Source of the DNA: a virus
DNA length: 64,000 bases
IMG/VR virus record: IMGVR_UViG_3300043081_000027
Strand: one strand, 5' to 3'
Part shown: positions 1 to 64,000 of the stretch, piece by piece
Position numbering within the stretch: position 1 is the first letter of the stretch
Layout: the number at the start of each line of letters is the position of its first letter
The notes under the pieces: generated by a model
What the model was told of the DNA's origin: nothing
Databases searched by the model: none
What the model saw: the letters and a program-made list of their open reading frames with translations, nothing else
Translations under genes and position numbers: made by a program

Positions 1-2718
1 ATGGCTACAGCAAATACAAGAATAAATAAAAAGAATGGTGCCGTTGTAGAAATTAAAGCAGGAAAACCATTTGTAATTGTTTCTGATGATACCAATTCTT
101 ATAATAATCAATTTACAACCCCTTAGTAGTGGATGGAAGCTTTGTATGATGAGAATGCAACTCATGTAACTGCTGTATACATTGAACCACCTTCTACGGA
201 CTTTGGTGGTTATATGCAATATCTTGTATAGTACTATGGCAATACAGCAACTACATCGGATCGTATTGGTACAGCTTCAACGTCTTATAGAATATTAAGA
301 GAATTAATTAAATCTACAGAAGGTAAGAAGTTTTTACGAGAGCGTTTTGAAAAATTGTACCAATATAAACAACCTACACAAGTTGATGAAGGCTTGGCAT
401 CTTTAGAAAAAGTTTTAGACCAGTTGGATAGCTTAGAGGGTAAAGTTACTAGTAGCAATGAAAACGCTGTAGTTGATTTACTAAAGTCTAGAGTAGTTGA
501 TGAATACGCTACTAAAGAATCTAGACCTAATTATATTACTAATATAGTTCGCTTGTATCCTAATACTACAATAGGAAGTTCTATTGATAGAGTATTGCGA
601 TTTGTAGTTTAGGGTTATTATCCAATTAATAAGGTTCCCGCTGATTTAGCTTTTGAAAAATTAAGTTCGGCTAATGCCCAGAATAATATAAAAACTATTG
701 ATGATTTAATTAAATAGGGATCTACTTATCGTAGAGGTATATTTAGAAAAGTTAGTTATATACAGGCAAATACTGGCGTTCAGTATAAGGATTTCCGAGA
801 AACTACATTGCCTATTAACGAGGCTTGGTTTAACGCAAGAATTGATACTGGTGCATGGAGAACAGTAGGTGATAGAGCTGTAGAATATCAATCCTAGAAA
901 GATGCTATGTTACTTGGAGTAGGTAGAGCTAAAAAGATTGATTATACTGACCACGAAATGTATGTAAAAGAAGATATGAAATCATTAGCTGATCCACCTA
1001 AAGTAGTTAAAAAGCAAACTTCAATTTCTACAGTAGATTTATTTAAAAGTTTTGATATTAAAGGTAAGGATACAATAGAGTCTTTATCTAAAAAGAGTCG
1101 CACTTATTTATTATAGAAATACATTGATACTAATTTATCTGGAGCTGGTATAACAGTTAATAACATTACTGCGGATAAGATAGATCCTGCTAAATTTAAA
1201 ACTATGTTTGATACAGCTTTAAACAATAAAGAAATATCTTATGTAGAAAATGGAACTATCTTAATTACTCCAGAGGATTTAAAACCAAATATTTTACGCA
1301 CTAGTGAGACATTTAAAGGTTTCTTTGAAATTACTCCGGGTGTGTTGGGTTGTACTATAGAAGATTCTGCGGGTAATGAAACTAAATATAGCTTAGCCTT
1401 TAATATTGAAATTAAAAATAATAAACATTGTATAAAAGATATTGCGAGTACGCTTTATACCCCAACTACTAATCCACCATCAACAGGATTAAATTGGAAT
1501 AGTGTTGATGATGTTCGTTAGGCTATCATTACGAAATATGGTGCAAATACTAAGGTTACGAATGAGACAGCCACTTAGTTATATGCAAGATATACTGCGG
1601 CTACTAATAATAGCGTATTAACGATAGACGATATAATTAATTCTACAGATGTATTGTATCAAAATCCTGACGGGTCTTAGGTATTATCTTCATTAGCAGA
1701 CGTAGTCCATAGTATTGAAGATAATGCTACTGATGATTACAAAAATGTTATGGACTATCTTAGAGATCCTTCTGGTAAGCTTTTTGGTTATGAGATAGCT
1801 TCTACTGATATTGGTAAACCTCACAAGTACTATCAAATTAATAAATACGATGTTGATGCTTCTGGAAATCTAATATTAGATACTAGTGAAACCACGTTAT
1901 AGGATTTTTATAATGCTATAAATGAAGCATAGAATTTCCTCCAAACTAATCATATAACTAAGTATTCGGATACTGTTATTAGTCACATTACAGGTCTGGC
2001 TGCAAAAAATTTTCATACCTCTGGTTTTAACTATAAATCTGAACTTGCTTTAGCTGTAGATTCTAGTGGTGAAAAATACTTAATATCTAAGTAGGATATT
2101 GTAGACAAAATGAATATATCAGACTTTGGGTTTACTGAAGATAATTTTGCAGAACTCGATTTAGCTAATCATACTTATAAAGATGAGGATGGTAATGTTA
2201 AAACATTTAATGGTGATTGGGTATTCACTCCTACAGGTGATGGTTCTTATAAGTTAGAAAATAAAACTATTAGTACTACTAAGACATTTATTGGTTTGGA
2301 TGGTGTTGAGGTTGATCTTGAAAATTTAACTCCGGAAAATAGTATAATTTTAGATTCATTTGACTCATTTGGGGAGGGGTCTTAGCTCTCAGCGGACTTA
2401 CAATTTCTCGGAATAACCAAGGGCTCTGGGCCTATCGCATTTAGTAACGACTTACTAGAAAGTATAGTTGCATCTATTAACGCGGCTAAACTTATTGATG
2501 TAAGTGATTCTATAAACAATGAGTTGAAATCTAAATTAAATTAGACTAAGTCTAATTTTGATAAACTTGTTAATAGGGCTAAGGGATTAAGCCCCACAGA
2601 TACATCAATGATTGCGATTCAAAATAGAATGAAAGAGTATATAAACTATTACAATTTTTTGAATGCTCTATTATATAAATTAGGGATAAACCCAGATGAA
2701 GGGACAAGATGTAATTAA
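1..2718 (+). CDS. Large late-module protein (C-terminal >=905 codons; virion/cargo-like), translated with TAG as a sense codon; 5' end at or upstream of nt 1
   Basis: Frame 1 is open from nt 1 to TAA at 2716-2718 apart from about 15 in-frame TAG (e.g. 124-129, 229, 610, 715, 895, 1114, 1519, 2383); no in-frame TAA/TGA. Track fragments 355..612, 907..1116, 1204..1521 and 2110..2385 are all in this frame. Confidence 0.6.
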
Positions 2719-2754
2719 CACTCTTTTACTAACATATTAAATTTTAAGTGATTT

Positions 2755-5700
2755 ATGGCATGTTCACTAGACATAAATGAAAAAGTTGATGCTTTTATAG
2801 AGATTTTAGAAAAATCAGAAGAGCCTGTAAAAAATGTACAGGCTCTTCTGACTACGTTTATTTAGAAAACATTTAGGACGGAAGAACTTAATCCTATTAA
2901 AGATGAAGTTATTAGGGAGTTTAATTTAAGTAAAAGATCGGATCAAATATCAGATTATAGAGATTTATTTGGTAATGATGCAGTAGCAAATGCTATGGAC
3001 TCTGTAAATGAGGAAATGGTTAATATTATTGTAGGAAAATATTTAAATCCAGAAGCCTATACTTAGGAAGATGATATTAAATCAAAAACAGATGAACTAG
3101 AGCATAGTTCAGAAAAGAAAGCTATCTTAAAAAATTCTAGTACATTTATCGATGATACTTATGGCGGACAATCATTAGCTAAAATGGATATGATGCAAAA
3201 GTTCCAATCTTTAATTGGAAATAGTACAATGTTCATGAAAGATTCTAATGGTGATGTCATAGAAATTGCTACTGGTAAATAGTTAAGCTAGAATTTATAT
3301 CGTTTACAACAAGAATTATATTCTGATATTATAAGAGATTTAAAAGAACTTCGAAAGGTAGATTTACCTGAAAATGTTTTTGATGGGTTTGAGTAGGTAA
3401 AAGCCATTATGGATCAATACTATAATTGGAATCCTACCATCATTAATAATTCTAGAAGCCGTAACACCGCTCTCTTCCAAAAAAGCTATAGAACTTTTAA
3501 TAACTACTTTATATTAAGTCATTTTGATCAACTTCTACAATCTCAATGTCCTGGACTTGTAGATATAGACCAAAGATATTTTGGATAGCTTCGACAAATA
3601 GCTGATGGTAAATATTTTGCCCATAATAAGAATGAAAATTTGGGAACTAGTTGGGGAGATGATACAGAATTATCTGATGGTGTTGGGGAGTTAAATCAAA
3701 GTATGAAAACCTTCTTAGGTAATCTTTGGTTATTTAGTAAGGATGGTACTAAAACTCGTTTACTCAAAGTACAAGAAATTGCAGATGCTTGGTGTGATTT
3801 AAAGAATCTTGTATTTCACCCAGAACTAAGATAGCTGGATGTTAATGGTAAAATAGTATGGGGATTTGCCAATACAACAGATGGTAGAAAGTTTATTAAA
3901 GAATATCTTACCGATTCTGCTGGAAACGTACTTACAGTACATGACTTAGTAACTGATATGGTAGATGATCCTACTAAATTAGACATGTTGCTTAAACTAG
4001 CTACATCTGATGTATTTGCAAAAAGAATGCAATTACCCATTACTAAACAGTTAATATATAAGTCTATGTACGCTTAGATGTGTGATATTAACTTAGGCGC
4101 TGGAATATATCCTTAGAAACTTGACCTAGATGGTAATGTCTATCAAGCATTTCATAATAGCAAGGGACGAAATATAATTACAATCAATGATAAAACTCCC
4201 GGATACTATAACCATCTACGTCAATTTTTAGATAATATTGAACGTATGAATATGAACCAATTACGTATGAAAGATACAGGTGAGTATGAAAATGTTCGAT
4301 TAAGTTAGGGAGCTAAAGACGCAAACACATTATAGTATATAGGTAATATAGCTGCTACATATTCTGCATTATTAGGAAGTAAGCATGGTTTATACAGTAA
4401 TGCAGAATCTGATTATTCTAATGAAATTAAATTAGGAACTATAACGATTGATCGTTCGGGATTATCACTGGAGAAACGTAGTGATAAGTATATTACCTTC
4501 ACAGATGGTAAAGTTACTTTTAAAGTTGGAAGTAACTTAAAGGTTTCTATTAAATAGAAAAATGGTAACTTTACTAACTTTTCAGATTAGTCAACTTTAG
4601 CTGATGCCCAATGGGACGTAATTAAAGAAATACTACAAATACAGGACTATCCTAAAGAAGCTTTTATAAACCAAAGCGCTTCTAATCTTATCACTGCAGA
4701 AACTTTGATAAGTCTTGCTGGAAATGTTATGTATAATTATGGAGTATCCAGTATATTACAAAATCGTAATGATCTTGATGATTTTAATATTGATGAGGAA
4801 GTAAAAGGATATTTTACTACTGAGGGTACTTATAAGTTAACTAAGGATAAGCAAGAATTACAACCATTTAATCCTAAAAATAATACCAAAATTAATAATC
4901 TAATGGATACCATTGACTAGCTCAATGGTAAGATTAGAGATGCTGTTACAAAAGGAGCTGATGGTAAGATGATTAATACTATTACTACATCATAGTTGGC
5001 TTCTAAAGCTACACAACAATGGCATCGTGATGCTAAACAATTGGGAGATGATTATGCTTGTAAAGATTTCTCTTTACATGATATATATAAAGGATTTGAA
5101 ATAGCTCGTGATGTAAAACAAAACCTTGATAGTAAGAAAGTAATTGAATTTAGTCCTGCTGAAAACTTTGCTTTTGGTTTTATTTCTGATTATGCAACTC
5201 CTATGAATGATACGGATAAAACTATTAGAGTCCTACCATTAATTATTTCAGATAAGGAGCGCATTCTTAAAATAAAACTAGATCTAAATAAAAAAGTTTA
5301 GTTTAAGAACTCTAAAGGATAGTCTGTAGAAGAACAACTTTGCAACCTAACTTAGGAAGATTTGTACGACTACATTAAATAGCAACTAGGAGGTTTTTAT
5401 GAGCATTAGTATAATCAAATAAAAGGGCGTTACGATAGATTAAAAAATTATGTCACCAATCCAGATGGTACTATTAATTTAGCACAATCTCAAACCTTTG
5501 CAAGTCAAACTGAAAATTAGGATTTAAGAGAAATGCTCATAATGTTAGATGGTAATGATACATCTGGTGTAAATTATAATACTCTATTTACTGAAAATGG
5601 TATTCTTAATTTTAAAGGAATTAATCAATTAATAGACTAGTTTATTTCAGACCACTCTGATGAAGCTCAAAATTTTGATATAGACGAAGAGGCTGTAAAG

Positions 5701-8700
5701 TTAGCAAGAAAATATGATTTAAATTATCCCACTACTTAGCTATTACTTAAAGGGGTTATTAATGAAATTAAATTAGAGGATGATACGACTTTAGAAAGAC
5801 AAAAGATTATAGACAAAATAATCAAAAGTCGTAATGATGATTTATAGGATCGAGCCATTGAAGCTGCTAAAAATCTAATTAAAGAATTACAATTAAGAGC
5901 GCAACTTAAAGGTGATTCAATTGATATTGTGGAAAATTCATTCTATAATATTGATAAAGGTCACTTTGTTCCTAATTATGGTTTAGTTGATCAACTATAC
6001 CGTTGGGGTAAAATTGATTAGGTTGCGGCAGAAAGTATGTTACCTACTGGATTACTGGCAACTTCACATAGTTATGGTGCAGAAGCTGGTAAAGAGCATT
6101 TGAAATTCTTTAAAGCTAAATCATTCCAAGTTGTATCTGATATACTTCAAGAAAATGGATATATCAACTTATTTGCACCTGATGGCAAAAGAATTCCTGG
6201 AGCATTACGTAAGTTAGGAAACAAGGAAATTGCGGGGACATTAGATGCGAAAAACGGTTTAGGAAAATGGTCACAAGGTGGAAAACTAGCTTTAGCAGCT
6301 ATTCGTTATAGAGAACTTTATGAAGGTGGTATTAAAGAGAAAGCACAACAAATTACAGACCTTAATCAATTAAGTGATATAGGACTTGTTTAGCAAGCTT
6401 TTAAATTTATTAAGTATCTTAATTCTTATAAGTACGGTGTTGTAACGGGACTTACGATAGACGAAGCGGCAAAAAGTATTAGTGATAACTATTCTACTAT
6501 GCGGGAATGCTATAGTTTAGATGATTATTTACGTAATCCTAAATTTAGTTTACTGACTTTAGAGAATGCTATTAATGACTACTTTAAATGGTAGGATATT
6601 GAACGTGGTATAGCTAATTACAATTCTGATAATGGGAATGTAGATATGTATGCTGAGGTTCGCAAAAATGTTTTCGAGAACGATAAAATAGAAATCGAGA
6701 AACAGTACAATAAGCGAATTGAGGATAGCAATACTAAATATGATAGTAATATTGCCAGCATAGATGAACAAATGGGGCTTATTACTAGTGTTGAAGAGTC
6801 TGAACGATCCGATGCTGAAAAAGAACGTCTTGTCGATTTAATTGCGGAAAAAGAGCAGTTAAAAGAAGCTAAAGCCGAAGCCGAAAAGAAATTAAAAGAA
6901 TCACTTAAAGAAACAATTACTAAAGTAACTGACCGTTATAACAAAGTATTAGAGCAAGTTCCTGCTTACATAAAAGCTGTTTAGGCAAATCCTAATTTTG
7001 CCCATACCGCTGAAATAGTAATTAATCCTGATTTGGAAAAGTATAATGCTTTTAGTTTTCTGTATGGTCAAGAATATACTATAGCTACAGTAGGAACGCA
7101 CTTAAACCATCCTGGTATGAAAAATAAGGATGATTTAAAAGCTTTTGAAAGTCTTTCTTGGGCACAGCAAGTAAAACGTAATGTATCTTTAACCGCTGCT
7201 AAACATTTATATTCTTTAAACTCTTTAAATGGTTTTGGAACTTATTGTAAAATTGCACAGATAGTTTCTGAATCTGATGCAGTTTATAATCTTACAGGAG
7301 CATAGGATGAAATGCTTAATGATGATGGTGCTAACTACACTAATGGTGTTACTCACCGTCTTGAAAATTATTCATTAGGTAGTGACGCTGTAGGAGTTGA
7401 TAAAAAGAACTTTTTCCACATGGAAGATGGTGCTTCTGGTACTGGATTTATTGGCAAGAATGCAACTTTCGTAGGTACGAATTTACGTATCAGAAACTCT
7501 AAGGCCTATAGATTATAGAATTTCCAAATGCTTCGAGGAGCTGTAGGTTACTTAAATCCTTACTTAACTAATGGTGGTTTAAATATTACAGAAAGCTTTG
7601 AAACTTATTACGATAGTAATACTAGAAAGTGGGAGTTCTCTAAAATGAACTACGAGGACTTTGATTATAAAATTCCCACGTCTTATAAGCCACATATTTA
7701 GTATGAAGTTTAGCTTGAGGATGGTTCTTGGACTGCAGCTAATGGGCTATTACAAGGTTATAATGTTCGTGTAATAGGAGATTCTATTAAATTTAAGGAT
7801 GGTTATACAACTTTTAAATTCTCTAATGTATCTTAGATTGATTCTACTGGAGAGGTTAAATCATTGCCTAATGCGGCAAGCTTTAATTTTAGAGTTAAAT
7901 TGGATAATGTACACGATATTTGGGAATTTTTTGGTGGTGCTTATTCTGGAAAAGCTAAAGAACAGGTTATAAATGGAGATTTGATATTAACAATGGATGA
8001 AAATAGTTATGATGAATCTTCATTTGATTTAACTACATGGGTTGTAAATAATGTAGGAAAACGAAGAGAAGGTGTTGGTATGGATGTTAAAGTAGAATCA
8101 CAAACGCAAGTAGACCAATACTTAAAAGATTCTATGATACATTATTTATCTTCCATTGAAACTATTAAATAGGGTTAGAATAAAATCAATAAGCGTTCTG
8201 ATATACGAAATGAAAACTATATTCCATTATTTATGGAAATGGATATGCACGATGCAGGAGTGCAATTAAATGCAGAACACCATTCCGATGATTCAGTTCT
8301 TTCCATGATGACTTAGGTTTTAAATGCCTTAGGAGCTAGAGGTTATACTTCTTAGGAAGCAGATAAAACTTATCAAGCTTTGCAAGGTCTTACTAATGCT
8401 GCATTGTAGGAATACATTGATTATTCAAGAGCTGGTGATTCGCCACAAAAACGTCAACACTTAGAGAATTTCATAGCACATATAATTGGTGATACTATTC
8501 AAGCTAATAGTACTTTAGATGAAGGTACTTTAGCTGGTGCTTTAATGCACCAAGCATAGAAGTTATTAAGTCGTAATAAGAACTTTAAATTTGAAGAAGT
8601 TCGTTAGTACTTACCTATTGATGATCCAGCCTTACTTAGAAATATGATTTCTAAATTAGCTTCTGGGTTAACAAAAAGATGTATTCGTGTTAAATTCCCA

Positions 8701-11700
8701 GGGTCTATGGATGTCATGTCCCCGTCAAACTCTATCTATAGATTATATGACGGTAAAATGTTATCCGAGTATAATGGAGATTTAACAGCTTTAACAGAAG
8801 CTGATAAAAAGGCTCCTATATTAAAACCCCATGAAATAAAAATAGACAGAGTATATCATATAGAAGGTTGTCCCGGAGCTGATAGTAGAGGTTATATAAA
8901 AATTAATTACCCTACCGATTACTGGCAAGTTCGTCGTTTCCTAGCAACTGCGGAAGGGCAAAAAGTAGAAGTCAGAGAAGTTCTTTCAGAAGGAAGAGAG
9001 CTTGCTTCGTTTGGTATAACTTTTGAAGCTATTGACGAAAATGGTCATAGGAATACTTATAATATGTGGGATTTAGCTACAGCTCGAGATATGTTTATTA
9101 AAGACAAGCTCGAATTGGAGAATGGAAATTCCGATTATAAGTAGAATCATGCACAAAGAATGCAAGATTTGCAAAATGCTTTATTTGCTTTAAGTGATAA
9201 TCCAAATGTTAAAACCACTTAGGTTATTGATTATGATGCTAATGGTAATGTAATCTATAAAACAGTACGTATTGCAAAGGAAACTGTTAAGAAACAACCT
9301 TATGAAATTATTATGTCTCAGCTTTATAAAACTACTTTTGGTTTAAGGGCTGGGGATTCTATAGGAAATATTATTAATGATAAGTTATTCTTCTTTAAGA
9401 GAGCTGTTGAGAATTGGGAGAATGATAAGAACAGACTTCCAGAAGAAGCTTATGATGTGCAACTAAAACAAATTAGTGGTAAGCACATTAATTTACTATA
9501 TGATACAGAGTCTAATAATCCTGATGGTTTTGAGGAGTTACAATTTGATCCTTATATTGATTAGCAAGGTACTATATGGCTTACTAACAATAAAGGTGAT
9601 AAAATAATGAAATTGTCTTCTAAAGATGATGTAGTTCTAAGTAATGGTTCTGGTGATATTATTATTAAAACCAAAGATTTAAAATGGTATTGTGATAATA
9701 GTAAATATGTAGACTTAACTATATCTTCTGGGCGTGATGAAAATACTCTACAAGAAATACTTGGTATATTAAGAGAATCTGATAGTAAGCAATTAAAGAG
9801 CCTGTTTAACCGTCTTGATACTTTATGGGAGTCAAGAGATAGGAAAGAAGCTTTTGAAGACAAAACTCCAGAAGAGCAAGCAGAAGAAAGGGCTAAATTT
9901 GACCATAAGTTTATATCTGTAGGACGTTATAATTTTGAAAGCACTAAAAAAGCTTTACATAACTTTTTAAATAATCGTTATATAGATGATGAAATAAAGT
10001 ATGAATTATTGGATTATGCTCTTAATAGTGATAAGGATACTTTTAATGAGGATAAGTTACGTGAAGATGTTGAATCTTACGGATTACGTGACAGTATTGC
10101 AGACCAACTTATTAAAATGCGTAAAGGTCATATAGGTTCTATCTTTAGAAATTCTAAATATATAGGAACATCTTTCCAAAAATCTTTGGAAGTACTTGCA
10201 GCTCGTATTCCCGCACAATGTATGCAATCCTTTATGTCTATGAAGGTTGCTGGATTTGATACTAGTGGTTTGAATACAGCTTATGTAAGCCGTTTCTAGA
10301 CTTGGTTACAAGGTTCTGACTACGATATAGACAAGGTTTCATTGCTTGGATTTAAATTTAGAAATGGGCACTTCATTACGTGGTCAAATTTCATGGATTT
10401 AACTTCTACAGCAACTCTTAAAGCTTCTGAAGAACTTTCTTATCCTACTAACCTAGCTGCAGAGGTTCTTGAAAATGATGCTATTAATAAAACAAGCCTA
10501 AATGAGGATGCTCTTGAAAATGTTAGACTTGATACTAGTATTGATAAAGAAAACCGAGAAGGGGTTAGAACTTTATATGTTCAAGTAGGAGCAGAAGAAG
10601 TACCTTTATTAGAAGTACGTGATGCCTTTAAATAGAATAAAATTAAAGAGTTTACTGATACTTATAATGATATTAAATCTGAATATGACGATATAAGTAT
10701 AGAGAAGGGTGATGCAGAAGCAAAAACTTACTTAAAAAGTAAATATAAAGAAGTACTTGGTTAGGAAGCAGGTCGAAAATAGGTTAAAACTCTACTTAAA
10801 GAGTTAGAAGACCATTATAAGTTCGTAGGGCAAAAGGAATAGGTAAAAGAAAATAAAAAAGCTGGAATTTTCACAATAAATCCTATAGCAGATGCTGAAA
10901 CTCTTGCTAATTACGAAACTCAAATTCAAAGAGTTGTTTATGGAGTTATCCCAACTGGTGGTGTAGTATCTATAAATGGTGCTGATAGTACAGTTATTAA
11001 TGATATGTTAGTAAAGTATGGCTTTTCTCTTAACCAAAACGTACTAACATAGACTGGTGAGAATGTTTCTGTAGCTAAAGACTTCTATGATTATATTACA
11101 CGTGAGGATTAGATTGCAGGAATTCCTGTCAGTGAGAATTTGGATTCTAGAATTATTATTAAAAATGAATCTGGTTACACCCTTAACTACTATCCTGGAG
11201 AATTTGCGGATGAGAAAGTACAAGTTGCTAAAATTAAAGCCCTTGCTAAATTTATTGATGCTGTAAATAAATTTGGTGGTATTCCTAAACTATCTATTAC
11301 GGAAGATTTAGACGAAGAAACTAAAGAAGCTTATGAGGAACATAATAATGCTTTATAGCAATTGATGGATGAAATCAATGAGCATAACTTGTATTTAAAA
11401 GATGGCAAAGACTATAGTCAAGATGCTCTTTTAAACTTCGTATCTTCTAATATGTATAATGTGGGCACAAACCCTAGTAACCTTATCTAGGGTACACAAT
11501 CCGTAGATGCTAAAGATGGTTCTGTAAATAGAATTAAAAAATTAGCTAACGAGGGCGACTACAAAACTAAGCTTAAACGCTATGATCCAGGTTCTATTAC
11601 TAGCTTATGGAATATGGAAGCTTTAACTATTGGTGGTAAAAAGAATACTGGTATTGTTGCTGCCAATCTAAAAGTATTTGAAGGATTAACTCAATATACT

Positions 11701-14520
11701 AACATGCTTCTTAATGAGGGTACTCATGAAGAGTTACAAGACTTGCTTGCACATCGTAATATTGCTGGAAAGGATATTCATTTACTTGCAAATGTTTACC
11801 AGCAGAATAAACATAATTTCACTACTCGTGAAATTTAGGAAGCTCTTGATGCTGTTGACCAAACTCTCGATGCTTACTTGGAATATTCTGGATTCTTGTC
11901 ATTGTCTACCGACAATGCTAAAGACCCTACACTTGCCAAAATTAACGCTGGTGAGAAATTATTAGGTTTATACTTATGTGGTGTAGCAGTAGGTATTGAT
12001 GTTCCCAGCTTAGTTAAAATATTAACATCTAAAGCAGCCGCAGAATCTGTAAAATTATTAACTAGTAATATGTTTAATAATGCACAAGGATTCTTTGATG
12101 TTAATGCTTTAGATCGGTATCTAGCATCTGGCCCAATTTAGGTGGTAGATGAGTTTAATGTTAGTATGCTTAACTAGCCAGTTCTTAAAGCATGGATAAT
12201 AAGTGTTTGGAATAGAGAACACAAAAAGGCAGATTCCCAATTAAGTGCTAGTAGTAAAATAGGTAGAAAACACCTTTCTCATGCCATACAAAAGGATGGA
12301 TGGCAAAAGTTTAATGACGCTTTAGTAGATTCTCTTAAAAATATTACAAAGGAAGTACATAAAGGTGATGATGCTTTAGAGGTAGCTGAATAGTTAGAAA
12401 ATGGTAATCAAAATAATGATTCATCAGAAGTAAAGGAAGAGAGTGCAACTACTGAAAAAGCAAAAGAGAATCTTTGGGCTGTTTACAATCTTCTGAAAAA
12501 GGTTCAAACTTAGGTAAGAGATTTTGCTAAATCCTAGGAAACTATTAAAGATTGTTGGGTATAGTTACCTAATGGTAGATGGGTTCAAGCTTGGAGTCAA
12601 ATTAGACGTTTAAATTAGGTAGCAAATGAATTTAAAAGATTCTCTCAAGTAGCTAAATTAAATTAGCAACTTCCTAATGCTATGGATGAGCAACTTGCTT
12701 GGATTCGTAAATTTGAAAAAGGTATTGCATCACGAATTTCTGAAATAAGTAAGTAGGAGTTGGACAATCACCCCGAAATGTAGCAAGCTATAGACGAATT
12801 AGAATAGCTAAATAAAGAGTTATATGCTTAGATGATGCAATAGGGAATACTTTCAGGAGAATAGTTTGACCGTTTGAAATATTCCGTAAGTTTGAGTAAA
12901 TTTGTAAATGATGCAGAATACCAAAAAAAGATATGTAGTATCTATGGTAAGTTAAAGTATGTTGTAAATGTTTATGATGCAATGGCTAAACTTCCACATT
13001 ACTTAGGATATGCTAGAACTCTTGCAGCACTTAGTGAAACTATGGGAGAAACATCTAAAATATACCAAACTGTAAATTACATTTCTCAAAATGTTATAAA
13101 GAGTCTTGGTGATGAATAGCATCGTAAGAAAGAACTTACTCGTTTAATAGACTGGGTTAATGATTGTCTTACTAATGATTTCTTGTTAAATCGAGGAACT
13201 AATCTTACAATTAAGTCTGGATCTAAGTATTATGAAAAAAGTTATGGTCTTACTACTGGTATAGACCCTACTTTAAAAACAGTTGGTGAGGGTGCTACTT
13301 CCACCATACAATTAGGAACTTTGGAAGGCAATATGTCATTTAAATATATAATGGAAAATGAAGTATTGCCGGATTTAAAAGAGAAGTATCCTGCATTTGA
13401 TTTAATAAGAGACTTAAATCAAATTAAGTTTGATAAAACTAATGATAGAAATACATTAGTAAAAATGGCAACTAAGTCTACTATGCTTCCTAGATCTGAA
13501 CAAGAAATACAAACTTTAGCTAAGTACAAGGAAGATCTCATAACTTTATCTAATATTAGGTTATCTCAATTTAACGGAGAAATTAATTTAGTAGATGCTT
13601 TATTTGCTTACAATTTAATTGTAAATAAAGGTAAGGTATCTGGAAATTCTCTTACTAATTTGTTTGAGGATTATGCAATGAGTTAGGGTAAGTAGTAGAC
13701 TGATGGGTAGCCTTCTGCTTTTATAGAAGATTATTATAATTCAAGACGAGTTCCAAACGAAAGCTTACTTGAAGAATTAGCATTTTCTGATAACTAGGTA
13801 CAGAACTTCTTAATGGCTACAGCATAGTATGATCCTACTTATAAATCTAAAGCAGAGTATATCTACATACGAAATCCTTTTACTAGATAGTATGTACTAG
13901 CTCAGAAAATAAACAAAGAGGAGATTAGAGCGCAATACACTGATGAGGATTTAGGTGTAGAAGATTACGGAATTGATGATGTTGCCGAAGATTATATTAA
14001 TGAGGATTATTCTGATTATGATGACGATGATTACGAAGGTTCAGACTCATCAAATTATAAGAATCAGCGTGCTTGGGAGGCAGGAGTTGAAGTATAGGGT
14101 TATAAAATACTTGGAGTTTCTTCTACTGTGGACGCTTTTAATAATTTTGCAACAGCAATTTATGGAAAGTAGGAAGTCGAAAAAGTCTTTGATAATATAG
14201 AAATTAGTGAGGATGGTAAATAGATAAAATCTATTACTTATAAGTCTGGTGATGATCCAGACGCTCGCACTCTTACGTATGATGATTTATTTGAAGGTAC
14301 TTCGGATATAAGATCTGAAAGACGTAAAGCCTTAGAAAAGGAATTAGGAATCAAAGCAAAAGATACTCCAGAATCTAAGCTAGAAAAAGTACTTATTAAT
14401 TTTGGTTTAGTAACTAAAGATGCTGATGGTAACATACAACTAGTTTAGAATACTAATGCAAACCCTACAGTAACTTTAGGAGATGTTATAAAAATGATTA
14501 AAACAGGTAAACCATGCTAA
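2755..14520 (+). CDS. Giant virion-type RNA polymerase (about 3921 codons), TAG read as sense (probably Gln)
   Basis: ATG at 2755 in frame 1; every frame-1 track fragment from 3640 to 13686 and onward to TAA at 14518-14520 is in the same frame. In the stretches traced codon by codon (2755-4920, 12121-12900, 13681-14520) only TAG occurs in-frame. Contains the RNAP beta-prime-like DPBB catalytic signature AARIPAQCMQSF...QGSDYDIDKVS (nt about 10200-10335; compare beta-prime NRQPSLHRMSIQAF...NADFDGDQMAVH and the QDE-1/phi14:2 gp66-type DYDGD motif). Confidence 0.7.
10204..10335 (+). other. Catalytic double-psi beta-barrel motif of the giant RNAP (RIPAQCMQSF ... DYDID metal-binding aspartate triad)
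   Basis: Read directly from the frame-1 translation; DYDID is encoded at 10318-10332, just after an in-frame TAG at 10297-10299. Confidence 0.6.
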
Positions 14521-14521
14521 T

Positions 14522-15607
14522 ATGGCAGGATGTATGAATAAAAATGATAGAGGATACCAGTCGTTAAGTAGAATGGCTGGTATCCCTTCTATGGTATTAG
14601 ACGTTTATTGTCAAAAGTATTTAGATTCATTTAATAGATTACCTAACTTAGATGAATTACCCCTTGTGGATTCATCTAAGCATTTAAATGAATCTTTAAA
14701 AACAAAATAGATTGGAGATTCAAGTTTTGCTAGTAATGAAGCTATACAAAAAACTACAGGAGCACAGTCCTTAGGAGAAGCGCAAGTAAAGCTTAATAAT
14801 ACGTATAGAGATTTACAAGTAAACTTAGTGGAAGTTACAGATAAATCATCTTTACTTGAAGTATAGCATAGACCTAGTGTATTTAAAGAACTTAATCAAG
14901 AATATACAGGGGAAAATTTTGATGTTCAATCTGATACTGACAAACGTGTAGTTCTGCGAAATATGCTTGGTAAACTAAAAGATTTTTATGGCATTAAAAT
15001 TAATGAAGTTACGTCTAAACAATTATGTGAAGGTGACTTTGCTAATATAATACCAGATGCTAAAACCGCTAAAGCCTTTATTTATAATAACGAAATATAT
15101 ATAAATACGGATATTGCAGATATAGATGCACCTATACATGAATTAATGCACATATTTTTAGGTGGTATGCGCTATACTAATCCGACTATATATTTTAATT
15201 TAGTGTCTAAAGCATAGCAGTTTAAGAATTTACAAAGTCTAAGTAAGGTATATCAAGATAGAACTCAATCTGATTTTTTAGAAGAAGCTTTTGTTTCAGA
15301 GTTTTCTAAGCTTTGCGCTGGTATGCACAGTGAATTTGATTCTTGGTCTGCTGAGGATCTTAACCCGTTATTATATGAAGTCCGTAGAAATATGGACTCA
15401 GCTTTAATGGGTAATAAAAGTGTTAATAGTATTGATCCTAATGAACTTTTTAAAGCAAGTTTCTTAGATATTGCTATGCGCACAAAATCTCCTGAATTAA
15501 ATAGAAGCGATTTTAGTATTCTAAATCTCGCTGAATTACATAGACAGAATGCGAATATTAAATCTAAGATGCTAAAAGATGGTGACTTAGTTGAAAAATG
15601 TGATTAA
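14522..15607 (+). CDS. HExxH-motif protein (putative zinc metallopeptidase), 361 codons, TAG-recoded
   Basis: Frame 2; track fragments 14522..14710, 14963..15217 and 15323..15607 are joined by in-frame TAG; ends with TAA. Motif APIHELMHIFLGG at about 15137-15151. Starts 1 nt after the TAA of the RNAP gene (TAAtATG). Confidence 0.5.
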
Positions 15608-15609
15608 GT

Positions 15610-18600
15610 ATGGCTTGTAAATTTATATATAAAGGCAATAGAGTTTTTAATTCTGAAATTGCACTTGATGAGTTTCTTATTAATAGTAAGAAGTATTAGG
15701 AAGGTTCTGATATTGTATTTGAGTTAAGTACAATTTAGAAACAGCGGGGTGCTAGAATTAAACAACGTGGTAAGGCAGCTGATAAGTTAATTACTCATAA
15801 TCCTGTAATATTTGATACAGATTTATTCGAGGATTATGAAATGAATGAGTTCGGTTCTGATAACTATGGCGTTACATTCGCTCTTAAATAGTATGTAGAT
15901 GCGGAAGGTCACCCACTTTTTCCTATATTTAATCTGGAAAACTACTGGCAACATAAAATGCCAGACTGGTAGAAACAAGAATATTGGACTAAAGGTTATT
16001 AGGATGATACAGGTGAAGTACATAAATGTGATAAGTACGAGTATCAAGCTGTTTGGGGAGATAAAGATCCTAATGATATTACAGCAGCTCCTACTAATGA
16101 CTAGTTGGAAGTTGGTAAAAAAGTAATGGAGAGAGTTTGGCCTATGCAAGGTTTTATGGGTACTGGTGTACATAGAATGATTGCAGCTTATTGGAAATGC
16201 TAGACAGCTCATAAAGGTAGGGCTAGTGCTACACAAGTTAAAGCAGAAATGACCAAAGCTCTAGATTTTCAATTAATAGGAAGTGGTAATAACAATCCTT
16301 TATTATCAGAATTTAAAGGCATTAAATACTCAGATTTTCTTTCTGATAAAGTAGATGATACTTACTCAAAATGTAGAGCTATTCACGATGAACTTAATTC
16401 AAAGTTTTTAACAGATGAGTAGCGTAAATCTGGTATGGAATTGTATTTCTTACCTGAAACCGCCATTACTACAGAAGTTGATGACTTTGAACATCCCGAT
16501 AAGAAGAGAAACTTATTGGGTAATGTAGACTTATTTGTAATTGATCCGTCTGGTAACATTCACATTATTGACTACAAAACTTCACCTAAAGAATATAATG
16601 AGTACAACTCAGCTAAAATTAGAACATTCTACTATTAGTTAGCTACCTATAGACGTTTGACAGAGCGTATGGGTTTTGCATTAGACCATAATTCTAATGT
16701 GTATGTAATACCTATTAAGTTTGAAAACTTCTAGATTGATCCAGAACAAACTGATGTTACAAAGCTTTGTAAATTTGATAATCTTAAATTACGTGAGGGA
16801 AGTTCTGGTATTTTAGAGCGTTTGGAAGTTAAGGCAAGTCTTAGTTCTACAGGTGTAAACTCCGATACTATTAATAGTAACTTGGATAAAATCATTCCTA
16901 TTAAGAATACTAAAATCATGGCTGATGGTGATATTCTGGATGATGTTAAAACTTAGATGAAAGCCTGGTTTCCAAGTTTCGGTAAGTACAATGAAATTAC
17001 TAAAGAGTATGTTGTCAAGATGCTTAAACGTAAAGGTCGTGATAAGATAAATCCGAACAGTTTGAAATATACTTATAAGGTTGGTAAGAAAACTGTAATT
17101 ACTGATAGCTTTGAAGCTCTTGTAGATGGGGTATACTAGGAATATTAGAAGATGGAAGAACACGTTATGGATAGAACTTAGGGTGTTAAAACCATCTTAC
17201 AAGAAGCTATAAATAATAAGGAAAATGTAGTCATTGATACAGGATATGCTCATAGCTCTCGTAAATTTGCAAGAGAAAGTTATCTAGAAAATTTGTTAAA
17301 CCCTTATACTACTGGAGAATATGAAATCCTTGATGATTATAATGAAGCCACAGAACGTCTTGGAATAATATTACTTAAAAATATACATACCAATAAAATT
17401 GATGTATTAGTAGTAGATACTAGTAAACATGCTTTTGATGATGAAATAGCACTAGGTGGTACTGAGAATAGTCCAGGACGTAATAAGACTTTAACAGGAA
17501 CTTTTATTTCTGATGTTACTGCAAGAAATAAACCTAATGAGCTAGTACTTGATAGTACTTATGGTAATATTAGAATGATGGAAGTTATGTAGGCTTTAAA
17601 TAATATGTCTGCTTTATTTAATAGTGATTCCGCAGGAATGGAATCTACATTAGGAGAGATTAAAATGTTTAATCAATTTCATAATGATGGTTGGACAGCT
17701 TCTAATGAACAACTTCTTTACAACTTTAAAGAATTACATAAGGCTAATAAAACAGAAGACTAGATTCATTTAGGTAAGGATATAAAAATGTGTAGTTAGC
17801 TCGATCTTATTAAGCATAGGTGTAATGAGATTATGGCAAATCCAGAACATGATAGAAAATGGAATGGTATTCAAACTGCTATAGATAATACACAAAACTT
17901 TACAGTTAATCCTATTATACTTAAATCTCAGCTAATCGGATTAGCACATGACATTGAAGAGAAATTTAAGTTAAAGAATGATACTAATGCTAGAAACTTG
18001 GAAGGTGATAAAGCAGAAGCATATAGTTTCTTAGCAAACTTATATTCTGCTATTGCAGAAATTGATGGTATTCATTTTAAATAGCAAATTAAAGACCATT
18101 CTGCTTTCTTAAATTAGTCTGGTGTAAAAAGAATTTTCAAAGAGGGTTGGTCTGGAAATAGTCTTGATAATCCAGGAATGCTTGATTCTGACACCCTTAA
18201 TAAGATGGGTCAACGTCTTAATGAAGCCTACTAGCTGACTCGTGACGAGATCCAAAATATTTCAAAGAAGATTTATACATTGAGTAAAAAATTGAAGGAG
18301 GAAAACAACTTCGGATATTTGAAATCTCGAACTATCGGAAATGAAGCATCTATTTACAAAAATTTATATGATGATACTTATGAAGATGATTTAGTATTTA
18401 AAAACCCATTTGATTCTCACGGAGTAACATTGTCTGAAACTGAAAAGGAGTTTTTAAAGCAATCATTGCTTTTAATCAATCATAATCGTTATGGAGATGT
18501 AAATACTATGGATGACCTAGAATTAGCTATTATGCAGGATCCATATAAATATCTCCGAGTACCATTAACTGAGGGTACTAATGCTTCTAAAGTTGCATAT

Positions 18601-20574
18601 AAAGGTATGTGGGAAACCATTAAGGAGAAGTTTAAAAACCTTATCCCTACAAAACTTAATATGCAAAGAATGTTTAAAGGTTTGCTGGTGGATGAAACTT
18701 TATTGGATAACGAGGATGTTCGTAATAAGTATCAAAATAAGGATGCGGAACTTTGGGAAATGAATACTGCATTTGATGCTGGTGAAACTGAATAGGCTAG
18801 AAAATCCATGTTAGCTAATTATGGTAAGAATTATTTTGAGCATAATCTAGAATTACTTACCATGAAACATGCTTATGCTTATACATTAAAGAATAATATT
18901 AATAAAATATTTCCACTATTTAAAGCATGTGCTTTACAACTAGAAATGGGTGGTGCTATAATGAATACTCGTTTCGCAGAAGACATTTAGTACTTACATG
19001 ACTTTATTACTAATAAAGTACTTAATATGTCTATCTAGGATCCTAAATGGAGAACTGCTTAGTACGTATGTGGTAACTTAATGTCTGGAGCTTCTAAACT
19101 AGCATTAGCTTTTAACCCAAAACAATTTTATCAAGCTATTGATGGTTTATGGAAAGATATTTCTTTAGTGATAAGACAAAATGAATACGATCAAGCTTTC
19201 AGTCAGTAGAATATGAAAGATTCTTTCTGGTGGGTTTACAGAGATTTAACCCATAATTGGGGTGACGGTAAATCATTGGCTTAGGTTCTTAATGAATAGT
19301 ATGGTATTAATGATATGGATATGAATTCCTACATTGATAAAACTAAACCTAATCAATTTGGTATCTTTAATTTGGATAATGTAATGTTCCATTTCGCGTC
19401 ACGTCCAGACTTCTATAATAGAATGACTATTTTTGGAGCTCAGATGAGACATGATGGTTGCTTTGAAGCACACGACGAAGACGGTACATATCATTGGGAA
19501 AAAGACTTGCGCTATAATATCTATGCTAAATATTGTAAGGATGAAAGTGCTGTCCCAGCTTCTTTAAAAGCTGAATATAATAAGCAGAAAGCTCGTTATA
19601 AAGCTGCGGCTACACAATTTCAAGCAGAGGGTGCTAAATTTAAGAATTCTGATGGTGAAATGGAGGATTTTGTTGTAGACCTCTCTAATCCAAAGCCATT
19701 ACCTAGAGCGTACACAGTTAAAGAAGCTGAAAGTATTAAATCTTTAGCAGATTTAATTTATGGATATTATTCTCATGAAAAGAAATCTATGATTCAATCA
19801 ACGACTGCTGGAGCTTTATTTATGCAAATGAATACATTCTGGTCTTCTAAGAAAAACTAGTGGTTTTTACCAGGAGGAGTACGTATGTAGGGTACATATG
19901 AACATTATTCTGAAACTTAGGAAGATGGAACTAAAAAGTATTATTACCAAGATGAGAATGGTAATATTACAGATTAGGAAACGGATACACCATTCATGGT
20001 TTGGAAGGGTCGTTATTAGGAAGGAATCATGGTAACATTAGCTAATATTTTTAATGATACTTTCTATGGTGATGAAACTGGTAAGAAAGGCTTAGGTAAT
20101 GCTATTGATAAGTATTGGAACGCAACTGATGAAAACCTTCGTAATGCTTATAGAAATAATTTAAAGTAGTTACTATATGATTTATTAATGTTTCTATTCT
20201 TAGGAATGCTTATTGCACCTGCTTTAGAGAATGCTGCGAAAGCTCATGCTAAAGAAGTGGGTAATGGTGACTTAGGTGATGCTATGATAAATAATGCTAC
20301 GGTGAATTTAACTTCTATGTTATCTACATCTACAGATGATTTTAACGCACTTAAATCTATTTTTGGTAGAGGTGTACAATGGACACCATTCTCTATATCT
20401 ACACTTACAAACTCTTATTAGAGAGTAAGTTCAGCTGTATCAGGTAATAGTGATTGGTATGATGCTATTGTTAAAATGTCCGCAGCAGGAAGAACATAGG
20501 AGAATATGTTTGATTACATAAAAATAAATACACTCGGTCGAAAGATTGGAGACAATGGAGTAGTAAAAGAGGAT
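15610..20574 (+). CDS. Large late protein (1654 codons) with an internal RecB-family (Cas4-like) PD-(D/E)xK nuclease domain, TAG-recoded
   Basis: Frame 1 from ATG at 15610 to TGA at 20572-20574, only TAG in-frame where traced (15610 to about 17830 codon by codon; beyond that only the 3' end of each track fragment was checked). Nuclease motifs GNVDLFVIDPSGNIHIIDYKTS followed by FYY[TAG]LATY give the family signature QhxxY only if TAG=Q (nt about 16440-16700). A hydrophobic segment lies near the C-terminus. Confidence 0.6.
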
Positions 20575-20581
20575 TGAAAAA

Positions 20582-20627
20582 AAAATGGGCGACAACTTAG
20601 GAAAAATCCTAAGCTGCCGCCCATTTT
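20582..20627. terminator. Bidirectional intrinsic terminator at the convergence of the late (+) and early (-) modules
   Basis: Inverted repeat aaaatgggcgacaacttagg / cctaagctgccgcccatttt with a 6-nt loop. Its two mismatches are A/C on the + transcript but become G-U wobbles on the - transcript, where the hairpin is followed by nine U; the + strand has tttt after the stem. Confidence 0.55.
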
Positions 20628-20638
20628 AATATTTAAAA

Positions 20639-21256
20639 TTACGTTAACAAGTCAAAGTTGTTAATCAAGTCATTTCTTAATAGAAATTTATCTAATTTAG
20701 AAATGCTTGCATTTAATTCTGTTGCTTTTACAGAAAGATCCTCTAAAGAACCATCATTTTTTACAATAAATGAAAAACCTTTATAATCATCTAATTCAGT
20801 TTCACTTGTATGTTTTTGCTCACTCTCGGAACCGTCTGAAAAATCGCGATTAACCCGGATTACAAGCCCACCAGCCGATTCAATTCCTTCGACCTCACTC
20901 TTGTACCTTACGTCAGAAATAAAGGCTATATCAGGCTGCTGTGAAGCAATTTCTCCAAACAGCCTTTTAACCCAAAAATTAGTTCCAAAAGTTTCTCTAA
21001 ATGCTGTTCCAACCTTTTGTAACAACACTCGATTAGTAGCGTCCCAAAAAAGATTAAAAGACTTTTTAAATTCTCTACTATCGAATAAACTAGGCTCCAC
21101 TCCAAAAGCTTCGCCCGCAATGTTCTTTAAGACTCTAGCAAAACTATACTTCTTACATATTATTTCAGGGTGAGTCACTGAAAAGGTTCCTATTAACATA
21201 TCAGCAAGAGTATCCTTACCTGCATTCATTTTTCCAGAAATACCTATAATCAACAT
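20639..21256 (-). CDS. Deoxynucleoside monophosphate kinase (T4 Dnk/gp1-like)
   Basis: P-loop GISGKMNAGKDTLAD and C-terminal NDGSLEDL resemble T4 Dnk (SGVKRSGKDTTAD ... NDGSLEEL). Confidence 0.65.
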   Translation of the reverse strand: MLIIGISGKMNAGKDTLADMLIGTFSVTHPEIICKKYSFARVLKNIAGEAFGVEPSLFDSREFKKSFNLFWDATNRVLLQKVGTAFRETFGTNFWVKRLFGEIASQQPDIAFISDVRYKSEVEGIESAGGLVIRVNRDFSDGSESEQKHTSETELDDYKGFSFIVKNDGSLEDLSVKATELNASISKLDKFLLRNDLINNFDLLT

Positions 21257-21495
21257 TTAATTTCCATTTTCTGTTGTAAAGCTATATTATCTCCGATACT
21301 TTGAGGTTTTATATCTTTAAATGATTGAGGATTGAGATTCCAATCTGGCGTTTCTGTAGGTAAAGAATAACCAGCATCCTGAATATCTATAATCAAGTCA
21401 ACTGCTTCTAAAGCAGCCTCTTTATTTCCTTCAAAGAGGATAGTACTAAGCAATTCCCTAACCTTAGCAATTACTTCTTTTTTAGTAAATAACAT
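21250..21495 (-). CDS. hypothetical protein
   Basis: Uninterrupted ORF in the operon. Confidence 0.4.
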   Translation of the reverse strand: MLFTKKEVIAKVRELLSTILFEGNKEAALEAVDLIIDIQDAGYSLPTETPDWNLNPQSFKDIKPQSIGDNIALQQKMEIKC

Positions 21496-21497
21496 AA

Positions 21498-21680
21498 TTA
21501 AAATGAGTCTATATCAGTTATATCATAATCTTTATCTTCATCCACAGAAGCTGTAGTAACAGCTCCTACCCCAGGTAGCAATTTATCGGATACAGTAATA
21601 CCTTTATCAGGAAACTGCCTATGAAGCTTAATAATTGCATCCAATTGTGCTACCGTTAAATAAATTTTACTTTCCATCAA
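21498..21680 (-). CDS. hypothetical protein
   Basis: ORF in the operon. Confidence 0.35.
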   Translation of the reverse strand: MMESKIYLTVAQLDAIIKLHRQFPDKGITVSDKLLPGVGAVTTASVDEDKDYDITDIDSF

Positions 21681-22071
21681 TTAATTCACCTAGTTTTTTA
21701 CATACATAATTAAGCATAGTTTCATCAGTAAGTCTGTTGATAGCACTGTCATTATCAACAACTTCTTGGAGGATGTCTTCAATACCTTTAATTATTTCTT
21801 TTAAGTTTGGTTCATCTACAAAAGATTCTTTATAATTAACCTTTTGACTAAAATCCCCAATTATTCTTTTTAAGTCAGATATACCATCAATCGACCAGTG
21901 ACCTCCTTCTGGCAAACTTATTCTTATAAAAGGAGATACTCCGTTATTTTCAGTTTCTAATTGAATGGTTTGCCAATTATCATCATCCTCACAGCAATCC
22001 CCCGGTTGGGTATATTGAGCTATTACTTTTTCAACCTCTACACCTTCATACTTATTCTGAAAATCAATCAT
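21667..22071 (-). CDS. hypothetical protein
   Basis: ORF, tight overlap with the downstream gene. Confidence 0.4.
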   Translation of the reverse strand: MIDFQNKYEGVEVEKVIAQYTQPGDCCEDDDNWQTIQLETENNGVSPFIRISLPEGGHWSIDGISDLKRIIGDFSQKVNYKESFVDEPNLKEIIKGIEDILQEVVDNDSAINRLTDETMLNYVCKKLGELIDGK

Positions 22072-22307
22072 ATTCTTAAATTATTTTATGTTTTTGTAAC
22101 CATGAAACTCTTGCAAAGTAAGCTTTGTTACCATACTCACTTTGTAATATTGAACTATCTATAAAGAAACAATTCTCCAAGAAACCTTCTTTAGTCATTA
22201 ATATTCCTTTTGGGTCATTAACAGGAACAAATAGATCGCAATTATTCAAATTCATTTTTCGTCTTATTAGATTATTGTAGTAGTATAAAGAATATTTATC
22301 TAAAACC

Positions 22308-22958
22308 TCAACATTCGTGCCAAGCTCTTAAGAAATCTTCTCTAGATATTCTTTCCACGTGTCCTAGATAATCCCGTACACTACATATATTATTTATAGT
22401 GAGTTGTTCAAATTCGGGAGTAATAACTTTCACCAATCGTTCGTATTCTTTGCAATCGTAATCAAACTTTTGAATATAAAGTCTATACTTTTCAAACTTT
22501 GGTAAATAGGGTAAAGTGATTGGAAAGTTTTCATCTAACCAATCCAAGAAAATTAAGTTTACAGATTCTTCTGTTTCAGATACTGTATTTATACCAATAG
22601 CTCTTTTAAAATCTTTATATACCGTAGTACCATCCTCGCAGTTACATTTAATTATGGGATAATCTCTATTGCAGGGAGTTTCAAATATTACACCATCTAT
22701 ATTGGATTTGACTTTAAGATCATCATAAAAGTCTTCTGCTGTAATAGGACTTAATGGTAAATGCAGTAAGAGTCGCCGGAATATATTAGCCATTCTAACT
22801 TTTGTAAAACTAGAAGGGCCGATTATAAAGTTATCGGTTAGTTCTTCATACGCGTTTAAAACCATTTTATAAATATCTTCTGCATGTACATCAGCTGTTT
22901 TATTATATGTAATAGCTTTAATTACCTCTAATTCTGCCCATTGCTTATTAGTATCCAT
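22308..22958 (-). CDS. hypothetical protein
   Basis: 216-aa ORF. Confidence 0.45.
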   Translation of the reverse strand: MDTNKQWAELEVIKAITYNKTADVHAEDIYKMVLNAYEELTDNFIIGPSSFTKVRMANIFRRLLLHLPLSPITAEDFYDDLKVKSNIDGVIFETPCNRDYPIIKCNCEDGTTVYKDFKRAIGINTVSETEESVNLIFLDWLDENFPITLPYLPKFEKYRLYIQKFDYDCKEYERLVKVITPEFEQLTINNICSVRDYLGHVERISREDFLRAWHEC

Positions 22959-23520
22959 TTTCAGTCTCTATATTTTTTACATTATTAAATATAATATCTT
23001 CTCTAGTCCAGTATTTAGGAATTTTTTGAAGTCTTTCTACATTATACCATAAATAGAGTACTTGACCCTCTCCAATTTCATTCCAAGCGGTTTCAATTTG
23101 TACCGAGTTAGATTCAGAATCTACTTTAGTAACTTTACCTATGTAATCAAACGTATCACTACTATGTATAGGTTTTACAATTACAGTATCATCAACCCTA
23201 ATTTTAGTACGATCTAGAATTTCATTTTCTAAATGTAATTCAAAATCTTTATACCATTCATGTAAAATAGCTTCATAAGGAGAGTCTTTGTAACCAATTT
23301 TTTCTATAAATGATAAGACACTACGTTTGAATCCAGAACTCTCCTCAACATAAAATATAGTAGGGTTATTAATAAGTACGGATAAAATATTCCTACTAAA
23401 AAATAAACCATTCTTTATGTAGAAGAAAAGTGAGTTTCCCCAGCGTTCAAAATCTATTTCGTAATTATGATTATTAATTGTATATTTCATACTATGCACA
23501 TTAAAATTATTAAAGTCCAA
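22948..23520 (-). CDS. hypothetical protein (TTG start as drawn)
   Basis: 190-aa ORF; the first codon at 23520-23518 is TTG. Confidence 0.45.
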   Translation of the reverse strand: MDFNNFNVHSMKYTINNHNYEIDFERWGNSLFFYIKNGLFFSRNILSVLINNPTIFYVEESSGFKRSVLSFIEKIGYKDSPYEAILHEWYKDFELHLENEILDRTKIRVDDTVIVKPIHSSDTFDYIGKVTKVDSESNSVQIETAWNEIGEGQVLYLWYNVERLQKIPKYWTREDIIFNNVKNIETENGY

Positions 23521-23812
23521 AATAAAACTAATATTGTAGCTAAAGTTACTGTAGACTGGAGATATTCTCCTTTATATATACTATACAGAAGATCTCCAGT
23601 CATAAGTAAAGCCACAACTATATATCCAGATAAAAGTCCTATCATACTAAGAATTTAGCTAGAATACATTCCAAGCATCCCCAGAATACAACTCCCCAAT
23701 TTATAAATAAGAATAATACTAAAATTGCACTATCTCTAATAGATAATATTAGCATTGCTGCAGTGCCTAATAGTATTGACATTATTATAAGTGCTACAAA
23801 TACCATAGTCTT

Positions 23813-24424
23813 TTATTTTATTGGAGATGCAGTTCTGTTACCTACACAATCATCACAGTATGGGGAGATCCAACCTTTAGTTATCCATTTAGCAGGTTTA
23901 CCACACAAAACACAAGTTCTAGAAGATATATCTTCATATTTCTCTACAACTTCATCAGTACCTTTGGTACCATTCACATCATACCATCTAAGATAACCAA
24001 ACTTCTCTTTAATTTGCGATATTCTGTATTTAAATAATCCAGAATACCCTGCATCTTTAATTAAGGCTTCTTTAATTTCTTTACAGATTTCCAAACCAAA
24101 GGCTTTTCTCCATCCTGTGTCGAGTGCGTCCAGTTCAGTGTAAGAAGGTAAGCAGTGGAAGGTTTGTAGTGGATAATCATGGATCCATTCTAATACTTTT
24201 GCATAATAATATTTGGGTTTATTCGTAACCAATTTTCTGAAAGGATCTGTTGCGTTTCCAAATTCACCAACCCATTTTGTAGAATCCTTATATAATCTTT
24301 TGATGTATTGTTGCATCTTATAAGAATACCAATGAGTTCCAGTAAAACGATTCCTAGGGTAAAGGAAAGGAAACCGAATACACAATATAATATTGTCAAC
24401 ATAAGTCTTAAATTTAGTTTTCAT
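23813..24424 (-). CDS. hypothetical Cys-rich protein (C-terminal CxxC...CxxC)
   Basis: ORF 23813..24478 trimmed to the internal Met (MKTKFK), which makes an ATGA overlap with the upstream gene; C-terminal CVLCGKPAKW...YCDDC. Confidence 0.4.
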   Translation of the reverse strand: MKTKFKTYVDNIILCIRFPFLYPRNRFTGTHWYSYKMQQYIKRLYKDSTKWVGEFGNATDPFRKLVTNKPKYYYAKVLEWIHDYPLQTFHCLPSYTELDALDTGWRKAFGLEICKEIKEALIKDAGYSGLFKYRISQIKEKFGYLRWYDVNGTKGTDEVVEKYEDISSRTCVLCGKPAKWITKGWISPYCDDCVGNRTASPIK

Positions 24425-24687
24425 CTTAGATAATGTATTAAAAATAATAGTATTGCTTCTAGCATAGCTAAAACACATAAATTTTGATGTTTCTTACAAA
24501 AACCTAATGCTTTACCTTGTATTAGCAATACAATAACTATAAGTAAATTAATTACTAAATCAATAATATTTAAAAATATAGTATCAAACAGTAAAACCTT
24601 ACTACCGTAAGTTATGACCATTGTTATAGGCCCAAACTTTACGGATAGTAAGGTTAATTTTTTAGTCAGAATCGTTGGGATCTTCAC
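24421..24687 (-). CDS. small membrane protein
   Basis: Hydrophobic segments LVINLLIVIVLLIQ and VLAMLEAILLFLI. Confidence 0.35.
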   Translation of the reverse strand: MKIPTILTKKLTLLSVKFGPITMVITYGSKVLLFDTIFLNIIDLVINLLIVIVLLIQGKALGFCKKHQNLCVLAMLEAILLFLIHYLR

Positions 24688-24815
24688 GGTTATTAAAAAC
24701 TATTTTATCCATAAATTCTTTTTGTTGTTTGATGGTTTCTTTTAAATCTTTTATTGTAGTATCTTGTTTAACCATAGGATTTATTAATTGTTCCAAATGG
24801 TAAATAATTTCCGGA

Positions 24816-25748
24816 TTAGTTTGAGCTATTATTCCCAGTTTCTGGAACAAACTGTTGAGCGGTAGCGTATCCATATTTAATAAGATAATCCTTAATTTGT
24901 TTTGCAAGAATCTGAGCTTCTGGATGTGGTTTATTACCTTTACTAGGATATGCTCTAAGATTACAGAAGTGAATCCAGTCAGATATAAAAGCTGTATGAT
25001 ACAATTCAGTTTTAGTATCTAATGGAAGTATTTCTCTAGCCTCTTCTGGTTTAGCTCCTAGTTCAATTAAATGTTCGTAAGCTAAATTAGCAGCACAATT
25101 AGCAAAGTAAAACCAATCCACTTTAGATAATTTACGACTACCAGTAAGAAGTATATCAAAATACTCAAGTAGATTACACTCTTGCTCTGTAACCCATAAA
25201 GGTTTGTAGATATTTAGAGCACTCTCAGATCCAGATTTAGCATAATTACAGAATCTGGTAGACTCTTCCATAATTGAATTCTTTCTATGTCTATTATATT
25301 CTCTAGAAATACTTATAGAAGTAGTAAAATGAAATGTAAGTCTTTTTTCAAAGTCTTCTGTAGGCTGTTCTACTAAATATTTAGACCACTCAGACCAAGG
25401 AATTCTATTCTCTTGCAATACTCTTAGATTAGTTGTAACTAACTTATACATACGATATGTACCCTGTTCATACCAATCTACAACCTTTGTATATGGATTA
25501 CCAAGAATATCTATAATAGATCCAGTTAAGGACTGCAATGGTATCTTTAAATATACAGTTCCATGTTCTAACGGCGAATAATGTCCAGAATTTATAAGAT
25601 GTTCTACAAAGGGTTTAGCTGATGTTTCAGTAATTTTATCACCACTATTCCAACAACACCTTCCTACACGTTCAATCTGTTTATAAATACCATTCTCTCC
25701 TAAATCCTGATAAACTACTTCTAATTTTGGTTCAATTAATTTAATCAT
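24816..25748 (-). CDS. thyX: Flavin-dependent thymidylate synthase ThyX
   Basis: ThyX signature RHRKNSIMEES (RHR-x7-S) within a 310-aa ORF. Confidence 0.8.
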   Translation of the reverse strand: MIKLIEPKLEVVYQDLGENGIYKQIERVGRCCWNSGDKITETSAKPFVEHLINSGHYSPLEHGTVYLKIPLQSLTGSIIDILGNPYTKVVDWYEQGTYRMYKLVTTNLRVLQENRIPWSEWSKYLVEQPTEDFEKRLTFHFTTSISISREYNRHRKNSIMEESTRFCNYAKSGSESALNIYKPLWVTEQECNLLEYFDILLTGSRKLSKVDWFYFANCAANLAYEHLIELGAKPEEAREILPLDTKTELYHTAFISDWIHFCNLRAYPSKGNKPHPEAQILAKQIKDYLIKYGYATAQQFVPETGNNSSN

Positions 25749-25752
25749 ACGT

Positions 25753-25971
25753 CTAATAAGTATATTTAGTTTTTGCTAAAATCCAACCCTCAGCATCAGG
25801 AAGATCTGATTGCCTTAGAATTTCATCTACAGTAAAATTATTTGCTTTAATAGAATCTTTTACAGTGGATTCTGTCCAATCCACCGTAAAAGTTTTCCGT
25901 AAAGTCATTTCTATAGTTACCTCTATTGGATTTTTCATAGTAATTATAAACTTAGAAATGTTAAAACACAA
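25753..25971 (-). CDS. hypothetical protein
   Basis: ORF. Confidence 0.4.
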   Translation of the reverse strand: MCFNISKFIITMKNPIEVTIEMTLRKTFTVDWTESTVKDSIKANNFTVDEILRQSDLPDAEGWILAKTKYTY

Positions 25972-25982
25972 GTTAATAAATA

Positions 25983-26285
25983 TTAATCTGAAACACTTTC
26001 TTGTAGAAGTTCTGCCACTACATCAATATTGTTCATGATTTGCCAAAATATATCAACTTTTTCAGATTCAGTTTGTGAAGGCCAATCAGATAATACTATT
26101 TCGTATTCACAACGTGACCACCATTGATAACGAGCATGTCTTTCCACAAAAAGTTTAAAATCATCAAGAGTTCTTGGCTTATCACCCTCTTCTTTATAAC
26201 ATTTTACTAAATAAGGTATTACGTTATAAGTTTCAAACTTCTTATGATTTATATTATAAATAATTGTATTAAATGTTCTTTTCAT
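25983..26285 (-). CDS. hypothetical protein
   Basis: ORF. Confidence 0.4.
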   Translation of the reverse strand: MKRTFNTIIYNINHKKFETYNVIPYLVKCYKEEGDKPRTLDDFKLFVERHARYQWWSRCEYEIVLSDWPSQTESEKVDIFWQIMNNIDVVAELLQESVSD

Positions 26286-26286
26286 A

Positions 26287-26748
26287 TTATTCCGAATAAT
26301 TTTCTAAATTACAACAAACATCATCAACAGTCCAACCAGAACAATCTTTTAACATAAGTTCTTTTTGAGAATCTGTAAGATACTTTTTCTCCTTTAAGTC
26401 TTTAGCTAATTCATGTGGTAATTCTATCTGCTCTTGCACTAGCTCTTGCAGGTCACAATCATCGAAGTTATAACTCTTATAACAAGTACCATCTTCGTAG
26501 TCTTCCTCTACATCAACTGCATAATCTGTAGTATATACCTTAACAGTTTTACTAATAGTTAAAGACACTGTGACCTCAAGTTCTATTTCAGGTTGCTCAT
26601 GCCAATTATAAGGAGCATCAGGGTCATTCCACGCCCCTGCAGGATAATAATCAGATTCTTTCATATTAAATTTAGAAGTTTTAGTAACTGGTGTAATGTT
26701 ATAAGTATTAACACAAATATTAAGTAATCTCCAGAATGTTTTTTCCAT
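26287..26748 (-). CDS. hypothetical acidic protein
   Basis: ORF. Confidence 0.4.
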   Translation of the reverse strand: MEKTFWRLLNICVNTYNITPVTKTSKFNMKESDYYPAGAWNDPDAPYNWHEQPEIELEVTVSLTISKTVKVYTTDYAVDVEEDYEDGTCYKSYNFDDCDLQELVQEQIELPHELAKDLKEKKYLTDSQKELMLKDCSGWTVDDVCCNLENYSE

Positions 26749-26916
26749 CTATCTTCATCGTAGAGACTAAAATATATAGCACTACAACATATTATAATAT
26801 ATGTAATTAACGTTATCATAATTTTATTTTATAATATGCCCACACTAACAAAGCAATTGGTGTTGTAAATACCCCTAATAAAAATCCTACTATAAATCCT
26901 ACCATATTTAAAGTAA

Positions 26917-28953
26917 TTAATGTATCCAATGATAACCGATTTCTGCTTCTGCTGGTATTGGAAGTTTCTTACATAGCGCCGCAGTTGCATTTTCCATACA
27001 TTCCTTTAATTTACTAAAGGCAGCATCCGCAATTTCTTTAGGAGCCTCTACAACAGCTTCATCATGTACTAAATCACATAGTAATACAGTTCCAAAATAA
27101 TTATTTTCAAGTATCCATTTAAAATACAGACTCATAGCTAACTTTAAACAAGCTATTCCAGTACCTTGTGTAGGAGAATTAAGTGCCAATCTATCCCACT
27201 TAGAAGCTGCCATATTATGCTCTGCTAATTCTGTTAAAGAATACTCTCGAATTCTTACATATTCAGGTAGATCTTCGATTGCTCGCCACTTCTTAAAGTC
27301 TTGCCAATATATTTTATGACCTGTATATTTACAAATAACTATATAACCATGAGTTCTTACAAAAGCAGAACCTTTAGCTTTAAAAGCTGCAATACCTTTA
27401 AAACCATCATTATAAGCAGCAGCAATCTCCTTAGCTTCTTGCATAGAACAACCTAAAGAATTGCTAATAGCTTTAGCAGAACCACCAAATTGTTGTGAAA
27501 ACTCTACAGGTTTAGCCTTCTTTCTAAGATCAGGTCTCAGAGCTTTAATATCCTTTACTTCAATATTAGCTAAATCTTTTGGAAAACATGCTTTTGCAGT
27601 TAGAGAATGTATATCCCCACTACCATGTAAATACTCTTCAATCATTGCAGGTTCATTGTATATATCTGCACCTAGTCTACTTTCTAGTGCTGAATAATCA
27701 CAAGAACACATTAGATTTCCAGGTTCACATACAAAGGAACTTCTAGTAGGTTCATCTGCTGGTAAGTTTTGTATTTGTACATAGCAACATCTATCGGGAG
27801 ATATATGCTTATATTTAGCTAAATCTGTGTTTTTAGACATTATACCACCTCCACAAGACATTCGTCCTGAGGAAGCACCTAATTGTTTAAATTGGGTATG
27901 TATACGTCCAGTAACAGGATTAATAGCATCTATATAAACTTTACCATAAGTAGAACAAACTTTTTGTGCACCTTTATAATCAAAATAGTGTTTAATAAAA
28001 TCATCACATATTCCCTTCTGCTTAGACAGAACACCTTCCACTATAGAATCCTTTTTACCACCAGTAATTTTATCATCTACTTTGGTATTAAATCCCAGTA
28101 AATGAACTAACTCCATTACTTGACTTGGACTATTCCAATTAATAGTAACAACAGGATCAAATTGGTCATTAAACATATTCATAGGATCATAAGAAGTAAA
28201 CTTTCTAAGAGCTTCTTTAGTTACTGATTCGTCGAGTAACCATTGATTAAGCTCCTTTAAAGATTTATTCATAGATTCTTCATCTAATTGCATCTTATGT
28301 TCCCATTTAGTAACATCCAGTTTAATACCACACCATTCCAAATAAGCTATAACAGGTACAAAAGCATTTTCTAATTTAGCTGCATTTATACAAGTTTTTT
28401 CTGAACACTCTGATAATTGTTGCTTATAAATATCTTCAAGATAAACAACATCTCCAGCAGCATATTTAATTACAGCGGGATCTAAACCTCTCCAGATGAT
28501 TTCACCTCTAGTGGTTTTATCAATGTCTACATTTAATCTTCTAAGAGCAACATCTTTAAGACTATATCTAAAGTAACGAACATCATATCCTAGATGTAAT
28601 AATTGTTCTACAATCATTGTATCCCAGCATTTTCTAGGAATGATTTTGAACTTGTATAGGAATTGAATATCAAACTTTAGATTATGCCCAATTAAGAATT
28701 TAGTTTCTAGAAGTGTTTTATAGCTTAATATATCTACAGTAGTGGTATCTACAACTATTTGAATATCAGCCTCTCTATTACCAAATTGTACACACAATAT
28801 ATCACATAAATGAGGATCTCTTCCTGAAGTTTCGGAATCAAATTGAACCGTACTCCAAGAAGAGATCATTTTTACAGAGTCTTCTACACTTAGTTTTTGG
28901 TATAAATCATCCTGCTTGAATAATTCGTCTTGTCTACTTACTAAGTATATCAT
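26917..28953 (-). CDS. Family A DNA polymerase with 3'-5' exonuclease domain
   Basis: Exo motifs FDSETSG, HNLKFD and YAAGDVVYL; polymerase motif A CDYSALESRL, motif B RKKAKPVEFSQQFGGSAKAI, motif C LVHDEAVVEAP. Confidence 0.9.
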   Translation of the reverse strand: MIYLVSRQDELFKQDDLYQKLSVEDSVKMISSWSTVQFDSETSGRDPHLCDILCVQFGNREADIQIVVDTTTVDILSYKTLLETKFLIGHNLKFDIQFLYKFKIIPRKCWDTMIVEQLLHLGYDVRYFRYSLKDVALRRLNVDIDKTTRGEIIWRGLDPAVIKYAAGDVVYLEDIYKQQLSECSEKTCINAAKLENAFVPVIAYLEWCGIKLDVTKWEHKMQLDEESMNKSLKELNQWLLDESVTKEALRKFTSYDPMNMFNDQFDPVVTINWNSPSQVMELVHLLGFNTKVDDKITGGKKDSIVEGVLSKQKGICDDFIKHYFDYKGAQKVCSTYGKVYIDAINPVTGRIHTQFKQLGASSGRMSCGGGIMSKNTDLAKYKHISPDRCCYVQIQNLPADEPTRSSFVCEPGNLMCSCDYSALESRLGADIYNEPAMIEEYLHGSGDIHSLTAKACFPKDLANIEVKDIKALRPDLRKKAKPVEFSQQFGGSAKAISNSLGCSMQEAKEIAAAYNDGFKGIAAFKAKGSAFVRTHGYIVICKYTGHKIYWQDFKKWRAIEDLPEYVRIREYSLTELAEHNMAASKWDRLALNSPTQGTGIACLKLAMSLYFKWILENNYFGTVLLCDLVHDEAVVEAPKEIADAAFSKLKECMENATAALCKKLPIPAEAEIGYHWIH

Positions 28954-29225
28954 TTATTTGAATACATTAAAGTGTCAGTCCATTCACCCCATTTATAAAC
29001 TTCAAATGTAGGTAAATTATCACCTTCATATTTTAACTCAGTTTCTGGTAAATATTCATACTCACTTATTTCATATGATATACCTTCTGACATTAGACAA
29101 TCTTCAAAATCATATAAAGCTTTACATTCTTTAGCGATTTCTTTGATCTTTTCTTCTGTTACATCATCAACATCAATTTCAACTCGCTTCCAGATTTCTA
29201 CCTTTTCATCAACACATATTTTCAT
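28950..29225 (-). CDS. hypothetical small acidic protein
   Basis: ORF; ATGA-type overlap with the polymerase gene. Confidence 0.4.
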   Translation of the reverse strand: MKICVDEKVEIWKRVEIDVDDVTEEKIKEIAKECKALYDFEDCLMSEGISYEISEYEYLPETELKYEGDNLPTFEVYKWGEWTDTLMYSNK

Positions 29226-29484
29226 CCAAGTACTCTTTTAACGAATCCATAATAGTATTAATAATATCCCAGTAATCATCATCCGATATATCATAATAAT
29301 CCTCTATAATTTCAGCTAAATAAAAATCACTATTATTATCAAGTTCATTTATAATAGATTTTTTACTTATTTCTGTACCATTATTGTCTAGTTCTTCTGT
29401 TATTCTATTAACCAATTTAGCTAAATCAATAATTGCAGATGTATAAACAAGGACAGAATAATCAACTATAATTTCAGATTTCAT
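29209..29484 (-). CDS. hypothetical small acidic protein
   Basis: ORF. Confidence 0.4.
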   Translation of the reverse strand: MKSEIIVDYSVLVYTSAIIDLAKLVNRITEELDNNGTEISKKSIINELDNNSDFYLAEIIEDYYDISDDDYWDIINTIMDSLKEYLDENMC

Positions 29485-29501
29485 AATAATTTAATTTTAA
29501 T

Positions 29502-29807
29502 TTATACTTCAAAACATTGTTCTGGTAACCAATGACCATTCTTAAATACATTACAAGCAAAGTAATCATCCCCAGGCTCTTCTGATAAACACCTAAAATA
29601 AATATCTTTAGTGCCTTCTGGGATAGCATCAAGAACTCTTTCTGGAAAATCCCAATTAGAGCAAAATTCGCCTTCTATAAAGTTTAAACTTTCATCCTCA
29701 AATGTAATTTCGTAATAAGCTAAGGATAAATCTTCAAAAGTTTGTTTCCATTGAGCTATATTTTCACTTTCTAGATAAAATCTATTTGTACATATATTTG
29801 CCATCAT
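29502..29807 (-). CDS. hypothetical protein
   Basis: ORF. Confidence 0.4.
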   Translation of the reverse strand: MMANICTNRFYLESENIAQWKQTFEDLSLAYYEITFEDESLNFIEGEFCSNWDFPERVLDAIPEGTKDIYFRCLSEEPGDDYFACNVFKNGHWLPEQCFEV

Positions 29808-30040
29808 TTTACTATTTTATAAGTTACATTTTCTTCATTCCAACCTTCTAAATCAGTTCCTGATATACCAATACCTCTAGACTGTAGAAACTTTATTAAA
29901 GTATTTATTATGTCTTTAGGCTTTTGTATATTTTCAGAATATCTCTTTAAAAAGTCTTCATCCGATTCTCCTTCATTTTGTTCAAAATAAAGGGTTCTAT
30001 TCATATTCAAGCTTACTTGAATTCCTTTATACATACTCAT
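29804..30040 (-). CDS. hypothetical protein
   Basis: ORF; ATGA overlap with the sigma gene stop. Confidence 0.4.
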   Translation of the reverse strand: MSMYKGIQVSLNMNRTLYFEQNEGESDEDFLKRYSENIQKPKDIINTLIKFLQSRGIGISGTDLEGWNEENVTYKIVK

Positions 30041-30897
30041 AACAACGCTTCAAATTTAGTTCTGTCTTTAGTTTGAAAATCCTTAATAAGTTTATGATGA
30101 ATTTGTCTAATCCTCTCAGAACTTAATGCAAACTTACGGGATATTTCATTATAATCCATTTCATTACACCCTTTAAGACCATACAGCATACAAATAATAT
30201 CATGGTCACGACTACTTAATTTCTCAAGTATTTGCGATATTCTATCTGCGATATAATTATTATTAGTAATAGCTTCTGGATTATCTGAAATTGGATTAGG
30301 AATGCAATCTCCAATAGTGCAATCTTCTGAATCATCAATACTAGGAGCATCAATACTTACACAGTTATTTGTAGAAGTTTGTACATCTCTAATCATATCC
30401 TCGGTAAATCCTGATAATTCTGAAAGTTCTTCAACAGAAGGCTCACGTTCATTTAACTGCTTAAACTTAGCTGTTAATTTATTTAGCTTAGTTTTAGGTT
30501 CTATTTGAGAAGTCGGAAGTCTTACATTATTTCCTGTATAATAAATAGATTTTAATATAGCTTGTCTAATCCACCATACAGCATAAGAAATAAATCGAAA
30601 GCCTCTTCTTTCATCAAACTTTGTAGCTGCTACAACCATTCCAGCATTTCCCTCAGCAACTAAGTCTTCCAAAGGAACACCTCTACCTTGATACTGTTTA
30701 GCAACAGTAATAACAAATCGAAGATTGGCAGATACTAATTTATTAAGAGCATTCTTATCACCCTCTCTAATTCTTTTAGCTAATTCACACTCCTCTTCTT
30801 TACTAATCATTTCAATATGACTTACATCTTTTAAATACATATTAAAAGATTCCGTATTTCTAGGGGTGATACTTTTAGTTATATTAATAGCTTTCAT
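30037..30897 (-). CDS. Sigma-70 family RNA polymerase sigma factor (regions 1.2, 2, 3 and 4; primary-sigma-like)
   Basis: Region 2 ANLRFVITVAKQYQGRGVPLEDLVAEGNAGMVVAATKFDERRGFRFISYAVWWIRQAI matches RpoD ANLRLVISIAKKY...YRRGYKFSTYATWWIRQAI; region 4.2 HTH NEISRKFALSSERIRQIHHKLIKDF. Confidence 0.85.
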   Translation of the reverse strand: MKAINITKSITPRNTESFNMYLKDVSHIEMISKEEECELAKRIREGDKNALNKLVSANLRFVITVAKQYQGRGVPLEDLVAEGNAGMVVAATKFDERRGFRFISYAVWWIRQAILKSIYYTGNNVRLPTSQIEPKTKLNKLTAKFKQLNEREPSVEELSELSGFTEDMIRDVQTSTNNCVSIDAPSIDDSEDCTIGDCIPNPISDNPEAITNNNYIADRISQILEKLSSRDHDIICMLYGLKGCNEMDYNEISRKFALSSERIRQIHHKLIKDFQTKDRTKFEALL

Positions 30898-31142
30898 TCG
30901 TTCCTATAAATTTTAGTAGTATGCCAATTATTTTTACGATATGTGTCACGTACTTGTTCTATATAATCTCTAGCTAGTGCTACACTTGCAAATTCACGTG
31001 TGCGAAGGCAAGCTGGTATATCATACGGAGTTGGGGTACACTCAAGTTTCCAACCATTCCAATGGTGACGCTCTACTAAATAACGAGCGTCACCATTATC
31101 ATTTACTTGTCTAAGTATTCTAAATTTAAGCATTATCCTCAA
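30894..31142 (-). CDS. hypothetical protein
   Basis: ORF. Confidence 0.4.
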   Translation of the reverse strand: MRIMLKFRILRQVNDNGDARYLVERHHWNGWKLECTPTPYDIPACLRTREFASVALARDYIEQVRDTYRKNNWHTTKIYRNE

Positions 31143-32502
31143 TATTTACAGAATTGTCAGCAAGTTCTTGTTTAACAAAAGCAAAACATTTTAACTTAAA
31201 AGCTTCAGAACGCATATTTTCTACCTTAATAACTAGTCCTTCATGAGGAACTTTATTATTACAACTAGGTGAAGGTTCTTCCATATAAAAATCTTTGTTA
31301 TTAGTGAGGAAATTTATAAAATTCTCACAATAACTTAGATTATCATCATAGCCATTCATACCCCAAGTAAGCTTACCAGCTTCTCCGTAGTAATATTCAG
31401 TTACTGGAATTAAACCATTATTCTTACACCATTGTTGTACTTCTTTAGCAGAAAACTCATGTACTTTACCATCCTCATTAGTTAAAGTAATTCTATATAC
31501 TCGTACTTTAAAGTTTATTTCTGGTTCGAATGATACTTTACCATTTTCATCAGTTTTTGGAGGGCAACATCCATAATCATAATTCTTCTGAATGAAATTA
31601 CCATTAGGTAAGTATCCAACTATCTCGTAATATAAGGACATACCTTTCCAGAGTTTGTCTTTAACATACTCATGTGCATACTTCCATATATCACAAGTTT
31701 CTTCAACACCTTGATATCTATTCTTAATTACATTCTTAGAAGAATATAAATATTCATAGCTTCTCCAGTTAATACACCAATCACCTATTGTATTAGATAA
31801 CCAGTTTATTAGCTTATCTCGCCAAGATAACTTGCTCTTACAAAGTAAATATGCTGACACTCCGCTAGTACCATGAATTTTCTCAGTAATACTAACTATA
31901 TCATCATAATTTACTACATAAGGACATTTTTTAATAAGGACTGTTTGATAGTGTAGTCTAAATTGTCCATCAAGGAGGAGGTCAAATCCTCCGGAATCCT
32001 TAACTTCTTTAAATTTAGATACTTGTACTTGGTTTCTTGCTTTCTTACATATCCAGATTGATCCTCCTTTAAATTCGATTGTGTCGAATTCTTTGTTTTC
32101 GTCTTTACTTGACTCATAATCACTTATAGTTGTATAATTTTGTAACCATTCTAAGAGTATCTTATACTCTATTAAAAAGCCTTCTGAAACTAAACCCTTC
32201 AATTTAATAGCAGTTACTTTACCATTATCCTCAAAGAATCCTTTCTTACTAGTATCTGCATTAAGATTAGAATGCCTATACAAGTTTGTAAATTTCAGAA
32301 AATCAGGATTAATAGTAGATAAAGTTGGAAAATATACATACAAACCAGTAGGAGAATCAACACTAACAATAACTCTATAACCATCAACAGTAGCAACCTT
32401 TAATTTAGTTACTTCGGGATTTGGATGATTAGAAAATTCTGTAATGTTAATAATCTTAGCAAGATAGTTAATATCTGCATTAGTACTTTTTATTAATTCC
32501 AT
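31126..32502 (-). CDS. ATP-dependent RNA ligase (Rnl2/Rnl5-like nucleotidyltransferase with a roughly 200-aa N-terminal extension)
   Basis: Motif I EKIHGTSG (KxHG; compare T4 Rnl2 KIHGTN), motif IV EGLVIK, motif V KLKCFAF. Confidence 0.5.
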   Translation of the reverse strand: MELIKSTNADINYLAKIINITEFSNHPNPEVTKLKVATVDGYRVIVSVDSPTGLYVYFPTLSTINPDFLKFTNLYRHSNLNADTSKKGFFEDNGKVTAIKLKGLVSEGFLIEYKILLEWLQNYTTISDYESSKDENKEFDTIEFKGGSIWICKKARNQVQVSKFKEVKDSGGFDLLLDGQFRLHYQTVLIKKCPYVVNYDDIVSITEKIHGTSGVSAYLLCKSKLSWRDKLINWLSNTIGDWCINWRSYEYLYSSKNVIKNRYQGVEETCDIWKYAHEYVKDKLWKGMSLYYEIVGYLPNGNFIQKNYDYGCCPPKTDENGKVSFEPEINFKVRVYRITLTNEDGKVHEFSAKEVQQWCKNNGLIPVTEYYYGEAGKLTWGMNGYDDNLSYCENFINFLTNNKDFYMEEPSPSCNNKVPHEGLVIKVENMRSEAFKLKCFAFVKQELADNSVNIEDNA

Positions 32503-32504
32503 AT

Positions 32505-32819
32505 TTACCCTTTATTTTCAAAGCAAAGATTATCTAGATTATAAGACGCTAAAGTATTAAACCAAGCCATATAACTTTCATCTTCCAATTCTTCTGGAGT
32601 TAGTTTATTAACATTTATGTTAACCCAATAATCATCGTTACCTTCTAAATCCTCGTACATCCCATATTCATCATGTGCATCGTCTAAGAATTCGTCTGGA
32701 TTAATATTTAACCTCTCAGTGTGTTCATCTTCTGTCATTTCAGATTCAGAATAACCTGCATAGTGTAAACTAAAACGATCATCACCGTTCAGTTCAGATG
32801 TAATAAGAAATTTATTCAT
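32505..32819 (-). CDS. hypothetical highly acidic protein
   Basis: 104-aa ORF rich in D/E. Confidence 0.4.
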   Translation of the reverse strand: MNKFLITSELNGDDRFSLHYAGYSESEMTEDEHTERLNINPDEFLDDAHDEYGMYEDLEGNDDYWVNINVNKLTPEELEDESYMAWFNTLASYNLDNLCFENKG

Positions 32820-34011
32820 AATCTCTAATAGATTTTAATACTGGTTGTAATGGAGTACCAGCATCTGAGTAATAAAAATACTTTACAGTAGCCATTTTAC
32901 CAATCAATTTATCTAAATTATCACGATATTGTTGCTTAATTTCTCTAGAACCCATAGGTTTTGCTTTAAATGGGATTCCATCGGAAGTTATTAGCTCAAA
33001 ACACATATCTTCATCACGAAGACCTTCAGATAATCCTACAATCTCGTATTCAGAATCAAAATAATGCTTGATTTTTATCATATCATTCGTGCGACCATTA
33101 GGTCTATACACTTTTTCAGGATCTCTGATAACAAGACCTTCCCAACCTTCACTTACGTATTGATCGTGTAGTTTATTCATATTATTCCAGCCAGTAACTT
33201 GTACATGAGGAACAAATTGAATAGGTAATTCACCTTCTTCAAAGTCGTAATCAGGTTGAAATTGTAAATTAAGTGTATCTCGGATTTCCATTAGAACTTT
33301 TAGACGCTCTTTAAATGTCTTAGTAGTATCTACAATATCATACAAATAATATTGTAACCAATCCATATCATAAGCATTCTTTTCCATTCTAGCGGCACCA
33401 CTAATCTGCTGCAACGACTTGCCATGTCTATATAATTCTCCGTCTAAAATTAAATTAGGATGTTCAGTAAACAATTTAACTAATCCAGGATTTTCTGTAA
33501 TATGATGAGTAGAGTAATCGTAATGCTCTCCGCCTCTGGAAGCAGTATGTATAGCCCCATCTCGGAAGTACATGAGCATTCTAACACCATCAATCTTTCT
33601 TGAAGCATACCAAACTTTATTATAGATTTTTTGATTAGTCACTTTATCAGCTTGCTTAGCAAGCATAGGTTTCATAACCCCAGCTTGATTAGTAGCTTGA
33701 TCTCCAACAATTTCACGTAATTGATCTGAAGTGTAAGTATCTGGATCATCATCTAGTTCTTTATAACCTTTATCCTTATACTCCTTGAGTTTAGAATTAA
33801 ACTGAAGTCTGGCTTGTTCTGTAACAGTTCTATTAGCTTTACCGCAAGTAATTGTAATAGGAGGTTGTTCTGTTAGTTTACCACCAAATATTCCCGTAGT
33901 TCTATTTAGAATAAATCCATGAACGTCGTCATCCCAATGAACTTCAAGTTGTACTTGTCTTATTTTATTCTTTGAGTCTATAGATACTAAATATTTATTA
34001 AGTTGATCCAT
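32812..34011 (-). CDS. ATP-dependent DNA ligase
   Basis: Motif I SRKIDGVRML (KxDGxR), motif III DGELY, motif IV EGLVIRD, motif V MIKIKH. Confidence 0.8.
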   Translation of the reverse strand: MDQLNKYLVSIDSKNKIRQVQLEVHWDDDVHGFILNRTTGIFGGKLTEQPPITITCGKANRTVTEQARLQFNSKLKEYKDKGYKELDDDPDTYTSDQLREIVGDQATNQAGVMKPMLAKQADKVTNQKIYNKVWYASRKIDGVRMLMYFRDGAIHTASRGGEHYDYSTHHITENPGLVKLFTEHPNLILDGELYRHGKSLQQISGAARMEKNAYDMDWLQYYLYDIVDTTKTFKERLKVLMEIRDTLNLQFQPDYDFEEGELPIQFVPHVQVTGWNNMNKLHDQYVSEGWEGLVIRDPEKVYRPNGRTNDMIKIKHYFDSEYEIVGLSEGLRDEDMCFELITSDGIPFKAKPMGSREIKQQYRDNLDKLIGKMATVKYFYYSDAGTPLQPVLKSIRDYE

Positions 34012-34022
34012 TATAAAATACT

Positions 34023-34331
34023 TTATGATTCTGATTCTTTTGTATCTTGTTCGTATACAGACTTAGGTACTAGTTCTATGCCGTTACCTGTAAAATCTTT
34101 TGGCAAATAAGTAAAGAATACACCTATCTTACCCTTTTGAGCAATATCAAGTATATTCTTCTTATTTTCATCAGATAAATAGCCTTCTACTAATATAGAA
34201 TAAGCAGTACGTTCTTTAATAAAGCGTTCACCTACATAAGATGTTACAGCTTTAATACAATCTGGTATTAGATCAAAGGCGTCCGTAGCTCCCGCTACGA
34301 ACACCACTTGAATAAATACTAAATCACTCAT
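34023..34331 (-). CDS. hypothetical protein
   Basis: Track ORF 34023..34469 trimmed to the internal Met (MSDLVFIQ), which overlaps the upstream stop. Confidence 0.3.
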   Translation of the reverse strand: MSDLVFIQVVFVAGATDAFDLIPDCIKAVTSYVGERFIKERTAYSILVEGYLSDENKKNILDIAQKGKIGVFFTYLPKDFTGNGIELVPKSVYEQDTKESES

Positions 34332-34581
34332 CCAATTCGTCTTCATCATAATCACCCGGTGTACCACTTTCGTCACTATACCAATCATAATCGTAGAAAA
34401 CTTTAGCATCATTGTTAAGCTCTTTACAAGAAATCCAGATGTTAGGTTTTCCAGCGTTATTACTAACAAAATTATTAATTACTTGTTTCATTTCTCTTTC
34501 AGCATCATCCTTATCAGTGGTAATGTACAAGGGGTTAGGCTCCCCATGAAACATAATTTGAACTGTATATAAAGTCATCAT
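34324..34581 (-). CDS. hypothetical acidic protein
   Basis: ORF. Confidence 0.4.
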   Translation of the reverse strand: MMTLYTVQIMFHGEPNPLYITTDKDDAEREMKQVINNFVSNNAGKPNIWISCKELNNDAKVFYDYDWYSDESGTPGDYDEDELDE

Positions 34582-34611
34582 AATTTTAAATTTTATTAAA
34601 TTAATCTTTTA

Positions 34612-34815
34612 TTACCAATCATAACTTTTAATATTTTTATTTACTTTATGGTACTTAAAATTATGGTTAGCAATTATACATTCTAATAAATAATTTTCAA
34701 CATCTCCATCTCTAAGATAAAAATTAATAATATTAAATATATAATCTTTATTTTTAGAGTTGAAATGTTGACCTGTAGAATGTATAAATTGATAAAAGAA
34801 ATCTTCTGCCGTCAT
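34612..34815 (-). CDS. hypothetical protein
   Basis: ORF. Confidence 0.35.
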   Translation of the reverse strand: MTAEDFFYQFIHSTGQHFNSKNKDYIFNIINFYLRDGDVENYLLECIIANHNFKYHKVNKNIKSYDW

Positions 34816-35000
34816 TTATCCCCAGTATGTCCGAAACCTCCAGCACCTCTTGTAGTTTCATCAAGTGAATTTACAGGAACCCACTGAATCTTAGAAACTT
34901 GCTCTAAAGTAATTTGAGCTATACGATCTCCATGACGTACTACAAAATTATTATCAGGATCAGTATTTATTAAAATAACTCCAATTTCACCGCGATAATC
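34812..35000 (-). CDS. dut: dUTPase, exon 2 (C-terminal half: DYRGE ... RIAQI ... TTRGAGGFGHTG)
   Basis: Carries dUTPase motifs 4 and 5; in the same frame as exon 1. Confidence 0.75.
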   Translation of the reverse strand, partial: DYRGEIGVILINTDPDNNFVVRHGDRIAQITLEQVSKIQWVPVNSLDETTRGAGGFGHTGDK

Positions 35001-36092
35001 CATTTATGTTATCCTAAAGACTCTTTATTCTTTAGTTCTGCAGTTTCATTAGTTATATCTGCAGGTCGGACTATATCTTCTCCAACAATATTTATAATTT
35101 GTTGGAGCAGGGCACTCGTGGTAGCATTACTATCCTCGCTAAGGACTCGGCTACTAGTCTCTGAACCTTCAAGAGTATTACTACTCAAGCTTGGCTGCTG
35201 ATTGTCCACCTCTGGAGTTTCCAGCAATTCACCCTGTTTTAAGACGCCAATTATCGCTTTATATTTTTCAGATCGTTCATGTGCTTTAGTATTATGGTAT
35301 GTAGTATGTTCAGAACGTGTTAGTATTTGAAGATTTTCTAAACGATTGTCTGTTTTTATTTCATTTATATGATGCACATCATATTCATCTTTTAGAACAA
35401 TCCATCCATTAACATTCTCAAAATACTTAGGATCAAACTTATCATGATTTCTTTCAATTACTAATCTATGCTGTCTAACTCTAGATCCTTGAACACTTTT
35501 ATCACAGGGTTTTGGATGTCCTGGACAATACTCTAACACGTAACCTAAATTAGAAATTGTTTCTTTACCCTTAAAACTTGCATTTTTATCACCAGTAAGT
35601 CCATATTGATGATTATTTTCTCCTAAATATGTAGTTTCTCTTAATTTGTTACTACATTCTTTACTACAACAAATTTGCGTTTTAACTTTTTTTATTCTAC
35701 TAGGTTTCGCATAGAATTGGTTACCGCAAATAGGGCAAGTACAATTTAACTCAGTCTTTTTTCTAAATAAAGCTGAGCAAGTAGTGCTACAACATTGATA
35801 GGTCTTTGCACGACTCGGAGTAACGTATTCTATTTTACCACAATAAGCACATATTACTTCTATTTTATCTACAGCATTCTTTTCATTCGGTTTTCCTTTA
35901 CTGTGTTCATCCGAACATTGTTTACAACAATATTTTCGATGAGCACTTTTCTTTCCTAAGAAAGTTTTTCCACAATTTAAACAAATATATTCTACCATAC
36001 TAATTTTTTTAATATGGTTAAATATAGACAATTTTATTGGAATAACCTAATAAAAATAATAAATTGTGTAGTAACTGTTAATATATAATTTT
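35001..36092 (-). mobile_element. Probable group I intron (1092 nt) splitting the dUTPase gene inside motif 3, carrying an HNH homing-endonuclease ORF
   Basis: Exon 1 ends ...PGCIDA and exon 2 begins DYRGE, reconstructing G-x-ID-x-DYRG. The upstream exon ends with U, the insert ends with G (omega-G), and in-frame read-through from exon 1 hits TAA after 5 codons. Confidence 0.6.
35009..36031 (-). CDS. HNH homing endonuclease with N-terminal zinc-ribbon repeats (intron-encoded)
   Basis: Four CxxC...CC(S/K) ribbons, then HNH core DVHHINEIKTDNRLENLQILTRSEH. Confidence 0.75.
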   Translation of the reverse strand: MSIFNHIKKISMVEYICLNCGKTFLGKKSAHRKYCCKQCSDEHSKGKPNEKNAVDKIEVICAYCGKIEYVTPSRAKTYQCCSTTCSALFRKKTELNCTCPICGNQFYAKPSRIKKVKTQICCSKECSNKLRETTYLGENNHQYGLTGDKNASFKGKETISNLGYVLEYCPGHPKPCDKSVQGSRVRQHRLVIERNHDKFDPKYFENVNGWIVLKDEYDVHHINEIKTDNRLENLQILTRSEHTTYHNTKAHERSEKYKAIIGVLKQGELLETPEVDNQQPSLSSNTLEGSETSSRVLSEDSNATTSALLQQIINIVGEDIVRPADITNETAELKNKESLG

Positions 36093-36422
36093 AGCGTCTA
36101 TACAACCTGGCGTGTTAAGAACAGTTATACCGTGTTTAAGAGCTAATCCGCTACGAGGTCTTACTTTTATTTCATAACCTTCTGGAATTGCAACGAATAA
36201 ACCAGTAGGAATAAGTGCTCTACCTCCGGGACGGATAACCACAGCACCACCTTCTGTATAAAATTGATTATCTAAGATACAATCAACTCCTTTAACATTA
36301 AGTATTCCATGAATATCTGCTCGCACATCCATACCAGCAGAACCATCGGTTTCATAACTAGGAAGTGGATTATTCCATTGTTCATCATAATATTGCTTTT
36401 GCTTTACTTTTACTTCTACCAT
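36093..36422 (-). CDS. dut: dUTPase, exon 1 (N-terminal half: motifs 1-3 up to GCIDA)
   Basis: [18 protein letters not shown] and PGCIDA; track ORF 36078..36422 runs 5 codons into the intron before TAA. Confidence 0.75.
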
Positions 36423-36427
36423 TTTAT

Positions 36428-36679
36428 TTAAGCATTAAAAGTCCATAAATACAAACCTAACCACACAAAAAGACACCCGATTAATACAGTTAGCACTTTA
36501 AAAGTTTGTACAAACCAAGACATCTCTTCTGGATTACGTTTTATATATTCCCAAATTTCCGGATATTTGTTGTCCGTATCTAATTTCGCTATATCATCAA
36601 TACTCATGTTACATACATTAACAGTCATACGTACATACCAGAATATTATAAACAAACCTAAGATTCGTATAACTAACAT
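36428..36679 (-). CDS. small membrane protein (2 TM)
   Basis: [10 protein letters not shown] and [17 protein letters not shown]. Confidence 0.4.
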
Positions 36680-36930
36680 TTATTACGATAATAATTAATT
36701 ATATCATAAATCAATTGTTCTGGATCATTAGCAACATATACTGTTGTATACATTCTACTTATATCACAAGCTAACCCAGATAAAGGAGCATAATTCTCTT
36801 CGTAATCATCAACATGATCTTCAAAGAAATCATCGTCTACAAAATAAGGCTCGCGTGTACTCTCAAGTACTTCACCTATATTTGGAGTTTGTGTATATTG
36901 TACACTACCTAAACTTTTAAAATTAATCAT
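36673..36930 (-). CDS. hypothetical protein, YYRN-tail paralog family
   Basis: C-terminus [15 protein letters not shown]. Confidence 0.4.
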   Translation of the reverse strand: MINFKSLGSVQYTQTPNIGEVLESTREPYFVDDDFFEDHVDDYEENYAPLSGLACDISRMYTTVYVANDPEQLIYDIINYYRNKC

Positions 36931-37208
36931 AGAAAACCAACATTTAAATTAGAAATTTCTGTAGTTTTAGACACCTCATGATTATTTCTGTAATAATCAA
37001 TCACATCTCTTAATGGATTGTAATAATCACTAATATACAGTAATGAATAATGTTGTGCATCACCTGCCCAAAAAATACCACTTTGCCATTCCTCACCTTT
37101 TTCCTGTTCAAAAATATCTACGTTACCATATATATGATTTCTAATCCACTTTTTATTCACAGCAAACATGGTTATAGCTCCTTTAATATTTCTGGAGTTA
37201 TTTTCCAT
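36927..37208 (-). CDS. hypothetical protein, YYRN-tail paralog family
   Basis: C-terminal region PLRDVIDYYRNNHE. Confidence 0.4.
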   Translation of the reverse strand: MENNSRNIKGAITMFAVNKKWIRNHIYGNVDIFEQEKGEEWQSGIFWAGDAQHYSLLYISDYYNPLRDVIDYYRNNHEVSKTTEISNLNVGFL

Positions 37209-37256
37209 TTAGGTTTTACTTTTTGCAACTCTTTACAGAATTGTTCTTCAAGTTCT

Positions 37257-37649
37257 TCACAAGTCATTTTGCACTTCGATTGAGGCTTTAGCCCATTCAT
37301 CTAAGTCAATATGCAAACAATTATCCAATTTAAAGTAATATTTAGAATTCTGAGTAGTAAAATACTCAGAATTCCAATTAATAGACTCTATATTAGAAGT
37401 TCTATACCACTCACTTCCAGCATCTATGTAAAGAGATACACCTTCGGCAAAGATAGCACACCAACCTTCAAACCTAAAACCATCATCTTTCCATATAATT
37501 ATATAACCACAAGAGCTATGCTGAATATTATAGATTTGTTCTGTAGACAAACCCTTTTCAGCTAATTCAATGGAATTACAATGCCATAGATTATTAAGAG
37601 GTATTAAATTAGATATTGCTATTAAATCCGTAAATTTAAGTTCTCGCAT
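37257..37649 (-). CDS. hypothetical protein
   Basis: ORF. Confidence 0.4.
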   Translation of the reverse strand: MRELKFTDLIAISNLIPLNNLWHCNSIELAEKGLSTEQIYNIQHSSCGYIIIWKDDGFRFEGWCAIFAEGVSLYIDAGSEWYRTSNIESINWNSEYFTTQNSKYYFKLDNCLHIDLDEWAKASIEVQNDL

Positions 37650-37923
37650 CCTTTAAGTAATTAATTAAATCTTCTATAGGGTCTTCACAAGCTTCTTTGT
37701 AAAAGAGTTTATTTAAGTCACCATTCTTCATAACTATAATAAATGGATTTAATCTAGCCCCATACTCACTTTTTAATTTATAAGCACTAGTTTTATCCGA
37801 GTGATATTCCGTATTTAAAATAGTGAAATAAATAGACTCTTTCTCTTTATTTACAGGTATGATAGCATCTGTAAACTTTTTTGATTCTTTAGAATTATTG
37901 ACTACTATAGTTATGTTTAACAT
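37636..37923 (-). CDS. hypothetical protein (possible redox-inactive thioredoxin-like fold; related C-terminus IEDLINYLK)
   Basis: ORF; weak resemblance to a thioredoxin-fold layout without CxxC. Confidence 0.35.
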   Translation of the reverse strand: MLNITIVVNNSKESKKFTDAIIPVNKEKESIYFTILNTEYHSDKTSAYKLKSEYGARLNPFIIVMKNGDLNKLFYKEACEDPIEDLINYLKDART

Positions 37924-37924
37924 T

Positions 37925-38356
37925 TTAGTCCAAGGGTGTTAAGTAGAAATGATTATAATCTATATTTAAATGATAAGCACCATTAAGAACATGATCCAGC
38001 TCAAAATCACTAAAATAACTAACCCAATCCACCTTAATATAAGGTCTTAAATTAGCAGGTTCTATAACCATAGAGTCTTCATACTCTTCCTTAAGTTGCT
38101 GAATACAATTAAATACTAATTTATCAGCATCTTTACTATCAAGAACTTGAAAGCTTCTAGTTAAGTGCCCATCATTTATAGTTACCATATTAGGAAGAAT
38201 TTCCTCTGTAACTTTTAATGCGTCGAGATTTTCAGTATCAGCATCTATAAATAACAAAGCAGCTACAACTTTATAAGGTTTTTCAAATTCCTGCTTTTTA
38301 GCAAATTCCATGTAAACTTTAGCTGCTGCCTCATCAACAAAATAGTCTGTAATCAT
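37925..38356 (-). CDS. hypothetical acidic protein, tandem paralog A (VVAALLFIDAD motif)
   Basis: ORF. Confidence 0.4.
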   Translation of the reverse strand: MITDYFVDEAAAKVYMEFAKKQEFEKPYKVVAALLFIDADTENLDALKVTEEILPNMVTINDGHLTRSFQVLDSKDADKLVFNCIQQLKEEYEDSMVIEPANLRPYIKVDWVSYFSDFELDHVLNGAYHLNIDYNHFYLTPLD

Positions 38357-38793
38357 TTTTGTTTATACTTAGAATCGTTATCAACATTTAAAATATACAT
38401 AGTTTCATAAGTTTCATGAAGCATAACTGCATCATCGCAAAAATCATAAATATCAGGAGAGTTTCTATCCCAGTAATAATCCCAGTCAATATATTCTCTT
38501 ATTTCTGCAGGGGTTTTCTCCATTATAGATTCTACAAATTCTTCCTGATATGCAGTTATTTTTTCATCTAGTGCCTCTTCATTAAATACTCTGTAAATAT
38601 GATCACCATATTCAATATCTTTAGAATTTATATTTAACTCACGAATTTCAAATTTATCATTTTCTTCTAAATCTAAATCGTAAGTTAAAATTAAAGCAGC
38701 GACACATTTATCATAACCGTGTTCATCACACCAATCTAGAATCTCTGTTTCATGCTTTTTCTCTGCTTCTAAATCAATAAGTTCATCAATCAT
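38353..38793 (-). CDS. hypothetical highly acidic protein, tandem paralog B (CVAALILTYDLD motif)
   Basis: ORF. Confidence 0.4.
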   Translation of the reverse strand: MIDELIDLEAEKKHETEILDWCDEHGYDKCVAALILTYDLDLEENDKFEIRELNINSKDIEYGDHIYRVFNEEALDEKITAYQEEFVESIMEKTPAEIREYIDWDYYWDRNSPDIYDFCDDAVMLHETYETMYILNVDNDSKYKQK

Positions 38794-39110
38794 AAGCTAA
38801 GTATTATATTGTTTAAATATTCTCTAGTTCCTTTGACGCAAGCTTCTTTTAAATCTTCAATTAAATTTATTATATGTGAAGCTTCATCTTCACTCATTTG
38901 AATATCTATAGGTTGTAGATGCTCTGGTTCAATTTTTAGATTCCATTTATCTAGTGTTGTAGAAAGCATTCGTAAAACTATTTTTATTTTAATGGGATAA
39001 TTGAATCGAACTTCTTTAACACCTAGAGTTGGAACTTCTGTAACACTTGTCCAATATTTAGTTGGATTCTTAGTAAGCTTTTTAATAATAGTTTCTACTG
39101 TCTGCAACAT
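38790..39110 (-). CDS. hypothetical protein
   Basis: ORF. Confidence 0.4.
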   Translation of the reverse strand: MLQTVETIIKKLTKNPTKYWTSVTEVPTLGVKEVRFNYPIKIKIVLRMLSTTLDKWNLKIEPEHLQPIDIQMSEDEASHIINLIEDLKEACVKGTREYLNNIILSL

Positions 39111-39112
39111 AC

Positions 39113-40492
39113 CTATTGATAAATTAAAACATTCTTTTTAGTTCTAGATAAAGCTACATATTGAAGTTGCCTTCTTACAGCTTCATCATTACAACTATTT
39201 ATATTACGAATATCTACAAATACACTATCAAAGGTACTACCTTGGGATTTATGTGTACTTATAGCATAACTATAGTCAAAAGATTTCTTTCGGATTAATC
39301 TACCATCCACGTATAAATCAATTGGTGTAGTAAAGCTTCCCATCATTTCAAAATATTTTTTCCAATAATAGTTAGCTTTTTGCCTTTCACCTAGTTGTTT
39401 TAGTTGAATTGCTTGTTGTCTGTAACCTTCAATTTTTAAAGATAAAGACTCAAGATAATCTTTAGAAATATCTTTAGATAAAATAGATATATTTTCACTA
39501 CTTTTTGTTAATGAATCATAAAGTTCCATACTAATCCCAGGCAAAGAGCCAAAATTTGGAATATGAATTTCTGTTTTAAAAGGTTCATTTACAATAATAT
39601 AATCCATAGAATTATAAAATTTGAACCCATTAAACTCAAGATTCTCACAACCAATAAGGAATTCACCCTTATGATACTGACAATCTTTACCAAAGAATGC
39701 TTGGTGTATCGCTTGATTGTAAGCCTTAACTCTATCATTCGTATAACATAAAATCTTAGTACTTAATATATCTCCTTTTTTCATAGCTTTCGCTAATGCA
39801 ATTTTTGCTTCTTTCAAAAATTCCTTCATATCAGACGTTACAAGAAGACTTCCTTCCTCTCCGATGCAATTATCAAAGTGCTTCATTGAATGCGTTCTGA
39901 GTGTCTGTAACACGTCAATAAAACCATTTTTATCGGACTGTCTGTATATCTTTTGAAGTTCTACACAGGGTTGTGTATGAATAACTTTTGAAAGAAAATC
40001 TTGTTTTACAGGCTGTAATTGTGCAAAATCTCCAGTAAATATAATCTGTGATTCTTGTTCTTGCACTTGTGCAATTAAACAGGAATACAAATCATTATTT
40101 ATCATCGAAGATTCATCACAAATCACAATACCACGCTTAGGAATAGATGTAACATTACCACTACATTTAAACATAAGATTACGAAAATCAAGAGCAAAAA
40201 TGTCGAGATTAGGAGAAAGCGAGAGTAATTTGTGCAATGTAACTGCTTCTCTTTCTGTATATCTTTCAAGCACCAATGCCGCTTTATGAGTTGGGGCACA
40301 TAGTGCGTATTGAATACGATTGCGTTCACACCAATCAATTATATAATTTACTAATACACTTTTACCAGTACCAGCACTACCGTAGTAGAGACAGGCAGGT
40401 TCTTTATGATCATTAATAAATTTTATGACCATATTAAGAGCCTTTTCCTGATCTTCTCCTAAGATAATGCTGGTATCATGTTTATTTATCAT
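39113..40492 (-). CDS. SF1 DNA helicase (Dda/RecD/PIF1-like)
   Basis: Walker A YYGSAGTGKS, Walker B ICDESSMI, C-terminal ISTHKSQGSTFDSVFVD. Confidence 0.8.
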   Translation of the reverse strand: MINKHDTSIILGEDQEKALNMVIKFINDHKEPACLYYGSAGTGKSVLVNYIIDWCERNRIQYALCAPTHKAALVLERYTEREAVTLHKLLSLSPNLDIFALDFRNLMFKCSGNVTSIPKRGIVICDESSMINNDLYSCLIAQVQEQESQIIFTGDFAQLQPVKQDFLSKVIHTQPCVELQKIYRQSDKNGFIDVLQTLRTHSMKHFDNCIGEEGSLLVTSDMKEFLKEAKIALAKAMKKGDILSTKILCYTNDRVKAYNQAIHQAFFGKDCQYHKGEFLIGCENLEFNGFKFYNSMDYIIVNEPFKTEIHIPNFGSLPGISMELYDSLTKSSENISILSKDISKDYLESLSLKIEGYRQQAIQLKQLGERQKANYYWKKYFEMMGSFTTPIDLYVDGRLIRKKSFDYSYAISTHKSQGSTFDSVFVDIRNINSCNDEAVRRQLQYVALSRTKKNVLIYQ

Positions 40493-40827
40493 TTCTTAAA
40501 TATTGCCGTAATTACGTATTTACCTGATTTAAAAGCCTCAGGGTATCTACCTTCAATTACTTTAGCAGCTTCATCCTTAGAGGCTGCTTCGCACCATTCA
40601 CTAAAATCATCCTCAACTTCATGAGTTTCTAAGTTAACAGAATTGACATACACTGTAAACTTAATATTACTCATACTAAGCTTAGTAGCATCAAACTCTT
40701 TTCTCGGAACTTCTTTCTTTTCAGGAATAATATCAGTTTTCTTTAAATAGTATTTCTTACCATTTAAGACATAGTACTTACCACCTTTAGGGCCTGTAAG
40801 AATTTCTACATTTTCTGGAATTTTCAT
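40489..40827 (-). CDS. hypothetical protein with N-terminal GPKGGKYYVLNGKKYYLKK motif
   Basis: ORF. Confidence 0.45.
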   Translation of the reverse strand: MKIPENVEILTGPKGGKYYVLNGKKYYLKKTDIIPEKKEVPRKEFDATKLSMSNIKFTVYVNSVNLETHEVEDDFSEWCEAASKDEAAKVIEGRYPEAFKSGKYVITAIFKK

Positions 40828-41330
40828 TATACTTTACTTTTAAAATCCGTACAAATAACTCCCCACTTAACATTTGAGCAGGAGTTCATTATGATAGTAA
40901 GTTTATCACAATCAATACCATCACATCTTTCTAAATAGGGATACTTAGTTTTAATATAAGCATCTAGATTATTTACATTTAGAGTAAATGAATCCTTTTC
41001 GTAATCGTAACTAATCAGTTTATAAGCTTCGATTATTACTTTATTTAATTTTACAATATCAGAAGGTAACTCTTCTCCTTTACACAGATACAAATAATCA
41101 ATGGCTGTTGGAATAAACAATTCTCCGATAAACTTTGTGTAATATGAGTCTAATAATGCGGGTCTGGAAGGGAAATTTCCAAATAAATTATAATTATTGT
41201 CTATTAACTCTATTTCATTACCAGATAATCTCCTAACAAAATCCTTTATATACACATAATTATCGTAACCCAAGTAGTGCCCTATCAGATTATCTAATAT
41301 ATCAACATGATTCATCATTGTATTAACCAT
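40827..41330 (-). CDS. hypothetical protein
   Basis: ORF. Confidence 0.4.
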   Translation of the reverse strand: MVNTMMNHVDILDNLIGHYLGYDNYVYIKDFVRRLSGNEIELIDNNYNLFGNFPSRPALLDSYYTKFIGELFIPTAIDYLYLCKGEELPSDIVKLNKVIIEAYKLISYDYEKDSFTLNVNNLDAYIKTKYPYLERCDGIDCDKLTIIMNSCSNVKWGVICTDFKSKV

Positions 41331-41770
41331 TTAAATGTACTATTTGCATTCAGATGATAAGATAACTTATACATATCTACATTAGAAGTATCTACTTTAT
41401 AAGAAAGATTACATTCAGTATAAAGTTCATTTATATAAGATAGTAGATCCTCTAAATTAAATAAATACACATTAGTATCTTCTCTCCGTACAAATACACT
41501 ATTAGGTAAAGAATCTATGAAAGCACCTTCTAGTTCACCATAAACAACAAAAGAGTTTGATGGTTCATACATAAAATCAAAGAATAATTTTACAAGTTCA
41601 TAATTTACTTGTTCGTTAAGCTTGATTCTAAAAGTATCCAAAGTATCTGCATCTATTTTTACGTAATCCAGAAGATTTAATTCATCCTTGGACAACGAAT
41701 CATAGAAGTAAGCAATGTCTGAATAATCCTCAATAAAGTAATCCAGAAATTGATCCTTAGTTAGTTGCAT
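41315..41770 (-). CDS. hypothetical protein
   Basis: ORF. Confidence 0.4.
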   Translation of the reverse strand: MQLTKDQFLDYFIEDYSDIAYFYDSLSKDELNLLDYVKIDADTLDTFRIKLNEQVNYELVKLFFDFMYEPSNSFVVYGELEGAFIDSLPNSVFVRREDTNVYLFNLEDLLSYINELYTECNLSYKVDTSNVDMYKLSYHLNANSTFKWLIQ

Positions 41771-41937
41771 TTTTCAAAACGTGTTTAGCTTGAAACTTAG
41801 ATTCTGGAGTAGCTTTCTTAGCTACTTTTGCCTTAGCTTCTTTACCTTTTACATAATGTTTCTTACCATTCTCATCCAACCAGTAATAACCACCTCTTGG
41901 GCCTTTAATCATTTTGTGAGTAATCATAATATTTTAA
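41757..41937 (-). CDS. small basic protein (about 56 aa) sharing the GPRGGYYWLDENGKKHYVKGK motif with the 40489..40827 product
   Basis: Below the 60-aa track threshold; ATG overlaps the nrdG stop as ATGA; the 3' coordinate is approximate. Confidence 0.3.
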
Positions 41938-42446
41938 CATTTAAATTCAACAATTTCTCCACTTTCTAAAGTTGCAGGTACATCTATCAGCCTTTGATTA
42001 CTTGAACCTCTAAAAGGGAGTGATACATCTCTACTATTTAATTCAAATTCCCCATCCACTAGAACATCTATATTGCATAATATTATATGCCAATTAGACA
42101 TTTTAAATATATGCTCAAATGTAAATCCTGTATATACCCAAATATCTTTATTAGGAAATCTTTTTTTAAGTTCTACTAAAAGATCTTCTAATTCTTGCTG
42201 ATATTGAGAATTATATAACTTAATAGGCTCTCCTCCAGATAATGTTATACCTTTAATATAAGGTAATTCCAGAATTCTAAATAATTGTTCTTTAGTTTCT
42301 TCTGTAAAAGGTTTTCCATTATCTTCAATCCACGATTCTGGATTATGACACCCTATACAATGATGCGGACACCCAGCAACCCAAAGAGTTACTCGGCATC
42401 CGCATCCGTTATTAATATCAGGATAAGTTATTTTAAGATAGTTCAT
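41934..42446 (-). CDS. nrdG: Anaerobic ribonucleotide reductase activating protein NrdG (radical SAM)
   Basis: CGCRVTLWVAGCPHHCIGCHN (CxxxCxxC cluster). Confidence 0.85.
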   Translation of the reverse strand: MNYLKITYPDINNGCGCRVTLWVAGCPHHCIGCHNPESWIEDNGKPFTEETKEQLFRILELPYIKGITLSGGEPIKLYNSQYQQELEDLLVELKKRFPNKDIWVYTGFTFEHIFKMSNWHIILCNIDVLVDGEFELNSRDVSLPFRGSSNQRLIDVPATLESGEIVEFKC

Positions 42447-42633
42447 AGTCGTGCTCTTCTACGTATTCTTTCATACCTTGTATAACAGTTTCTGACATAA
42501 AAGTTTGCCCTACTAACAAGCCATGTAAAGCTTCTAGTATATCAGTAACTGAACAATCTTCGTAAGCACTTTCCCATGAAAACTTATTACTACCTATTTC
42601 TAGTGTTAATTTAGTCTTTCTATCCTCGTTCAT
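42433..42633 (-). CDS. hypothetical protein
   Basis: ORF; ATGA overlap with the nrdD stop. Confidence 0.4.
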   Translation of the reverse strand: MNEDRKTKLTLEIGSNKFSWESAYEDCSVTDILEALHGLLVGQTFMSETVIQGMKEYVEEHDYELS

Positions 42634-45600
42634 AGTTCTTTTATATGTTTAACTCGTTGTTCGACCTCCTGTTGCTTACCAACGTTAAATGACGTCTTGT
42701 AGTCTCCGGTTAAATAACCTGTTACACGGCGTAATCGCTTGATATTTTTACTACCACACATAGGACAAGTATCATTCAATTCATCAATATAACCACAGTC
42801 TTGACAAGAATCATTTGGTACATTAATGGCAAAGTATGGAATATCATGATCCATTGCATAATTAACAATCTCTTCAATAGCTTCTGGATTATGCTTAGTA
42901 GAAGCAGGTAATTCAACATAAGTTATACAACCTGCACTACTGAAACCAGTAAGTTGTGATTCAATTTCAATTTTCTCAAATGGAGTACATTCATGCCATA
43001 CAGGTACGTGCATACTATTAGTAAAGAAATCACGTTCTGTAATTCCTGGAACTTCACCAAATTGCTTCTTAAATTTCTGCATTGCTGTGTAACACAAATT
43101 TTCAGCAGGAGTATAATAAACACCAAAATTAAGTTTATAAGCTTCTTTGAATTCACTGCACCTCTTCTTAAAGAGAGCTTCTAATTCTTTAGCTTTATCC
43201 ATAATTTCTGAATCAGTATGGTCTTTACCGAAAATAATTCTCAAAGCTTCTGATAATCCTAATTGACCAATAGCTAAAGTACCATGTTTTAATGCTGAAC
43301 GAATACCTTCTTCAGGTTTATATCCATACATTACATTATTTTGATACATAAACTTAGCTGATGCAGCATCTTGACTACATATCCAATCAAATCGTTCAAT
43401 TAGCATATCTTTTGCTTCATGAATCTTAGTATCCAACAATTCAATAAATTTATTCCATACTAAATCCTTGATATTTATATCTGCATTATCCATATTAGAT
43501 ATAGCTTGCAGTTTAGAATTCATTGCAAGTGTAGGAAGTATGATTGTAACAGGACAGATATTACCTCTACCATCTTTAAGTTGACCAAAACCATTAATAT
43601 CCCAGCCATTCGCTGTCCTGCATCCCATTGTACTAAAATAAGTGCGAGGATCGTTTATATCATACCCTTCATTACCAGACCAATCTACATTGGCATAATT
43701 AGGGTATAACCTAAGACTCGTAACCTTAGTAGCTTCTTGGAATATATCATAATTCGGATCTCCAGGTTTTCGATTAACACCTTTCATTAATTGAACGATA
43801 CAGCACGGAAAAATCGGAGTGCTATGATGGCTACCAATACCATTCTTACTTACTTCAAGTAAAGCTAGACTAATAAGACGTCCTTCAGGTTGTGTACAAG
43901 TACCATAATTAATAGAAGTGAATGGTAATTGATTACCACTTCTACTTTGTAAAGTATTTAAATTATGATACATACCTTCAACAGCTTGATGAATTTCTCG
44001 TTTAGTCATATCCAAAGCATATTCATAAGAATTGGGATGCTCTTTATACAAACTATCCTCTATAGACAAATCTGTTTGATCATACTTCTCATTACGAATA
44101 TGGTCAATATACTTCAATCCAGTTCTGTAGTGCTTATTAAAAGATAGTCTTACATAAGGAACCATAGTCCAATCTAGATGAGTTGCAGACACACCACCAA
44201 ATTGTTGTAAACTTTGTACTTGGAATATTACAGCTAATAATTGAAATGCTGTATTAACACTCTTAGCAGGTCTAACATCAGTTTGCTTTAGCTTAAACCC
44301 GTTAGTAAGTAAGTCGTCTACTGGTATGCTCAAACAGTTTCCTGTTACCATACATCCAGCCAAAGTAAAACTGTGAGTTTCTGGAGCTTCAACACACCAA
44401 GTTACTTGTACAGATCCAGCCGTTATTTTATCTAACCGCCATGGTTTATTTTCTTGCTGTTTAACACATAGTTGAAAATCATAATAAGTAACATCTTCTT
44501 TGTAATTAGTAGATTTTACATGCTCTCTTTTCGACCAAACATGAAACCCTGCAAGAGGTGCGGCAAATTCAATAAATTCTGCTAATCTACTATCAGTTGT
44601 AGAAATAGTATTATTTGCTTTACACCCATCTGCTGAAAAATAGCCTAAGAAAATACTAGCAATAGCATTTTTATCTAGAATATTCCAAAATTTACCTTCA
44701 AGAAAATTTTGTTTATAAGATCCATTACCTCTAGTATGAAGAGTAATATCTCCATTACTATGATGTTGTCGAATACTATAACCAGCTTTTAAGAAATTAC
44801 CCAAGTATTCTACTTTATCGGAACATAGTCTTACATTCATTCCACTGTTTGTAATTCTACTTTTATCTTTAGAATACATAAAGTAATCACAACCATCGCC
44901 TAATACAAATCCAAAACACCATAAAGTATTGTCTAATATAAAATCAGTTGTACTTACAGGCGTTAATATTAGTTTATCACCAACTTGTATATTATCAGTA
45001 ATATCCCCATTACTTAAAATCCATCTATGATTTCTAGTACAGGTGACAGTTTTCTTAGTAATTCCAGCACTAAACTCTAAAGTGTACATTTTTTGTTTCT
45101 CATATTGATGTACCGTAGCAAATTCCCAATCTCCATTTTTATTTAGAATTTCTACAGGTTGACCGTCTGTAAAACTGTCAAAAGTTCTTACACCTCTAGA
45201 AGTTACAAACTTAGTATCATGGCTATAACAGTTGTGCATCCCCACAGCGTAAGAATCCAAATCATGAATGTATATTTCATTATTTTCATGATTATGCTTA
45301 GCCATTTCAGACATACAATAATTAAGAGCATAATCTTTAGTTACAACTCTACCTGCTTCACCAATACGTCCACCAAATGAATGCTCGTCAATATTAGCAT
45401 TTTGATTTTTTACATTAGAAGCTTCAAGTTTAGATTTAATGCCTTTAATGAGTTTATCTTTTTCAGCACGAAGCATCTTACGTTCTTCTCTATAAAGAAT
45501 ATAAGCTTTAGCTACATCTGGAAAATCATAATCCATTAAAAGCTCTTCAACCTGATCTTGTATATCCTCAATATTAATCTCATCCCAAGTTTGTACTTCA

Positions 45601-45728
45601 TTAGTTATTTCACTAATAACTTTAGAAGCATCTTCGTATCCACACTCTTTAAATGCTGCTGAAATCGCATTTATAATTTTACTCTTATCAAATTCAGCTA
45701 ATGTACCGTCTCTTTTTGTTACTTTCAT
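42630..45728 (-). CDS. nrdD: Anaerobic ribonucleoside-triphosphate reductase NrdD, interrupted in-frame by an intein (host protein about 734 aa)
   Basis: N-terminal ATP-cone; C-terminal Zn ribbon CQDCGYIDELNDTCPMCG and glycyl-radical motif RVTGYL; 1032 aa is about 300 aa longer than typical NrdD. Confidence 0.9.
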   Translation of the reverse strand: MKVTKRDGTLAEFDKSKIINAISAAFKECGYEDASKVISEITNEVQTWDEINIEDIQDQVEELLMDYDFPDVAKAYILYREERKMLRAEKDKLIKGIKSKLEASNVKNQNANIDEHSFGGRIGEAGRVVTKDYALNYCMSEMAKHNHENNEIYIHDLDSYAVGMHNCYSHDTKFVTSRGVRTFDSFTDGQPVEILNKNGDWEFATVHQYEKQKMYTLEFSAGITKKTVTCTRNHRWILSNGDITDNIQVGDKLILTPVSTTDFILDNTLWCFGFVLGDGCDYFMYSKDKSRITNSGMNVRLCSDKVEYLGNFLKAGYSIRQHHSNGDITLHTRGNGSYKQNFLEGKFWNILDKNAIASIFLGYFSADGCKANNTISTTDSRLAEFIEFAAPLAGFHVWSKREHVKSTNYKEDVTYYDFQLCVKQQENKPWRLDKITAGSVQVTWCVEAPETHSFTLAGCMVTGNCLSIPVDDLLTNGFKLKQTDVRPAKSVNTAFQLLAVIFQVQSLQQFGGVSATHLDWTMVPYVRLSFNKHYRTGLKYIDHIRNEKYDQTDLSIEDSLYKEHPNSYEYALDMTKREIHQAVEGMYHNLNTLQSRSGNQLPFTSINYGTCTQPEGRLISLALLEVSKNGIGSHHSTPIFPCCIVQLMKGVNRKPGDPNYDIFQEATKVTSLRLYPNYANVDWSGNEGYDINDPRTYFSTMGCRTANGWDINGFGQLKDGRGNICPVTIILPTLAMNSKLQAISNMDNADINIKDLVWNKFIELLDTKIHEAKDMLIERFDWICSQDAASAKFMYQNNVMYGYKPEEGIRSALKHGTLAIGQLGLSEALRIIFGKDHTDSEIMDKAKELEALFKKRCSEFKEAYKLNFGVYYTPAENLCYTAMQKFKKQFGEVPGITERDFFTNSMHVPVWHECTPFEKIEIESQLTGFSSAGCITYVELPASTKHNPEAIEEIVNYAMDHDIPYFAINVPNDSCQDCGYIDELNDTCPMCGSKNIKRLRRVTGYLTGDYKTSFNVGKQQEVEQRVKHIKEL
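44337..45230 (-). mobile_element. Intein (298 aa) with LAGLIDADG homing-endonuclease domain inside NrdD
   Basis: Junctions AVGMHN|CYSHDTKFV ... HSFTLAGCMVTGN|CLSIPVD; block B TCTRNH; dodecapeptide motifs LWCFGFVLGDGC and FLGYFSADGC; C-terminal Asn followed by Cys. Confidence 0.75.
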
Positions 45729-45831
45729 AAGTTTATTGTAGTTTATTAATTATTTCGAGCAAATAGAATTAAAATTAACCATTTAAAGGTTAACTTCAAA
45801 ACTATTCATAGCTCTTAAATTAGTATTCTAC

Positions 45832-46620
45832 TTATACACCTAGGATTCGTCCAACAAGAAGAGTCTTTTCATAACGAGTAAAGCAATCTTTACTCCAGTT
45901 ATCGGTTATTTGCTGAGTAAAGGCATTGTACACATTCAGCATACTACAGTCATGATTACCTGTAAAATAATCACTATCCTCATTTACAAATAACTCCTTA
46001 TAAGCACTTAATACCATAGTTGTAGCAACCTTCACTTTACCATAACCAGAGGTATAATCCATACCCATAGAGTTACGAATCCAACGTCCCAAACTTTCAT
46101 TTATATTTAAATCTGAAGCTTCAAACGTAGTGTCATTAAGCATTCTTAGTGTATTACTGATTGTCTCAGTACGTTCTAGCAATCGCTTAATAGGTGTAAA
46201 ATCAAGAGCTGTTTCAGGTTCAATTTCTTGAATATCCAAACCACTAGGAGAGAATACACACAAATTAGTACAAGCAGAGCGTTCTGCACCACTGTACAGT
46301 TTACAAATAGGCTTACGTACATCCAATCCATATACCATACCAACTACTTGTGTATGACCTTCAAAAGCATACTCATTAGGGAGAACAGCTTCTATATTAA
46401 CACGATTAAATGTTAAATCGTCAGTGACTACATTACCAGAATCAGTAAGAGTTATTTGTTCTGGAGTTTTTACTTTAACGGTAAAATTATTGGTATACTT
46501 AGAAAGTCTATCAATAAAAGGCTCCAAGTAATCAGCAGTCTTAAAATAGTCTTTCTCCTTAATTCTAGTTGCCTTACCTTGAAGAATTTCCTCTAAGGTA
46601 AATACATGTTCGTTTGTCAT
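45832..46620 (-). CDS. hypothetical protein
   Basis: 262-aa ORF. Confidence 0.45.
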   Translation of the reverse strand: MTNEHVFTLEEILQGKATRIKEKDYFKTADYLEPFIDRLSKYTNNFTVKVKTPEQITLTDSGNVVTDDLTFNRVNIEAVLPNEYAFEGHTQVVGMVYGLDVRKPICKLYSGAERSACTNLCVFSPSGLDIQEIEPETALDFTPIKRLLERTETISNTLRMLNDTTFEASDLNINESLGRWIRNSMGMDYTSGYGKVKVATTMVLSAYKELFVNEDSDYFTGNHDCSMLNVYNAFTQQITDNWSKDCFTRYEKTLLVGRILGV

Positions 46621-46626
46621 AATTCT

Positions 46627-48189
46627 TTAAAAGTTTTGAAATTCACCACGTAAAATGTTATCTCCTTGAATAATATCATAAGACACTCCATAAGAGTTTC
46701 TAGAGAAATTAAATGCACTGTAATCACTTGCACCATACAAACTCAATACATTTCTATAATCGAATTTAAAGCAAGAAGAGTAAGCACTTGAATGTAAGTC
46801 GCCTTTAATAATGTGAACATTCTTACTTTGTTCATTATTATTATCAAGAACTTCATACAAGAAGCCTCTAGACTTATCATCCAAATTAAGAGGAAGACCT
46901 CTTTTCATAAATTTCTGATCTTTGCCATGAGTTAAATAGAAACTATGAACTCCTTCTTCAAATTTACCTAAGAAAGTATCAAACAGTACAGTTTCATACC
47001 CAAGAGAATTTAAAGCAGCAAACAATGCTTTAGTAGCAACATATTCAAATGCGCCAGTATGATTACCACATCTTACTGAATAAAAGCGAATACATGGAGC
47101 TACTTCAAGCTTCTTTAATTGCTCTACAAACTTCATCATTACTGAAATATAGACATTAGCTTGTTCAAAACCATCCATATTCTCAGGCATGTAATGATCA
47201 AGTCTATTAGTCATATTAGCAGGCCCACAACAATCCATCATATCACCCATTAAGCAAACATTTAATCTGTCTACTTTACCAAGTGTTTCAAGTCTTGCTG
47301 CAACTTGATGAAGTCTGCGATAAACTTCATTCATTCCATAATTCTTATTTTCATCATATAATGTACCAGATTCTACTGCTGCACCTACGTGCATATCAGC
47401 TAAGTAAAGATTGAGACTTCTACCATAAGAAGTTTCTTTCTCAACTGCAGGGCAATCTGGAATATTAAGAACTTTGAATGAAAGATTCTCTTGTTTAGTA
47501 AGTTGCTTCTTTAATTCTATATTCTCTTTAGCATACTTCTTACAAAGATTACTTGTATCTCGTATAGCATCCTCTTCTGCTTTACGCATAAAGTCATTCT
47601 CCTTCTCACGACTTTGCATAGCGCGTAATTCATCAATGCTTAATTCCTCAATCATATGAGGAGGGAATGGAGAACTTGCTTTATAAATACCAAAAGCAGA
47701 AAGAATTCTTTTAAAATCAACTAAAGATAAATCAGGGAAGTGTCGTACAATTTCACGTTGTGTTAGTGATACTCCGTAATATGAATATAATCTATATACA
47801 GTAAACATCTCCTCTCTACTAAGTTTACCAATAAGAGGAGTTTTGTTCTTACGATATATCTTATAAGTATAATACACTATTTTACCATCGGAGTTACGTT
47901 CATAACCAACTTCGGTGGCATTTAGTGATTCTACTTCTTCTACAGAGACCGGTTCTTCTGACTCAATCTTATCATATTGTTCATTCTTATTAACTATAGA
48001 ATTATATAAGTTAACTACTTCGTTATAAGATTCTGTAGAGTGATCCATAGTCCTGCGGTATTCGTGCATACGATCATAGATTGACTGTTTCTTAATATCG
48101 TTAGCAGAGCAATATGCAGAAATAGACAGACCACTATCTTTAATAGCTTTAAGAGTTTCAATAAATGATAAAATTGTTTTTTCTTTCAT
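46627..48189 (-). CDS. Calcineurin-like metallophosphoesterase with an approximately 250-aa N-terminal domain of unknown function
   Basis: MPP motifs in order: LADMHVG (DxH), MGDMMD (GDxxD), CGNHTG (GNH), GDLHS. Confidence 0.6.
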   Translation of the reverse strand: MKEKTILSFIETLKAIKDSGLSISAYCSANDIKKQSIYDRMHEYRRTMDHSTESYNEVVNLYNSIVNKNEQYDKIESEEPVSVEEVESLNATEVGYERNSDGKIVYYTYKIYRKNKTPLIGKLSREEMFTVYRLYSYYGVSLTQREIVRHFPDLSLVDFKRILSAFGIYKASSPFPPHMIEELSIDELRAMQSREKENDFMRKAEEDAIRDTSNLCKKYAKENIELKKQLTKQENLSFKVLNIPDCPAVEKETSYGRSLNLYLADMHVGAAVESGTLYDENKNYGMNEVYRRLHQVAARLETLGKVDRLNVCLMGDMMDCCGPANMTNRLDHYMPENMDGFEQANVYISVMMKFVEQLKKLEVAPCIRFYSVRCGNHTGAFEYVATKALFAALNSLGYETVLFDTFLGKFEEGVHSFYLTHGKDQKFMKRGLPLNLDDKSRGFLYEVLDNNNEQSKNVHIIKGDLHSSAYSSCFKFDYRNVLSLYGASDYSAFNFSRNSYGVSYDIIQGDNILRGEFQNF

Positions 48190-48268
48190 ATAGTTTATTT
48201 ATAATTAGGTAGCATTTACGCCGTTATAGTATTTCATCTTTTTATTTAGTTTATCTATATACGAAAAT

Positions 48269-48294
48269 AGGGCGGAATCTCACGACTCCACCCT
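48269..48294 (-). terminator. Putative intrinsic terminator downstream of the GC-rich gene
   Basis: On the - transcript, agggugg / ccgcccu stem with a U-G wobble and a 12-nt loop, followed by auuuucg. Confidence 0.3.
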
Positions 48295-48320
48295 ACTTTA
48301 TGATTCAATTTACTTTATAA

Positions 48321-48878
48321 TTAGTTCTCGTTACCAAATACAATCCAACGACCAGACTTAGCTGACTTAGACGGAGTGTACTCGATAGTAAATGCAAGAG
48401 GCTCACCCTCAGCTACAACCTTACCCTTAGTACAAACGAGCTTGCCATGGAAGCCATTAGAAATCAACTCCTTAGCCTTCTGCTTTGCATCAGCCTTAGT
48501 AGTATCAACTACTGCAAGAGTCTTACCACTTGCGGGGTCGATAATGTTATAAACACTCTTCCACTTACGCTTACCCTGCTCATTCTTAACATCGGTAACA
48601 GTCCAAGGACGCTCACGAGTATCCTTAACAGCAGAATCGAGAGTAATGATATAACCCAAACCCGGAGCACACTTGCCCTTAGCCTGCATATAATCAAGCA
48701 TAAACTGCTTAACATCCTTCTCGGTTACTGCACCAGTGAGCTTAGACAAATACTTGCGATATGCCTGAGTAGCATCACCATTAATAATAAACTTCAAATC
48801 GGCTGCATTGATTGCCTCTTCCTTAGTTGCACCTACGATTTCCAATTTCTTAAAAGACATTACTGAATTTGTTGCCAT
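48321..48878 (-). CDS. hypothetical protein with locally elevated GC (track ORF trimmed to MATNSVMSF start)
   Basis: GC content of this ORF is visibly higher than its surroundings; it is flanked by an upstream palindrome and a downstream hairpin. Confidence 0.45.
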   Translation of the reverse strand: MATNSVMSFKKLEIVGATKEEAINAADLKFIINGDATQAYRKYLSKLTGAVTEKDVKQFMLDYMQAKGKCAPGLGYIITLDSAVKDTRERPWTVTDVKNEQGKRKWKSVYNIIDPASGKTLAVVDTTKADAKQKAKELISNGFHGKLVCTKGKVVAEGEPLAFTIEYTPSKSAKSGRWIVFGNEN

Positions 48879-48942
48879 AATAGTAAATAAATTTAAAACA
48901 TTAACATTAATCATTCCCATCACTCATTGACAGGTTTTGTAT

Positions 48943-48973
48943 CTGATTATTTAACCAGCGTGATACAATAATA
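48943..48973. promoter_or_regulatory. 7-bp inverted repeat ttgtatc-N17-gatacaa upstream of the GC-rich gene (candidate operator)
   Basis: Seen directly in the 93-nt intergenic region. Confidence 0.25.
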
Positions 48974-49016
48974 CCCATTATCACGAATTTTCAAAATCTA
49001 CTTATGTAAAAATTTG

Positions 49017-49355
49017 TTAAAATGGTAGCTGGTCACGAAGTAGTTTTGTAATTTGTGCAGGCATGTCTTTTGCTTTCATACCCAAGTCTGGAAACTTTTT
49101 ACACCCATCAGAAAACCACTCACAAACTAAAGAAAGAACCTCTATTAGATTGTCATCAATAGGTTCTCCCTTAGTACACATGCGAATCACTTCGTAATGT
49201 GTTATTCCAGGTTTTTTCTGCTTAAGAGCATTTGTAAGATAACAAATAGTACTAATAAGTCCTATTTTATCTCCTAAATCTTCAGAAGCAGGAATTCCAA
49301 AGAATAATTCATGTTTTAGGCGATATTGCCAATCTTTATATCTATTCGTATCCAT
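49017..49355 (-). CDS. hypothetical protein
   Basis: ORF. Confidence 0.4.
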   Translation of the reverse strand: MDTNRYKDWQYRLKHELFFGIPASEDLGDKIGLISTICYLTNALKQKKPGITHYEVIRMCTKGEPIDDNLIEVLSLVCEWFSDGCKKFPDLGMKAKDMPAQITKLLRDQLPF

Positions 49356-50385
49356 AAGCTTTATACCAAGCGATTAATTTAAGTAACCAGATAAATTCAA
49401 CTACCCCAGCTTTATACCAGTGCTTTTTCATAGAAACAACACTACTATTAAACTTGTCTGTAGTTTCAACTACTAAAAAATTACCACTAACAGAAGGATT
49501 TTTCAAATCATACTTATCAGCACCAAGCTGTAATAACCAAGTATAGAAAGCAATCTCTCTATAATAATGGAAATTCTTAACGGCATAATTAAATCCATCT
49601 AAAGGCTTTCCAGTAGTTTTAACATCATTAATCACAATAGAATTATTTAATTGATCAATGGTGTAATTATCCAGTTTAGCTTTTAACTTCATAATGAAAG
49701 GTTCTACATCAGGTAGATTTACTTCTACATCTAATAGTATAGTAGTTTCATTATAGCTAGGAAGCTCATTATCTAGAATGTCTTTAGGATGTAACAATTT
49801 CTGTATAGCTTTATTAGCTTCTATAGAACTCATTACATTCTGCAATCTATCTAATGAATTAGCATCCAAATAAATTGGCTTACGAGTATCAGTAGAAGAT
49901 TGCTCAAATTTAAACCTTTCTTTAAAATAAGGCTTGATAGTTGCTTTAACTTTGCTTAATTGATTTGCTGTTAAGAAACCATGATAATAATCAACTGTAC
50001 TAGCAGCATCTCTAATTTTTTCATCGTCAGGCAATTCTCCAGTTTTACTTGCATATCCCCAAAGTAAATCAGCCATCATTCCTACCTTAGCGGAAGGAGC
50101 TTTAACGTCTTCACAAAGGAAAAAGGTGTCAGGTTGCAAGCTGAGTTCATGCACTGCCGAACCAAAAGCTAAACTAGATGAAAACTTGTTATGTTTTGAT
50201 AGCCCTTCAAAGAAATCTTTAGGACAACCTCCTTGCATTGGGTTAATTAAACCCATTCTTGAGTTACTAATGTAATCTGCATACTCTTTACCAAAATATA
50301 CAGAATCATCAATATCAGTTATCTTTAAAGTTTCTACTAAAGGCTTAATAGTTACTTTAGATAACATTTGCTTATTTGGAATCAT
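49342..50385 (-). CDS. hypothetical protein, possibly a PD-(D/E)xK-type exonuclease
   Basis: Weak motif series LLDVEVNLPDVEPF ... INDVKTTGK ... YYREIAFY; low certainty. Confidence 0.3.
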   Translation of the reverse strand: MIPNKQMLSKVTIKPLVETLKITDIDDSVYFGKEYADYISNSRMGLINPMQGGCPKDFFEGLSKHNKFSSSLAFGSAVHELSLQPDTFFLCEDVKAPSAKVGMMADLLWGYASKTGELPDDEKIRDAASTVDYYHGFLTANQLSKVKATIKPYFKERFKFEQSSTDTRKPIYLDANSLDRLQNVMSSIEANKAIQKLLHPKDILDNELPSYNETTILLDVEVNLPDVEPFIMKLKAKLDNYTIDQLNNSIVINDVKTTGKPLDGFNYAVKNFHYYREIAFYTWLLQLGADKYDLKNPSVSGNFLVVETTDKFNSSVVSMKKHWYKAGVVEFIWLLKLIAWYKAYGYE

Positions 50386-50900
50386 ATTAACGCTCTAAAG
50401 TTAGGTAGTATATCTGCCTTGAATAACTCATAGGCATCTTCTATCTCATACTTATCAAGTGAATACACCCTTCCAATAGGCCCCCAATCTTCATTAGATT
50501 CAGAATCCATAAGAAGACAGGGAACTCCAGCTAAATTCATAGCTATGAAATTAGATACAGAATCGTCTACAAAGACATCAACTCTACCTTTAATTACATC
50601 AGCTTTGTTTTTTCGCTGGCTACATATTTGATATACAGGAGCTTCTGGGTAAGAATGCTCTTGTAACCATTGCTTTGTCCACGGTTTCGGATTAACTCGC
50701 TTACTGCAATACAAAGCTACATCAAAATTAGGTTTATGTTTTTCTGGCAAACCTAACCAAAAATCTTTGTCTTTAATCAAAACTCTTTGTACGTGTTTTG
50801 TAATTACACTATCACTAGCAGGCATACCAAATCTTTCGATATAGCATCTCCACCAGTAATTACATGTATCATCACAATCTAATCCAATGCGTAACTTCAT
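50382..50900 (-). CDS. HAD-superfamily phosphatase, 5'(3')-deoxyribonucleotidase-like
   Basis: Motif I GLDCDDT (DxDxT) and motif IV VFVDDS. Confidence 0.55.
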   Translation of the reverse strand: MKLRIGLDCDDTCNYWWRCYIERFGMPASDSVITKHVQRVLIKDKDFWLGLPEKHKPNFDVALYCSKRVNPKPWTKQWLQEHSYPEAPVYQICSQRKNKADVIKGRVDVFVDDSVSNFIAMNLAGVPCLLMDSESNEDWGPIGRVYSLDKYEIEDAYELFKADILPNFRALI

Positions 50901-50917
50901 AATTTCGTCTACAATGG

Positions 50918-51205
50918 CTAATTAACTTCTATAACTTTAAAATTCTTATTAATATCAGTTTCTACTTCTTTATCGTATGGATATACGTAAAAAGCGTGCT
51001 GCAAATCTTCCCAACAGGATTCATATTCTAATTGAAATCCTTCTTTTGTAGCCCACTTAGAACGTTTTTTATCACGTCTGCACATATCCAAATAATGCTG
51101 AAATTCCTCCTCGAAAGTTAGAACCTCAGCATTTTGTATTTTAGGTTTACACCTATGCAGTACTAATAATTTATGTTCCTTACGATAAGTTTCATCAAAG
51201 TTCAT
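50918..51205 (-). CDS. hypothetical protein
   Basis: ORF. Confidence 0.4.
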   Translation of the reverse strand: MNFDETYRKEHKLLVLHRCKPKIQNAEVLTFEEEFQHYLDMCRRDKKRSKWATKEGFQLEYESCWEDLQHAFYVYPYDKEVETDINKNFKVIEVN

Positions 51206-52220
51206 GTTTTAACAATTGATAAAATAATGTATCAGGTAATACAACTAACTAATGATTTAAATCGTTTTCTACACTTTGCTAAATTAAAATTTCAACATCT
51301 TTTAAATCGTTTATAATATAAGGTATTTCTAACAGTTTAATTTTATTATCTTTGCAGAATTTTCTAATATAATTGTCTCGAATTTGCTAATCTTCTAATT
51401 TTAATTCTCCTCCAAACTATTTAACTGGCACATAATGCTAAATCCCATTATATTCTATAAATATATTACAGTCTGGTAAATAAAAATCAACATAACAATA
51501 TCCAGATACACGAATATCTTTTGGAGCTTGAATTCTATACTGCGAAACATAATTAATATTTAAGTTTTTTAAAACTGTTTCCACTAAAAATTCACCCTTA
51601 GACTAATTACATTTAGGACACCTTGCATGATTATGTAGGTGGTCATGAGCATTCTAAGTAATTTCTCCATGTATAGGGCAAATATATGTAATTTTGTTCT
51701 CAATTCCAGTATATATTGTATTAGAATAATTATAATCAGGATTTAATTTCTGACATCTAGAAATAAATTCTTCTTGCGACATTAATAATTTTTCAGATAT
51801 ACTTTTTCTACCACATTTTGAACATCCTTTCCCAGACAAATGATTTGCAGGATCCTGTAAAAATTCACCATGTTCAGGACATATTATTATACCTTTAGTT
51901 CTGCAATTAATATAATTAAATTTACTATAATCATACTTATTATTATGAACTGCATTAGCATCTTTTATAAAACTATCTATATCTTTAGCTCTATCATTAC
52001 TTAGTTTCTAAAATTTACATTTTGGGCAACCCTAGCCTTTTGTATGAGCATCCGGTGTTTGCCAAAATTCTCCATGTTCATTACCATTAACGTCAAGTTC
52101 ATGACAAATTATACACACTTTATCTTTTTTAGTATGATACTCAGCTTTAGAATAATCATATTTATTACCATGAGCTTCCTAAGCCTACTCTACAAATTCA
52201 GCGGTTGTTAACTTTCTCAT
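51195..52220 (-). CDS. TAG-recoded endonuclease-like gene (about 341 codons): three tandem Zn-ribbon modules (KYDYS...HGEF...GCPKC) plus a C-terminal DUF559/Vsr-like PD-(D/E)xK endonuclease domain
   Basis: A single - strand frame from ATG (52220) to TGA (51197-51195) is interrupted 11 times by TAG only, with no TAA/TGA. Track ORF 51654..51839 is an internal fragment. C-terminal domain NIFIEYNGI[Q]HYVPVK[Q]FGGELKLED[Q]QIRDNYIRKFCKDNKIKLLEIPY. Confidence 0.55.
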
Positions 52221-52746
52221 TTTTTAATAAATTGTATAAAACCTCTTTGGGCAATATTACATAATCAGTAGATATAGAATTAACTTTTTGTTTCCTCCAA
52301 AATACAACTAATGGTCTATCCTTTAAAGGGCAACCTTCAGTAATGGTTTCAATATTTGGAGTATTTAAAGTTGCTTTACATTGAATATAAAATGGAAGTT
52401 TATCTTCAGTTTCAGCAATATCTACCTTAGAGTTATCTAAATTTCTATCTTGGGATCTAGAAGATACTAATCCTGCATAACCTAATTCGGTTAATTCTTT
52501 GATAATATCTAGTTCAAATCTATTTCCTTTAGATTTACTCTTTTTTGCTTGATAAGCCCTAAATGTAGTGTTATCAACCCATTTACAAGAAATTTTATCT
52601 TTCTTACCTGTAGAACCTTCTCTAGATTTATTACATCTAATTTTAATAGATGCCTCTGACAATCCAGATTCAGTGCTTGCAGCTACTAAATTGGGATAAG
52701 TTTTTACAACACCATCTTTATAGGTAATAATTACACTGGTATTCAA
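52198..52746 (-). CDS. Putative endonuclease: NUMOD1-like HTH plus Hjc/VRR-NUC-like PD-(D/E)xK resolvase domain
   Basis: N-terminal YPNLVAASTESGLSEASIKIRC resembles the I-TevI-type NUMOD1 motif; C-terminal KGNRFELDIIKELTELGYAG...SKVDIAE...LPFYIQCKAT resembles archaeal Hjc (GSAFERELV...PDLIA...IEVK). Confidence 0.5.
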   Translation of the reverse strand: MNTSVIITYKDGVVKTYPNLVAASTESGLSEASIKIRCNKSREGSTGKKDKISCKWVDNTTFRAYQAKKSKSKGNRFELDIIKELTELGYAGLVSSRSQDRNLDNSKVDIAETEDKLPFYIQCKATLNTPNIETITEGCPLKDRPLVVFWRKQKVNSISTDYVILPKEVLYNLLKNEKVNNR

Positions 52747-53765
52747 TTCTTTCTATGATTTCTTAGCCATTTTATAAATTGAGTTATTAAATCAAGTGTG
52801 AGTTGTCGTCCTCTATTCTTATACAAGTCACTAATATCTTTTGCTTCATACTTTCTAGGAATCCATGTATAAATAAGTTCTGGATGTGCCTGCTTAATTT
52901 TTCGCATACCAGTCAAACCTGCTAAATCGTTATCATAAAGTACTACAATATGCTTGAAACGCTTTTTTAATTGTTCCAATACTGTATCAGAAATAAAGAG
53001 ATTTTCACTATTAGGAGCAATAGCATTAATCCCAAACTCATACAACAACATGCAGTCCTTCATAGACTTCGTAATTACTAGCAGATTACCTTTCTTAGGA
53101 AGCATTTCAAAACCCTGTATTTTCTTAGCAGGCCAATTAGTAAGAAATCTAATACCACTACTTTTATTTTGTGGATAATAGATTCTCCATAATTCTTTAC
53201 CGTCTAACTTGCCTCCATAATATCCAAACACTCTCATAGAAGAAGTAACAATACTAAATAAATTATCATTAAGGAATACAGACTTACAAGAAAACACTCT
53301 AAACTTATTTAGAGTCTTCTTAGTAATACCATATTGTAACCACCAATCTAATTCATCTTTAGTATAGTCCTTTATCTCTACTTGAATTTTAGACTTACCT
53401 GCATCTTCAAATTTTTTAGTATTTGTCGTGCGGATTCCAGGGTTTACTTGTAAGTGCTTAAACGACTTTAAGCCTAAGTCATTAGCAATGGTACACAGAG
53501 CTTGATAAAATGTCAAGTCATGTATAGCCATTACTAATGAAAAGCAACTATAAAAATCTCCTGTTGCAAAGTCATGTAAGTATAACTCACCTTTACTATT
53601 GCGATAAAAACCACATGTAGGTTTATTATCATTTCTTAGTCTACTTCGTATCAGTTTCTTACTAATATTAGGTATTCCTAAGTAATAACAGAATATTTCT
53701 TCCTCAGTAACTTTTGATAAGATAAATTCCTTAGTTATAGATTCTCCAAATGTAAATTCAAACAT
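52743..53765 (-). CDS. DNA primase (TOPRIM domain, DnaG-like)
   Basis: TOPRIM elements LVITKSMKD ... IVVLYDNDLAGLTG (E ... DxD). Confidence 0.55.
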   Translation of the reverse strand: MFEFTFGESITKEFILSKVTEEEIFCYYLGIPNISKKLIRSRLRNDNKPTCGFYRNSKGELYLHDFATGDFYSCFSLVMAIHDLTFYQALCTIANDLGLKSFKHLQVNPGIRTTNTKKFEDAGKSKIQVEIKDYTKDELDWWLQYGITKKTLNKFRVFSCKSVFLNDNLFSIVTSSMRVFGYYGGKLDGKELWRIYYPQNKSSGIRFLTNWPAKKIQGFEMLPKKGNLLVITKSMKDCMLLYEFGINAIAPNSENLFISDTVLEQLKKRFKHIVVLYDNDLAGLTGMRKIKQAHPELIYTWIPRKYEAKDISDLYKNRGRQLTLDLITQFIKWLRNHRKN

Positions 53766-53819
53766 AGTTCATATTAACAATTTAGAGTAAATATAACTAA
53801 CTCAGTTTATATTTCAAAA

Positions 53820-54533
53820 TTAGAGTCCTGCGAGCATGTCTTGAAGATCATCTGTAGCTGCAGCATCAATATCAGAGTTATCAGTAGTCTGATCCAATGC
53901 TTTATCAGCAGGCATCGCAGTTGGAGTAGCTGATTCAAACTCCTGACGTTTCTTCTCCTCACTAGGAGTAAAACCGAGTCCCTTCTCTTCAAGAGCTAAA
54001 AAGTTATTGCTTACATAAGCATCACCACTCTCTTTATTAATGGAAGTGTAATATGGAAGAGCGGCGTAAGTCACACCATCTTTTACTCTACCAACGAGCT
54101 TTAGATATACATCCTTACCCTTCTTCTCATTAAGAAGTTTCTGTGCCATAGTAGCTACATCTTTAAAAGACTTTGCATTACCAACAACTTTCTTCAACTT
54201 CTCAAAACCCTCCTTATTAATAATAGCCAAGCAGTGTGCAAAGAACATCATTGCTCTATCAGCATTAGAAGGATTCTCACCACCCCAATTATTAGGAGTA
54301 CGTTCAACATCTTGACCCTTTACATCAGGGAGGAATAGGTTCTCTTCATAATACCCATGCTCTCCTTCAAAACGTACTTTAAAGATGTCGTAATCAGTAC
54401 CATTCTTTTCAGAATGAAGTACATCTACCTTACTCTCTACAAACTTAACCTTGTTAATAGAGAAAGGACGTAAACGCTTATCAGAAGCAACACCTGTGGT
54501 ATTAGTAAGACCACCAAAATTAAAACTACTCAT
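53820..54533 (-). CDS. putative ssDNA-binding protein with acidic C-terminal tail (...DIDAAATDDLQDMLAGL)
   Basis: Acidic tail ending in hydrophobic residues, typical of phage SSBs; location next to the primase and helicase. Confidence 0.35.
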   Translation of the reverse strand: MSSFNFGGLTNTTGVASDKRLRPFSINKVKFVESKVDVLHSEKNGTDYDIFKVRFEGEHGYYEENLFLPDVKGQDVERTPNNWGGENPSNADRAMMFFAHCLAIINKEGFEKLKKVVGNAKSFKDVATMAQKLLNEKKGKDVYLKLVGRVKDGVTYAALPYYTSINKESGDAYVSNNFLALEEKGLGFTPSEEKKRQEFESATPTAMPADKALDQTTDNSDIDAAATDDLQDMLAGL

Positions 54534-54571
54534 TTTCTTTCTAATTTAAATTAAACTACAAAAATTTTTAA

Positions 54572-55174
54572 TTACAAACTTGCTAACATGGCTTGAAAAT
54601 CATCACCATCAATCTCTTCTGCATCTTCTGGAATATCATCATTTAATTGATCCAAGTTCTCAGATAAACCTTCTGGAAGATCTACATCTTCTACAAGATT
54701 ATCATCACTTTCTACAGGTTCTGGAGTTTTATCGCCTTTAAGAATAAATGTTCCATCCTCTGTAGCTTCCAAAGTAAATACAGTACCATAAGCTGCAAGT
54801 GCATCATGATTAGCACCTCTACAAGCTACGGTAAAAGATTTAGTAAGACGATTACCTGACTTACATTTAAATGCTTCATCAGTTCCTAATACAGGAGTTT
54901 GAACCTTATCAATTTTTCTAAACTTGATATTAAGCTTAGCTTCGGGTTCTACACCCATAAGTTCAACAGCTGCTGTATTTAGCGTGTACTTATTATCTGC
55001 TAGTATAAGTTGAGGTTCAGAAGATTCACCTTTCTTTGCCTTCTTGGGTTTAGCGGCAGTAGCTGGAATCAAGTCTTTAACTTCTCCAGTATTAGGATTA
55101 ACTGCTACAAACTTATTTGCACTCTCATCAAACATCAAATTCCACGCTTCCATATTAGTCTTCTCCATTTTCAA
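54572..55174 (-). CDS. putative ssDNA-binding protein, paralogous tail (...EIDGDDFQAMLASL)
   Basis: C-terminal motif shared with the 53820..54533 product. Confidence 0.35.
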   Translation of the reverse strand: MKMEKTNMEAWNLMFDESANKFVAVNPNTGEVKDLIPATAAKPKKAKKGESSEPQLILADNKYTLNTAAVELMGVEPEAKLNIKFRKIDKVQTPVLGTDEAFKCKSGNRLTKSFTVACRGANHDALAAYGTVFTLEATEDGTFILKGDKTPEPVESDDNLVEDVDLPEGLSENLDQLNDDIPEDAEEIDGDDFQAMLASL

Positions 55175-55850
55175 ATTTGTTAATTGTATCTATAACGAGC
55201 TTCATGTTAGGTTCAATGTACTTATCAGCAAAACATCCAGCAACAGTACGACATGTATCATTACCATTAGTTTTAGTTCTAAATCTATACTGAACTTCAT
55301 CATTTTCATCTTTAACTACGTCTGAGTAAATTATGTAACTGAACAAACCATCCAATACTACAGTTTTATCTAGCATTTTACCAGATGAATATAGCTTGTA
55401 AGTAGGTTCCATATCTGTACCATCATTAATAATATGAGAAATAATTACTACAGTCAAATCATCTCGGAGTTTATCAGCTCCTGTCATAAGATCATAATAA
55501 TTCTTAGCTTGTTGTGTAAACTTCTCAAAACCTTTTACAAGAGCATTCTCCATAATTTCATTACTTAAACAGTAATTAATATCATCAAGAACAATAACTT
55601 TAATATCCTCTCTAGTAGAAGATACAAGTTTCAAGATTTTACCAATATTCTCATAATTATTACTAACATACCAATTTCCTTCAAGCTTACCTCCATTAGT
55701 TGTTACCTTCTTATATTTCTTACGAAATCCAGGTATTTGTAACTGTTTGTTAGTACAGCTAACAATAAAAGTTTCTTCAGGATCTAAGTATCTTAATGAT
55801 GTACTCTTACCAGTATTACTGAATCCAGCTACGCAAATTACATTGCTCAT
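55155..55850 (-). CDS. P-loop ATPase (Sak4/AAA_24-like)
   Basis: Walker A AGFSNTGKST and Walker B-like VIVLDD. Confidence 0.45.
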   Translation of the reverse strand: MSNVICVAGFSNTGKSTSLRYLDPEETFIVSCTNKQLQIPGFRKKYKKVTTNGGKLEGNWYVSNNYENIGKILKLVSSTREDIKVIVLDDINYCLSNEIMENALVKGFEKFTQQAKNYYDLMTGADKLRDDLTVVIISHIINDGTDMEPTYKLYSSGKMLDKTVVLDGLFSYIIYSDVVKDENDEVQYRFRTKTNGNDTCRTVAGCFADKYIEPNMKLVIDTINKFENGED

Positions 55851-56969
55851 TTACATTACAAATTTAAAAGGTTGTTTGCTGTTATCTAATACTACTTCTT
55901 TTATCTCTTCTTCTTTATCTATAGAATCTCCAATGATATAGGCTGGACTAGTAAATAGTGACCAGTCATTTACTTCCTCAGGTTTAGGCATATCATGCCA
56001 ATAACCCATTTTACCAAAGAAATTTACCCCTAATTCAATACTAGATGCTCCATCACGAGCTTTTTGTATTGTAATTACACGAAAATTATCTTGCAATATT
56101 TTAATATCATACTTACTGTATGTTGCAAGCTTTTCTCTATGTGGATTAAAAATTGAGATAGCTACCTCACAATCCTGTGCTGGGTTACCAGAATCCTTTA
56201 TATCGTTCAATGTAAGATTATTTAAACCTTGCTTCCTTCTCTCGATATTAGCGGAATCTCTATTAGTCTGCATAATCACTACGGGACTAATACCACAAGC
56301 ATTTCTCAACATTACTAATACTCTTGATACTGCATCTATTTCATTCTTTAATTGTGAAGCAGATGCTTTTACTAAACCAATATGATCTATAACCACATTA
56401 TGAATTAGTTCTGGATCATTAGGAGCATACAGAATTTCTGCTTCGTCCCCTTTACCCTTAATATCAAGCTTACCAGTATTTTTTAATTCATTTACTAACT
56501 TATTATACAAATAAGTAGCTGTACAAGTTTTATCATAGATTTTCACAATCTTCTTAGCTTGTTGCAGCCAGGGTTTACTCTCTTTTAGTAGGTCGTAATA
56601 CTCATCACAGAGTCTATAGTTCTTCTTCCGAGAAAATATCTCTTTAGAAGATAATTCAATACCATAAGTATCGAATATATGCAAGCATAATAGTCTTGCC
56701 CAAATAGTCTTCTCCGCCATTTCGAGCGAAAAATAAGTTACTTTAAACTTACCATCGTTAAAATGCTCTATCATCGGACTATATACATAAGAAAACAAAG
56801 TTAATGAACTCTTACCATTACCAGTACCCGAATAGATTAGAGTATATGTTTTAGGACACACTCCATCTACCAAGCCTTCTAGTTTTGAAAGTCCCATTGA
56901 AAAACCTTGATTCTTACCTTCTCTACCTCTATCAATTTCTTGAAAGAGGTCGTCAATTGCGTCTATCAT
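55851..56969 (-). CDS. DnaB-family replicative helicase (RecA-fold domain)
   Basis: GFSMGLSKLEGLVDG...LIYSGTGNGKSSL (Walker A), VVIDHIGLV (Walker B), VVIMQTNRD (DnaB-type sensor). Confidence 0.7.
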   Translation of the reverse strand: MIDAIDDLFQEIDRGREGKNQGFSMGLSKLEGLVDGVCPKTYTLIYSGTGNGKSSLTLFSYVYSPMIEHFNDGKFKVTYFSLEMAEKTIWARLLCLHIFDTYGIELSSKEIFSRKKNYRLCDEYYDLLKESKPWLQQAKKIVKIYDKTCTATYLYNKLVNELKNTGKLDIKGKGDEAEILYAPNDPELIHNVVIDHIGLVKASASQLKNEIDAVSRVLVMLRNACGISPVVIMQTNRDSANIERRKQGLNNLTLNDIKDSGNPAQDCEVAISIFNPHREKLATYSKYDIKILQDNFRVITIQKARDGASSIELGVNFFGKMGYWHDMPKPEEVNDWSLFTSPAYIIGDSIDKEEEIKEVVLDNSKQPFKFVM

Positions 56970-57574
56970 ATCATTTTAACTGCATTGTAATCAATGTTAG
57001 CAATATCACCATTACGAAGAGCTTCAAGTTCTTCCCAACGACGATCTACTACAAAGCTAGCTAACGTGAATTGAATGAATTGTGTATTCTCTTTCGCCCA
57101 ATTTAATAACTCCATAATCTTATTATGTGTTTCAGTATTCCAATTAATGGCTTTACCATAAGCACGATAAAAATCTTCTAGAGAATCAAACTTACGTGAT
57201 ATACCTCTAAGAGGCACACACGTTCCATTTATATTACCAAACATAGGATAGTTCTCAAACAATTCTTTTCCTAGCTCAAAAGAAGCTTTACAAAAGCCTC
57301 TCAGGAAAACTTTATTAAATTCAACAGCGATTGGGTCAAATGATTGTCCTTTTGCCGGAATTTTATAAGTCTTGTTGATTATACCTTTAGTTTGTAATGT
57401 AACTAGTATAGAACGAAAGTCACCGCGAACATCTTCGGGCAATGCGAAGTAGCGGTATAAATAAGAATCATCTTCTTCTTGTGCTAAAAGCAGAATTCGT
57501 ATGACAAAAAGTTCATTAGGATTTAGGTGATATTTAGTAAATATACCCAATTCCTCATCAATCGTGTTAATCAA
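56966..57574 (-). CDS. hypothetical protein (TTG start as drawn)
   Basis: ORF; the start codon abuts a perfect 10-bp inverted repeat. Confidence 0.4.
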   Translation of the reverse strand: MINTIDEELGIFTKYHLNPNELFVIRILLLAQEEDDSYLYRYFALPEDVRGDFRSILVTLQTKGIINKTYKIPAKGQSFDPIAVEFNKVFLRGFCKASFELGKELFENYPMFGNINGTCVPLRGISRKFDSLEDFYRAYGKAINWNTETHNKIMELLNWAKENTQFIQFTLASFVVDRRWEELEALRNGDIANIDYNAVKMI

Positions 57575-57575
57575 A

Positions 57576-57611
57576 ACAGAATATTTAACTTAAATAGTAT
57601 TAATATTCTGT
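57576..57611. promoter_or_regulatory. Perfect 10-bp inverted repeat acagaatatt-N16-aatattctgt in the 112-nt intergenic gap
   Basis: Seen directly; on the - transcript it is followed by uuuug and then the TTG start of the next gene. Confidence 0.3.
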
Positions 57612-57686
57612 AGAATTGTTTATACCTCTTTCGAGGGCTTAGATACTACATAGTGGAAATAGGGTTATCTTAGACTTAATCTCTAT

Positions 57687-57986
57687 TTATGCACGGTAGT
57701 GCTCTATGGCTTCAATAATTAAATCACGATTCTGTACATCCTGCGGAACGAAACTATCAGGCTCTACAGTAGATGCAACTAATTTACTTATTTTTATTTG
57801 TGTATCATAGTTGTATTTGCCAAGCCAACACAAGTAAGATGTTAAACATTTACGCCTGTGTTGTACCCGTTCTACTAAGTCTGGCAGTATCTTATCCTTA
57901 AATGCTTTTTCAATGATAAACTTTACATTAACTGATTTAGTCAAATCCCATAACTTAGGATCATCAATATCAAATGTTACTTTCAT
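57687..57986 (-). CDS. hypothetical protein (start moved to the internal Met MKVTFD to avoid a 59-nt overlap with the helicase)
   Basis: Track ORF 57687..58046; the alternative start lies 1 nt after the helicase stop. Confidence 0.35.
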   Translation of the reverse strand: MKVTFDIDDPKLWDLTKSVNVKFIIEKAFKDKILPDLVERVQHRRKCLTSYLCWLGKYNYDTQIKISKLVASTVEPDSFVPQDVQNRDLIIEAIEHYRA

Positions 57987-57987
57987 T

Positions 57988-59268
57988 TTAGAAACGGAAT
58001 GTAAATTTTGAAATTGGTTTCTTATAAGTTTCATAAGGTTCACCACGTAACACCTTCATAAGGTTATCAGCATCAATAGGAATGGATGTAGTATCTTTGT
58101 GTGATTTCTCAAACCAAGATGTTTCTACAGTATTATTGAGTACAAAAGTAAATACTTCTGCAATCTTATTACCTTCCTTTCTAATAGCTCTTCCCTTACG
58201 TTGTATGTAACGTGTTGGTGAGGAATCATAACCTAGCATCACTGCTACATTAATTCCTGGAACATCTAGTCCTTCGTCAGCTTTTTTAACTGTATTAAGC
58301 ACACCAGAGGACATTTTCGTAAATTCTTCGATAGTGATCCTACCTTTCTTTTTTGAATCTTTCCCTGTATATACATAGCCAATCCCAATGGACTCAGCAA
58401 TATCAGTAGTAGCAGAAAAAGTGATGATCTTTGCATTTGGACGAAACTTGATAATTTCACGAGTTAATTCGATTTTCTTAGGGTGATTATTTATATACTT
58501 CTTTCTTGCTTGTAGTACTCTAGCAAAAGCAGTAGCATGATAAGTAATCAACTTCAGGGCATCTTTTTTATTTAGTTCTGGATTTAGAGCACATATATGC
58601 TCTCTATAGGCTAAACGAGCTTTATACCCATTCTTACCTAACATTTCCATTGCTACATCAAAATTATACATGAAAAATTCGAAGTGTTTATTAAACTCTG
58701 CTGAGAGATTTTTATACACATCTATATCATCTACATCTAACATTATTTTATATTCAACACTTTCAGCTACCCAGCCATTAGCAATAGCTTCTAGACTAGT
58801 TATTTTATCTACAACAGGACAATACTTATATAGTAATTCATGTTTACCATCAAGTCTTTCCATAGTTGCCGATAAAGCAAGAATAAATCTGTATTTCACT
58901 TTATTAAATAAGGTGATATTTAAATCACTAGCATAACGATGCGCCTCATCTAATATTAGTAAATCTACATTATATTCATTCTTAATAAGTGTATTTATAA
59001 TAACAACCTCAGATGTAAGTCCTAGTCCTTGTTTATCCAACTGTGTTATCCACTGTTTTTGCAAAGTCTCCGTAGGAACGACAACTAATATACGTAATCC
59101 TGGAAATTTCTTATTAAGAACTGTGGCTCCCATAAGGGCAATTCTTGTTTTACCCATTCCGGTGGGAGCTAATATGGCTCCCTTACATTTATTAGCTATC
59201 CAATATTTTAAAGATTCTTTTTGACGTTCAGTTCTAGTAAGTTTAGGAAATAAATCCTGTTCTTCCAT
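57988..59268 (-). CDS. SF2 DEAD/DEAH-box (SNF2-like) helicase
   Basis: Walker A LAPTGMGKTRIAL; DEAH box LILDEAHRY; C-terminal helicase motif QRKGRAIRKEG. Confidence 0.75.
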   Translation of the reverse strand: MEEQDLFPKLTRTERQKESLKYWIANKCKGAILAPTGMGKTRIALMGATVLNKKFPGLRILVVVPTETLQKQWITQLDKQGLGLTSEVVIINTLIKNEYNVDLLILDEAHRYASDLNITLFNKVKYRFILALSATMERLDGKHELLYKYCPVVDKITSLEAIANGWVAESVEYKIMLDVDDIDVYKNLSAEFNKHFEFFMYNFDVAMEMLGKNGYKARLAYREHICALNPELNKKDALKLITYHATAFARVLQARKKYINNHPKKIELTREIIKFRPNAKIITFSATTDIAESIGIGYVYTGKDSKKKGRITIEEFTKMSSGVLNTVKKADEGLDVPGINVAVMLGYDSSPTRYIQRKGRAIRKEGNKIAEVFTFVLNNTVETSWFEKSHKDTTSIPIDADNLMKVLRGEPYETYKKPISKFTFRF

Positions 59269-59269
59269 T

Positions 59270-60136
59270 TTACTCTAACGCAATATTCTTTATCTCACAT
59301 ATTTGCTTAATTTCTTTAATCTTTTGCTCCCACAATTCTGCTTGCTTGTGAGCCTCATCCTCCAAACGAGGTAATACTTTATTCTTGAGAGTACTTAAAG
59401 CAATCTCACTAATATTCTCATAACGCTCATTCTTTAGATTATACATAGCTCTAAACTCCAAATAAGACAAACCGCCATTATAATCAGTATGAAGTTTTGT
59501 ATCAGGTCTCAAGTCAAGATTATCAATTACTTGCTGAAGTCTATCCAATGGCTTACCATCAGCATCCTTCTTAGATAAGTAATCCTTAATCTCGTCTTTA
59601 GTAAACCAAAGACCCAATTTAGTAAGAAAGTTATTAGTAATATGCTTTCTCTTAAATACTCCTAAAGCAGAAAGACAGGCACTGAGTACAATATCAATAC
59701 TTAGATTCTTATACTCATCTGGGATCTCTATTAAATGGTTGACCGAAACCTTAGAGTAGGCACTTCTAGGAAGCTGCTCTTTTACCTCATCAGTATTCAA
59801 GTAATCAGTAAGAGATTTACGAAAATCGAGTGGAATAATTCCTTGCTTACGCAAATAACGCATGTACAACTCTGCATTACAACGAACCTCTTGGTCACGA
59901 ATGATATTAATCAATTCATAACGTCCTGGATCGTCTTTATCCGTGCTATTAAGCATAGACTGACAATGTGCATAGCATCTTTTCAACTCATCTTCAGAAG
60001 CGTCTATAAGTTTAAACTCTTCTTGAACTCTCTTACCGTTAACAAACTTCTTAGGGCCTTTCCATACAAAGTTGTTTACATCACTCTTCTTACTTTCGAT
60101 AGCTGCGGTCAGCTTATCTCCCAAAACTGTTGACAT
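59270..60136 (-). CDS. hypothetical protein
   Basis: 288-aa ORF. Confidence 0.45.
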   Translation of the reverse strand: MSTVLGDKLTAAIESKKSDVNNFVWKGPKKFVNGKRVQEEFKLIDASEDELKRCYAHCQSMLNSTDKDDPGRYELINIIRDQEVRCNAELYMRYLRKQGIIPLDFRKSLTDYLNTDEVKEQLPRSAYSKVSVNHLIEIPDEYKNLSIDIVLSACLSALGVFKRKHITNNFLTKLGLWFTKDEIKDYLSKKDADGKPLDRLQQVIDNLDLRPDTKLHTDYNGGLSYLEFRAMYNLKNERYENISEIALSTLKNKVLPRLEDEAHKQAELWEQKIKEIKQICEIKNIALE

Positions 60137-60146
60137 ATATTAATTA

Positions 60147-60467
60147 TTATAGTTTATATTCATGATTTTTATCTATTACTTGCTTGTTAACGAATTTAAT
60201 AAAATGTATTCCAGTATAATTATATGGTACAAAAGTATTACCATTAAACCAAGTATCTTTACCCGCTTCAACTTCTTTAAAAGTGAGGAAACCTTCCTCA
60301 CCATTATACATTTCACGGTGATCCCAGTTAGGAAACTTTGTACACATAATATAACGGCTACCAAGTCTTGTTACTTCGTTATTATCTAACACATCAAAAA
60401 CATAAGTAGTATAACCCAAAGAGTCTCCTTCTTGTGCTAATAATCTAACTCTTGTTGTGTAAATCAT
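60147..60467 (-). CDS. hypothetical protein
   Basis: ORF. Confidence 0.4.
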   Translation of the reverse strand: MIYTTRVRLLAQEGDSLGYTTYVFDVLDNNEVTRLGSRYIMCTKFPNWDHREMYNGEEGFLTFKEVEAGKDTWFNGNTFVPYNYTGIHFIKFVNKQVIDKNHEYKL

Positions 60468-60476
60468 AACTAAATA

Positions 60477-60647
60477 TTAAGATTCTCTCGTTTTATCTAC
60501 ATAATCAATACAACCTGCAATAGCAAAATCAGTCTTCATATTCTCAAATCCTCGAAAACATGGAGCCTTTTCACATTTAGCGCAGGAGCGATTATAATAC
60601 ATAATTTTAGAGGTTCTATTAGTTGGTAATCCTTTCTTTACAGGCAT
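60477..60647 (-). CDS. small Cys-containing protein (about 56 aa, MPVKKGLPTNRTSKIMYYNRSCAKCEKAPCF...)
   Basis: Below the track threshold; read from the - strand. Confidence 0.3.
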   Translation of the reverse strand: MPVKKGLPTNRTSKIMYYNRSCAKCEKAPCFRGFENMKTDFAIAGCIDYVDKTRES

Positions 60648-61012
60648 ATAAGAACAATTAAGACAATGTTAAGAATACAACTACCAATAGTAGCACTAGT
60701 AGCTGTTTTTACTTTTTTCTTCATCTTACTATTCTCATTTACGAGATTACTATTAATAGCTTCACAGTTATTATAACGCAATATTTGTAAAGAATCTAAT
60801 TCTTCATACTGCCTTACTAGCGAATCATTCTTACTAAGTAGAACCTGATTAACAGAGTCTACTTTAGTAAGATAATCATATTGGTTAAATATGAGATTAG
60901 TTTGCTTTAATTGTAAGGGAGTCACCTGAAAACTTTGAGCGTAGGAATTCGGTGTAATACAACCAATCAGAATCACTAGATTGATTAATAATTTCTTGAG
61001 CTTTTTCTTCAT
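60638..61012 (-). CDS. Lipoprotein (Bacteroidota-type signal MKKKLKKLLINLVILIGC), candidate o-spanin-like
   Basis: Lipobox Cys after the hydrophobic signal; the gene overlaps the 3' end of the upstream N-TM gene by 116 nt in another frame; atypical C-terminal hydrophobic stretch. Confidence 0.4.
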   Translation of the reverse strand: MKKKLKKLLINLVILIGCITPNSYAQSFQVTPLQLKQTNLIFNQYDYLTKVDSVNQVLLSKNDSLVRQYEELDSLQILRYNNCEAINSNLVNENSKMKKKVKTATSATIGSCILNIVLIVLICL

Positions 61013-61208
61013 ACTTTACTTTAATTAAAGTTTTTGTACTATAAATAGTATCTATCTGCTGTTTTAAGGTTTCTATATTATTATAGATTGTATCAAGTAC
61101 AACCTCTTGAACAACAGTAGGCTTTTTAGAAGCTCGTCCTACGTAATAGAAACTAGTAGCAATAACACACCAGCTTACTAAAACTCCGATAACAACTTTT
61201 GTTTTCAA
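60897..61208 (-). CDS. N-terminal single-TM protein with coiled-coil-like periplasmic part, candidate i-spanin-like
   Basis: TM VVIGVLVSWCVIATSFYYV followed by heptad-like ETLKQQIDTIYSTKTLIKVKYEEKAQEII. Confidence 0.4.
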   Translation of the reverse strand: MKTKVVIGVLVSWCVIATSFYYVGRASKKPTVVQEVVLDTIYNNIETLKQQIDTIYSTKTLIKVKYEEKAQEIINQSSDSDWLYYTEFLRSKFSGDSLTIKAN

Positions 61209-61211
61209 GTT

Positions 61212-61700
61212 TTATAGTTTCTTTACAATCTTATATTCCGCCGCAGCCTTTTCTTTAGCTAGCTTAGCCAATAACTTTGTCTCATATTTAACTCGTGCAT
61301 TATTATAGCCAATAACTACAGTTTCTGGATGTTTCTCAAAGAATTCCATCTCATGCTTAAGAATTGCTTCTACTACTGGAGTATTAATCAATCCTATATT
61401 ATTAACATAGAATACATGCACAGGTCTTTTAAGAGCCTTACCAATAGCAATCTCCTTACCTAGAGCCTCATTAAAGTCATCTTGAGGAGCACATACTGAA
61501 AACCCAATGCTAAGTCTTTTCTTAACTACGTCTTCTGGAGAATAATCCCATGCTGTTAATTTAGTAACCTTATACTCAATACCAATAGGAAGTACTTCAC
61601 TAACAGCAGCAATTACATACTTACGTTCGTTACCTGCGTAGTCTACAAAAGAACCTACACGAGTCTCAATTGTTGATTTTTTCATTTTCGTTGTACTCAT
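61212..61700 (-). CDS. hypothetical protein
   Basis: ORF. Confidence 0.4.
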   Translation of the reverse strand: MSTTKMKKSTIETRVGSFVDYAGNERKYVIAAVSEVLPIGIEYKVTKLTAWDYSPEDVVKKRLSIGFSVCAPQDDFNEALGKEIAIGKALKRPVHVFYVNNIGLINTPVVEAILKHEMEFFEKHPETVVIGYNNARVKYETKLLAKLAKEKAAAEYKIVKKL

Positions 61701-61828
61701 TAATAAATCGAAATAATCTGTAACCTTTCCCTTTAACTATACGAGTTTTAGTATTCTTTATCTTAGTTTTGGTTTTTATGTATTTAGACGAATATAGTCC
61801 AATCCAACCATCACCTTCAAAATATACA

Positions 61829-62302
61829 TCAATCTCGTACAACATCAGGATTATCTTTTTTAGCAGCTTTACGAGCTTCTTTACGAGCTTGCTTTTCTGC
61901 TTCTTTCTCTGCGTCTTTAATAGCTTGATTCTCAGAACTTACTGTCAGAATTGCGGATTTAACTTTAACTAAGTCATTCCAAGATTCTTGTGGTAAATCA
62001 AATAAAGCTAGTAACGCATTCTTCTCTCGCACCCAAGCGTTAAAATATTCAACTAAAGAAAGATCTCCTTTGCCAGCATAGATAGATTTTTTATTACTTA
62101 CTCTATACTGGATAATTGCTTTAACAGCACTTACAAGAGGCATACCATATCCATAGATTTTAAACTCTACAGATTCATTATCCTTTCCTTTATTAACTAC
62201 TTTTGCTAAGTACAAATCGAACAAGCTACTAGCTTCATCCAACGATTTCAACGCAAAGTCATTACCTTTAATAATAATACCTTTTTGTTGAGATTCTGCC
62301 AT
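61829..62302 (-). CDS. hypothetical protein with basic C-terminus
   Basis: ORF. Confidence 0.4.
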   Translation of the reverse strand: MAESQQKGIIIKGNDFALKSLDEASSLFDLYLAKVVNKGKDNESVEFKIYGYGMPLVSAVKAIIQYRVSNKKSIYAGKGDLSLVEYFNAWVREKNALLALFDLPQESWNDLVKVKSAILTVSSENQAIKDAEKEAEKQARKEARKAAKKDNPDVVRD

Positions 62303-62303
62303 A

Positions 62304-62579
62304 TTAAAATTCTTTAAATAATACTGAATTAACTTTTATCTGCTCATGCCCAGCATAAATAAATCCCCAATGTAAGGATACTACAAATATGTTGAGAATA
62401 GGCACTAGTGAAGTTAGTACGAGAAATATTGCCAGTACAATAGGAAATTTAAACTTCCTATATACAGGTTGGTTATTCTCGTCCATATGATCTAAGAAAT
62501 AAGTTCTAAACAACAATAGATATGTTGAATAGAGGCAGGCAAAAACACAAACCCACCAAAGAATTATTCCAGCATTCAT
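62304..62579 (-). CDS. 2-TM small membrane protein (holin-like)
   Basis: TM segments IILWWVCVFACLYSTYLLLF and FPIVLAIFLVLTSLVPILNIFVVSL; 91 aa. Confidence 0.4.
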   Translation of the reverse strand: MNAGIILWWVCVFACLYSTYLLLFRTYFLDHMDENNQPVYRKFKFPIVLAIFLVLTSLVPILNIFVVSLHWGFIYAGHEQIKVNSVLFKEF

Positions 62580-62651
62580 AAGTTCAAGTTTTCACTGCTA
62601 AATAAACAACTGCAATAAATATTACTAAAATAAAAATTTTTAGTACTATCA

Positions 62652-63467
62652 TTACTTAACACCAATCATTAAATTAGTTCCATTAGTTCCAGTAAGAGTA
62701 GTAGGAAGTTTACCATCCCACTTCTCAATCCAGTCTTCCGCTACAATTCTTTCACTTAACGATTCAGCAATAGTACGATTGTAGTATGCTTCACCATCAG
62801 CTTTAATTCTCATAGCTTCAGCTTTTCCTTTAGCTTCTGCAATAGCTATTTTAGCATTTGCTTCAGCCTCTTTCACTTCATTTTCTGCTTTAAGAGATGC
62901 TTGAACAGCTCTATTCTTAGCATCAATCATTTCAGCTAATGCTGACGGAGGTGTAATTGCTGATGTAAATTCATCTACAATAAAGCCTTCTTTTTGCATA
63001 GAGATTTCCAAACGATGTCTTACATCGGCCTCAAATTGTGCTCTATGGGACATTAATGAATCTGAAGTATAAGCATTAGCACATGTTCTATATGCTTCAT
63101 ATATACAAGTGCGAATATAACCAGTTTCCAACTCCTCTATAGGCTTACGATACTTTCTAAAAATATCACAAGCTTTTGCAGGATTAATGTGGTATGCTAT
63201 TTGAGGATCCATTGTAAATGTGGACGCATCTTTAGCATTTACCGTAAATGGTTCATAGTGTTTTCTTTGTACAGTAATGGGATACGTAAATACAGATTCA
63301 GCCCAAGGCCAATAAAATACCCATCCACTACATGTTCCTTCTACACCACCATAATTTTCACTAGAGCTAGACCATTTATGAAACTTAATTCCTACAGATC
63401 CAGAATCTACAGCTGTACAACTAGTTAATGCAAGAATACTTGCAAATGCAAAATACTTAATTTTCAT
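62652..63467 (-). CDS. Lipoprotein with SPFH/Band-7 (HflK/C-prohibitin-like) domain
   Basis: Signal ILALTSCTAV; C-terminal alanine/lysine-rich coiled coil KAENEVKEAEANAKIAIAEAKGKAEAMRIKADGEAYYNRTIAE typical of SPFH proteins. Confidence 0.55.
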   Translation of the reverse strand: MKIKYFAFASILALTSCTAVDSGSVGIKFHKWSSSSENYGGVEGTCSGWVFYWPWAESVFTYPITVQRKHYEPFTVNAKDASTFTMDPQIAYHINPAKACDIFRKYRKPIEELETGYIRTCIYEAYRTCANAYTSDSLMSHRAQFEADVRHRLEISMQKEGFIVDEFTSAITPPSALAEMIDAKNRAVQASLKAENEVKEAEANAKIAIAEAKGKAEAMRIKADGEAYYNRTIAESLSERIVAEDWIEKWDGKLPTTLTGTNGTNLMIGVK

Positions 63468-63621
63468 TCTTCTTTAAATACTTAAATGTTCGTCGTCCTC
63501 TATCATCTTTATTGTACCACAATACAATACTTCCGTCATCTAGTACATCTACGTACGGTTCATAATACAATCCAAGAATTATCAAAACTCCTAGAATTGC
63601 TCCAATTAAACATACAATCAT
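63457..63621 (-). CDS. small single-TM protein (about 54 aa, MIVCLIGAILGVLIILGLYY...)
   Basis: Below the track threshold; its stop overlaps the start of the SPFH gene. Confidence 0.3.
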   Translation of the reverse strand: MIVCLIGAILGVLIILGLYYEPYVDVLDDGSIVLWYNKDDRGRRTFKYLKKNEN

Positions 63622-63744
63622 TTTCTTTTAACGCTACCAGGTCTTGTTGAAGCTGCTTGATCCTTGTTATTCAAACGATCCCAAGCTGCTTGGCGTGCTT
63701 TGAGGCGTGCAACCATTTTCTTGTACTTCATAAAACGAATTTAA

Positions 63745-64000
63745 TAAATTAGTTAATAATCTCATGACTTGCTTCTACAGCTAATCTATCACAATAGTTA
63801 TTCCAGTAAGTATGTTCTTTATCATCTTTCTGGTGTCCACGTATATGAACACCAGTAATATTAGGACATAGCTTACTAAGAGTTTCCCAATCCTTATCAA
63901 ATAATTGCCAAAGTTGTACATTTCTCTTTCTTTTGAAATTTTTGAATATACAACCTAAACAATATTCTGAATCAGAATAGATTGTAATGGATTCTACAGG
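63745..64000 (-). CDS. rnhA: RNase H (type 1), C-terminal part; the 5' end lies beyond the window
   Basis: ITIYSDSEY ... HIRGHQKDDKEHTYWNNYCDRLAVEA matches E. coli RNase HI TDSQY ... [20 protein letters not shown]. Confidence 0.75.

Follow-up and report, generated by a model that had tools for sequence, protein, structure and literature searches.

A 64,000-nt window of viral DNA (IMG/VR record IMGVR_UViG_3300043081_000027; by window we mean this whole stretch) raises the question of what is encoded in the first 20 kb of its + strand, which standard gene callers cut into ORFs of 30–230 aa. The current public gene calls for this phage have the same appearance. According to the original prediction, the + strand pieces share a frame in which TAG is the sole in-frame stop, at roughly one per 50–70 codons, and TAG is probably read as glutamine. 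Translation over the full length bears out the first part of this prediction. Positions 1..20577 of the + strand contain four ORFs (g1–g4) with a total of 6,842 codons, in which no in-frame TAA or TGA is found, against ~434 expected from base composition (log10 P ~ −195); these two triplets are present only at the four gene ends. By contrast, there are 132 in-frame TAG codons, or 1 per 52, of which 15, 79, 3 and 35 are in g1, g2, g3 and g4, respectively. The first in-frame TAG is codon 37 in g2, 63 in g3 and 30 in g4, and the TAG-free runs in g1–g4 reach 244 codons at most. In the frame analysis, TAA/TGA-free stretches of the + strand cover 1–2718, 2752–14520 and 15604–20577 in frame 1 and 14498–15607 in frame 2. 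The giant genes of the + strand are readable only with TAG as glutamine. The features of the block are the following.

1..2718, + strand: 3′ part of g1 (last 905 codons), 15 TAG, stop TAA at 2716–2718; frame analysis
2755 (ATG)..14520, + strand: g2, 3,921 aa, 79 TAG, stop TAA; homologous to RNAP-like ORFs
10318..10332, + strand: DYDID (DxDxD motif) in g2; homologue alignment
14522 (ATG)..15607, + strand: g3, 361 aa, 3 TAG; homologue alignment
15610 (ATG)..20577, + strand: g4, 1,655 aa, 35 TAG, stop TGA at 20575–20577; frame analysis and Pfam
16636..16638, + strand: TAG at the Q of the QhxxY motif, g4 codon 343, FYY[TAG]LATY; alignment
20582..20627, no strand assigned: hairpin of 20 bp, terminator between the convergent modules; sequence

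The gene boundaries proposed earlier need minor revision. The ends at 2718, 14520 and 15607 are correct, but g4 ends at 20577 rather than at 20574. Likewise, the spacing of 1–2 nt between consecutive genes holds for the g2/g3 (TAAtATG) and g3/g4 (TAAgtATG) junctions, whereas g1 and g2 are separated by 36 nt. Positions 1–20574 had been taken as the late module, but its first gene begins well outside: extension via a JGI contig (L009) places the start of g1 7.15 kb upstream of the window, yielding a full ORF of ~3,290 codons, of which only the C-terminal 905 lie within the window. This contig, which comes from a different sample, is 99.99% identical to the window over 11.5 kb, and exact copies of window proteins are present on 8–12 independent contigs (JGI, Logan), indicating that the block is not an assembly artefact.

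The identity of the amino acid inserted at TAG was assessed with the relatives L008 and L029, for which the standard code was verified at the DNA level. At least two of the database homologues (P0005 and P0010) derive from recoded phages and had been translated with code 15, and the tabulation was restricted to verified standard-code relatives. In the columns occupied by TAG in the window, glutamine accounts for 24 of 92 residues of L008 and 22 of 83 residues of L029 (26–27%), compared to a background of 4% (binomial P ~3e-13 and ~9e-13, respectively). This alignment supports the reading of TAG as Gln. The CAA/CAG columns of the window behave similarly, with glutamine in 40 of 140 and 38 of 123 residues (29–31%); when only well-aligned columns are considered, the figures are 48–54% for TAG and 47–49% for CAA/CAG. 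The glutamine content of the recoded genes is 4.8% with TAG counted and 2.9% without it, versus 4.1% in a standard-code relative, and ~40% of their Gln codons are TAG. One site had been pointed out from the sequence alone: the TAG at nt 16636 falls exactly on the Q of QhxxY in g4, a position where Gln is invariant in all g4 homologues, including three verified standard-code ones. Collectively, these data make it very probable that the block uses genetic code 15, in which UAG encodes Gln and only UAA and UGA are stops, and that it forms the far end of the late (virion) genes in a divergent crAss-like phage.

On the opposite strand, the situation is different. The minus-strand module contains a crAss-type replication block identified by PHROG matches (DnaG primase, DnaB and SNF2-type helicases, and the family A polymerase PolA), along with genes for dNMP kinase, ThyX, RNA ligase, DNA ligase, Dda-like helicase, NrdD/NrdG, exonucleases, a sigma-70-family factor, dUTPase and a Band_7 protein.

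20639..63467, − strand: module for replication and nucleotide metabolism, readable with the standard code; PHROG matches
39113..40492, − strand: Dda-like helicase gene with a TAG stop, next gene begins 2 nt on; ORF list and PHROG
51195..52220, − strand: homing-endonuclease gene, 341 aa, 11 in-frame TAG; phrog_559

None of the 47 minus-strand ORFs of at least 100 aa, comprising 11,463 codons, has an internal TAG. The early module had been described as compatible with standard decoding, and its genes, as far as checked, as ending in TAA or TGA. Both statements are largely right, the latter for all the genes that were named, but TAG serves as the stop of 5 of the 61 minus-strand ORFs, in each case at a normal gene junction, and there is one exception to the former. 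The homing endonuclease encoded at 51195..52220 is the sole recoded gene in the minus-strand module: its product matches phrog_559 (E 1e-65) as a single contiguous hit over residues 1–314 that runs through the TAG codons, with the motif IEYNGI[TAG]HY. The intron-associated HNH gene of the window (35009..36031) is not recoded, and neither is the phage lysozyme gene located just beyond the window. Given the lack of internal TAG and the occasional TAG stop, the minus-strand module is translatable by an unmodified host ribosome.

Other readings of the + strand have to be weighed against recoding to glutamine. The output of standard gene callers could be taken at face value, with TAG codons being real stops in a decaying pseudogene region, in an array of many small ORFs or in a stretch affected by sequencing errors. 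However, decay would introduce TAA and TGA as well, the pieces lie in one frame, mostly lack start codons of their own and jointly match single long homologues, which are contiguous and equal in length to the block proteins, and the identical sequence recurs in independent assemblies. The absence of TAA/TGA and the collinear homology refute this explanation. It is also highly improbable that TAG is a sense codon for a different residue (Glu, Lys, Tyr, Trp, Leu or Ser, for instance, the codons of which are single-base neighbours of TAG). This possibility draws on g2, for which the BLOSUM scores taken alone are close (Q 0.33, E 0.29 and K −0.14 against all homologues, with Q equal to K against L008), the Gln signal in poorly aligned columns is weak (7 of 55) and many TAG columns match K, D or N. 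In g4, by contrast, Q comes out on top among all 20 amino acids when the TAG columns are scored with BLOSUM62, well ahead of E and K (2.28 vs 1.16 and 0.69), under a control in which the true residue was recovered for 20 out of 20, and six TAG columns, QhxxY among them, correspond to Gln that is invariant in all homologues. Furthermore, the quantitative likeness of TAG and CAA/CAG columns argues against another residue, as does the glutamine content, which reaches the level of the standard-code relative only when TAG is counted as Gln. Finally, the host itself might read TAG as sense, in which case the phage would simply match its host and no code switch would occur during infection. The lack of a suppressor tRNA, release factor or synthetase gene in 77 kb of phage sequence (see below) would be in line with this scenario. 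Nevertheless, the TAG rate of the late genes (1.9%) predicts TAG codons in the 11,463 early codons, where there are none, five minus-strand ORFs stop at TAG at ordinary gene junctions, relatives with ~55% identity use the standard code with TAG as a stop, and no code-15 bacterium is reported in the literature examined. We thus consider a host with a matching code very unlikely.

A suppressor tRNA(CUA) was part of the original prediction, but none is present in the window or in 13 kb of its flanks (8.8 kb upstream and 4.6 kb downstream; in total ~77 kb of an estimated ~140-kb genome), nor in the whole 121-kb scaffold of MT835492, a more distant TAG-recoded relative. When run at a looser threshold or set to permit introns, ARAGORN returned only obvious false positives in coding regions. 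A tRNA-like T-arm at ~240–270 of another contig (L007) was rejected, since it corresponds to the terminator hairpin following a 25-codon ORF. Release-factor and aminoacyl-tRNA-synthetase genes, which had also been suggested as candidates, are absent from the window. A tRNA array (Gln-UUG, Glu, Asn, Ala, Met) begins ~480 nt past the right end of the window and contains a candidate HDV-like ribozyme directly 3′ of tRNA-Met, a tRNA-adjacent arrangement known from recoded gut phages as the 'theta ribozyme' (PMC10879173). All public contigs that carry the right-hand genes break off inside this array, within 5.2 kb. Exact 40-mers from both flanks gave no match in viral_contigs or metagenome_contigs, and a protein-guided scan of metagenome_contigs for the rest of the genome gave none either.

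In principle, UAG could be decoded without a phage tRNA(CUA), by a host suppressor or by near-cognate reading with tRNA-Gln(UUG), combined with some form of RF1 block. The negative searches in both the phage and its recoded relative point in this direction; the phage does encode tRNA-Gln(UUG), and in published surveys no more than 40% of the phage genomes with TAG recoding have a detected amber suppressor. On the other hand, ~62 kb, or ~45% of the genome, lies outside the searched part, and all contigs break in the tRNA array. A clade member with 53% helicase identity carries a Gln-like tRNA(CUA), located ~6 kb upstream of the helicase gene and thus on the side matching the tRNA array of the window, and the acceptor end of this tRNA (U1:A72, G2:C71, A73) is that of the tRNA-Gln of the present phage. 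In addition, 79 TAG codons in one ORF call for near-complete suppression, an efficiency that near-cognate reading is not known to reach in natural suppression. Decoding without a phage tRNA(CUA) is therefore unlikely in this phage. Still less likely is the stronger version, in which the entire lineage including MT835492 dispenses with any phage tRNA(CUA), the decoder being either tRNA-Gln(UUG) or a host tRNA that has been re-modified, aided by an RF1-neutralising factor; if true, this would constitute a suppressor-independent code switch efficient enough for an ORF with 79 UAG codons.

Judging by motifs and synteny, the recoded block is a crAss-type "transcription block", consisting of a giant protein with a β′-like DxDxD motif, a protein with a zincin motif and a giant protein headed by a nuclease. 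Profile searches of the code-15 translations, proposed as a check, were informative for g4 only: g1, g2 and g3 have no PHROG or Pfam match, two g2 homologues have no match in Pfam, and the block proteins are too diverged for a sequence match in PHROG or PDB. The g2 protein shares homology with RNAP-like ORFs of MT835470, where they are split, and of MT835492, where there is one, and its homologues are 3,180–3,490 aa long. Its DYDID motif sits within the invariant block ARIPAQxMQSFMxMK...LQGSDYDIDK, the g2 sequence at this block being ...ARIPAQCMQSFMSMK...LQGSDYDIDK. The motif is kept in all 9 homologues in which its coding sequence is continuous; an intron-like insert that encodes a LAGLIDADG endonuclease splits it in MT835470. 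This block resembles the β′ double-psi β-barrel, and g2 is a candidate for the crAss-type virion RNA polymerase subunit. A phmmer search of g2 against PDB sequences did not connect it with the crAss virion RNA polymerase of known structure, a 9-sequence g2 profile had no match among PDB sequences, and the g2 profile retrieved only 6 unnamed fragments from a 5.8-billion-protein database. An AlphaFold model of the DxDxD region of a homologue was poor (pLDDT 62, below 50 near the motif), and Foldseek found nothing in PDB below an E-value of 0.09. With sequence, profile and fold searches all negative, the RNAP assignment of g2 is based on the motif, synteny and the literature. In g3, an HExxH (zincin-like) motif at residue 206 is kept in 7 of 7 homologues. 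The g4 protein has an N-terminal PD-(D/E)xK nuclease domain at residues 183–360, nt 16156–16689 (PF12705, 30.4 bits versus a cut-off of 22); the match runs through three TAG codons and includes YY[Q=TAG]LATY at codons 341–347.

The most likely mechanism would be the published code-switch model. Early in infection, the standard-code genes would be expressed, along with the tRNA array just outside the window. A Gln-type amber-suppressing tRNA would then outcompete release factor 1, allowing completion of the giant virion proteins, namely, the candidate virion RNA polymerase with its DxDxD motif, the zincin-motif protein and the nuclease-headed protein. The homing endonuclease embedded in the early module would be completed at the same switch. 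Prior to it, translation of the recoded genes would abort within the first 12–63 codons. The tRNA array, its ribozyme candidate and the Gln-like tRNA(CUA) of the clade member speak in favour of this mechanism. We infer the early and late timing from the literature and from which genes each module contains. As the lysozyme gene is not recoded, the 'lysis timing' component of that model finds no support here.

Recoding of TAG to Gln in this phage is real; the trait has been well documented in crAss-like phages before, and the lineage that shows it here is poorly described. It raises no new question, the UAG decoder being a gap already noted in the literature. It does matter for annotation: translation table 15 is needed, otherwise 20 kb of the window and at least 8.8 kb upstream become meaningless fragments. 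It also extends the known diversity by a divergent ~140-kb lineage related to crAss-like phages. IMG/VR contains roughly 270 relatives. Among the closest ones (~50–55% protein identity), some phages use the standard code and others are TAG-recoded, and sharing of TAG sites with recoded relatives is no greater than chance, which together fits the published view that code switching is frequent and rapid. No deposited phage matches at the nucleotide level, and the best matches among cultured phages include Bacteroides phage DAC16. MT835470, a syntenic but distant relative, encodes the portal, MCP and TerL, and its portal matches crAss-like portals only.

The likeness to recoded crAss-like phages proposed at the outset is apt. 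crAss-like phages with code 15 have been documented by Yutin 2021 (PMC7886860), Borges 2021/22 (bioRxiv 10.1101/2021.08.26.457843) and Ivanova 2014, with proteomic proof of TAG-to-Gln decoding by Peters 2022 (PMC9523058). The present phage shares with them TAG codons in the late/virion module next to a standard-code replication module, alignment of TAG with Gln, an AT-rich gut genome, interleaving of recoded and standard-code relatives and a suppressor tRNA that is not always detectable. It differs from them in having proteins too diverged for PHROG or PDB matches, in the lack of a deposited nucleotide match, in size (~140 kb versus ~100 kb for classical crAss) and in yielding no suppressor tRNA so far in ~77 kb. 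phAss-1/Phassvirus (PMC10607447; ~136 kb) and the larger Lak phages are likewise TAG-to-Gln gut phages with tRNA arrays, but belong to other lineages. The siphovirus-like phAss-1 encodes a tape-measure protein as well as three tRNA(CUA) genes; despite its similar size and TAG recoding, it was rejected as a relative, there being no detectable homology to g2 or g4. Agate phages (Borges 2021) also have a heavily recoded homing endonuclease in an otherwise standard-code early module, which would delay its production until the switch; theirs resides in a group I intron and is recoded at TGA, whereas the recoded codon here is TAG and 51195..52220 is known as a gene only. In gene content, with TerL, MCP and portal lying outside the window, the phage resembles the Zeta crAss-like group, proposed as Echekviridae (Yutin 2021; Babkin 2025, PMC12386605). 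Common to both are a large genome, PolA, NrdD, ThyX and ligases, a tRNA block where the replication module begins, numerous introns and homing endonucleases, an RNAP gene that is interrupted in a relative exactly in the DxDxD motif, and the alternation of TAG, TGA and standard codes among relatives.

The + strand at the left end of the window is occupied by four giant genes (g1–g4), which are interrupted by TAG and free of TAA and TGA. In a frame scan of 1..21000, TAA/TGA-free stretches are found in frame 1 (1-2718, 2752-14520 and 15604-20577) and frame 2 (14498-15607), with nothing comparable in the other + strand frame of this region. Open reading frames (ORFs) were called with TAA and TGA alone as stops, which gave four ORFs, and start codons were placed afterwards. 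These genes and the other features discussed below are as follows:

1..2718, + strand, g1, with 15 in-frame TAG
2755..14520, + strand, g2, with 79 in-frame TAG
14522..15607, + strand, g3, with 3 in-frame TAG
15610..20577, + strand, g4, with 35 in-frame TAG and a TGA stop at 20575-20577
20582-20627, 20-bp hairpin between the + strand block and the convergent minus-strand module
20639..63467, − strand, replication and nucleotide-metabolism module
51195..52220, − strand, homing-endonuclease gene with 11 in-frame TAG (phrog_559, E 1e-65)

Summed over g1–g4, 6,842 codons include 132 TAG and no TAA or TGA, versus ~434 TAA/TGA predicted from base composition (P ~1e-195 for zero), which confirms the original prediction that TAG is the only in-frame stop across the late block. 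The first in-frame TAG is codon 37 in g2, 63 in g3 and 30 in g4, and the longest run without TAG in the four genes is 244 codons. The predicted junctions TAAtATG (g2/g3) and TAAgtATG (g3/g4) are present, but the g1/g2 gap is 36 nt instead of the expected 1-2 nt, and the end of g4, previously placed at 20574, is the TGA listed above. g1 is represented in the window by its tail: on a JGI contig 99.99% identical to the window, the whole ORF has ~3,290 codons, starts 7.15 kb upstream and is preceded by another TAG-rich ORF. Since exact copies of the window proteins are present on 8-12 independent JGI and Logan contigs, an assembly artefact is excluded.

The assignment of TAG to glutamine is strongly supported by comparison with homologous sequences. 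A database search with g4 retrieved 13 full-length homologues (30-54% identity), in which the 35 TAG columns contain Gln at 151 of 458 positions, a tabulation that is partly circular, because at least two of the 13 proteins (P0005 and P0010, from loci L027 and L028) come from TAG-recoded phages and were already translated with TAG as Q. Both are code-15 translations deposited in the large protein database, and such entries are marked by 'translates_to_query: no' upon contig look-up. The test was therefore redone with two relatives checked at the DNA level, L008 (ENA k141_378231) and L029 (ENA k113_55392), which have no in-frame TAG; in L008, TAG serves as a stop in the adjoining genes. In L008 and L029, respectively, Gln occupies 16/34 and 15/34 of the g4 TAG columns, against a background of ~4%, and 13/36 and 15-16/37 of the columns where the window has CAA or CAG. 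When g2, g3 and g4 are pooled, the TAG columns contain Gln in 24/92 and 22/83 cases (binomial P 3e-13 and 9e-13), and the CAA/CAG columns in 40/140 and 38/123. Among well-aligned columns, the values are 20/42 and 20/37 for TAG and 34/73 and 31/63 for CAA/CAG. BLOSUM62 scoring of all 20 amino acids against the aligned residues places Q first (2.28), followed by E (1.16) and K (0.69), and the same procedure recovered the true residue for 20/20 amino acids in a control. Gln content is 4.8% with TAG counted and 2.9% without, compared to 4.1% in a standard-code relative. The TAG at 16636, previously proposed to sit at the conserved Q of the QhxxY motif, indeed falls on an invariant Gln, and g4 with Q at TAG codons passes the Pfam PD-(D/E)xK model across three TAG (30.4 bits, cut-off 22). 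The signal is weaker in g2 alone, where Q is barely above E and K, owing to ~39% identity to the standard-code homologues and many TAG in poorly aligned segments.

None of g1–g4 matches a PHROG family, and Pfam gave no match for g1, g3 or two g2 homologues; protein matches of g2 and g4 are solely to unannotated 'Bacteriophage sp.' scaffolds. The order g2-g3-g4 is kept in every relative retrieved. The block ARIPAQxMQSFMxMK...(Y/F/W)Qx(W/Y)LQGSD(Y/F)DIDK is found in g2 and does not vary among the nine homologues in which its coding sequence is uninterrupted. Judged by its residues, the pattern R-x-P ... S ... xxD(F/Y)DxD is that of the RNA polymerase β′ catalytic double-psi beta-barrel, and its counterpart in the transcription block of crAss-like phages would be the DxDxD marker 'RNApB' (PMC7886860). 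No RNA polymerase fold was recovered for g2 by sequence, profile or fold searches of the PDB, and AlphaFold yielded a poor model. In the distant relative MT835470, a LAGLIDADG endonuclease insert of ~1 kb (12880..13960) splits the catalytic motif of the RNAP-like gene (LQGSDY | DIDK), resembling the RNAP-gene disruption described by Yutin et al. in Zeta-group crAss-like phages (PMC7886860). MT835470 also encodes a portal, a major head protein and TerL, and the only matches of its portal among 50,697 phage records are crAss-like portals. g3 carries HELMH at residue 206, kept as HExxH in 7/7 homologues, and in MT835470 and MT835492 this region is the C-terminal part of ~800-aa proteins, which suggests that g3 may be a zincin-like metallopeptidase among giant virion proteins.

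The minus-strand module encodes dNMP kinase, ThyX, PolA, RNA ligase, DNA ligase, Dda-like helicase, NrdD/NrdG, exonucleases, primase, DnaB, SNF2-type helicase, a sigma-70-family factor, dUTPase and a Band_7 protein. The sigma factor is complete (Pfam regions 1.2, 2, 3 and 4; 38 minus-strand ORFs scanned), accompanies the putative virion RNA polymerase and is kept in relatives (L027, 23227..24081; L029, 20716..21576). The early module had been considered compatible with the standard code, and this holds for the 47 minus-strand ORFs with a length of 100 aa or more (11,463 codons), none of which contains an internal TAG, but not for the gene at 51195..52220. The early-gene stops checked for the original prediction were all TAA or TGA, but 5/61 minus-strand ORFs terminate in TAG, including the Dda-like helicase, where the next start codon follows 2 nt later, so TAG works as a stop in this module. 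With TAG read as Gln, 51195..52220 gives one unbroken phrog_559 match over residues 1-314, and its product has three 'NKYDYSK...CPxHGEF...GCxKC' repeats together with a Vsr-like C-terminal domain. A GIY-YIG homing endonuclease with four in-frame TAG lies in the tRNA array just outside the window, at ~520..1155 of L007, a contig extending past the right end, on which position x equals window coordinate 63467+5159-x. Unlike these endonucleases, the HNH ORF at 35009..36031 (− strand, phrog_1271) has no in-frame TAG. It overlaps a group I intron (RF00028, 70 bits) at 35038..35323 (− strand), with candidate exons at 34023..34469 and 36078..36422. Among the 50,697 phage records, the window has a single nucleotide match, 148 bp long, to the 'intron-encoded HNH endonuclease' of crAss-like cr1_1; it lies in this intron/HNH region (35009..36031) and is the only match of the stretch 30000-50000 to deposited phages.

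Both codes occur among the relatives. By g4 identity, the TAG-recoded ones are L027 and L013 (53%), L028 (35%), MT837483 (32%) and MT835492 (20%), and those with the standard code are L008 (55%), L029 (52%) and MT835470 (24%). TAG positions common to the window and recoded relatives are no more frequent than expected by chance: the window and L027 share two TAG, compared with an expectation of 2.4 in the Gln columns that they have in common. L027 and L013, which are near-identical, share 20 of 21-24. At least 270 loci in IMG/VR belong to the helicase family, and their contigs reach 225 kb. One relative, L019, with a helicase 44% identical to that of the window, has an opal-suppressor-type tRNA(UCA) in its tRNA array (1250..1321), suggesting that TGA recoding also occurs in this clade. 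In TAG-rich L014 (IMGVR_UViG_3300047159_000010, 1..13200), TAA/TGA or frameshifts further divide the homologous giant genes into 300-1,050-aa pieces; these breaks could be introns, endonuclease inserts or assembly errors.

As for UAG decoding, no tRNA was found in the window by ARAGORN and Rfam. Of the candidate agents named in the original prediction, Pfam and PHROG searches found neither a release factor nor an aminoacyl-tRNA synthetase in the window, and no tRNA(CUA) was found in 77 kb of the phage genome or in the scaffold (121 kb) of MT835492, a distant recoded relative. A minus-strand tRNA array (L007 350..4145) begins ~480 nt past the right end of the window and includes Gln(UUG), Glu, Asn, Ala and Met(CAT). 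Directly 3′ of tRNA-Met is an HDV-like ribozyme match (L007 424..488; RF02682, E 0.024), sub-threshold at 28.5 bits (the gathering score is 44). Of 79 IMG/VR relatives whose helicase neighbourhood was sampled, one (L046) has a tRNA(CUA). This tRNA is placed ~6 kb upstream of its helicase, on the side where the array of our phage sits, and has the same acceptor end (U1:A72, G2:C71, A73) as the phage tRNA-Gln. Since every public contig of the phage ends within the tRNA array and ~62 kb of the genome lies outside coverage, we infer the decoding agent; the known code switch by suppressor tRNA is the most probable mechanism, with a putative suppressor.

Every element found here has already been published, and it is the lineage that is specific to the window. 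In crAss-like phages, late genes with TAG read as Gln and code changes over short distances have been described, as has an imperfect correlation between recoding and suppressor tRNAs (PMC7886860); code 15 has proteomic proof (PMC9523058), and the Zeta/Echekviridae have been described (PMC12386605). HDV-like 'theta' ribozymes next to tRNAs, frequently tRNA-Met or suppressors, are known from recoded gut phages (PMC10879173). A phage lysozyme (PF00959; L007 3510..4034, − strand, outside the window) adjoins the tRNA array as an intact standard-code ORF; thus, at least this lysis-type gene is not recoded, whereas recoded lysis genes have been emphasised in other recoded phages. A recoded homing endonuclease inside the early module is shared by this phage and the Agate phages, for which such genes have already been reported.

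Follow-up and report, generated by a model that had tools for sequence, protein, structure and literature searches.

[quoted passage not shown]

Introduction

Among the viruses of the human gut, crAss-like phages rank first in abundance, and the first minutes of infection by them are poorly understood. The only crAss virion RNA polymerase (vRNAP) characterised so far, phi14:2 gp66, transcribes ssDNA or denatured DNA efficiently, native phi14:2 DNA weakly and dsDNA of M13 not at all (10.1101/2020.03.07.982082), and the source of its template in vivo is a puzzle. This protein is found in phi14:2 virions together with gp65 and gp67 (record annotation; preprint), and mass spectrometry has placed gp47, gp49 and gp50 in virions of crAss001 (PMC10172136).

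PD-(D/E)xK (PDDEXK) domains in giant transcription-block proteins of crAss-like phages have already been reported (Yutin et al. 2021, PMC7886860). In those phages the late genes are TAG-recoded, a giant late protein adjoining the gene for a DxDxD RNAP carries such a domain, and separate PDDEXK nucleases lie in other blocks, as is the case here. The report consists of one sentence and a figure, without active-site analysis, family size, architecture or links to specific virion proteins, and its supplements do not state which crAss group carries the nuclease architecture. The recoding of TAG to glutamine in crAss-like late genes has likewise been described (Yutin et al. 2021, Nat Commun 12:1044, PMC7886860), and recoded crAss phages with no detectable suppressor tRNA have been noted in the literature. 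The novelty implied by a first-pass annotation of the present DNA, made from the sequence alone, is therefore lower, since PDDEXK domains in such giant proteins were already known. Here we analyse one such protein (hereafter the nuclease protein), encoded on a 64,000-nucleotide stretch of the genome of a gut crAss-like phage (IMG/VR record IMGVR_UViG_3300043081_000027; the window).

Results

Reading frame, family and recoding

The gene starts with the ATG at 15610 and stops with the TGA at 20575-20577, giving 1655 sense codons; the earlier figure of 1654 codons ending at 20574 was one codon too few.

15610..20577, + strand: gene for the 1655-aa nuclease-bearing giant late protein

An exhaustive search recovered 630 cluster representatives at E<=1e-3, and among the best 150 of these the proteins are mostly 1450-1730 aa long and have the domain around residues 150-400. 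Conservation counts below refer to 111 family representatives, and the close set comprises 13 full-length homologs of 30-54% identity. The nuclease protein matched no family in a PHROGs scan, the whole-family profile had no match among PDB sequences, and megablast of the locus found no match among deposited phages. When tblastn was run against INPHARED with the query and a far-branch member, only three unannotated gut contigs matched, and INPHARED contains neither an annotated nor a cultured member of the present lineage. UniProt automatically labels chunks of giant proteins from cr116_1 and from a 'CrAss-like virus' entry as PD-(D/E)XK domain proteins.

The frame contains 35 TAG codons and no TAA or TGA. 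Over this stretch the two alternative frames contain 66 and 272 TAA plus TGA codons, so chance does not explain the open frame. TAG encodes glutamine in this gene: in the homolog alignment, Gln fills 32% of cells at TAG columns and 35% at CAA/CAG columns, against a background of 4.3%, and the invariant-Q columns 343, 825, 875 and 1417 are all TAG codons in the nuclease protein. Codon 343 is the glutamine of the QhxxY motif, as had been proposed, with Q in this column in 13/13 close homologs and 110/111 family representatives. ARAGORN found no tRNA of any kind, and hence no suppressor, in the window, which is part of the genome only. Late genes contain 132 TAG per 6842 codons. The 36 standard-code ORFs of the early block (10,441 codons, two of them ending in TAG) contain no in-frame TAG, a zero by construction, and it is the 35 TAG of the nuclease gene against this zero that point to late expression. 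A further TAG-rich ORF (51195-52223) had no match in a Pfam search.

The nuclease domain

The profile search that the first-pass annotation had proposed for its nuclease assignment returned Pfam PDDEXK_1 (PF12705) above the curated threshold (30.4 bits vs cutoff 22, E 4.9e-7, residues 183-360). The isolated domain matched the same profile at E 1.2e-8, Exo5 was a second, sub-threshold Pfam match, and PF12705 is pre-annotated in 12 of the 13 homologs. The motifs previously quoted (E, GNVD, DYKTS and TAG-L-A-T-Y) lie where they had been placed and are part of the most conserved stretch within the N-terminal half of the protein.

16111..16809, + strand: RecB-type PD-(D/E)xK nuclease domain, residues ~168-400
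16138..16173, + strand: motif I region W177..Q180..G184..H188 (H188 in 111/111, G184 in 110/111)
16456..16458, + strand: E283, conserved acidic residue ahead of motif II (108/111)
16519..16530, + strand: motif II, G304-N-V-D307 (G304 and D307 each in 111/111)
16570..16584, + strand: motif III, D321-Y-K323-T-S (DYKTS; D321 in 109/111, K323 in 111/111)
16636..16650, + strand: QhxxY motif, Q343-L-A-T-Y347, codons TAG-TTA-GCT-ACC-TAT (Q343 in 110/111, Y347 in 111/111)

H188 is a probable metal ligand by analogy with RecB His956. Structural evidence comes from a model of the closest homolog, 54% identical, standing in for the nuclease protein. In this model motifs II and III occupy consecutive beta-strands of a restriction-endonuclease-like alpha-beta-beta-beta-alpha-beta core, and the closest structural relatives are Dna2, AddA, AdnA, Exo5, MGME1 and RecE, which are end-resection or ssDNA-end nucleases. 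The QhxxY motif lies on the helix that comes after the motif II and III strands. No second copy of the domain was found elsewhere in the window.

The domain had been labelled 'RecB/Cas4-family'. The RecB part of that label holds, supported as it is by Pfam, by fold comparison and by catalytic residues that do not vary; the Cas4 part does not, as an Fe-S centre would need a conserved Cys cluster and none is present. Indeed, the domain alignment contains no invariant or near-invariant Cys, the Cys content is 0.42% overall, and the neighbouring genes are phage vRNAP-module and replication genes with no CRISPR-Cas adaptation module. Cas4 proper was therefore rejected, for want of both Fe-S cysteines and CRISPR context.

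The best explanation of the domain is a catalytically intact RecB-type, Mg-dependent DNA nuclease lacking the Cas4 Fe-S cluster, with the near-invariance of the catalytic residues suggesting selection on catalysis. It is highly improbable that the domain instead serves the transcription complex by binding DNA or RNA or by processing RNA, or that it is a structural remnant, given that the set H...E...D...DxK...QxxxY is essentially invariant in 111 clusters and that the best fold matches are DNA-end nucleases rather than RNA enzymes.

A conserved three-gene module

Upstream of the nuclease gene lie two co-directional ORFs, with gaps of 1-2 nt between successive genes, and downstream is a hairpin predicted to act as a bidirectional terminator between the late and early blocks. 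A separate exonuclease gene is found outside the module.

2755..14520, + strand: 3921-aa giant ORF, DYDID motif at 10318-10332 (GSDYDIDKV); starts MAC, ends GKPC
14522..15607, + strand: 361-aa HExxH (zincin-like) protein, HELMH at 15137-15151; starts MAGC, ends EKCD
20582..20627, no strand assigned: hairpin with a 20-bp stem, A-run and T-run flanks, between the convergent late and early blocks
49342..50385, - strand: TAG-free 347-aa PD-(D/E)xK exonuclease of the early block (BLASTP E 2e-6 to crAss001 gp70; DUF3799 match sub-threshold)

The 3921-aa ORF is a probable virion RNA polymerase on the basis of one motif and of weak alignments to the catalytic loops of crAss001 gp50 and the frurule RNAP; neither the ORF nor its RNAP core had a PHROGs match, and the core gave only spurious beta-propeller matches against PDB. 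The 361-aa HExxH protein had no Pfam or PHROGs match. Its ORF is the conserved upstream neighbour of the nuclease gene in four other loci. Three of these (L001, L004, L005) show the full order of giant ORF, ~360-aa HExxH ORF, nuclease ORF and convergent early block, whilst on the fourth, a short contig (L006), the HExxH and nuclease ORFs are visible. Moreover, P0061 (E 8.5e-61) and P0021 (E 9.5e-42) carry the HExxH and nuclease proteins as a single in-frame fusion, and the two ORFs are fused in L007. Conserved neighbourhood and in-frame fusions together suggest that the HExxH protein is functionally linked to the nuclease gene, and it may process or activate the module. The nuclease gene ends the late block downstream of the DxDxD giant gene in the window, where the 361-aa ORF lies between them, and in L001, L004, L005 and L007; the position was also compared with phi14:2 and frurule. 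The giant DxDxD, HExxH and nuclease proteins thus form a conserved module encoded last in the recoded late operon, at its 3′ end.

A separate observation is that paired cysteines occur at every gene junction of the module, with a C-terminal Cys in the upstream protein and an N-terminal Cys in the downstream one. Their positions vary (-1 to -3 and +2 to +5), as do the neighbouring codons, and a nucleotide-level cause was rejected on these grounds.

Termini, C-terminal module and links to virion proteins

Outside the nuclease domain three further features were recognised.

15610..15684, + strand: Met-Ala-Cys-Lys motif, then a beta-hairpin and a helix (residues 1-25 in all); invariant Cys3
18187..20529, + strand: mostly alpha-helical C-terminal module, residues ~860-1640 (from hhalign and the conservation profile; structure model low-confidence)
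20170..20226, + strand: conserved hydrophobic helix LLYDLLMFLFLGMLIAPAL, residues 1521-1539

A Cys is present within residues 2-5 in 106/111 family members. The corresponding M-x(1-3)-C signature, which is a feature proposed in the present analysis and not an established membership criterion, occurs in 106/111 family members vs 1/92 other proteins, and is common to phi14:2 gp65 and gp66 and crAss001 gp49 and gp50 (N-termini MACK in the nuclease protein, MSCK in gp65 and MAKKC in gp49). A lipoprotein-type Cys was rejected, as there is neither a signal peptide nor a lipobox.

The C-terminal module contains the invariant blocks NDMDMN (19309-26), RPDFYNRMT (19402-28) and YGYYSHEKK (19759-85); the proxy model of residues 480-1677 was unreliable (pLDDT 52) and was left out of fold searches. 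The hydrophobic segment noted near the C-terminus in the first-pass annotation was recovered at residues 1521-1539 (Kyte-Doolittle 2.16), is conserved in 13/13 homologs and aligns with the gp49 hydrophobic helix 1208-1226, making it a candidate membrane-inserting segment. By hhalign, the family profile matched gp49 (80%, E 1.4e-5) and phi14:2 gp65 (72.6%, E 3.2e-5), with confidence limited in both cases to the N-terminal motif and to ~800 residues at the C-terminus; six negative controls all gave <=0.2%, and gp49 and gp65 matched each other at 99.6% probability. The C-terminal module thus probably shares distant ancestry with crAss001 gp49 and phi14:2 gp65.

A third link is to crAss001 gp47, residues 1714-1880 of which matched the family nuclease profile at 34.8 bits (300 shuffles gave <=3.6 bits) and the nuclease domain by hhalign at 90.5% probability (E 1.3e-6). 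Pfam found no PDDEXK domain in gp47, gp49 or gp50, and it took the broader family profile and hhalign to reveal the gp47 link. HMM searches of phi14:2 gp65, gp66 and gp67 with nuclease, full-length and zincin profiles were negative. phi14:2 therefore seems to manage without the nuclease domain, which in turn cannot be universally required for vRNAP function.

Discussion

The nuclease protein as a probable packaged cargo

The best reading of the nuclease protein would be that of a packaged cargo. The first-pass annotation had favoured cargo over a replication enzyme, and this has been strengthened, if indirectly: the gene belongs to the late set and is rich in recoded codons, the early block has its own TAG-free gp70-like exonuclease, and there are homology signals to gp65, gp49 and gp47. 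It had also pointed to the virion proteomes of related phages, in which mass spectrometry does detect these proteins (gp47 and gp49 in crAss001, gp65 in phi14:2). We consider it more probable than not that synthesis of the nuclease protein is confined to late infection and that the protein enters the capsid together with the vRNAP, to be ejected into the following host, the packaging being judged from distant homology and gene position only. More specifically, the protein would be a gp65/gp49-type RNAP-associated virion protein that carries an intact RecB-type nuclease in the present lineage, a reading to which we assign a probability of about 0.55.

Alternatively, the protein may stay behind and act late in the producing cell, trimming or resolving concatemers or salvaging nucleotides from host DNA, its place in the late operon reflecting timing only. 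RecB-type nucleases often serve recombination or maturation, and late, TAG-recoded expression would suit such a role; however, a soluble maturation nuclease is hard to square with 1655 aa, a gp49/gp65-like module, a hydrophobic helix and a virion-type N-terminal Cys. A dedicated early-block exonuclease is present already, and in the loci examined the nuclease gene is always within the vRNAP module, which makes late action in the producing cell quite improbable.

A possible role at DNA ends

As packaged cargo, the nuclease protein would be made late and packed in the capsid alongside the vRNAP. It would then be ejected into the next host cell, where the C-terminal hydrophobic helix could hold it at the membrane entry site, and the nuclease would act locally on DNA ends, most plausibly resecting the phage genome from its leading end as it comes in. 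Such resection might supply an ssDNA template for a crAss-type vRNAP and/or recombinogenic ends. The idea of an ssDNA template is put forward because phi14:2 gp66 prefers ssDNA or denatured DNA and because the closest folds are end-resection or ssDNA-end nucleases. Local action on DNA ends after ejection is proposed tentatively. If correct, an intact end-processing nuclease whose gene is tied to the vRNAP module, and which is probably packaged along with that module, would be an obvious candidate for the missing template factor.

An ejected effector could also be aimed at the host, degrading chromosomal or plasmid DNA or destroying or decoying defences before phage gene expression. Giant packaged anti-defence proteins are known in other phages, such as P1 DarB and T4 IPI, whereas the known cases of host-DNA degradation by phages use nucleases expressed de novo. 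A host-directed effector would share the packaging evidence given above, its active site is intact by sequence, and some fold relatives are defence-associated Cas4-like proteins (ACE1, Cas4). Nevertheless, cargo copy number is low (~6 copies per RNAP-associated protein being the example given by the crAss001 authors, PMC10172136) and the conserved hydrophobic helix would keep the protein anchored at the membrane, so that local action is favoured over genome-wide action. Moreover, strict linkage to, and occasional fusion with, vRNAP-module proteins points to a role within the module, and the Pfam, PHROGs and PDB searches gave no match to an anti-defence family. None of the present findings favours action on the host over action on the incoming phage DNA. 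We therefore regard a host-directed effector as unlikely, and bulk degradation of host DNA as less likely than local action.

The conserved Cys-Cys junction signature may bear on the packaging and tail threading of these huge module proteins. One speculative arrangement, to which we give little chance of being right, is that vRNAP-module proteins are delivered as an ordered head-to-tail chain, joined by disulfides between C-terminal and N-terminal Cys, whose terminal nuclease resects the genome end to give an ssDNA template. If true, disulfides would do in this chain what peptide bonds do in the single polyprotein of some crAss phages.

Comparison with known systems

The nuclease protein shares its fold and the H / D / DxK / QhxxY constellation with the RecB/AddA/AdnA domains, RecE, Exo5, MGME1, Dna2 and Cas4. 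It has no helicase partner in the same chain, the domain lying within a 1655-aa helical phage protein, and it lacks the Fe-S cluster cysteines of Cas4, AddB, Dna2 and Exo5.

Podovirus ejection proteins such as T7 gp14/15/16, P22 gp7/16/20 and N4 gp50-52, together with the packaged anti-restriction giant P1 DarB, offer an analogy: all are large proteins from inside the virion that leave it before the DNA or along with it, and enzymatic domains and membrane-inserting helices are present in some. The nuclease protein was not found to resemble any of these in sequence or fold, and we know of no ejection protein with a RecB-type nuclease.

Closer likenesses come from crAss-like phages themselves. 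crAss001 gp47 (2341 aa, 'RNAP subunit') is late-transcribed and virion-packaged, and carries a homologous RecB-type domain in which D, DxK and Q..Y are kept, with an HExxH at residue 2157. It differs in that the domain lies in its C-terminal third, in the order nuclease then zincin rather than zincin then nuclease as here; the motif I His is apparently replaced, there is no N-terminal Cys, and the rest is not detectably related. phi14:2 gp65 and crAss001 gp49 are, like the nuclease protein, encoded by the last late-block gene after the DxDxD gene, and share with it an M-x-C-K N-terminus and, collinearly over the C-terminal ~800 residues, a distant similarity that takes in the hydrophobic helix (73-80% probability). 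However, gp65 has a zincin HExxH domain where the nuclease protein has the RecB nuclease, and gp49 has neither; the zincin here is a separate upstream ORF, and in some relatives an N-terminal fusion. Taken together, the nuclease protein is a well-supported further example of the PDDEXK-bearing giant proteins already reported from crAss-like phages, and a large uncultured protein family is now anchored to the mass-spectrometry-verified gp65, gp49 and gp47.

Gene organisation and recoding

The window has a GC content of 32% and is divided into two convergent blocks, with the nuclease gene at the 3′ end of the first:

1-20577 (+): late block, long ORFs that are open only with TAG read through
20639-64000 (-): early block, ordinary standard-code ORFs
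15610 (ATG) to 20575-20577 (TGA) (+): nuclease gene, 1655 sense codons

The late ORF reported in the first-pass annotation stands, although its count of 1654 codons was one short. It contains 35 in-frame TAG codons and no TAA or TGA, and the remaining two frames carry 66 and 272 TAA and TGA codons across the same stretch. A hairpin (20582-20627; 20-bp stem with nine G-C pairs, A9 and a T-run on its flanks) lies 3′ of the nuclease stop codon, between the convergent blocks, and is likely a bidirectional terminator. The late operon therefore ends with the nuclease gene.

The flagged protein was aligned with 13 full-length homologues that share 30-54% identity with it and seem to come from standard-code relatives. 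Glutamine filled 32% of homologue cells at the 35 TAG columns and 35% at columns where the query has CAA or CAG, against a background of 4.3%; no other residue was comparably enriched at the TAG columns in these 13 homologues. Four columns of invariant glutamine (343, 825, 875 and 1417) are TAG in the flagged gene. The first of these bears out the earlier proposal that TAG supplies the glutamine of the QhxxY motif, being invariant across the 13 homologues and retained in 110 of 111 family representatives. Across the late block TAG accounts for 132 of 6842 codons, or 40% of its glutamine codons, and the 36 early ORFs end in TAA (24), TGA (10) or TAG (2). No tRNA gene was found within the 64-kb window. 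Recoding of this kind is already known, being textbook for crAss-like phages and covered by Yutin et al. (PMC7886860). With 35 TAG codons to be read as glutamine, the nuclease protein could be produced only once the late code is active.

Two further observations concern the code. The early block is otherwise TAG-free, but a 1.3-kb gap in it is filled exactly by a 343-codon ORF with 11 in-frame TAG codons (51195-52223, -). This ORF gave no Pfam match; it contains three 'KYDYS...C..HGEF.Q...H..G.GC.KC' repeats and, at its C-terminus, a 'VDFYLP...IEYNG.QH' motif, and looks like a homing-endonuclease-type insert using the late code. Moreover, at two loci of relatives (L004 and L005) the nuclease-gene DNA does not translate to the homologue protein, and the neighbouring HExxH ORFs (L004 8847-10004; L005 8931-10001) are interrupted by 6 and 7 stop codons in frame. 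Recoded variants of relatives that otherwise use the standard code may be the source of this DNA, and that would accord with code switching across short evolutionary distances.

The nuclease domain and its family

The motifs quoted in the first pass were recovered where they had been placed, within 16456-16650. They are listed with their conservation in 111 full-length representatives of the family:

16456-58 (+): E283 (108/111)
16519-30 (+): G-N-V-D307 (G304 and D307, 111/111 each)
16570-84 (+): D321-Y-K-T-S (D321, 109/111; K323, 111/111)
16636-50 (+): TAG-L-A-T-Y, Q343..Y347 (Q343, 110/111; Y347, 111/111)

H188 was likewise found in 111/111. Pfam PDDEXK_1 matched residues 183-360 of the flagged protein at 30.4 bits (E 4.9e-7; cutoff 22 bits) and the isolated domain at E 1.2e-8, with Exo5 as a second, sub-threshold match. 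A RecB/Cas4-family nuclease had been proposed, with a profile search as its check. The RecB part holds, and the Cas4 part does not: the homologue alignment contains no conserved cysteines in the domain, which is therefore of RecB/AddA/RecE type and not a Cas4-type Fe-S nuclease. A structure model was made for residues 1-467 of P0001, the closest standard-code homologue, using the 12 other homologues as its alignment. P0001 stands in for the flagged protein, to which it is 54% identical overall and with which it has all catalytic residues in common. The model (mean pLDDT 79, pTM 0.76, most of residues 160-300 at ~90 or higher) has end-resection or ssDNA-end nucleases as its nearest structural relatives.

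An exhaustive profile search with the domain alignment over 1.84 billion cluster representatives returned 630 proteins at E<=1e-3, 224 of them at E<=1e-10. The best 150 of the 630 are mostly 1450-1730 aa in length, with the domain at roughly residues 150-400; the short entries among them are presumably fragments. In conservation the motif block equals the best stretches of the C-terminal half, and such near-invariance of catalytic residues is, as far as sequence can indicate, the mark of what should be a working enzyme. By tblastn against deposited phages the family was found in no cultured or annotated phage, and the only matches were three unannotated human-gut contigs.

The C-terminal half contains four invariant blocks:

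19309-19326 (+): N-D-M-D-M-N
19402-19428 (+): R-P-D-x-Y-N-R-x-T
19759-19785 (+): Y-G-Y-Y-x-H-x-K
19825-19860 (+): Q-M-x-T-x-W-S-x-K-K-N-Q

These match the nuclease active site in conservation and could form a second catalytic or binding centre; neither Pfam nor the PDB yielded a match to them, and the structure model of this region is not a confident one.

Similarity to virion proteins

Three independent lines point to a relation between the nuclease protein and virion proteins, namely the nuclease domain, the remainder of the protein and the N-terminus. Firstly, a profile built from the 111 domains matched residues 1714-1880 of crAss001 gp47 at 34.8 bits, compared with at most 3.6 for 300 shuffled decoys, and hhalign gave 90.5% probability (E 1.3e-6). 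The gp47 domain retains the D, DxK and Q..Y residues and is followed by HEAFH at residue 2157. Pfam misses this RecB-type domain, and a gp47 nuclease goes unmentioned in the crAss001 papers examined. Secondly, when the full-family profile was compared with a profile of crAss001 gp49, a single collinear alignment resulted (253-1661 to 108-1336; 80% probability, E 1.4e-5), and the comparison with phi14:2 gp65 gave 72.6% (E 3.2e-5). The controls (gp50, gp45, gp46, gp66, gp67 and reversed gp49) reached at most 0.2%, and gp49 and gp65 matched each other at 99.6%. Confidence in the alignments to gp49 and gp65 is concentrated in two places, the C-terminal ~800 residues with their hydrophobic helix and the first few residues of the protein. 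Thirdly, 106 of the 111 family members have a cysteine within residues 2-5, typically as M-x-C-K. The same feature occurs in phi14:2 gp66 (MACKIENIKYKGK) and gp65 (MSCK), crAss001 gp50 (MSKRC) and gp49 (MAKKC), the orthologues in the cultured Kolpuevirus 'frurule', and the two ORFs upstream of the nuclease gene (MACS and MAGC); it was seen in 1 of 92 other proteins of the window, crAss001 and phi14:2.

Mass spectrometry has placed gp47, gp49 and gp50 in crAss001 virions, from which they are believed to leave in a partly unfolded state (PMC10172136); transcription of gp47 is late (PMC8375218). The phi14:2 proteins gp65, gp66 and gp67 are also present in virions (preprint; record annotation).

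The probable vRNAP module and its junction cysteines

The nuclease gene is preceded by two ORFs, with gaps between neighbours of only 1-2 nt. The first, of 3921 aa and probably the virion RNA polymerase (vRNAP), bears GSDYDIDKV and aligns weakly with the RNAPs annotated in crAss001 (gp50) and frurule, the alignment falling exactly on their DFDxD loops. The second is:

14522-15607 (+): HExxH ORF, 361 aa, zincin-type PIHELMH, unmatched in Pfam and PHROGs

The order of giant ORF (3500-3800 aa), ORF of 356-385 aa, nuclease ORF and convergent early block recurs in three standard-code relatives with identities as low as 30%, and on a short contig with a far-branch member an HExxH ORF immediately precedes the nuclease gene. 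Two branches have a fusion instead, with the HExxH ORF joined in frame to the nuclease protein at its N-terminus (P0061, E 8.5e-61; P0021, E 9.5e-42), which is a Rosetta-stone link between the two. In crAss001 gp47 and phi14:2 gp65 an HExxH motif lies inside the giant protein itself, and the zincin of gp65 has already been proposed to process or activate the module (preprint). The adjoining or fused zincin-like protein may do the same here.

At each junction within the module a cysteine stands at -1 to -3 of the upstream protein, and the protein that follows it starts M-x(0-3)-C:

Window, 2704-2763, 14506-14533 and 15593-15621: ...TRCN(stop) / MACS...GKPC(stop) / MAGC...EKCD(stop) / MACK...
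phi14:2 (L008): gp67 ...NTIC(stop) / gp66 MACK...QECK(stop) / gp65 MSCK...
frurule (L003): ...NKIC(stop) / MDKC...

The pattern is repeated in further relatives (L001, L004, L005, L006 and L007), and at the gp47/gp50/gp49 junctions of crAss001 (L002) gp47 ends in ...RCNS. Background frequencies are 1/92 for N-terminal and 5/92 for C-terminal cysteines. The final protein of the chain never ends this way (0/111 in the nuclease family), and the one fused zincin-nuclease protein inspected, P0061, has lost both junction cysteines. On one reading the cargo proteins are chained head to tail by disulfides, mimicking a single polyprotein; on others the cysteines form a site recognised by a protease or one that binds metal. 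Inter-subunit disulfides are documented for crAss001 virions, not for cargo proteins, and in some crAss phages the module is a single polyprotein (preprint).

Early-block genes

The early block encodes PolA, NrdD, two ligases, a DnaB-type helicase, a Toprim-type primase candidate, SF1 and SNF2-type helicases, Thy1, a dNMP kinase and a sigma-70 family factor. PolA is nearest to Crassvirales, with 47.5% identity to frurule, followed by IAS virus and cr1xx phages. The sigma-70 factor (30037-30897, -) is complete, with Pfam regions 1.2, 2, 3 and 4 all above threshold. It is an early-block gene product, and the phage carries a probable giant virion RNAP besides; the factor may steer host RNAP to late promoters. 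Two separate PD-(D/E)xK candidates were found:

49342-50385 (-): 347 aa, TAG-free; BLASTP E 2e-6 to crAss001 gp70, sub-threshold DUF3799
52198-52746 (-): 182 aa; sub-threshold PDDEXK_15

As crAss001 gp70 is annotated as a 'PD-(D/E)XK exonuclease', the early block has its own homologue of that enzyme, which agrees with the first-pass suggestion that the giant protein may not be a replication enzyme. No paralogue of the giant protein's nuclease domain occurs elsewhere within the window. The separate early candidates fit the published picture, in which crAss phages encode up to three PDDEXK nucleases with differing roles (PMC7886860).

Proposed role and comparison with known phages

Homology, gene position and N-terminal signature point to the nuclease protein probably belonging with the packaged, ejected proteins of the vRNAP module. 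Through its conserved hydrophobic helix (1521-1539) the protein might be held at the membrane, close to the site of DNA entry, in which case the nuclease would act locally. There it might process the end of the phage genome that enters first, supplying template or recombinogenic ends. The single characterised crAss vRNAP, phi14:2 gp66, which is also the only one shown to be active in vitro, is efficient on single-stranded or denatured DNA, inactive on double-stranded M13 and weak on native phi14:2 DNA (10.1101/2020.03.07.982082). Because of this single-stranded preference and the end-nuclease relatives of the domain, we would favour leading-end processing over bulk degradation of host DNA.

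A nuclease domain in a giant crAss late protein is already in print (Yutin et al., PMC7886860), and UniProt auto-annotation labels giant-protein chunks of cr116_1 and of a 'CrAss-like virus' entry as PD-(D/E)XK domain proteins. The size and architectural constancy of the family, its invariant active site, the ties to gp65/gp49 and gp47, the zincin fusion and the junction-cysteine pattern were not met in the literature examined. HMM searches of gp65, gp66 and gp67 detected no copy of the domain in phi14:2, and its function therefore cannot be universal. In place of a counterpart to the nuclease region, phi14:2 gp65 has as its enzymatic domain the zincin at residue 245.

Follow-up and report, generated by a model that had tools for sequence, protein, structure and literature searches.

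A complete primary-like (group 1/2) sigma-70-family protein is encoded by a phage for which indirect support points to the Zeta-type crAss-like lineage, and this altered host-type sigma probably steers bacterial RNA polymerase (RNAP) onto phage genes. The explanation that we prefer, with moderate confidence, is a captured Bacteroidota sigma that is functional and directs host RNAP to phage middle or late promoters. Below we describe the gene, its distribution and its residues within the window, by which we mean the whole 64-kb stretch of viral DNA that was analysed.

Architecture and genomic setting of the sigma gene

The sigma open reading frame (ORF) starts with ATG, ends with TGA and shares a 4-nt ATGA overlap with the neighbouring ORF on each side. 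Pfam searches placed four sigma regions on its product, all above their gathering scores, and alignment with bacterial sigma factors delimited the region 3.0 segment.

30037-30897, minus strand: sigma-70-family gene, 286 aa (ORF, Pfam, NCBIfam, PHROG, AlphaFold2/Foldseek)
30754-30846, minus strand: sigma region 1.2, aa 18-48 (Pfam PF00140 Sigma70_r1_2, 39 bits against a threshold of 22)
30547-30738, minus strand: sigma region 2, aa 54-117 (Pfam PF04542 Sigma70_r2, 60.4 bits against 24)
30499-30543, minus strand: sigma region 3.0 segment, aa 119-133 (alignment with bacterial sigmas)
30274-30489, minus strand: sigma region 3 including the 3.2 linker, aa 137-208 (Pfam PF04539 Sigma70_r3, 35.4 bits against 25.3)
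30091-30228, minus strand: sigma region 4 with the 4.2 helix-turn-helix, aa 224-269 (Pfam PF04545 Sigma70_r4, 32.4 bits against 24.1)

The RpoD and RpoS models of NCBIfam aligned with the protein over its whole length and scored about 200 bits, far short of all equivalog cutoffs; its best RpoD equivalog score was 209.5 bits, with a cutoff of 572 (NF006666). The equivalog for MzaA, of the MZA anti-phage system, gave 196 bits against a cutoff of 800, reflecting shared sigma domains only. PHROG 351, 'RNA polymerase sigma factor', matched at 2.8e-58. An AlphaFold2 model built from 53 homologues had a mean pLDDT of 74.6, with low values confined to the N-terminus and the 3.2 linker, and its top Foldseek matches in the PDB were all primary sigmaA/sigma70 or sigmaS chains within RNA polymerase complexes (about 270-330 aligned columns, E-values of 1e-17 to 1e-13). 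Regions 1.2 and 3 are missing from group 4 sigma factors, and region 1 is missing from group 3. A preliminary description of this DNA had proposed a full-length sigma with regions 1.2 to 4.2 recognisable, and the four Pfam regions and the primary-sigma fold bear this out; region 4, whose truncation it had considered, is intact at the score listed above. 'Full length' is meant here by the standard of Bacteroidota primary sigma factors such as Bacteroides fragilis sigmaA, which has the same 286 aa and regions 1.2, 2, 3 and 4, and naturally lacks region 1.1 (PMC12632263). No second sigma-like ORF was found in the 64-kb window in either the standard or the recoded genetic code.

The window consists of two convergent blocks with a hairpin between them, and its features outside the sigma gene are as follows.

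1-20577, plus strand: TAG-recoded giant-gene block, convergent with the replication block
2755-14520, plus strand: crAss-type RNA polymerase protein, 3921 aa, with 79 in-frame TAG codons
10192-10353, plus strand: RNAP catalytic block VLAARIPAQ...GSDYDIDKVSLLGF, with DYDID at 10318-10332
20582-20627, no strand assigned: likely terminator between the convergent blocks, a hairpin (20-bp stem) and then a T run
26816-34469, minus strand: 12 co-directional ORFs, each overlapping the next or at most 17 nt from it, likely a single transcription unit
34470-34611, minus strand: 142-nt gap upstream of the gene run, candidate promoter region
32812-34011, minus strand: ATP-dependent DNA ligase, a conserved neighbour of the sigma gene
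31126-32502, minus strand: RNA-ligase-like gene, 458 aa
26917-28953, minus strand: DNA polymerase A (PolA), with best matches all in Crassvirales

The minus-strand block, from 20.6 to 64 kb, uses the standard code and is devoted to replication and nucleotide metabolism, with genes for PolA, the ATP-dependent DNA ligase, the RNA-ligase-like protein, Dda-like and DnaB-like helicases, NrdD, ThyX and dUTPase. Within it, the 12-ORF run is bounded by the gaps 34470-34611 and 26749-26815. It opens with a 148-aa ORF, the DNA ligase, a 104-aa ORF, the RNA-ligase-like gene and an 82-aa ORF; the sigma gene is sixth and is followed by four small ORFs, DNA polymerase A and a 37-aa ORF. Because the sigma gene lies within this tight run, it is most likely co-expressed with the replication genes, in the standard code. 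No tRNA genes were found in the window.

The plus-strand block is almost without long ORFs in the standard code. When TAG was read through, ORFs of >905, 3921, about 361 and 1655 aa appeared; TAG stands in frame 132 times in them, TGA and TAA never, and at well-aligned positions the TAG codons stood mostly opposite Gln of standard-code relatives. The 3921-aa ORF had no match in PHROGs, Pfam or PDB sequences by single-sequence and profile searches. It has a handful of relatives in large protein and viral collections, three of which came from two large homologue searches, and these share the block VLAARIPAQxxQSFMxMKVxGFDxxGLNxAYVSRxQxWLQGSD[YLF]DIDK. A 109-aa segment carrying this block, searched against 50,697 phage records at relaxed thresholds, matched 40 records, about 30 of them Crassvirales, with 'putative RNA polymerase', 'putative RNAP' and 'putative RNAP catalytic subunit' as the informative annotations. 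The block aligned, with a single one-residue gap, to the RNAP genes of Kolpuevirus, Rudgehvirus, cr85_1 and cr7_1, which belong to the families Steigviridae, Intestiviridae and Suoliviridae; the pattern common to all is [AY]R[IV]P[AT][QE]..S...M.V..F...G.[ST]..V...GSD[FY]D[IV]DK. Its D-rich end corresponds to DFDxD, a known catalytic signature of crAss-like RNAPs (10.1101/2020.03.07.982082; PMC7886860). A structure model of one relative of the ORF (P0121) reached a pLDDT of only 43.5, too low for a fold search. The conserved active-site motif and the genome context thus support the view that the phage encodes its own crAss-type RNAP, as the preliminary description had stated.

Conservation, lineage and origin

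Thirteen contigs, from at least four samples, carry the identical sigma protein, and on each of them its gene is flanked by the RNA-ligase-like gene and PolA; the look-up behind this count favours identical proteins, since the loci were retrieved through exact protein identity. The sigma gene variants among those contigs differ at 7-8 synonymous sites, and this retrieval biases the count of synonymous against non-synonymous changes. A synonymous comparison of the RNA-ligase gene in the same loci was invalidated by an indel.

More distant sigma homologues, 48-70% identical, lie in the same replication module on many phage contigs of 100-190 kb. The shared module comprises a Pif1/Dda helicase, dUTPase, DNA ligase, the RNA-ligase-like gene, sigma and PolA, and its most constant neighbour of sigma is the RNA-ligase-like gene. 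It was present on a 164.5-kb contig (P0011) and a 186-kb contig (P0028), whose sigma homologues are 60-63% identical to the window protein, and at the loci of two homologues at 48-49% identity (P0058, P0074). A further relative, 47% identical (P0094), is a genuine bacterial rpoD flanked by dnaN, argS and PFOR. Across IMG/VR, at least 560 viral stretches carry relatives of the sigma; among the best 80 of these, those beside a ligase, RNA-ligase or PolA gene are mostly on contigs of 115-190 kb, and the window protein itself occurs on contigs of 115-138 kb.

Searches of GTDB species genomes returned as nearest matches only Bacteroidota RpoD proteins, at a flat 41-46% identity, from the orders Bacteroidales, Flavobacteriales, Chitinophagales and Sphingobacteriales. 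No phage-type sigma copy and no match more than 46% identical was found in these genomes, and no near-identical DNA was found among GenBank phages. The sigma gene truly belongs to the phage. An artefact or non-functional passenger, that is, misassembled bacterial DNA or a decaying recent capture, is scarcely credible: its nearest cellular relatives are indeed Bacteroidota RpoD proteins of equal length, but the ORF is intact, its start and stop junctions overlap phage genes, the same context recurs on many independent contigs with the functional residues invariant, and no bacterial species genome holds a copy above 46% identity. The preliminary description had raised a recent host fragment lacking conservation as a way in which its view could fail; instead, gene and context are kept in related phages.

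We then compared the window sigma phylogenetically with Bacteroidota SigA, as the preliminary description had suggested, in a neighbour-joining tree rooted on E. coli RpoD. The phage sigmas formed two deep clades basal to a monophyletic Bacteroidota RpoD clade (67% bootstrap), with the window sigma branching outside that clade; monophyly of all phage sigmas reached only 52% bootstrap. Single and several captures are indistinguishable from the tree alone, and one capture is favoured because the synteny is shared. Tree and synteny together are most simply read as a single ancient acquisition from a Bacteroidota host, the gene having been retained for a long time since. The published annotation of the Zeta phage Lera lists no sigma factor, so the gene may be dispensable in some sublineages.

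The lineage assignment draws on several features of the window. The best matches of its PolA are exclusively Crassvirales (Kolpuevirus at 47.5%, crAss001 at 35%, and also IAS virus and cr1xx exemplars). The Zeta crAss-like group is described as having large genomes, recoded late genes, a group I intron and an RNA ligase (PMC7886860, PMC12386605). Similar traits are seen here: the contigs measure 115-138 kb (about 190 kb at most in relatives), TAG is recoded, and both a group I intron and a gene for an RNA ligase are present. PolA, recoding, intron and contig sizes thus lend indirect support to placing the window phage, whose structural block (TerL, MCP, portal) lies beyond the 64 kb, in a Zeta-type crAss-like lineage.

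The preliminary description had called the combination of a phage RNAP with a primary-like sigma unusual for crAss-like phages. For the well-studied groups this stands, since classical GenBank Crassvirales genomes are absent among the tblastn matches listed for the window sigma. The novelty was overstated: in this lineage the sigma is a regular gene of the replication module, relatives are encoded on the IMG/VR stretches counted above, and in a mouse gut virome study of 2026 the annotations enriched in the Zeta subtype include 'an RNAP sigma factor' as well as RNA ligase (PMC13503771). Annotation pipelines thus already pick up the gene. A sigma is mentioned nowhere in the two main publications on the Zeta group, supplements included. 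The derivation from Bacteroidota sigmaA, the constant position among the replication genes and the change of DNA-contact residues throughout the lineage appear undescribed so far.

Full-length sigma-70-type ORFs are also carried by other large phages, including the rpoD genes of Microcystis phage MaAM05 and Acinetobacter phage MD-2021a and those of Prevotella Lak megaphages. Their products share only 26-36% identity with the window sigma, and the phages belong to unrelated lineages; the genes seem to have been acquired separately, from other host phyla, or else to be related at a much greater depth.

DNA-contact residues and promoter searches

Residues were compared across 32 phage and 74 Bacteroidota sequences, with positions given in E. 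coli numbering. N383, R385, D403, Y430, W433, W434, Q437 and R451 are unchanged in all sequences of both sets, as are E585, R586, R588 and Q589 of region 4.2, and E407 is invariant save for one phage sequence. N409 is retained in 30 of the 32 phage proteins; R436 is kept in 29, the remaining three having Lys. Among these positions are those of the region 2.2 helix that binds core and those that recognise and melt the -10 element, and the window protein itself has the equivalents of Y430, W433, W434, R436 and Q437 of regions 2.3/2.4. In these core-binding and -10-melting residues, therefore, the phage sigma is like the Bacteroidota primary sigma, to which it is 41-47% identical overall. The co-occurrence of both genes in one genome might suggest that the sigma partners the phage's own RNAP and not the host enzyme. 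We consider this very improbable, as the conserved sigma residues are contacts to the cellular core enzyme, and the giant single polypeptide has nothing but the catalytic barrel motifs in common with cellular RNAP and, to judge from phage phi14:2, would initiate by itself.

The phage sigma differs from the Bacteroidota primary sigma in its place in a phage replication run, its scores below the RpoD equivalog cutoffs and its position outside the RpoD clade. At the residue level the differences lie at R584, in region 3.0, on the region 4.2 surface and in the C-terminal tail. At the position of E. coli R584, which touches a base of the -35 hexamer, the window sigma has Ser260 (nt 30118-30120). 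This position is Arg or Lys in 73 of 74 Bacteroidota sequences and Ser, Gly or Ala in all 32 phage sequences (Fisher p = 2.5e-26, a value that ignores phylogeny); further syntenic IMG/VR loci have mostly S, G, T, N, C or H, and two have K.

Region 3.0 is rebuilt in the window clade only, where 'YYT(A/G)N(N/D)' (in the window, 'YYTGNN') stands in place of the bacterial 'AEQSRI'. The segment at aa 118-136 is 91% conserved within Bacteroidota, and the window protein is only 26% identical to it; in region 2 the window protein is 67% identical to Bacteroidota. Position 455 (H455 in E. coli) is Ser in the window clade and Asn in bacteria. Glu133 occupies the position of E. coli E458, which contacts the extended -10 TG, and this position is Gly in all 74 Bacteroidota sequences. 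The window clade has also replaced the C-terminal tail and the region 4.2 face 591-598, a surface that in E. coli sigma70 contacts activators and anti-sigmas. Because residues reading the -35/-33 element and the extended -10 are changed, the promoters of the phage sigma would be expected to differ upstream.

Bacteroides primary sigma, which has no region 1.1, reads -33/-7 promoters with the motif TANNTTTGY (PMC12632263). The host -7 motif TAnnTTTG showed no enrichment, either across the window (92 matches, 95 expected) or when the gaps between genes in 20 related loci were pooled (0.86 against 0.78 per kb), which indicates that ordinary host-sigmaA promoters are not dominant in the block examined. 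E. coli-type -35/-10 pairs were fewer in the window than in shuffled sequence (71 against 89). One such pair, TTGAAA-16-TATAAT at 34700-34673, lies just upstream of the 142-nt gap; it is a lone match and not significant. A k-mer enrichment analysis of 152 gaps from the 20 related loci gave AT-rich words only and nothing coherent. The TAG-recoded late block inside the window is essentially without intergenic DNA. Neither of the signs that the preliminary description had pointed to was seen: the motif searches in the window and 20 related loci yielded no promoter motif assignable to the phage sigma, and no anti-sigma was found among the neighbours of the sigma gene, whose small ORFs have no Pfam match above cutoff. 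None of the small ORFs beside sigma is kept across the related loci.

Two candidate words were discarded. The word 'TTGGACAA' was rejected as a promoter element when it proved to be homologous sequence. The 10-mer ACTACAATAA has three copies, in minus-strand gaps only, and its count is not significant with one mismatch allowed.

The main rival to our preferred explanation is a sigmaA substitute of unchanged specificity that escapes control exerted on the host copy. Such a protein would let host RNAP go on serving the phage when host sigmaA is depleted, tied up or inhibited by a phage anti-sigma, and the changed 4.2 surface would confer immunity to this control instead of a new DNA specificity. 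Since the -10-reading residues are identical to the host's, the phage sigma might simply read host-type promoters, and the retention of E585, R586, R588 and Q589, the change of the 591-598 surface in the window clade and the primary-sigma-like middle promoters of phi14:2 all fit this rival. It is countered by the lack of enrichment of the host -7 motif in intergenic gaps, by the DNA-proximal nature of two of the changes (the consistently missing R584 side chain and the remodelled region 3.0), and by the finding of no anti-sigma candidate nearby and no small neighbour conserved between loci. We judge this rival rather unlikely.

Place of the sigma factor in the phage transcription programme

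Among crAss-like phages, the one to have been studied experimentally is phi14:2. Its early genes, which show no recognisable promoter motif, are transcribed by the virion RNAP; for the middle and late genes, host RNAP, which is sensitive to rifampicin, takes over at promoters of the primary-sigma type (bioRxiv 10.1101/2020.03.07.982082). Early genes of coliphage N4 are likewise transcribed by a virion RNAP and its later genes by host RNAP (PMC13434306). No sigma has been described for phi14:2, unlike the window phage. N4 employs a second phage RNAP and an SSB activator instead of a sigma factor. Because host RNAP transcribes the middle and late classes in phi14:2, a middle or late role is the most likely one for the phage sigma.

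Returning to our preferred explanation, the mechanism that we infer for core binding, expression timing and promoter specificity runs as follows. An ancestor of the Zeta-type crAss-like lineage would have captured the primary sigma (sigmaA/RpoD) of a Bacteroidota host. The phage sigma would join the host RNAP core, and the resulting holoenzyme would initiate at phage promoters that are host-like at the -10/-7 element and different upstream, with a -33 element predicted to be altered or dispensable and possibly an extended -10 contact. In this way the phage sigma would take over or bias the middle/late transcription step. The three-tier programme that the preliminary description had drawn from the two genes is a reasonable hypothesis.

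A more specific version, which we put forward only tentatively, is a private promoter class recognised by host core plus phage sigma. Such promoters would resemble the host's at the -10/-7 element, have the -33 element changed or missing and gain an extended -10 contact. The sigma, produced along with the standard-code replication genes, would then be the middle-to-late switch that activates the TAG-recoded virion genes. If so, a single phage would couple the reprogramming of transcription to that of translation.

We counted for the preferred explanation the four regions and the fold, the invariant core and melting residues, the synteny kept around sigmas of 48-63% identity, the recurrence of the identical protein on 13 contigs, the loss at position 584, the rebuilt region 3.0, the phi14:2 scheme and the lack of enrichment of the host -7 motif. 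Counted against it were the absence of a promoter motif attributable to the phage sigma in the window and the gaps of related loci, the near lack of intergenic sequence in the late block of the window, -10-reading residues identical to those of the host, Lys at position 584 in two syntenic loci, and the Lera annotation without a sigma.

Sigma-70-family factors that redirect host RNAP are known from other phages, for example gp28/gp34 of SPO1 and gp55 of T4. Phage-encoded sigmas being long known, the present case is not a new principle. By functional analogy, gp36 of phiEco32 and the sporulation-like sigmas of Bacillus phages are also phage-supplied specificity subunits for the host core (PMC12276001, PMC8948821, PMC9429907). 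The factors of phiEco32, SPO1, T4 and Bacillus phages are diverged, often minimal and of alternative type, whereas the window sigma is a full primary-type protein with region 1.2; no equivalent of the phiEco32 partner gp79 was found among its neighbours. A host-reprogramming (auxiliary) sigma acting mainly on host genes, as proposed for the sporulation-type sigmas of Bacillus phages, has a precedent in phage sigmas that act on host regulons (PMC9429907), and closeness to host sigmaA could allow the window protein to read some host promoters. We nevertheless hold such a role improbable here: the protein derives from a housekeeping sigma and not from an alternative sigma with a defined regulon, and its gene sits inside a replication run beside DNA polymerase, not in a moron-like position.

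Taken together, these results make the sigma a concrete, clonable candidate for the middle/late switch of an abundant Zeta-type gut phage lineage. Testable predictions on promoter recognition by Bacteroidota RNA polymerase follow from two of its changes, the replaced -35-reading arginine and the remodelled region 3.0, and the phage sigma could serve as an orthogonal sigma for Bacteroides engineering.

TAG recoding of the plus-strand block

The plus-strand block (1-20577) is TAG-recoded throughout, with 132 in-frame TAG codons and not a single in-frame TGA or TAA. In alignments with standard-code relatives, Gln was the usual counterpart of these TAG codons. The standard code applies in the replication block on the minus strand, where TAG serves as the stop codon of 8 of the 77 ORFs, among them 2 of the 47 that are at least 100 aa long. 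No tRNA genes were found in the window, which therefore holds no suppressor tRNA. The features of the recoded block that bear on its gene content are as follows:

1-20577 (+): ORFs of the recoded block, of >905, 3921, ~361 and 1655 aa, with TAA or TGA as stops
14522-15607 (+): ORF of ~361 aa preceding the 1655-aa ORF, with a HELMH (HExxH-type) motif
15610-20577 (+): recoded ORF of 1655 aa, with a PD-(D/E)XK nuclease domain (PF12705, 30.4 bits)

The ~361-aa ORF had no Pfam match. In Lera, a Zeta crAss-like phage, an 'exonuclease V' gene adjoins the RNA polymerase (RNAP) gene, and the 1655-aa ORF corresponds to it in both position and size.

Intergenic elements

A hairpin at 20582-20627, with a 20-bp stem that includes 9 G-C pairs and is followed by a T run, lies precisely where the two gene blocks converge and is probably the terminator of one or both. 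The 10-mer ACTACAATAA occurs in three exact copies in the window (22272-22281, 24751-24760 and 45733-45742 (-)), all in intergenic gaps and on the coding strand. With one mismatch allowed, 20 occurrences were observed against 15.5 expected, which is not significant; the 10-mer is a weak candidate for a regulatory word.

A split dUTPase gene and other minus-strand features

The dUTPase gene (34812-36422, -) is split precisely by a group I intron that overlaps an HNH endonuclease ORF, and its two exons match consecutive portions of the Pfam dUTPase profile:

36078-36422 (-): dUTPase exon 1, profile positions 24-70
35009-36031 (-): HNH endonuclease ORF, 340 aa, overlapped by the intron
35038-35323 (-): group I intron, full length, scoring 70.3 bits against Rfam RF00028
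34812-35003 (-): dUTPase exon 2, profile positions 71-129
42630-45728 (-): NrdD-like anaerobic ribonucleotide reductase, 1032 aa

The PHROG match of the NrdD-like protein starts only at about residue 461, indicating a long N-terminal extension. Separately, the stretch at 51200-52200 (-), between small ORFs, has a coding look, with repeated 'GAATTTT..CA..C.GA' and Cys-rich motifs; it is interrupted by TAG and other stop codons, and could be the gene of a mobile endonuclease, either recoded or in decay.

Code use and the RNAP gene among relatives

In one relative, the called RNAP protein (P0121, related to the 3921-aa ORF) stops inside the catalytic motif, reading '...LQGSDF' and then unrelated residues, which echoes a remark in the literature on the frequent disruption of Zeta RNAP genes within DxDxD. 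The sole deposited relative, GenBank MT835492.1, is an unannotated 'Bacteriophage sp.' record of 121.6 kb from human gut. Its sigma factor is 39% identical to that of the window phage, with PolA directly adjacent, and its giant ORF has the same RNAP block, at 48% identity across the block; this phage probably belongs to a third branch of the same lineage, one that diverged more deeply. Of two related loci, one (L089) is TAG-recoded, with 54 in-frame TAG codons, whereas the other (L090) uses the standard code, indicating that the genetic code switches within the lineage.

Follow-up and report, generated by a model that had tools for sequence, protein, structure and literature searches.

Vsr-like homing endonucleases are already known, and the gating of a gene by a reassigned stop codon has already been proposed. 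In the Agate phages, which recode TGA, a TGA-rich group I intron endonuclease lies within an early gene, and Borges et al. proposed that its in-frame stops hold the endonuclease back until late infection (10.1101/2021.08.26.457843; Nat Microbiol 2022). Phage T4 carries endonuclease genes, I-TevI, segB and mobE, within early and middle transcription units. These genes are left untranslated early and their products are made late, with silencing brought about by RNA hairpins that hide the ribosome-binding site and by late promoters. The free-standing endonucleases of T4 spread by intronless homing, with co-conversion of flanking genes (PMC2988022).

Here we describe a gene from a 64-kb stretch of viral DNA (64,000 nucleotides of IMG/VR record IMGVR_UViG_3300043081_000027; hereafter called the window). 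It is probably an intact, free-standing, Vsr-like homing endonuclease gene that spreads by intronless homing and depends on TAG decoding for its late translation, in a TAG-recoded crAss-like gut phage. Like its Agate counterpart, it is a homing endonuclease gene that lies amid standard-code early genes yet is rich in the reassigned stop codon. The two systems differ in several respects. The codon is TAG, read as Gln, rather than TGA, read as Trp; the window phage is crAss-like (Steigviridae-related); the gene is free-standing rather than intron-encoded; the enzyme is Vsr-like; and preference for the reassigned stop is not significant in the window genome alone. With I-Bth0305I and other EDxHD enzymes, including the Hef-type phage endonucleases (PMC3239194), the window protein shares a Vsr-like catalytic fold, and Asp, Glu, His and Asp residues are conserved within its own family; like I-Bth0305I it is phage-borne and apparently mobile. 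However, I-Bth0305I is intron-encoded and has N-terminal NUMOD/HTH DNA binding (PMC3239194), whereas the window protein comes from a free-standing gene and carries three CHCC zinc fingers instead.

The parallel with T4 would be a functional one, of an endonuclease gene in an early unit whose product appears late; unlike in T4, the block in the window would be the genetic code itself, in the form of 11 in-frame TAGs. The window phage resembles other TAG-recoded Crassvirales in using TAG as a sense codon in its late genes and avoiding it in its replication genes (Yutin et al., PMC7886860; Borges et al.). Those accounts describe a replication module that is uniformly standard-code, whereas the module in the window holds an apparently mobile, TAG-rich island.

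The gene occupies a single − strand frame that runs from an ATG at 52220 to a TGA at 51197-51195, and the locus has the following features:

51195-52220, − strand: probable free-standing homing endonuclease ORF, 341 codons plus TGA, with 11 TAGs as Gln (phrog_559, phrog_9084, dN/dS)
52185-52187, − strand: first in-frame TAG (codon 12); a standard-code product would stop after 11 residues
52198-52746, − strand: upstream PD-(D/E)XK (RusA-like/PDDEXK_15) nuclease gene; its last 7 codons overlap the endonuclease start
50918-51205, − strand: downstream 95-aa ORF, terminator TAG

The TAGs fall at codons 12, 14, 63, 71 and 189 (highest coordinates 52187, 52181, 52034, 52010 and 51656) and at codons 206, 261, 268, 278, 314 and 324 (51605, 51440, 51419, 51389, 51281 and 51251). 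Our recount of the frame agrees with the original prediction that it is broken 11 times, always by TAG: none of the 341 sense codons is TAA or TGA, and the terminator is TGA. TAA and TGA together make up 6.4% of codons (mean of the three − strand frames of the module), and at this frequency the chance of 341 codons free of both is ∼1.5e-10. A TAA lies two codons 5' of the ATG. The prediction was also right that standard-code calling retains little of the gene, which appears in that ORF list only as fragments, including one of 61 aa at 51654-51839, and that it overlaps both neighbours by short out-of-frame segments. These measure 23 nt on the upstream side (upstream stop at 52198) and 11 nt on the downstream side (downstream start at 51205).

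The downstream 95-aa ORF has a homologue in none of the related loci, and the relatives have a different small gene at that position. A near-identity DNA search with 5.3 kb against GenBank phages gave no match, and a metagenome scan yielded none nearer than 46%. The peptide EYNGIQHYVPVK is an example of a segment that spans TAG sites read as Gln.

The window as a whole is written in two codes. It has a G+C content of ∼32% and switches strand near 20.6 kb. The + strand part (1-20577) comprises four stop-to-stop ORFs of 905, 3922, 369 and 1657 codons, with 15, 79, 3 and 35 in-frame TAGs, respectively, so that TAG makes up 132 of their 331 inferred Gln codons (40%). A PHROG search returned no match for these giant ORFs. 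The 57 other ORFs of the − strand module have no internal TAG among them, against 368 CAA and CAG codons. The original prediction that every other early gene is TAG-free is therefore correct for the interior of these ORFs but not for their ends: four terminate with TAG, with a TAA or TGA 2–43 codons beyond. Products of the − strand module include NrdD, a family A DNA polymerase (PolA), Dda-like and other helicases, an RNA ligase, a primase, a Sak4-like annealing protein and exonucleases. The closest GenBank polymerases are those of Kolpuevirus (Crassvirales, Steigviridae; 47.5%), IAS virus and other crAss-like phages. Judged by these sequences, the window phage is a TAG-recoded crAss-like phage related to Steigviridae.

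The same two-code layout has been described for Beta, Delta and Zeta crAss-like phages (PMC7886860; also Borges et al., 10.1101/2021.08.26.457843), and it is by analogy with this literature that we take the + strand block to be late. A late-stage suppressor would likewise follow the precedent of the literature: we found no tRNA, suppressor or other, in the 64-kb window, which is part of the genome only, or in 11 related loci, and some recoded Crassvirales have been reported to lack suppressors. A promoter scan did not rise above the level of shuffled sequence (23 promoter-like sites versus 19.9±5.3), and a terminator scan returned 0 terminators. Given the overlaps with its neighbours, the endonuclease gene may be co-transcribed with the early genes.

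When TAG is translated as Gln, the protein matches phrog_559 (E 1.1e-65, residues 1-314) and phrog_9084, annotated 'homing endonuclease' (E 6e-27), and it has 7753 homologues at E≤1e-20. An identical database protein (P0001) and homologues carry PF05265 and PF14311, and homologues in their thousands carry the Pfam families DUF4379 (treble-clef zinc finger) and DUF723. Scored as a single sequence, the window protein falls below the Pfam gathering cut-offs for both (DUF723, 14.9 versus 20.9 bits; DUF4379, 15.4 versus 24.5 bits). We assessed the conservation of zinc ligands and nuclease residues in a 36-sequence alignment, which gives the following organization:

52017-52172, − strand: zinc-finger module 1, residues 17-68; invariant C39, H49, C65, C68
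51813-51947, − strand: zinc-finger module 2, residues 92-136; invariant C114, H117, C133, C136 (AlphaFold2 model)
51609-51743, − strand: zinc-finger module 3, residues 160-204; invariant C181, H184, C201, C204 (AlphaFold2 model)
51267-51599, − strand: predicted Vsr-like PD-(D/E)XK nuclease domain, residues ∼208-318 (Foldseek and alignment)

All three repeats have invariant C-H-C-C ligands in the alignment, as expected from the three zinc modules originally predicted. Module 1 has a weak match to the DUF4379 treble clef and is modelled at pLDDT >90, and module 3 has a weak match to DUF723 over residues 168-204. The NUMOD/HTH region found at the N terminus of the I-Bth0305I prototype is not present; the N-terminal 205 residues of the window protein are the three CHCC zinc fingers, which would form the DNA-binding part of the enzyme.

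Searches of PDB sequences with the single protein and with the family profile returned nothing significant, and we therefore assigned the fold of the nuclease domain from a predicted structure. The AlphaFold2 model of the TAG=Gln protein has a mean pLDDT of 89.8. Foldseek matched it with probability 1.0 to Vsr endonuclease (1vsr and 1cw0_A) and, again with probability 1.0, to the catalytic domain of I-Bth0305I (3r3p_B; TM 0.74 on target, 21% identity). PvuRts1I/AbaSI was also matched, and the D..E..H pattern of the domain aligns to the AbaSI Vsr-like domain (a sequence alignment rather than a superposition). Residues D245, E256, Q261, H262 and D282 are conserved in ≥90% of the 36 sequences, and Q261 is encoded by TAG. 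On this model the C-terminal domain is a Vsr-like nuclease of the EDxHD, or I-Bth0305I, type, in keeping with the fold first predicted for it.

PHROG labels family 559 as HNH. We rejected this identity, as there is no HNH Pfam match and the nuclease domain folds like Vsr; the label appears to be a misnomer. The best name for the family is a zinc-finger subfamily of Vsr-like endonucleases.

TAG is probably read as glutamine in the window phage. Two of the TAGs, at codons 189 and 261, fall where 61 and 72 of 79 homologues, respectively, have Gln, and codon 261 supplies the Gln of the ...EYNGxQH... active-site motif. At codon 268, TAG stands in place of a conserved Phe/Tyr. The closest orthologue, at locus L001 (81% amino-acid identity), shares 10 of the 11 TAGs, and between the two copies TAG is exchanged with CAG twice and with CAA once. 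The dN/dS of this pair is 0.18-0.22, and all the zinc ligands and near-invariant nuclease residues are retained in the window copy. As far as sequence can tell, the gene is intact and constrained. In the L002 orthologue, a G run immediately ahead of the catalytic Gln-His carries a +1 frameshift, which could reflect either the decay of some copies or faulty assembly.

The surrounding gene order (p237-primase-PD-(D/E)XK-[endonuclease]-small gene-p172-exonuclease) is conserved, and comparison of orthologous loci shows that the endonuclease is variably present within it. It occupies the same site in five lineages: the window, L001, L002/L081, L121 and L123. Identity to the window protein is 81% for L001, 79% for L002/L081, 57% for L121 and 44% for L123. 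It is missing from 38 syntenic relatives (L083-L120). Nucleotide identity to L001 is sharply localized:

51250-52800, − strand: block of 83-95% nucleotide identity to L001; flanks 33-69%; boundaries good to ∼75 nt

The block spans only the PD-(D/E)XK gene and the endonuclease core. Outside it, identity is 50-69% upstream and 33-45% just downstream. At the protein level, the PD-(D/E)XK product is 92% identical to that of L001, and the primase, p172 and exonuclease are 47-54% identical. Such a block may represent a co-conversion or transfer tract, the expected signature of homing (cf. PMC2988022). Its sequence context makes the gene look mobile and free-standing, and the option of a selfish endonuclease, one of two offered in the original prediction, is well supported by its patchy presence, the co-conversion-like identity block and purifying selection.

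Two other arrangements were considered and rejected. The gene is not intron-encoded: there is no Rfam intron match at E≤1 in 50500-53000, and the gene is a separate ORF that overlaps both neighbours out of frame. Nor are the neighbours exons of one split gene, being a PD-(D/E)XK gene and an unrelated orphan ORF.

The overlap at the 3' end of the endonuclease gene is more than packing. Its last 17 codons appear to derive from the 3' end of the upstream PD-(D/E)XK gene and to survive as a displaced relic, leaving two versions of this end at the locus:

51198-51248, − strand: ORF tail, residues 325-341, LVVLPDTLFYQLLKHEL, fused in frame behind TAG codon 324
52219-52266, − strand: putative functional copy of the duplicated PD-(D/E)XK 3' end, YVILPKEVLYNLLKNE, paired with the relic at 51198-51248

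In a search of the six-frame translations of four loci with a profile of PD-(D/E)XK C-termini, the best non-self matches were the endonuclease tails (window, E 0.0067; L001, 0.015; L081, 0.08). The tail duplication is also a BLAST self-hit. Moreover, the tails of the L121 and L123 endonucleases (..MDFFYTLLE and ..IDFFYELL) resemble the ..KDFFYELIK C-terminus of endonuclease-free phages. High identity between the window and L001 extends up to the start of the tail and no further, and at dN/dS 0.59 the tail is the faster-evolving part. The element would thus sit inside the 3' end of the PD-(D/E)XK gene and supply it with a replacement C-terminus, the last codons of which overlap the endonuclease start. 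The resident 3' end would be left behind as an in-frame relic that can serve as a downstream homology arm. Comparable arrangements are known in fungal mitochondria.

The reading we consider most likely is that the endonuclease gene, at the 3' end of the PD-(D/E)XK gene, spreads by intronless homing. When phages with and without the gene infect together, the enzyme would cleave the allele that lacks it, and an endonuclease-carrying genome would serve as the template for repair. The endonuclease would thereby be copied together with the adjacent PD-(D/E)XK gene, with the relic 3' end on its downstream side as the right-hand homology arm. Because the first of the 11 TAGs is at codon 12, host-code ribosomes that start at the ATG would halt there and yield only an 11-residue peptide. 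Production of the full enzyme would have to await the decoding of TAG as Gln, presumably late, when the TAG-rich late genes are translated, and this block may itself confer a selective advantage.

The window copy has counterparts elsewhere. TAG-rich copies of the family, with 7-13 TAGs and no other stops, lie in TAG-free surroundings at other positions of the same module, and occupy at least five sites in related phages. They include the following:

L003/L124: TAG-rich copy near the homologues of window 31-34 kb
L027/L029/L051/L146: TAG-rich copy between the homologues of 46627-48189 and 45832-46620
L028: TAG-rich copy beside the Sak4 homologue
L082: TAG-rich copy between the primase and the PD-(D/E)XK gene

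Most family members, at ∼150 other loci, have no in-frame stop.

The same homing endonuclease could have acquired its TAGs passively, as a by-product that is not purged from a gene unneeded early. Codon usage would then drift to the late-gene level, and translation only late would be a consequence rather than a selected timing device. Indeed, TAG accounts for 11 of the 20 Gln codons of the endonuclease (55%), which within this single genome is not significantly more than the 40% of the late ORFs (Fisher p=0.24), and the number of TAGs varies among orthologues at the same site (13, 11, 3 and 2). The dUTPase gene of the module is, in addition, interrupted by a group I intron (Rfam 70 bits) whose HNH ORF (35009-36031) is another homing endonuclease gene. 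None of the 13 Gln codons of that ORF is TAG, for which P=0.0013 if usage were as in the late genes. However, drift does not readily account for the position of the first TAG, which in 9 of 10 recoded copies (the window and 8 others) falls at codons 12-17; Lys or Arg is the usual residue there in standard-code homologues. Multiplied over the lineages, the chances come to ∼0.0014, a value valid only if the lineages are independent, which is not established. Recoded copies are often one another's nearest relatives, so the shared N-terminal TAGs may be inherited rather than convergent. A further point against drift is that the analogous endonuclease family studied by Borges et al. (10.1101/2021.08.26.457843) has a significant stop-codon preference. 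We regard passive tolerance of TAG as a serious alternative to selected gating, although on the whole a somewhat unlikely one. An N-terminal TAG 'gate' common to all copies is a weakened proposal, given that the first TAG of L123 is at codon 114 and that the recoded copies may share ancestry. The original prediction held that the gene is deliberately dependent on the TAG suppressor. Its dependence on read-through follows from the sequence; 'deliberate' says more than the sequence supports, in view of the Fisher test, the TAG-free HNH ORF and the same-site orthologues L121 and L123, which have only 3 and 2 TAGs.

The nuclease might not be purely selfish, having been domesticated to serve the phage by excluding or out-competing co-infecting relatives or by degrading host DNA. 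Such a gene would be under purifying selection, as this one is. Its residence at the same site in five lineages may also have been long, as suggested by an endonuclease identity (44-81%) similar to or above that of the flanks, and free-standing T4 endonucleases are known to cause marker exclusion (PMC2988022). Nevertheless, we consider domestication improbable: the gene is missing from the 38 syntenic relatives, one copy is frameshifted (L002), the localized identity block is typical of homing, and the family is found at many different sites. Nothing ties the endonuclease to host DNA degradation, and the earlier suggestion of a built-in switch, or of a nuclease that degrades host DNA, gained no support. 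Far less probable still is a pseudogene in decay that has only TAG stops by coincidence. The 11 breaks under the standard code, the frameshifted L002 copy and the TAG at the conserved aromatic position (codon 268) could all be read in that way, but the frame has no TAA or TGA over its whole length, a chance event of the order given above, the zinc ligands and near-invariant nuclease residues are all kept, and 10 of the 11 TAGs are common to L001. With a dN/dS of ∼0.2, TAGs that swap with CAG and CAA, and TAGs on near-invariant Gln columns, we treat the pseudogene as all but excluded.

Intronless homing of a late-translated, TAG-dependent endonuclease would extend the gated-endonuclease idea of Borges et al. 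in two directions: from one TGA-recoded clade to the TAG-recoded Crassvirales, and from intron-borne to free-standing genes. The locus also documents an insertion architecture, in which the duplicated 3' end of a host gene could provide a homology arm, and an exchange tract with sharp boundaries in a pair of phages whose identity is otherwise only ∼50%. For annotation, the lesson is that gene callers that apply the standard code, or assign codes in two blocks, shred such genes, as the 61-aa fragment illustrates.

We can tentatively propose, as a possibility on which we would not insist, that a zinc-finger/Vsr-like endonuclease lineage has specialized on TAG-recoded Crassvirales and uses the phage code switch as a timing device. 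If so, an amber codon at codons 12-17 would silence the gene in early operons until the suppressor appears, and would do so at any landing site in those operons. Recoding would then also be a barrier that confines selfish genes to recoded phages, because they would be untranslatable in standard-code relatives.

A single gene that depends on the alternative code within a standard-code operon could report the timing of the code switch in crAss-like phages. The value of this locus is that it offers a clear case, one with counterparts at several sites in TAG-recoded Crassvirales and open to experimental test.

The PD-(D/E)XK protein encoded immediately upstream of the Vsr-like homing endonuclease gene carries an additional N-terminal domain of ∼69 residues in the endonuclease-carrying phages (window 52540-52746, - strand; related loci L001, L081, L082, L121 and L123). 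Its motif, ..ITYKDG..Y.S..EAS..TGLSE.AIKIRCNKS.., looks like a NUMOD/HTH motif; a Pfam search with the domain returned no significant matches. The PD-(D/E)XK proteins of the 38 endonuclease-free relatives lack the extra domain, and the match to them begins at residue 70.

The endonuclease family has other members in these phages. L082, whose PD-(D/E)XK protein is 79% identical to that of the window, encodes a distinct member (4238-4981; 247 residues, 7 TAG codons). This copy lies between the primase and PD-(D/E)XK genes and therefore marks a second insertion site within 1 kb. The orthologous endonuclease gene of L081 (= L002) has one additional G in a G run at ∼6296-6302 (AATGGGGGTGTAG versus AATGGGATTTAG), which shifts the frame immediately ahead of the catalytic Gln-His; the copy is decaying, or else the extra base is an error of assembly.

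Within the endonuclease gene of the window, TAG codon 268 (51419) occupies a conserved aromatic site adjoining the active-site motif. Most homologues have Phe or Tyr here, and L001 has TAT; the difference amounts to a Tyr-to-Gln replacement through a single TAT-to-TAG mutation.

Directly downstream lies a 95-residue ORF (50918-51205, - strand) with no homologues in the related loci, where its place is taken by a different gene of ∼75–80 residues (M..YI.P.C...W....ARSF....DIEE). This stretch is the most divergent part of the region, with 33–45% nucleotide identity to L001.

Elsewhere in the replication module, the dUTPase gene is in two pieces (34812-36422, - strand), arranged as follows:

36078-36422, - strand, N-terminal part of dUTPase
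35009-36031, - strand, HNH endonuclease ORF of 340 residues with zinc-ribbon repeats, between the two dUTPase parts
35038-35323, - strand, group I intron between the two dUTPase parts (Rfam RF00028, 70.3 bits)
34812-35003, - strand, C-terminal part of dUTPase (DYRGEIGVIL...RGxGGFGHTG)

In contrast to the Vsr-like endonuclease gene, the HNH endonuclease ORF contains no TAG. Two further features are present in the replication module of L121 (15542-16627 and 19399-21041): an ORF that has a single TAG and matches LAGLIDADG weakly, and an intein-containing NrdD gene. Together, these two point to a heavy mobile-element burden in this phage group.

TAG usage also varies inside the 'late' block. The window ORF 14498-15607 has only three TAG codons (17% of its Gln codons). 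Its homologue in the distant relative L122 (3-9068) has none, nor does the neighbouring 1330-codon ORF, and the next giant ORF there has 16.

Finally, TAG terminates four replication-module ORFs on the - strand, ending at 50918, 49342, 39113 and 36673, with the next TAA or TGA lying 7, 2, 43 and 9 codons beyond, respectively. A switch of TAG from stop to Gln would lengthen the C termini of all four proteins, and the Dda-like helicase would be expected to gain 43 residues.
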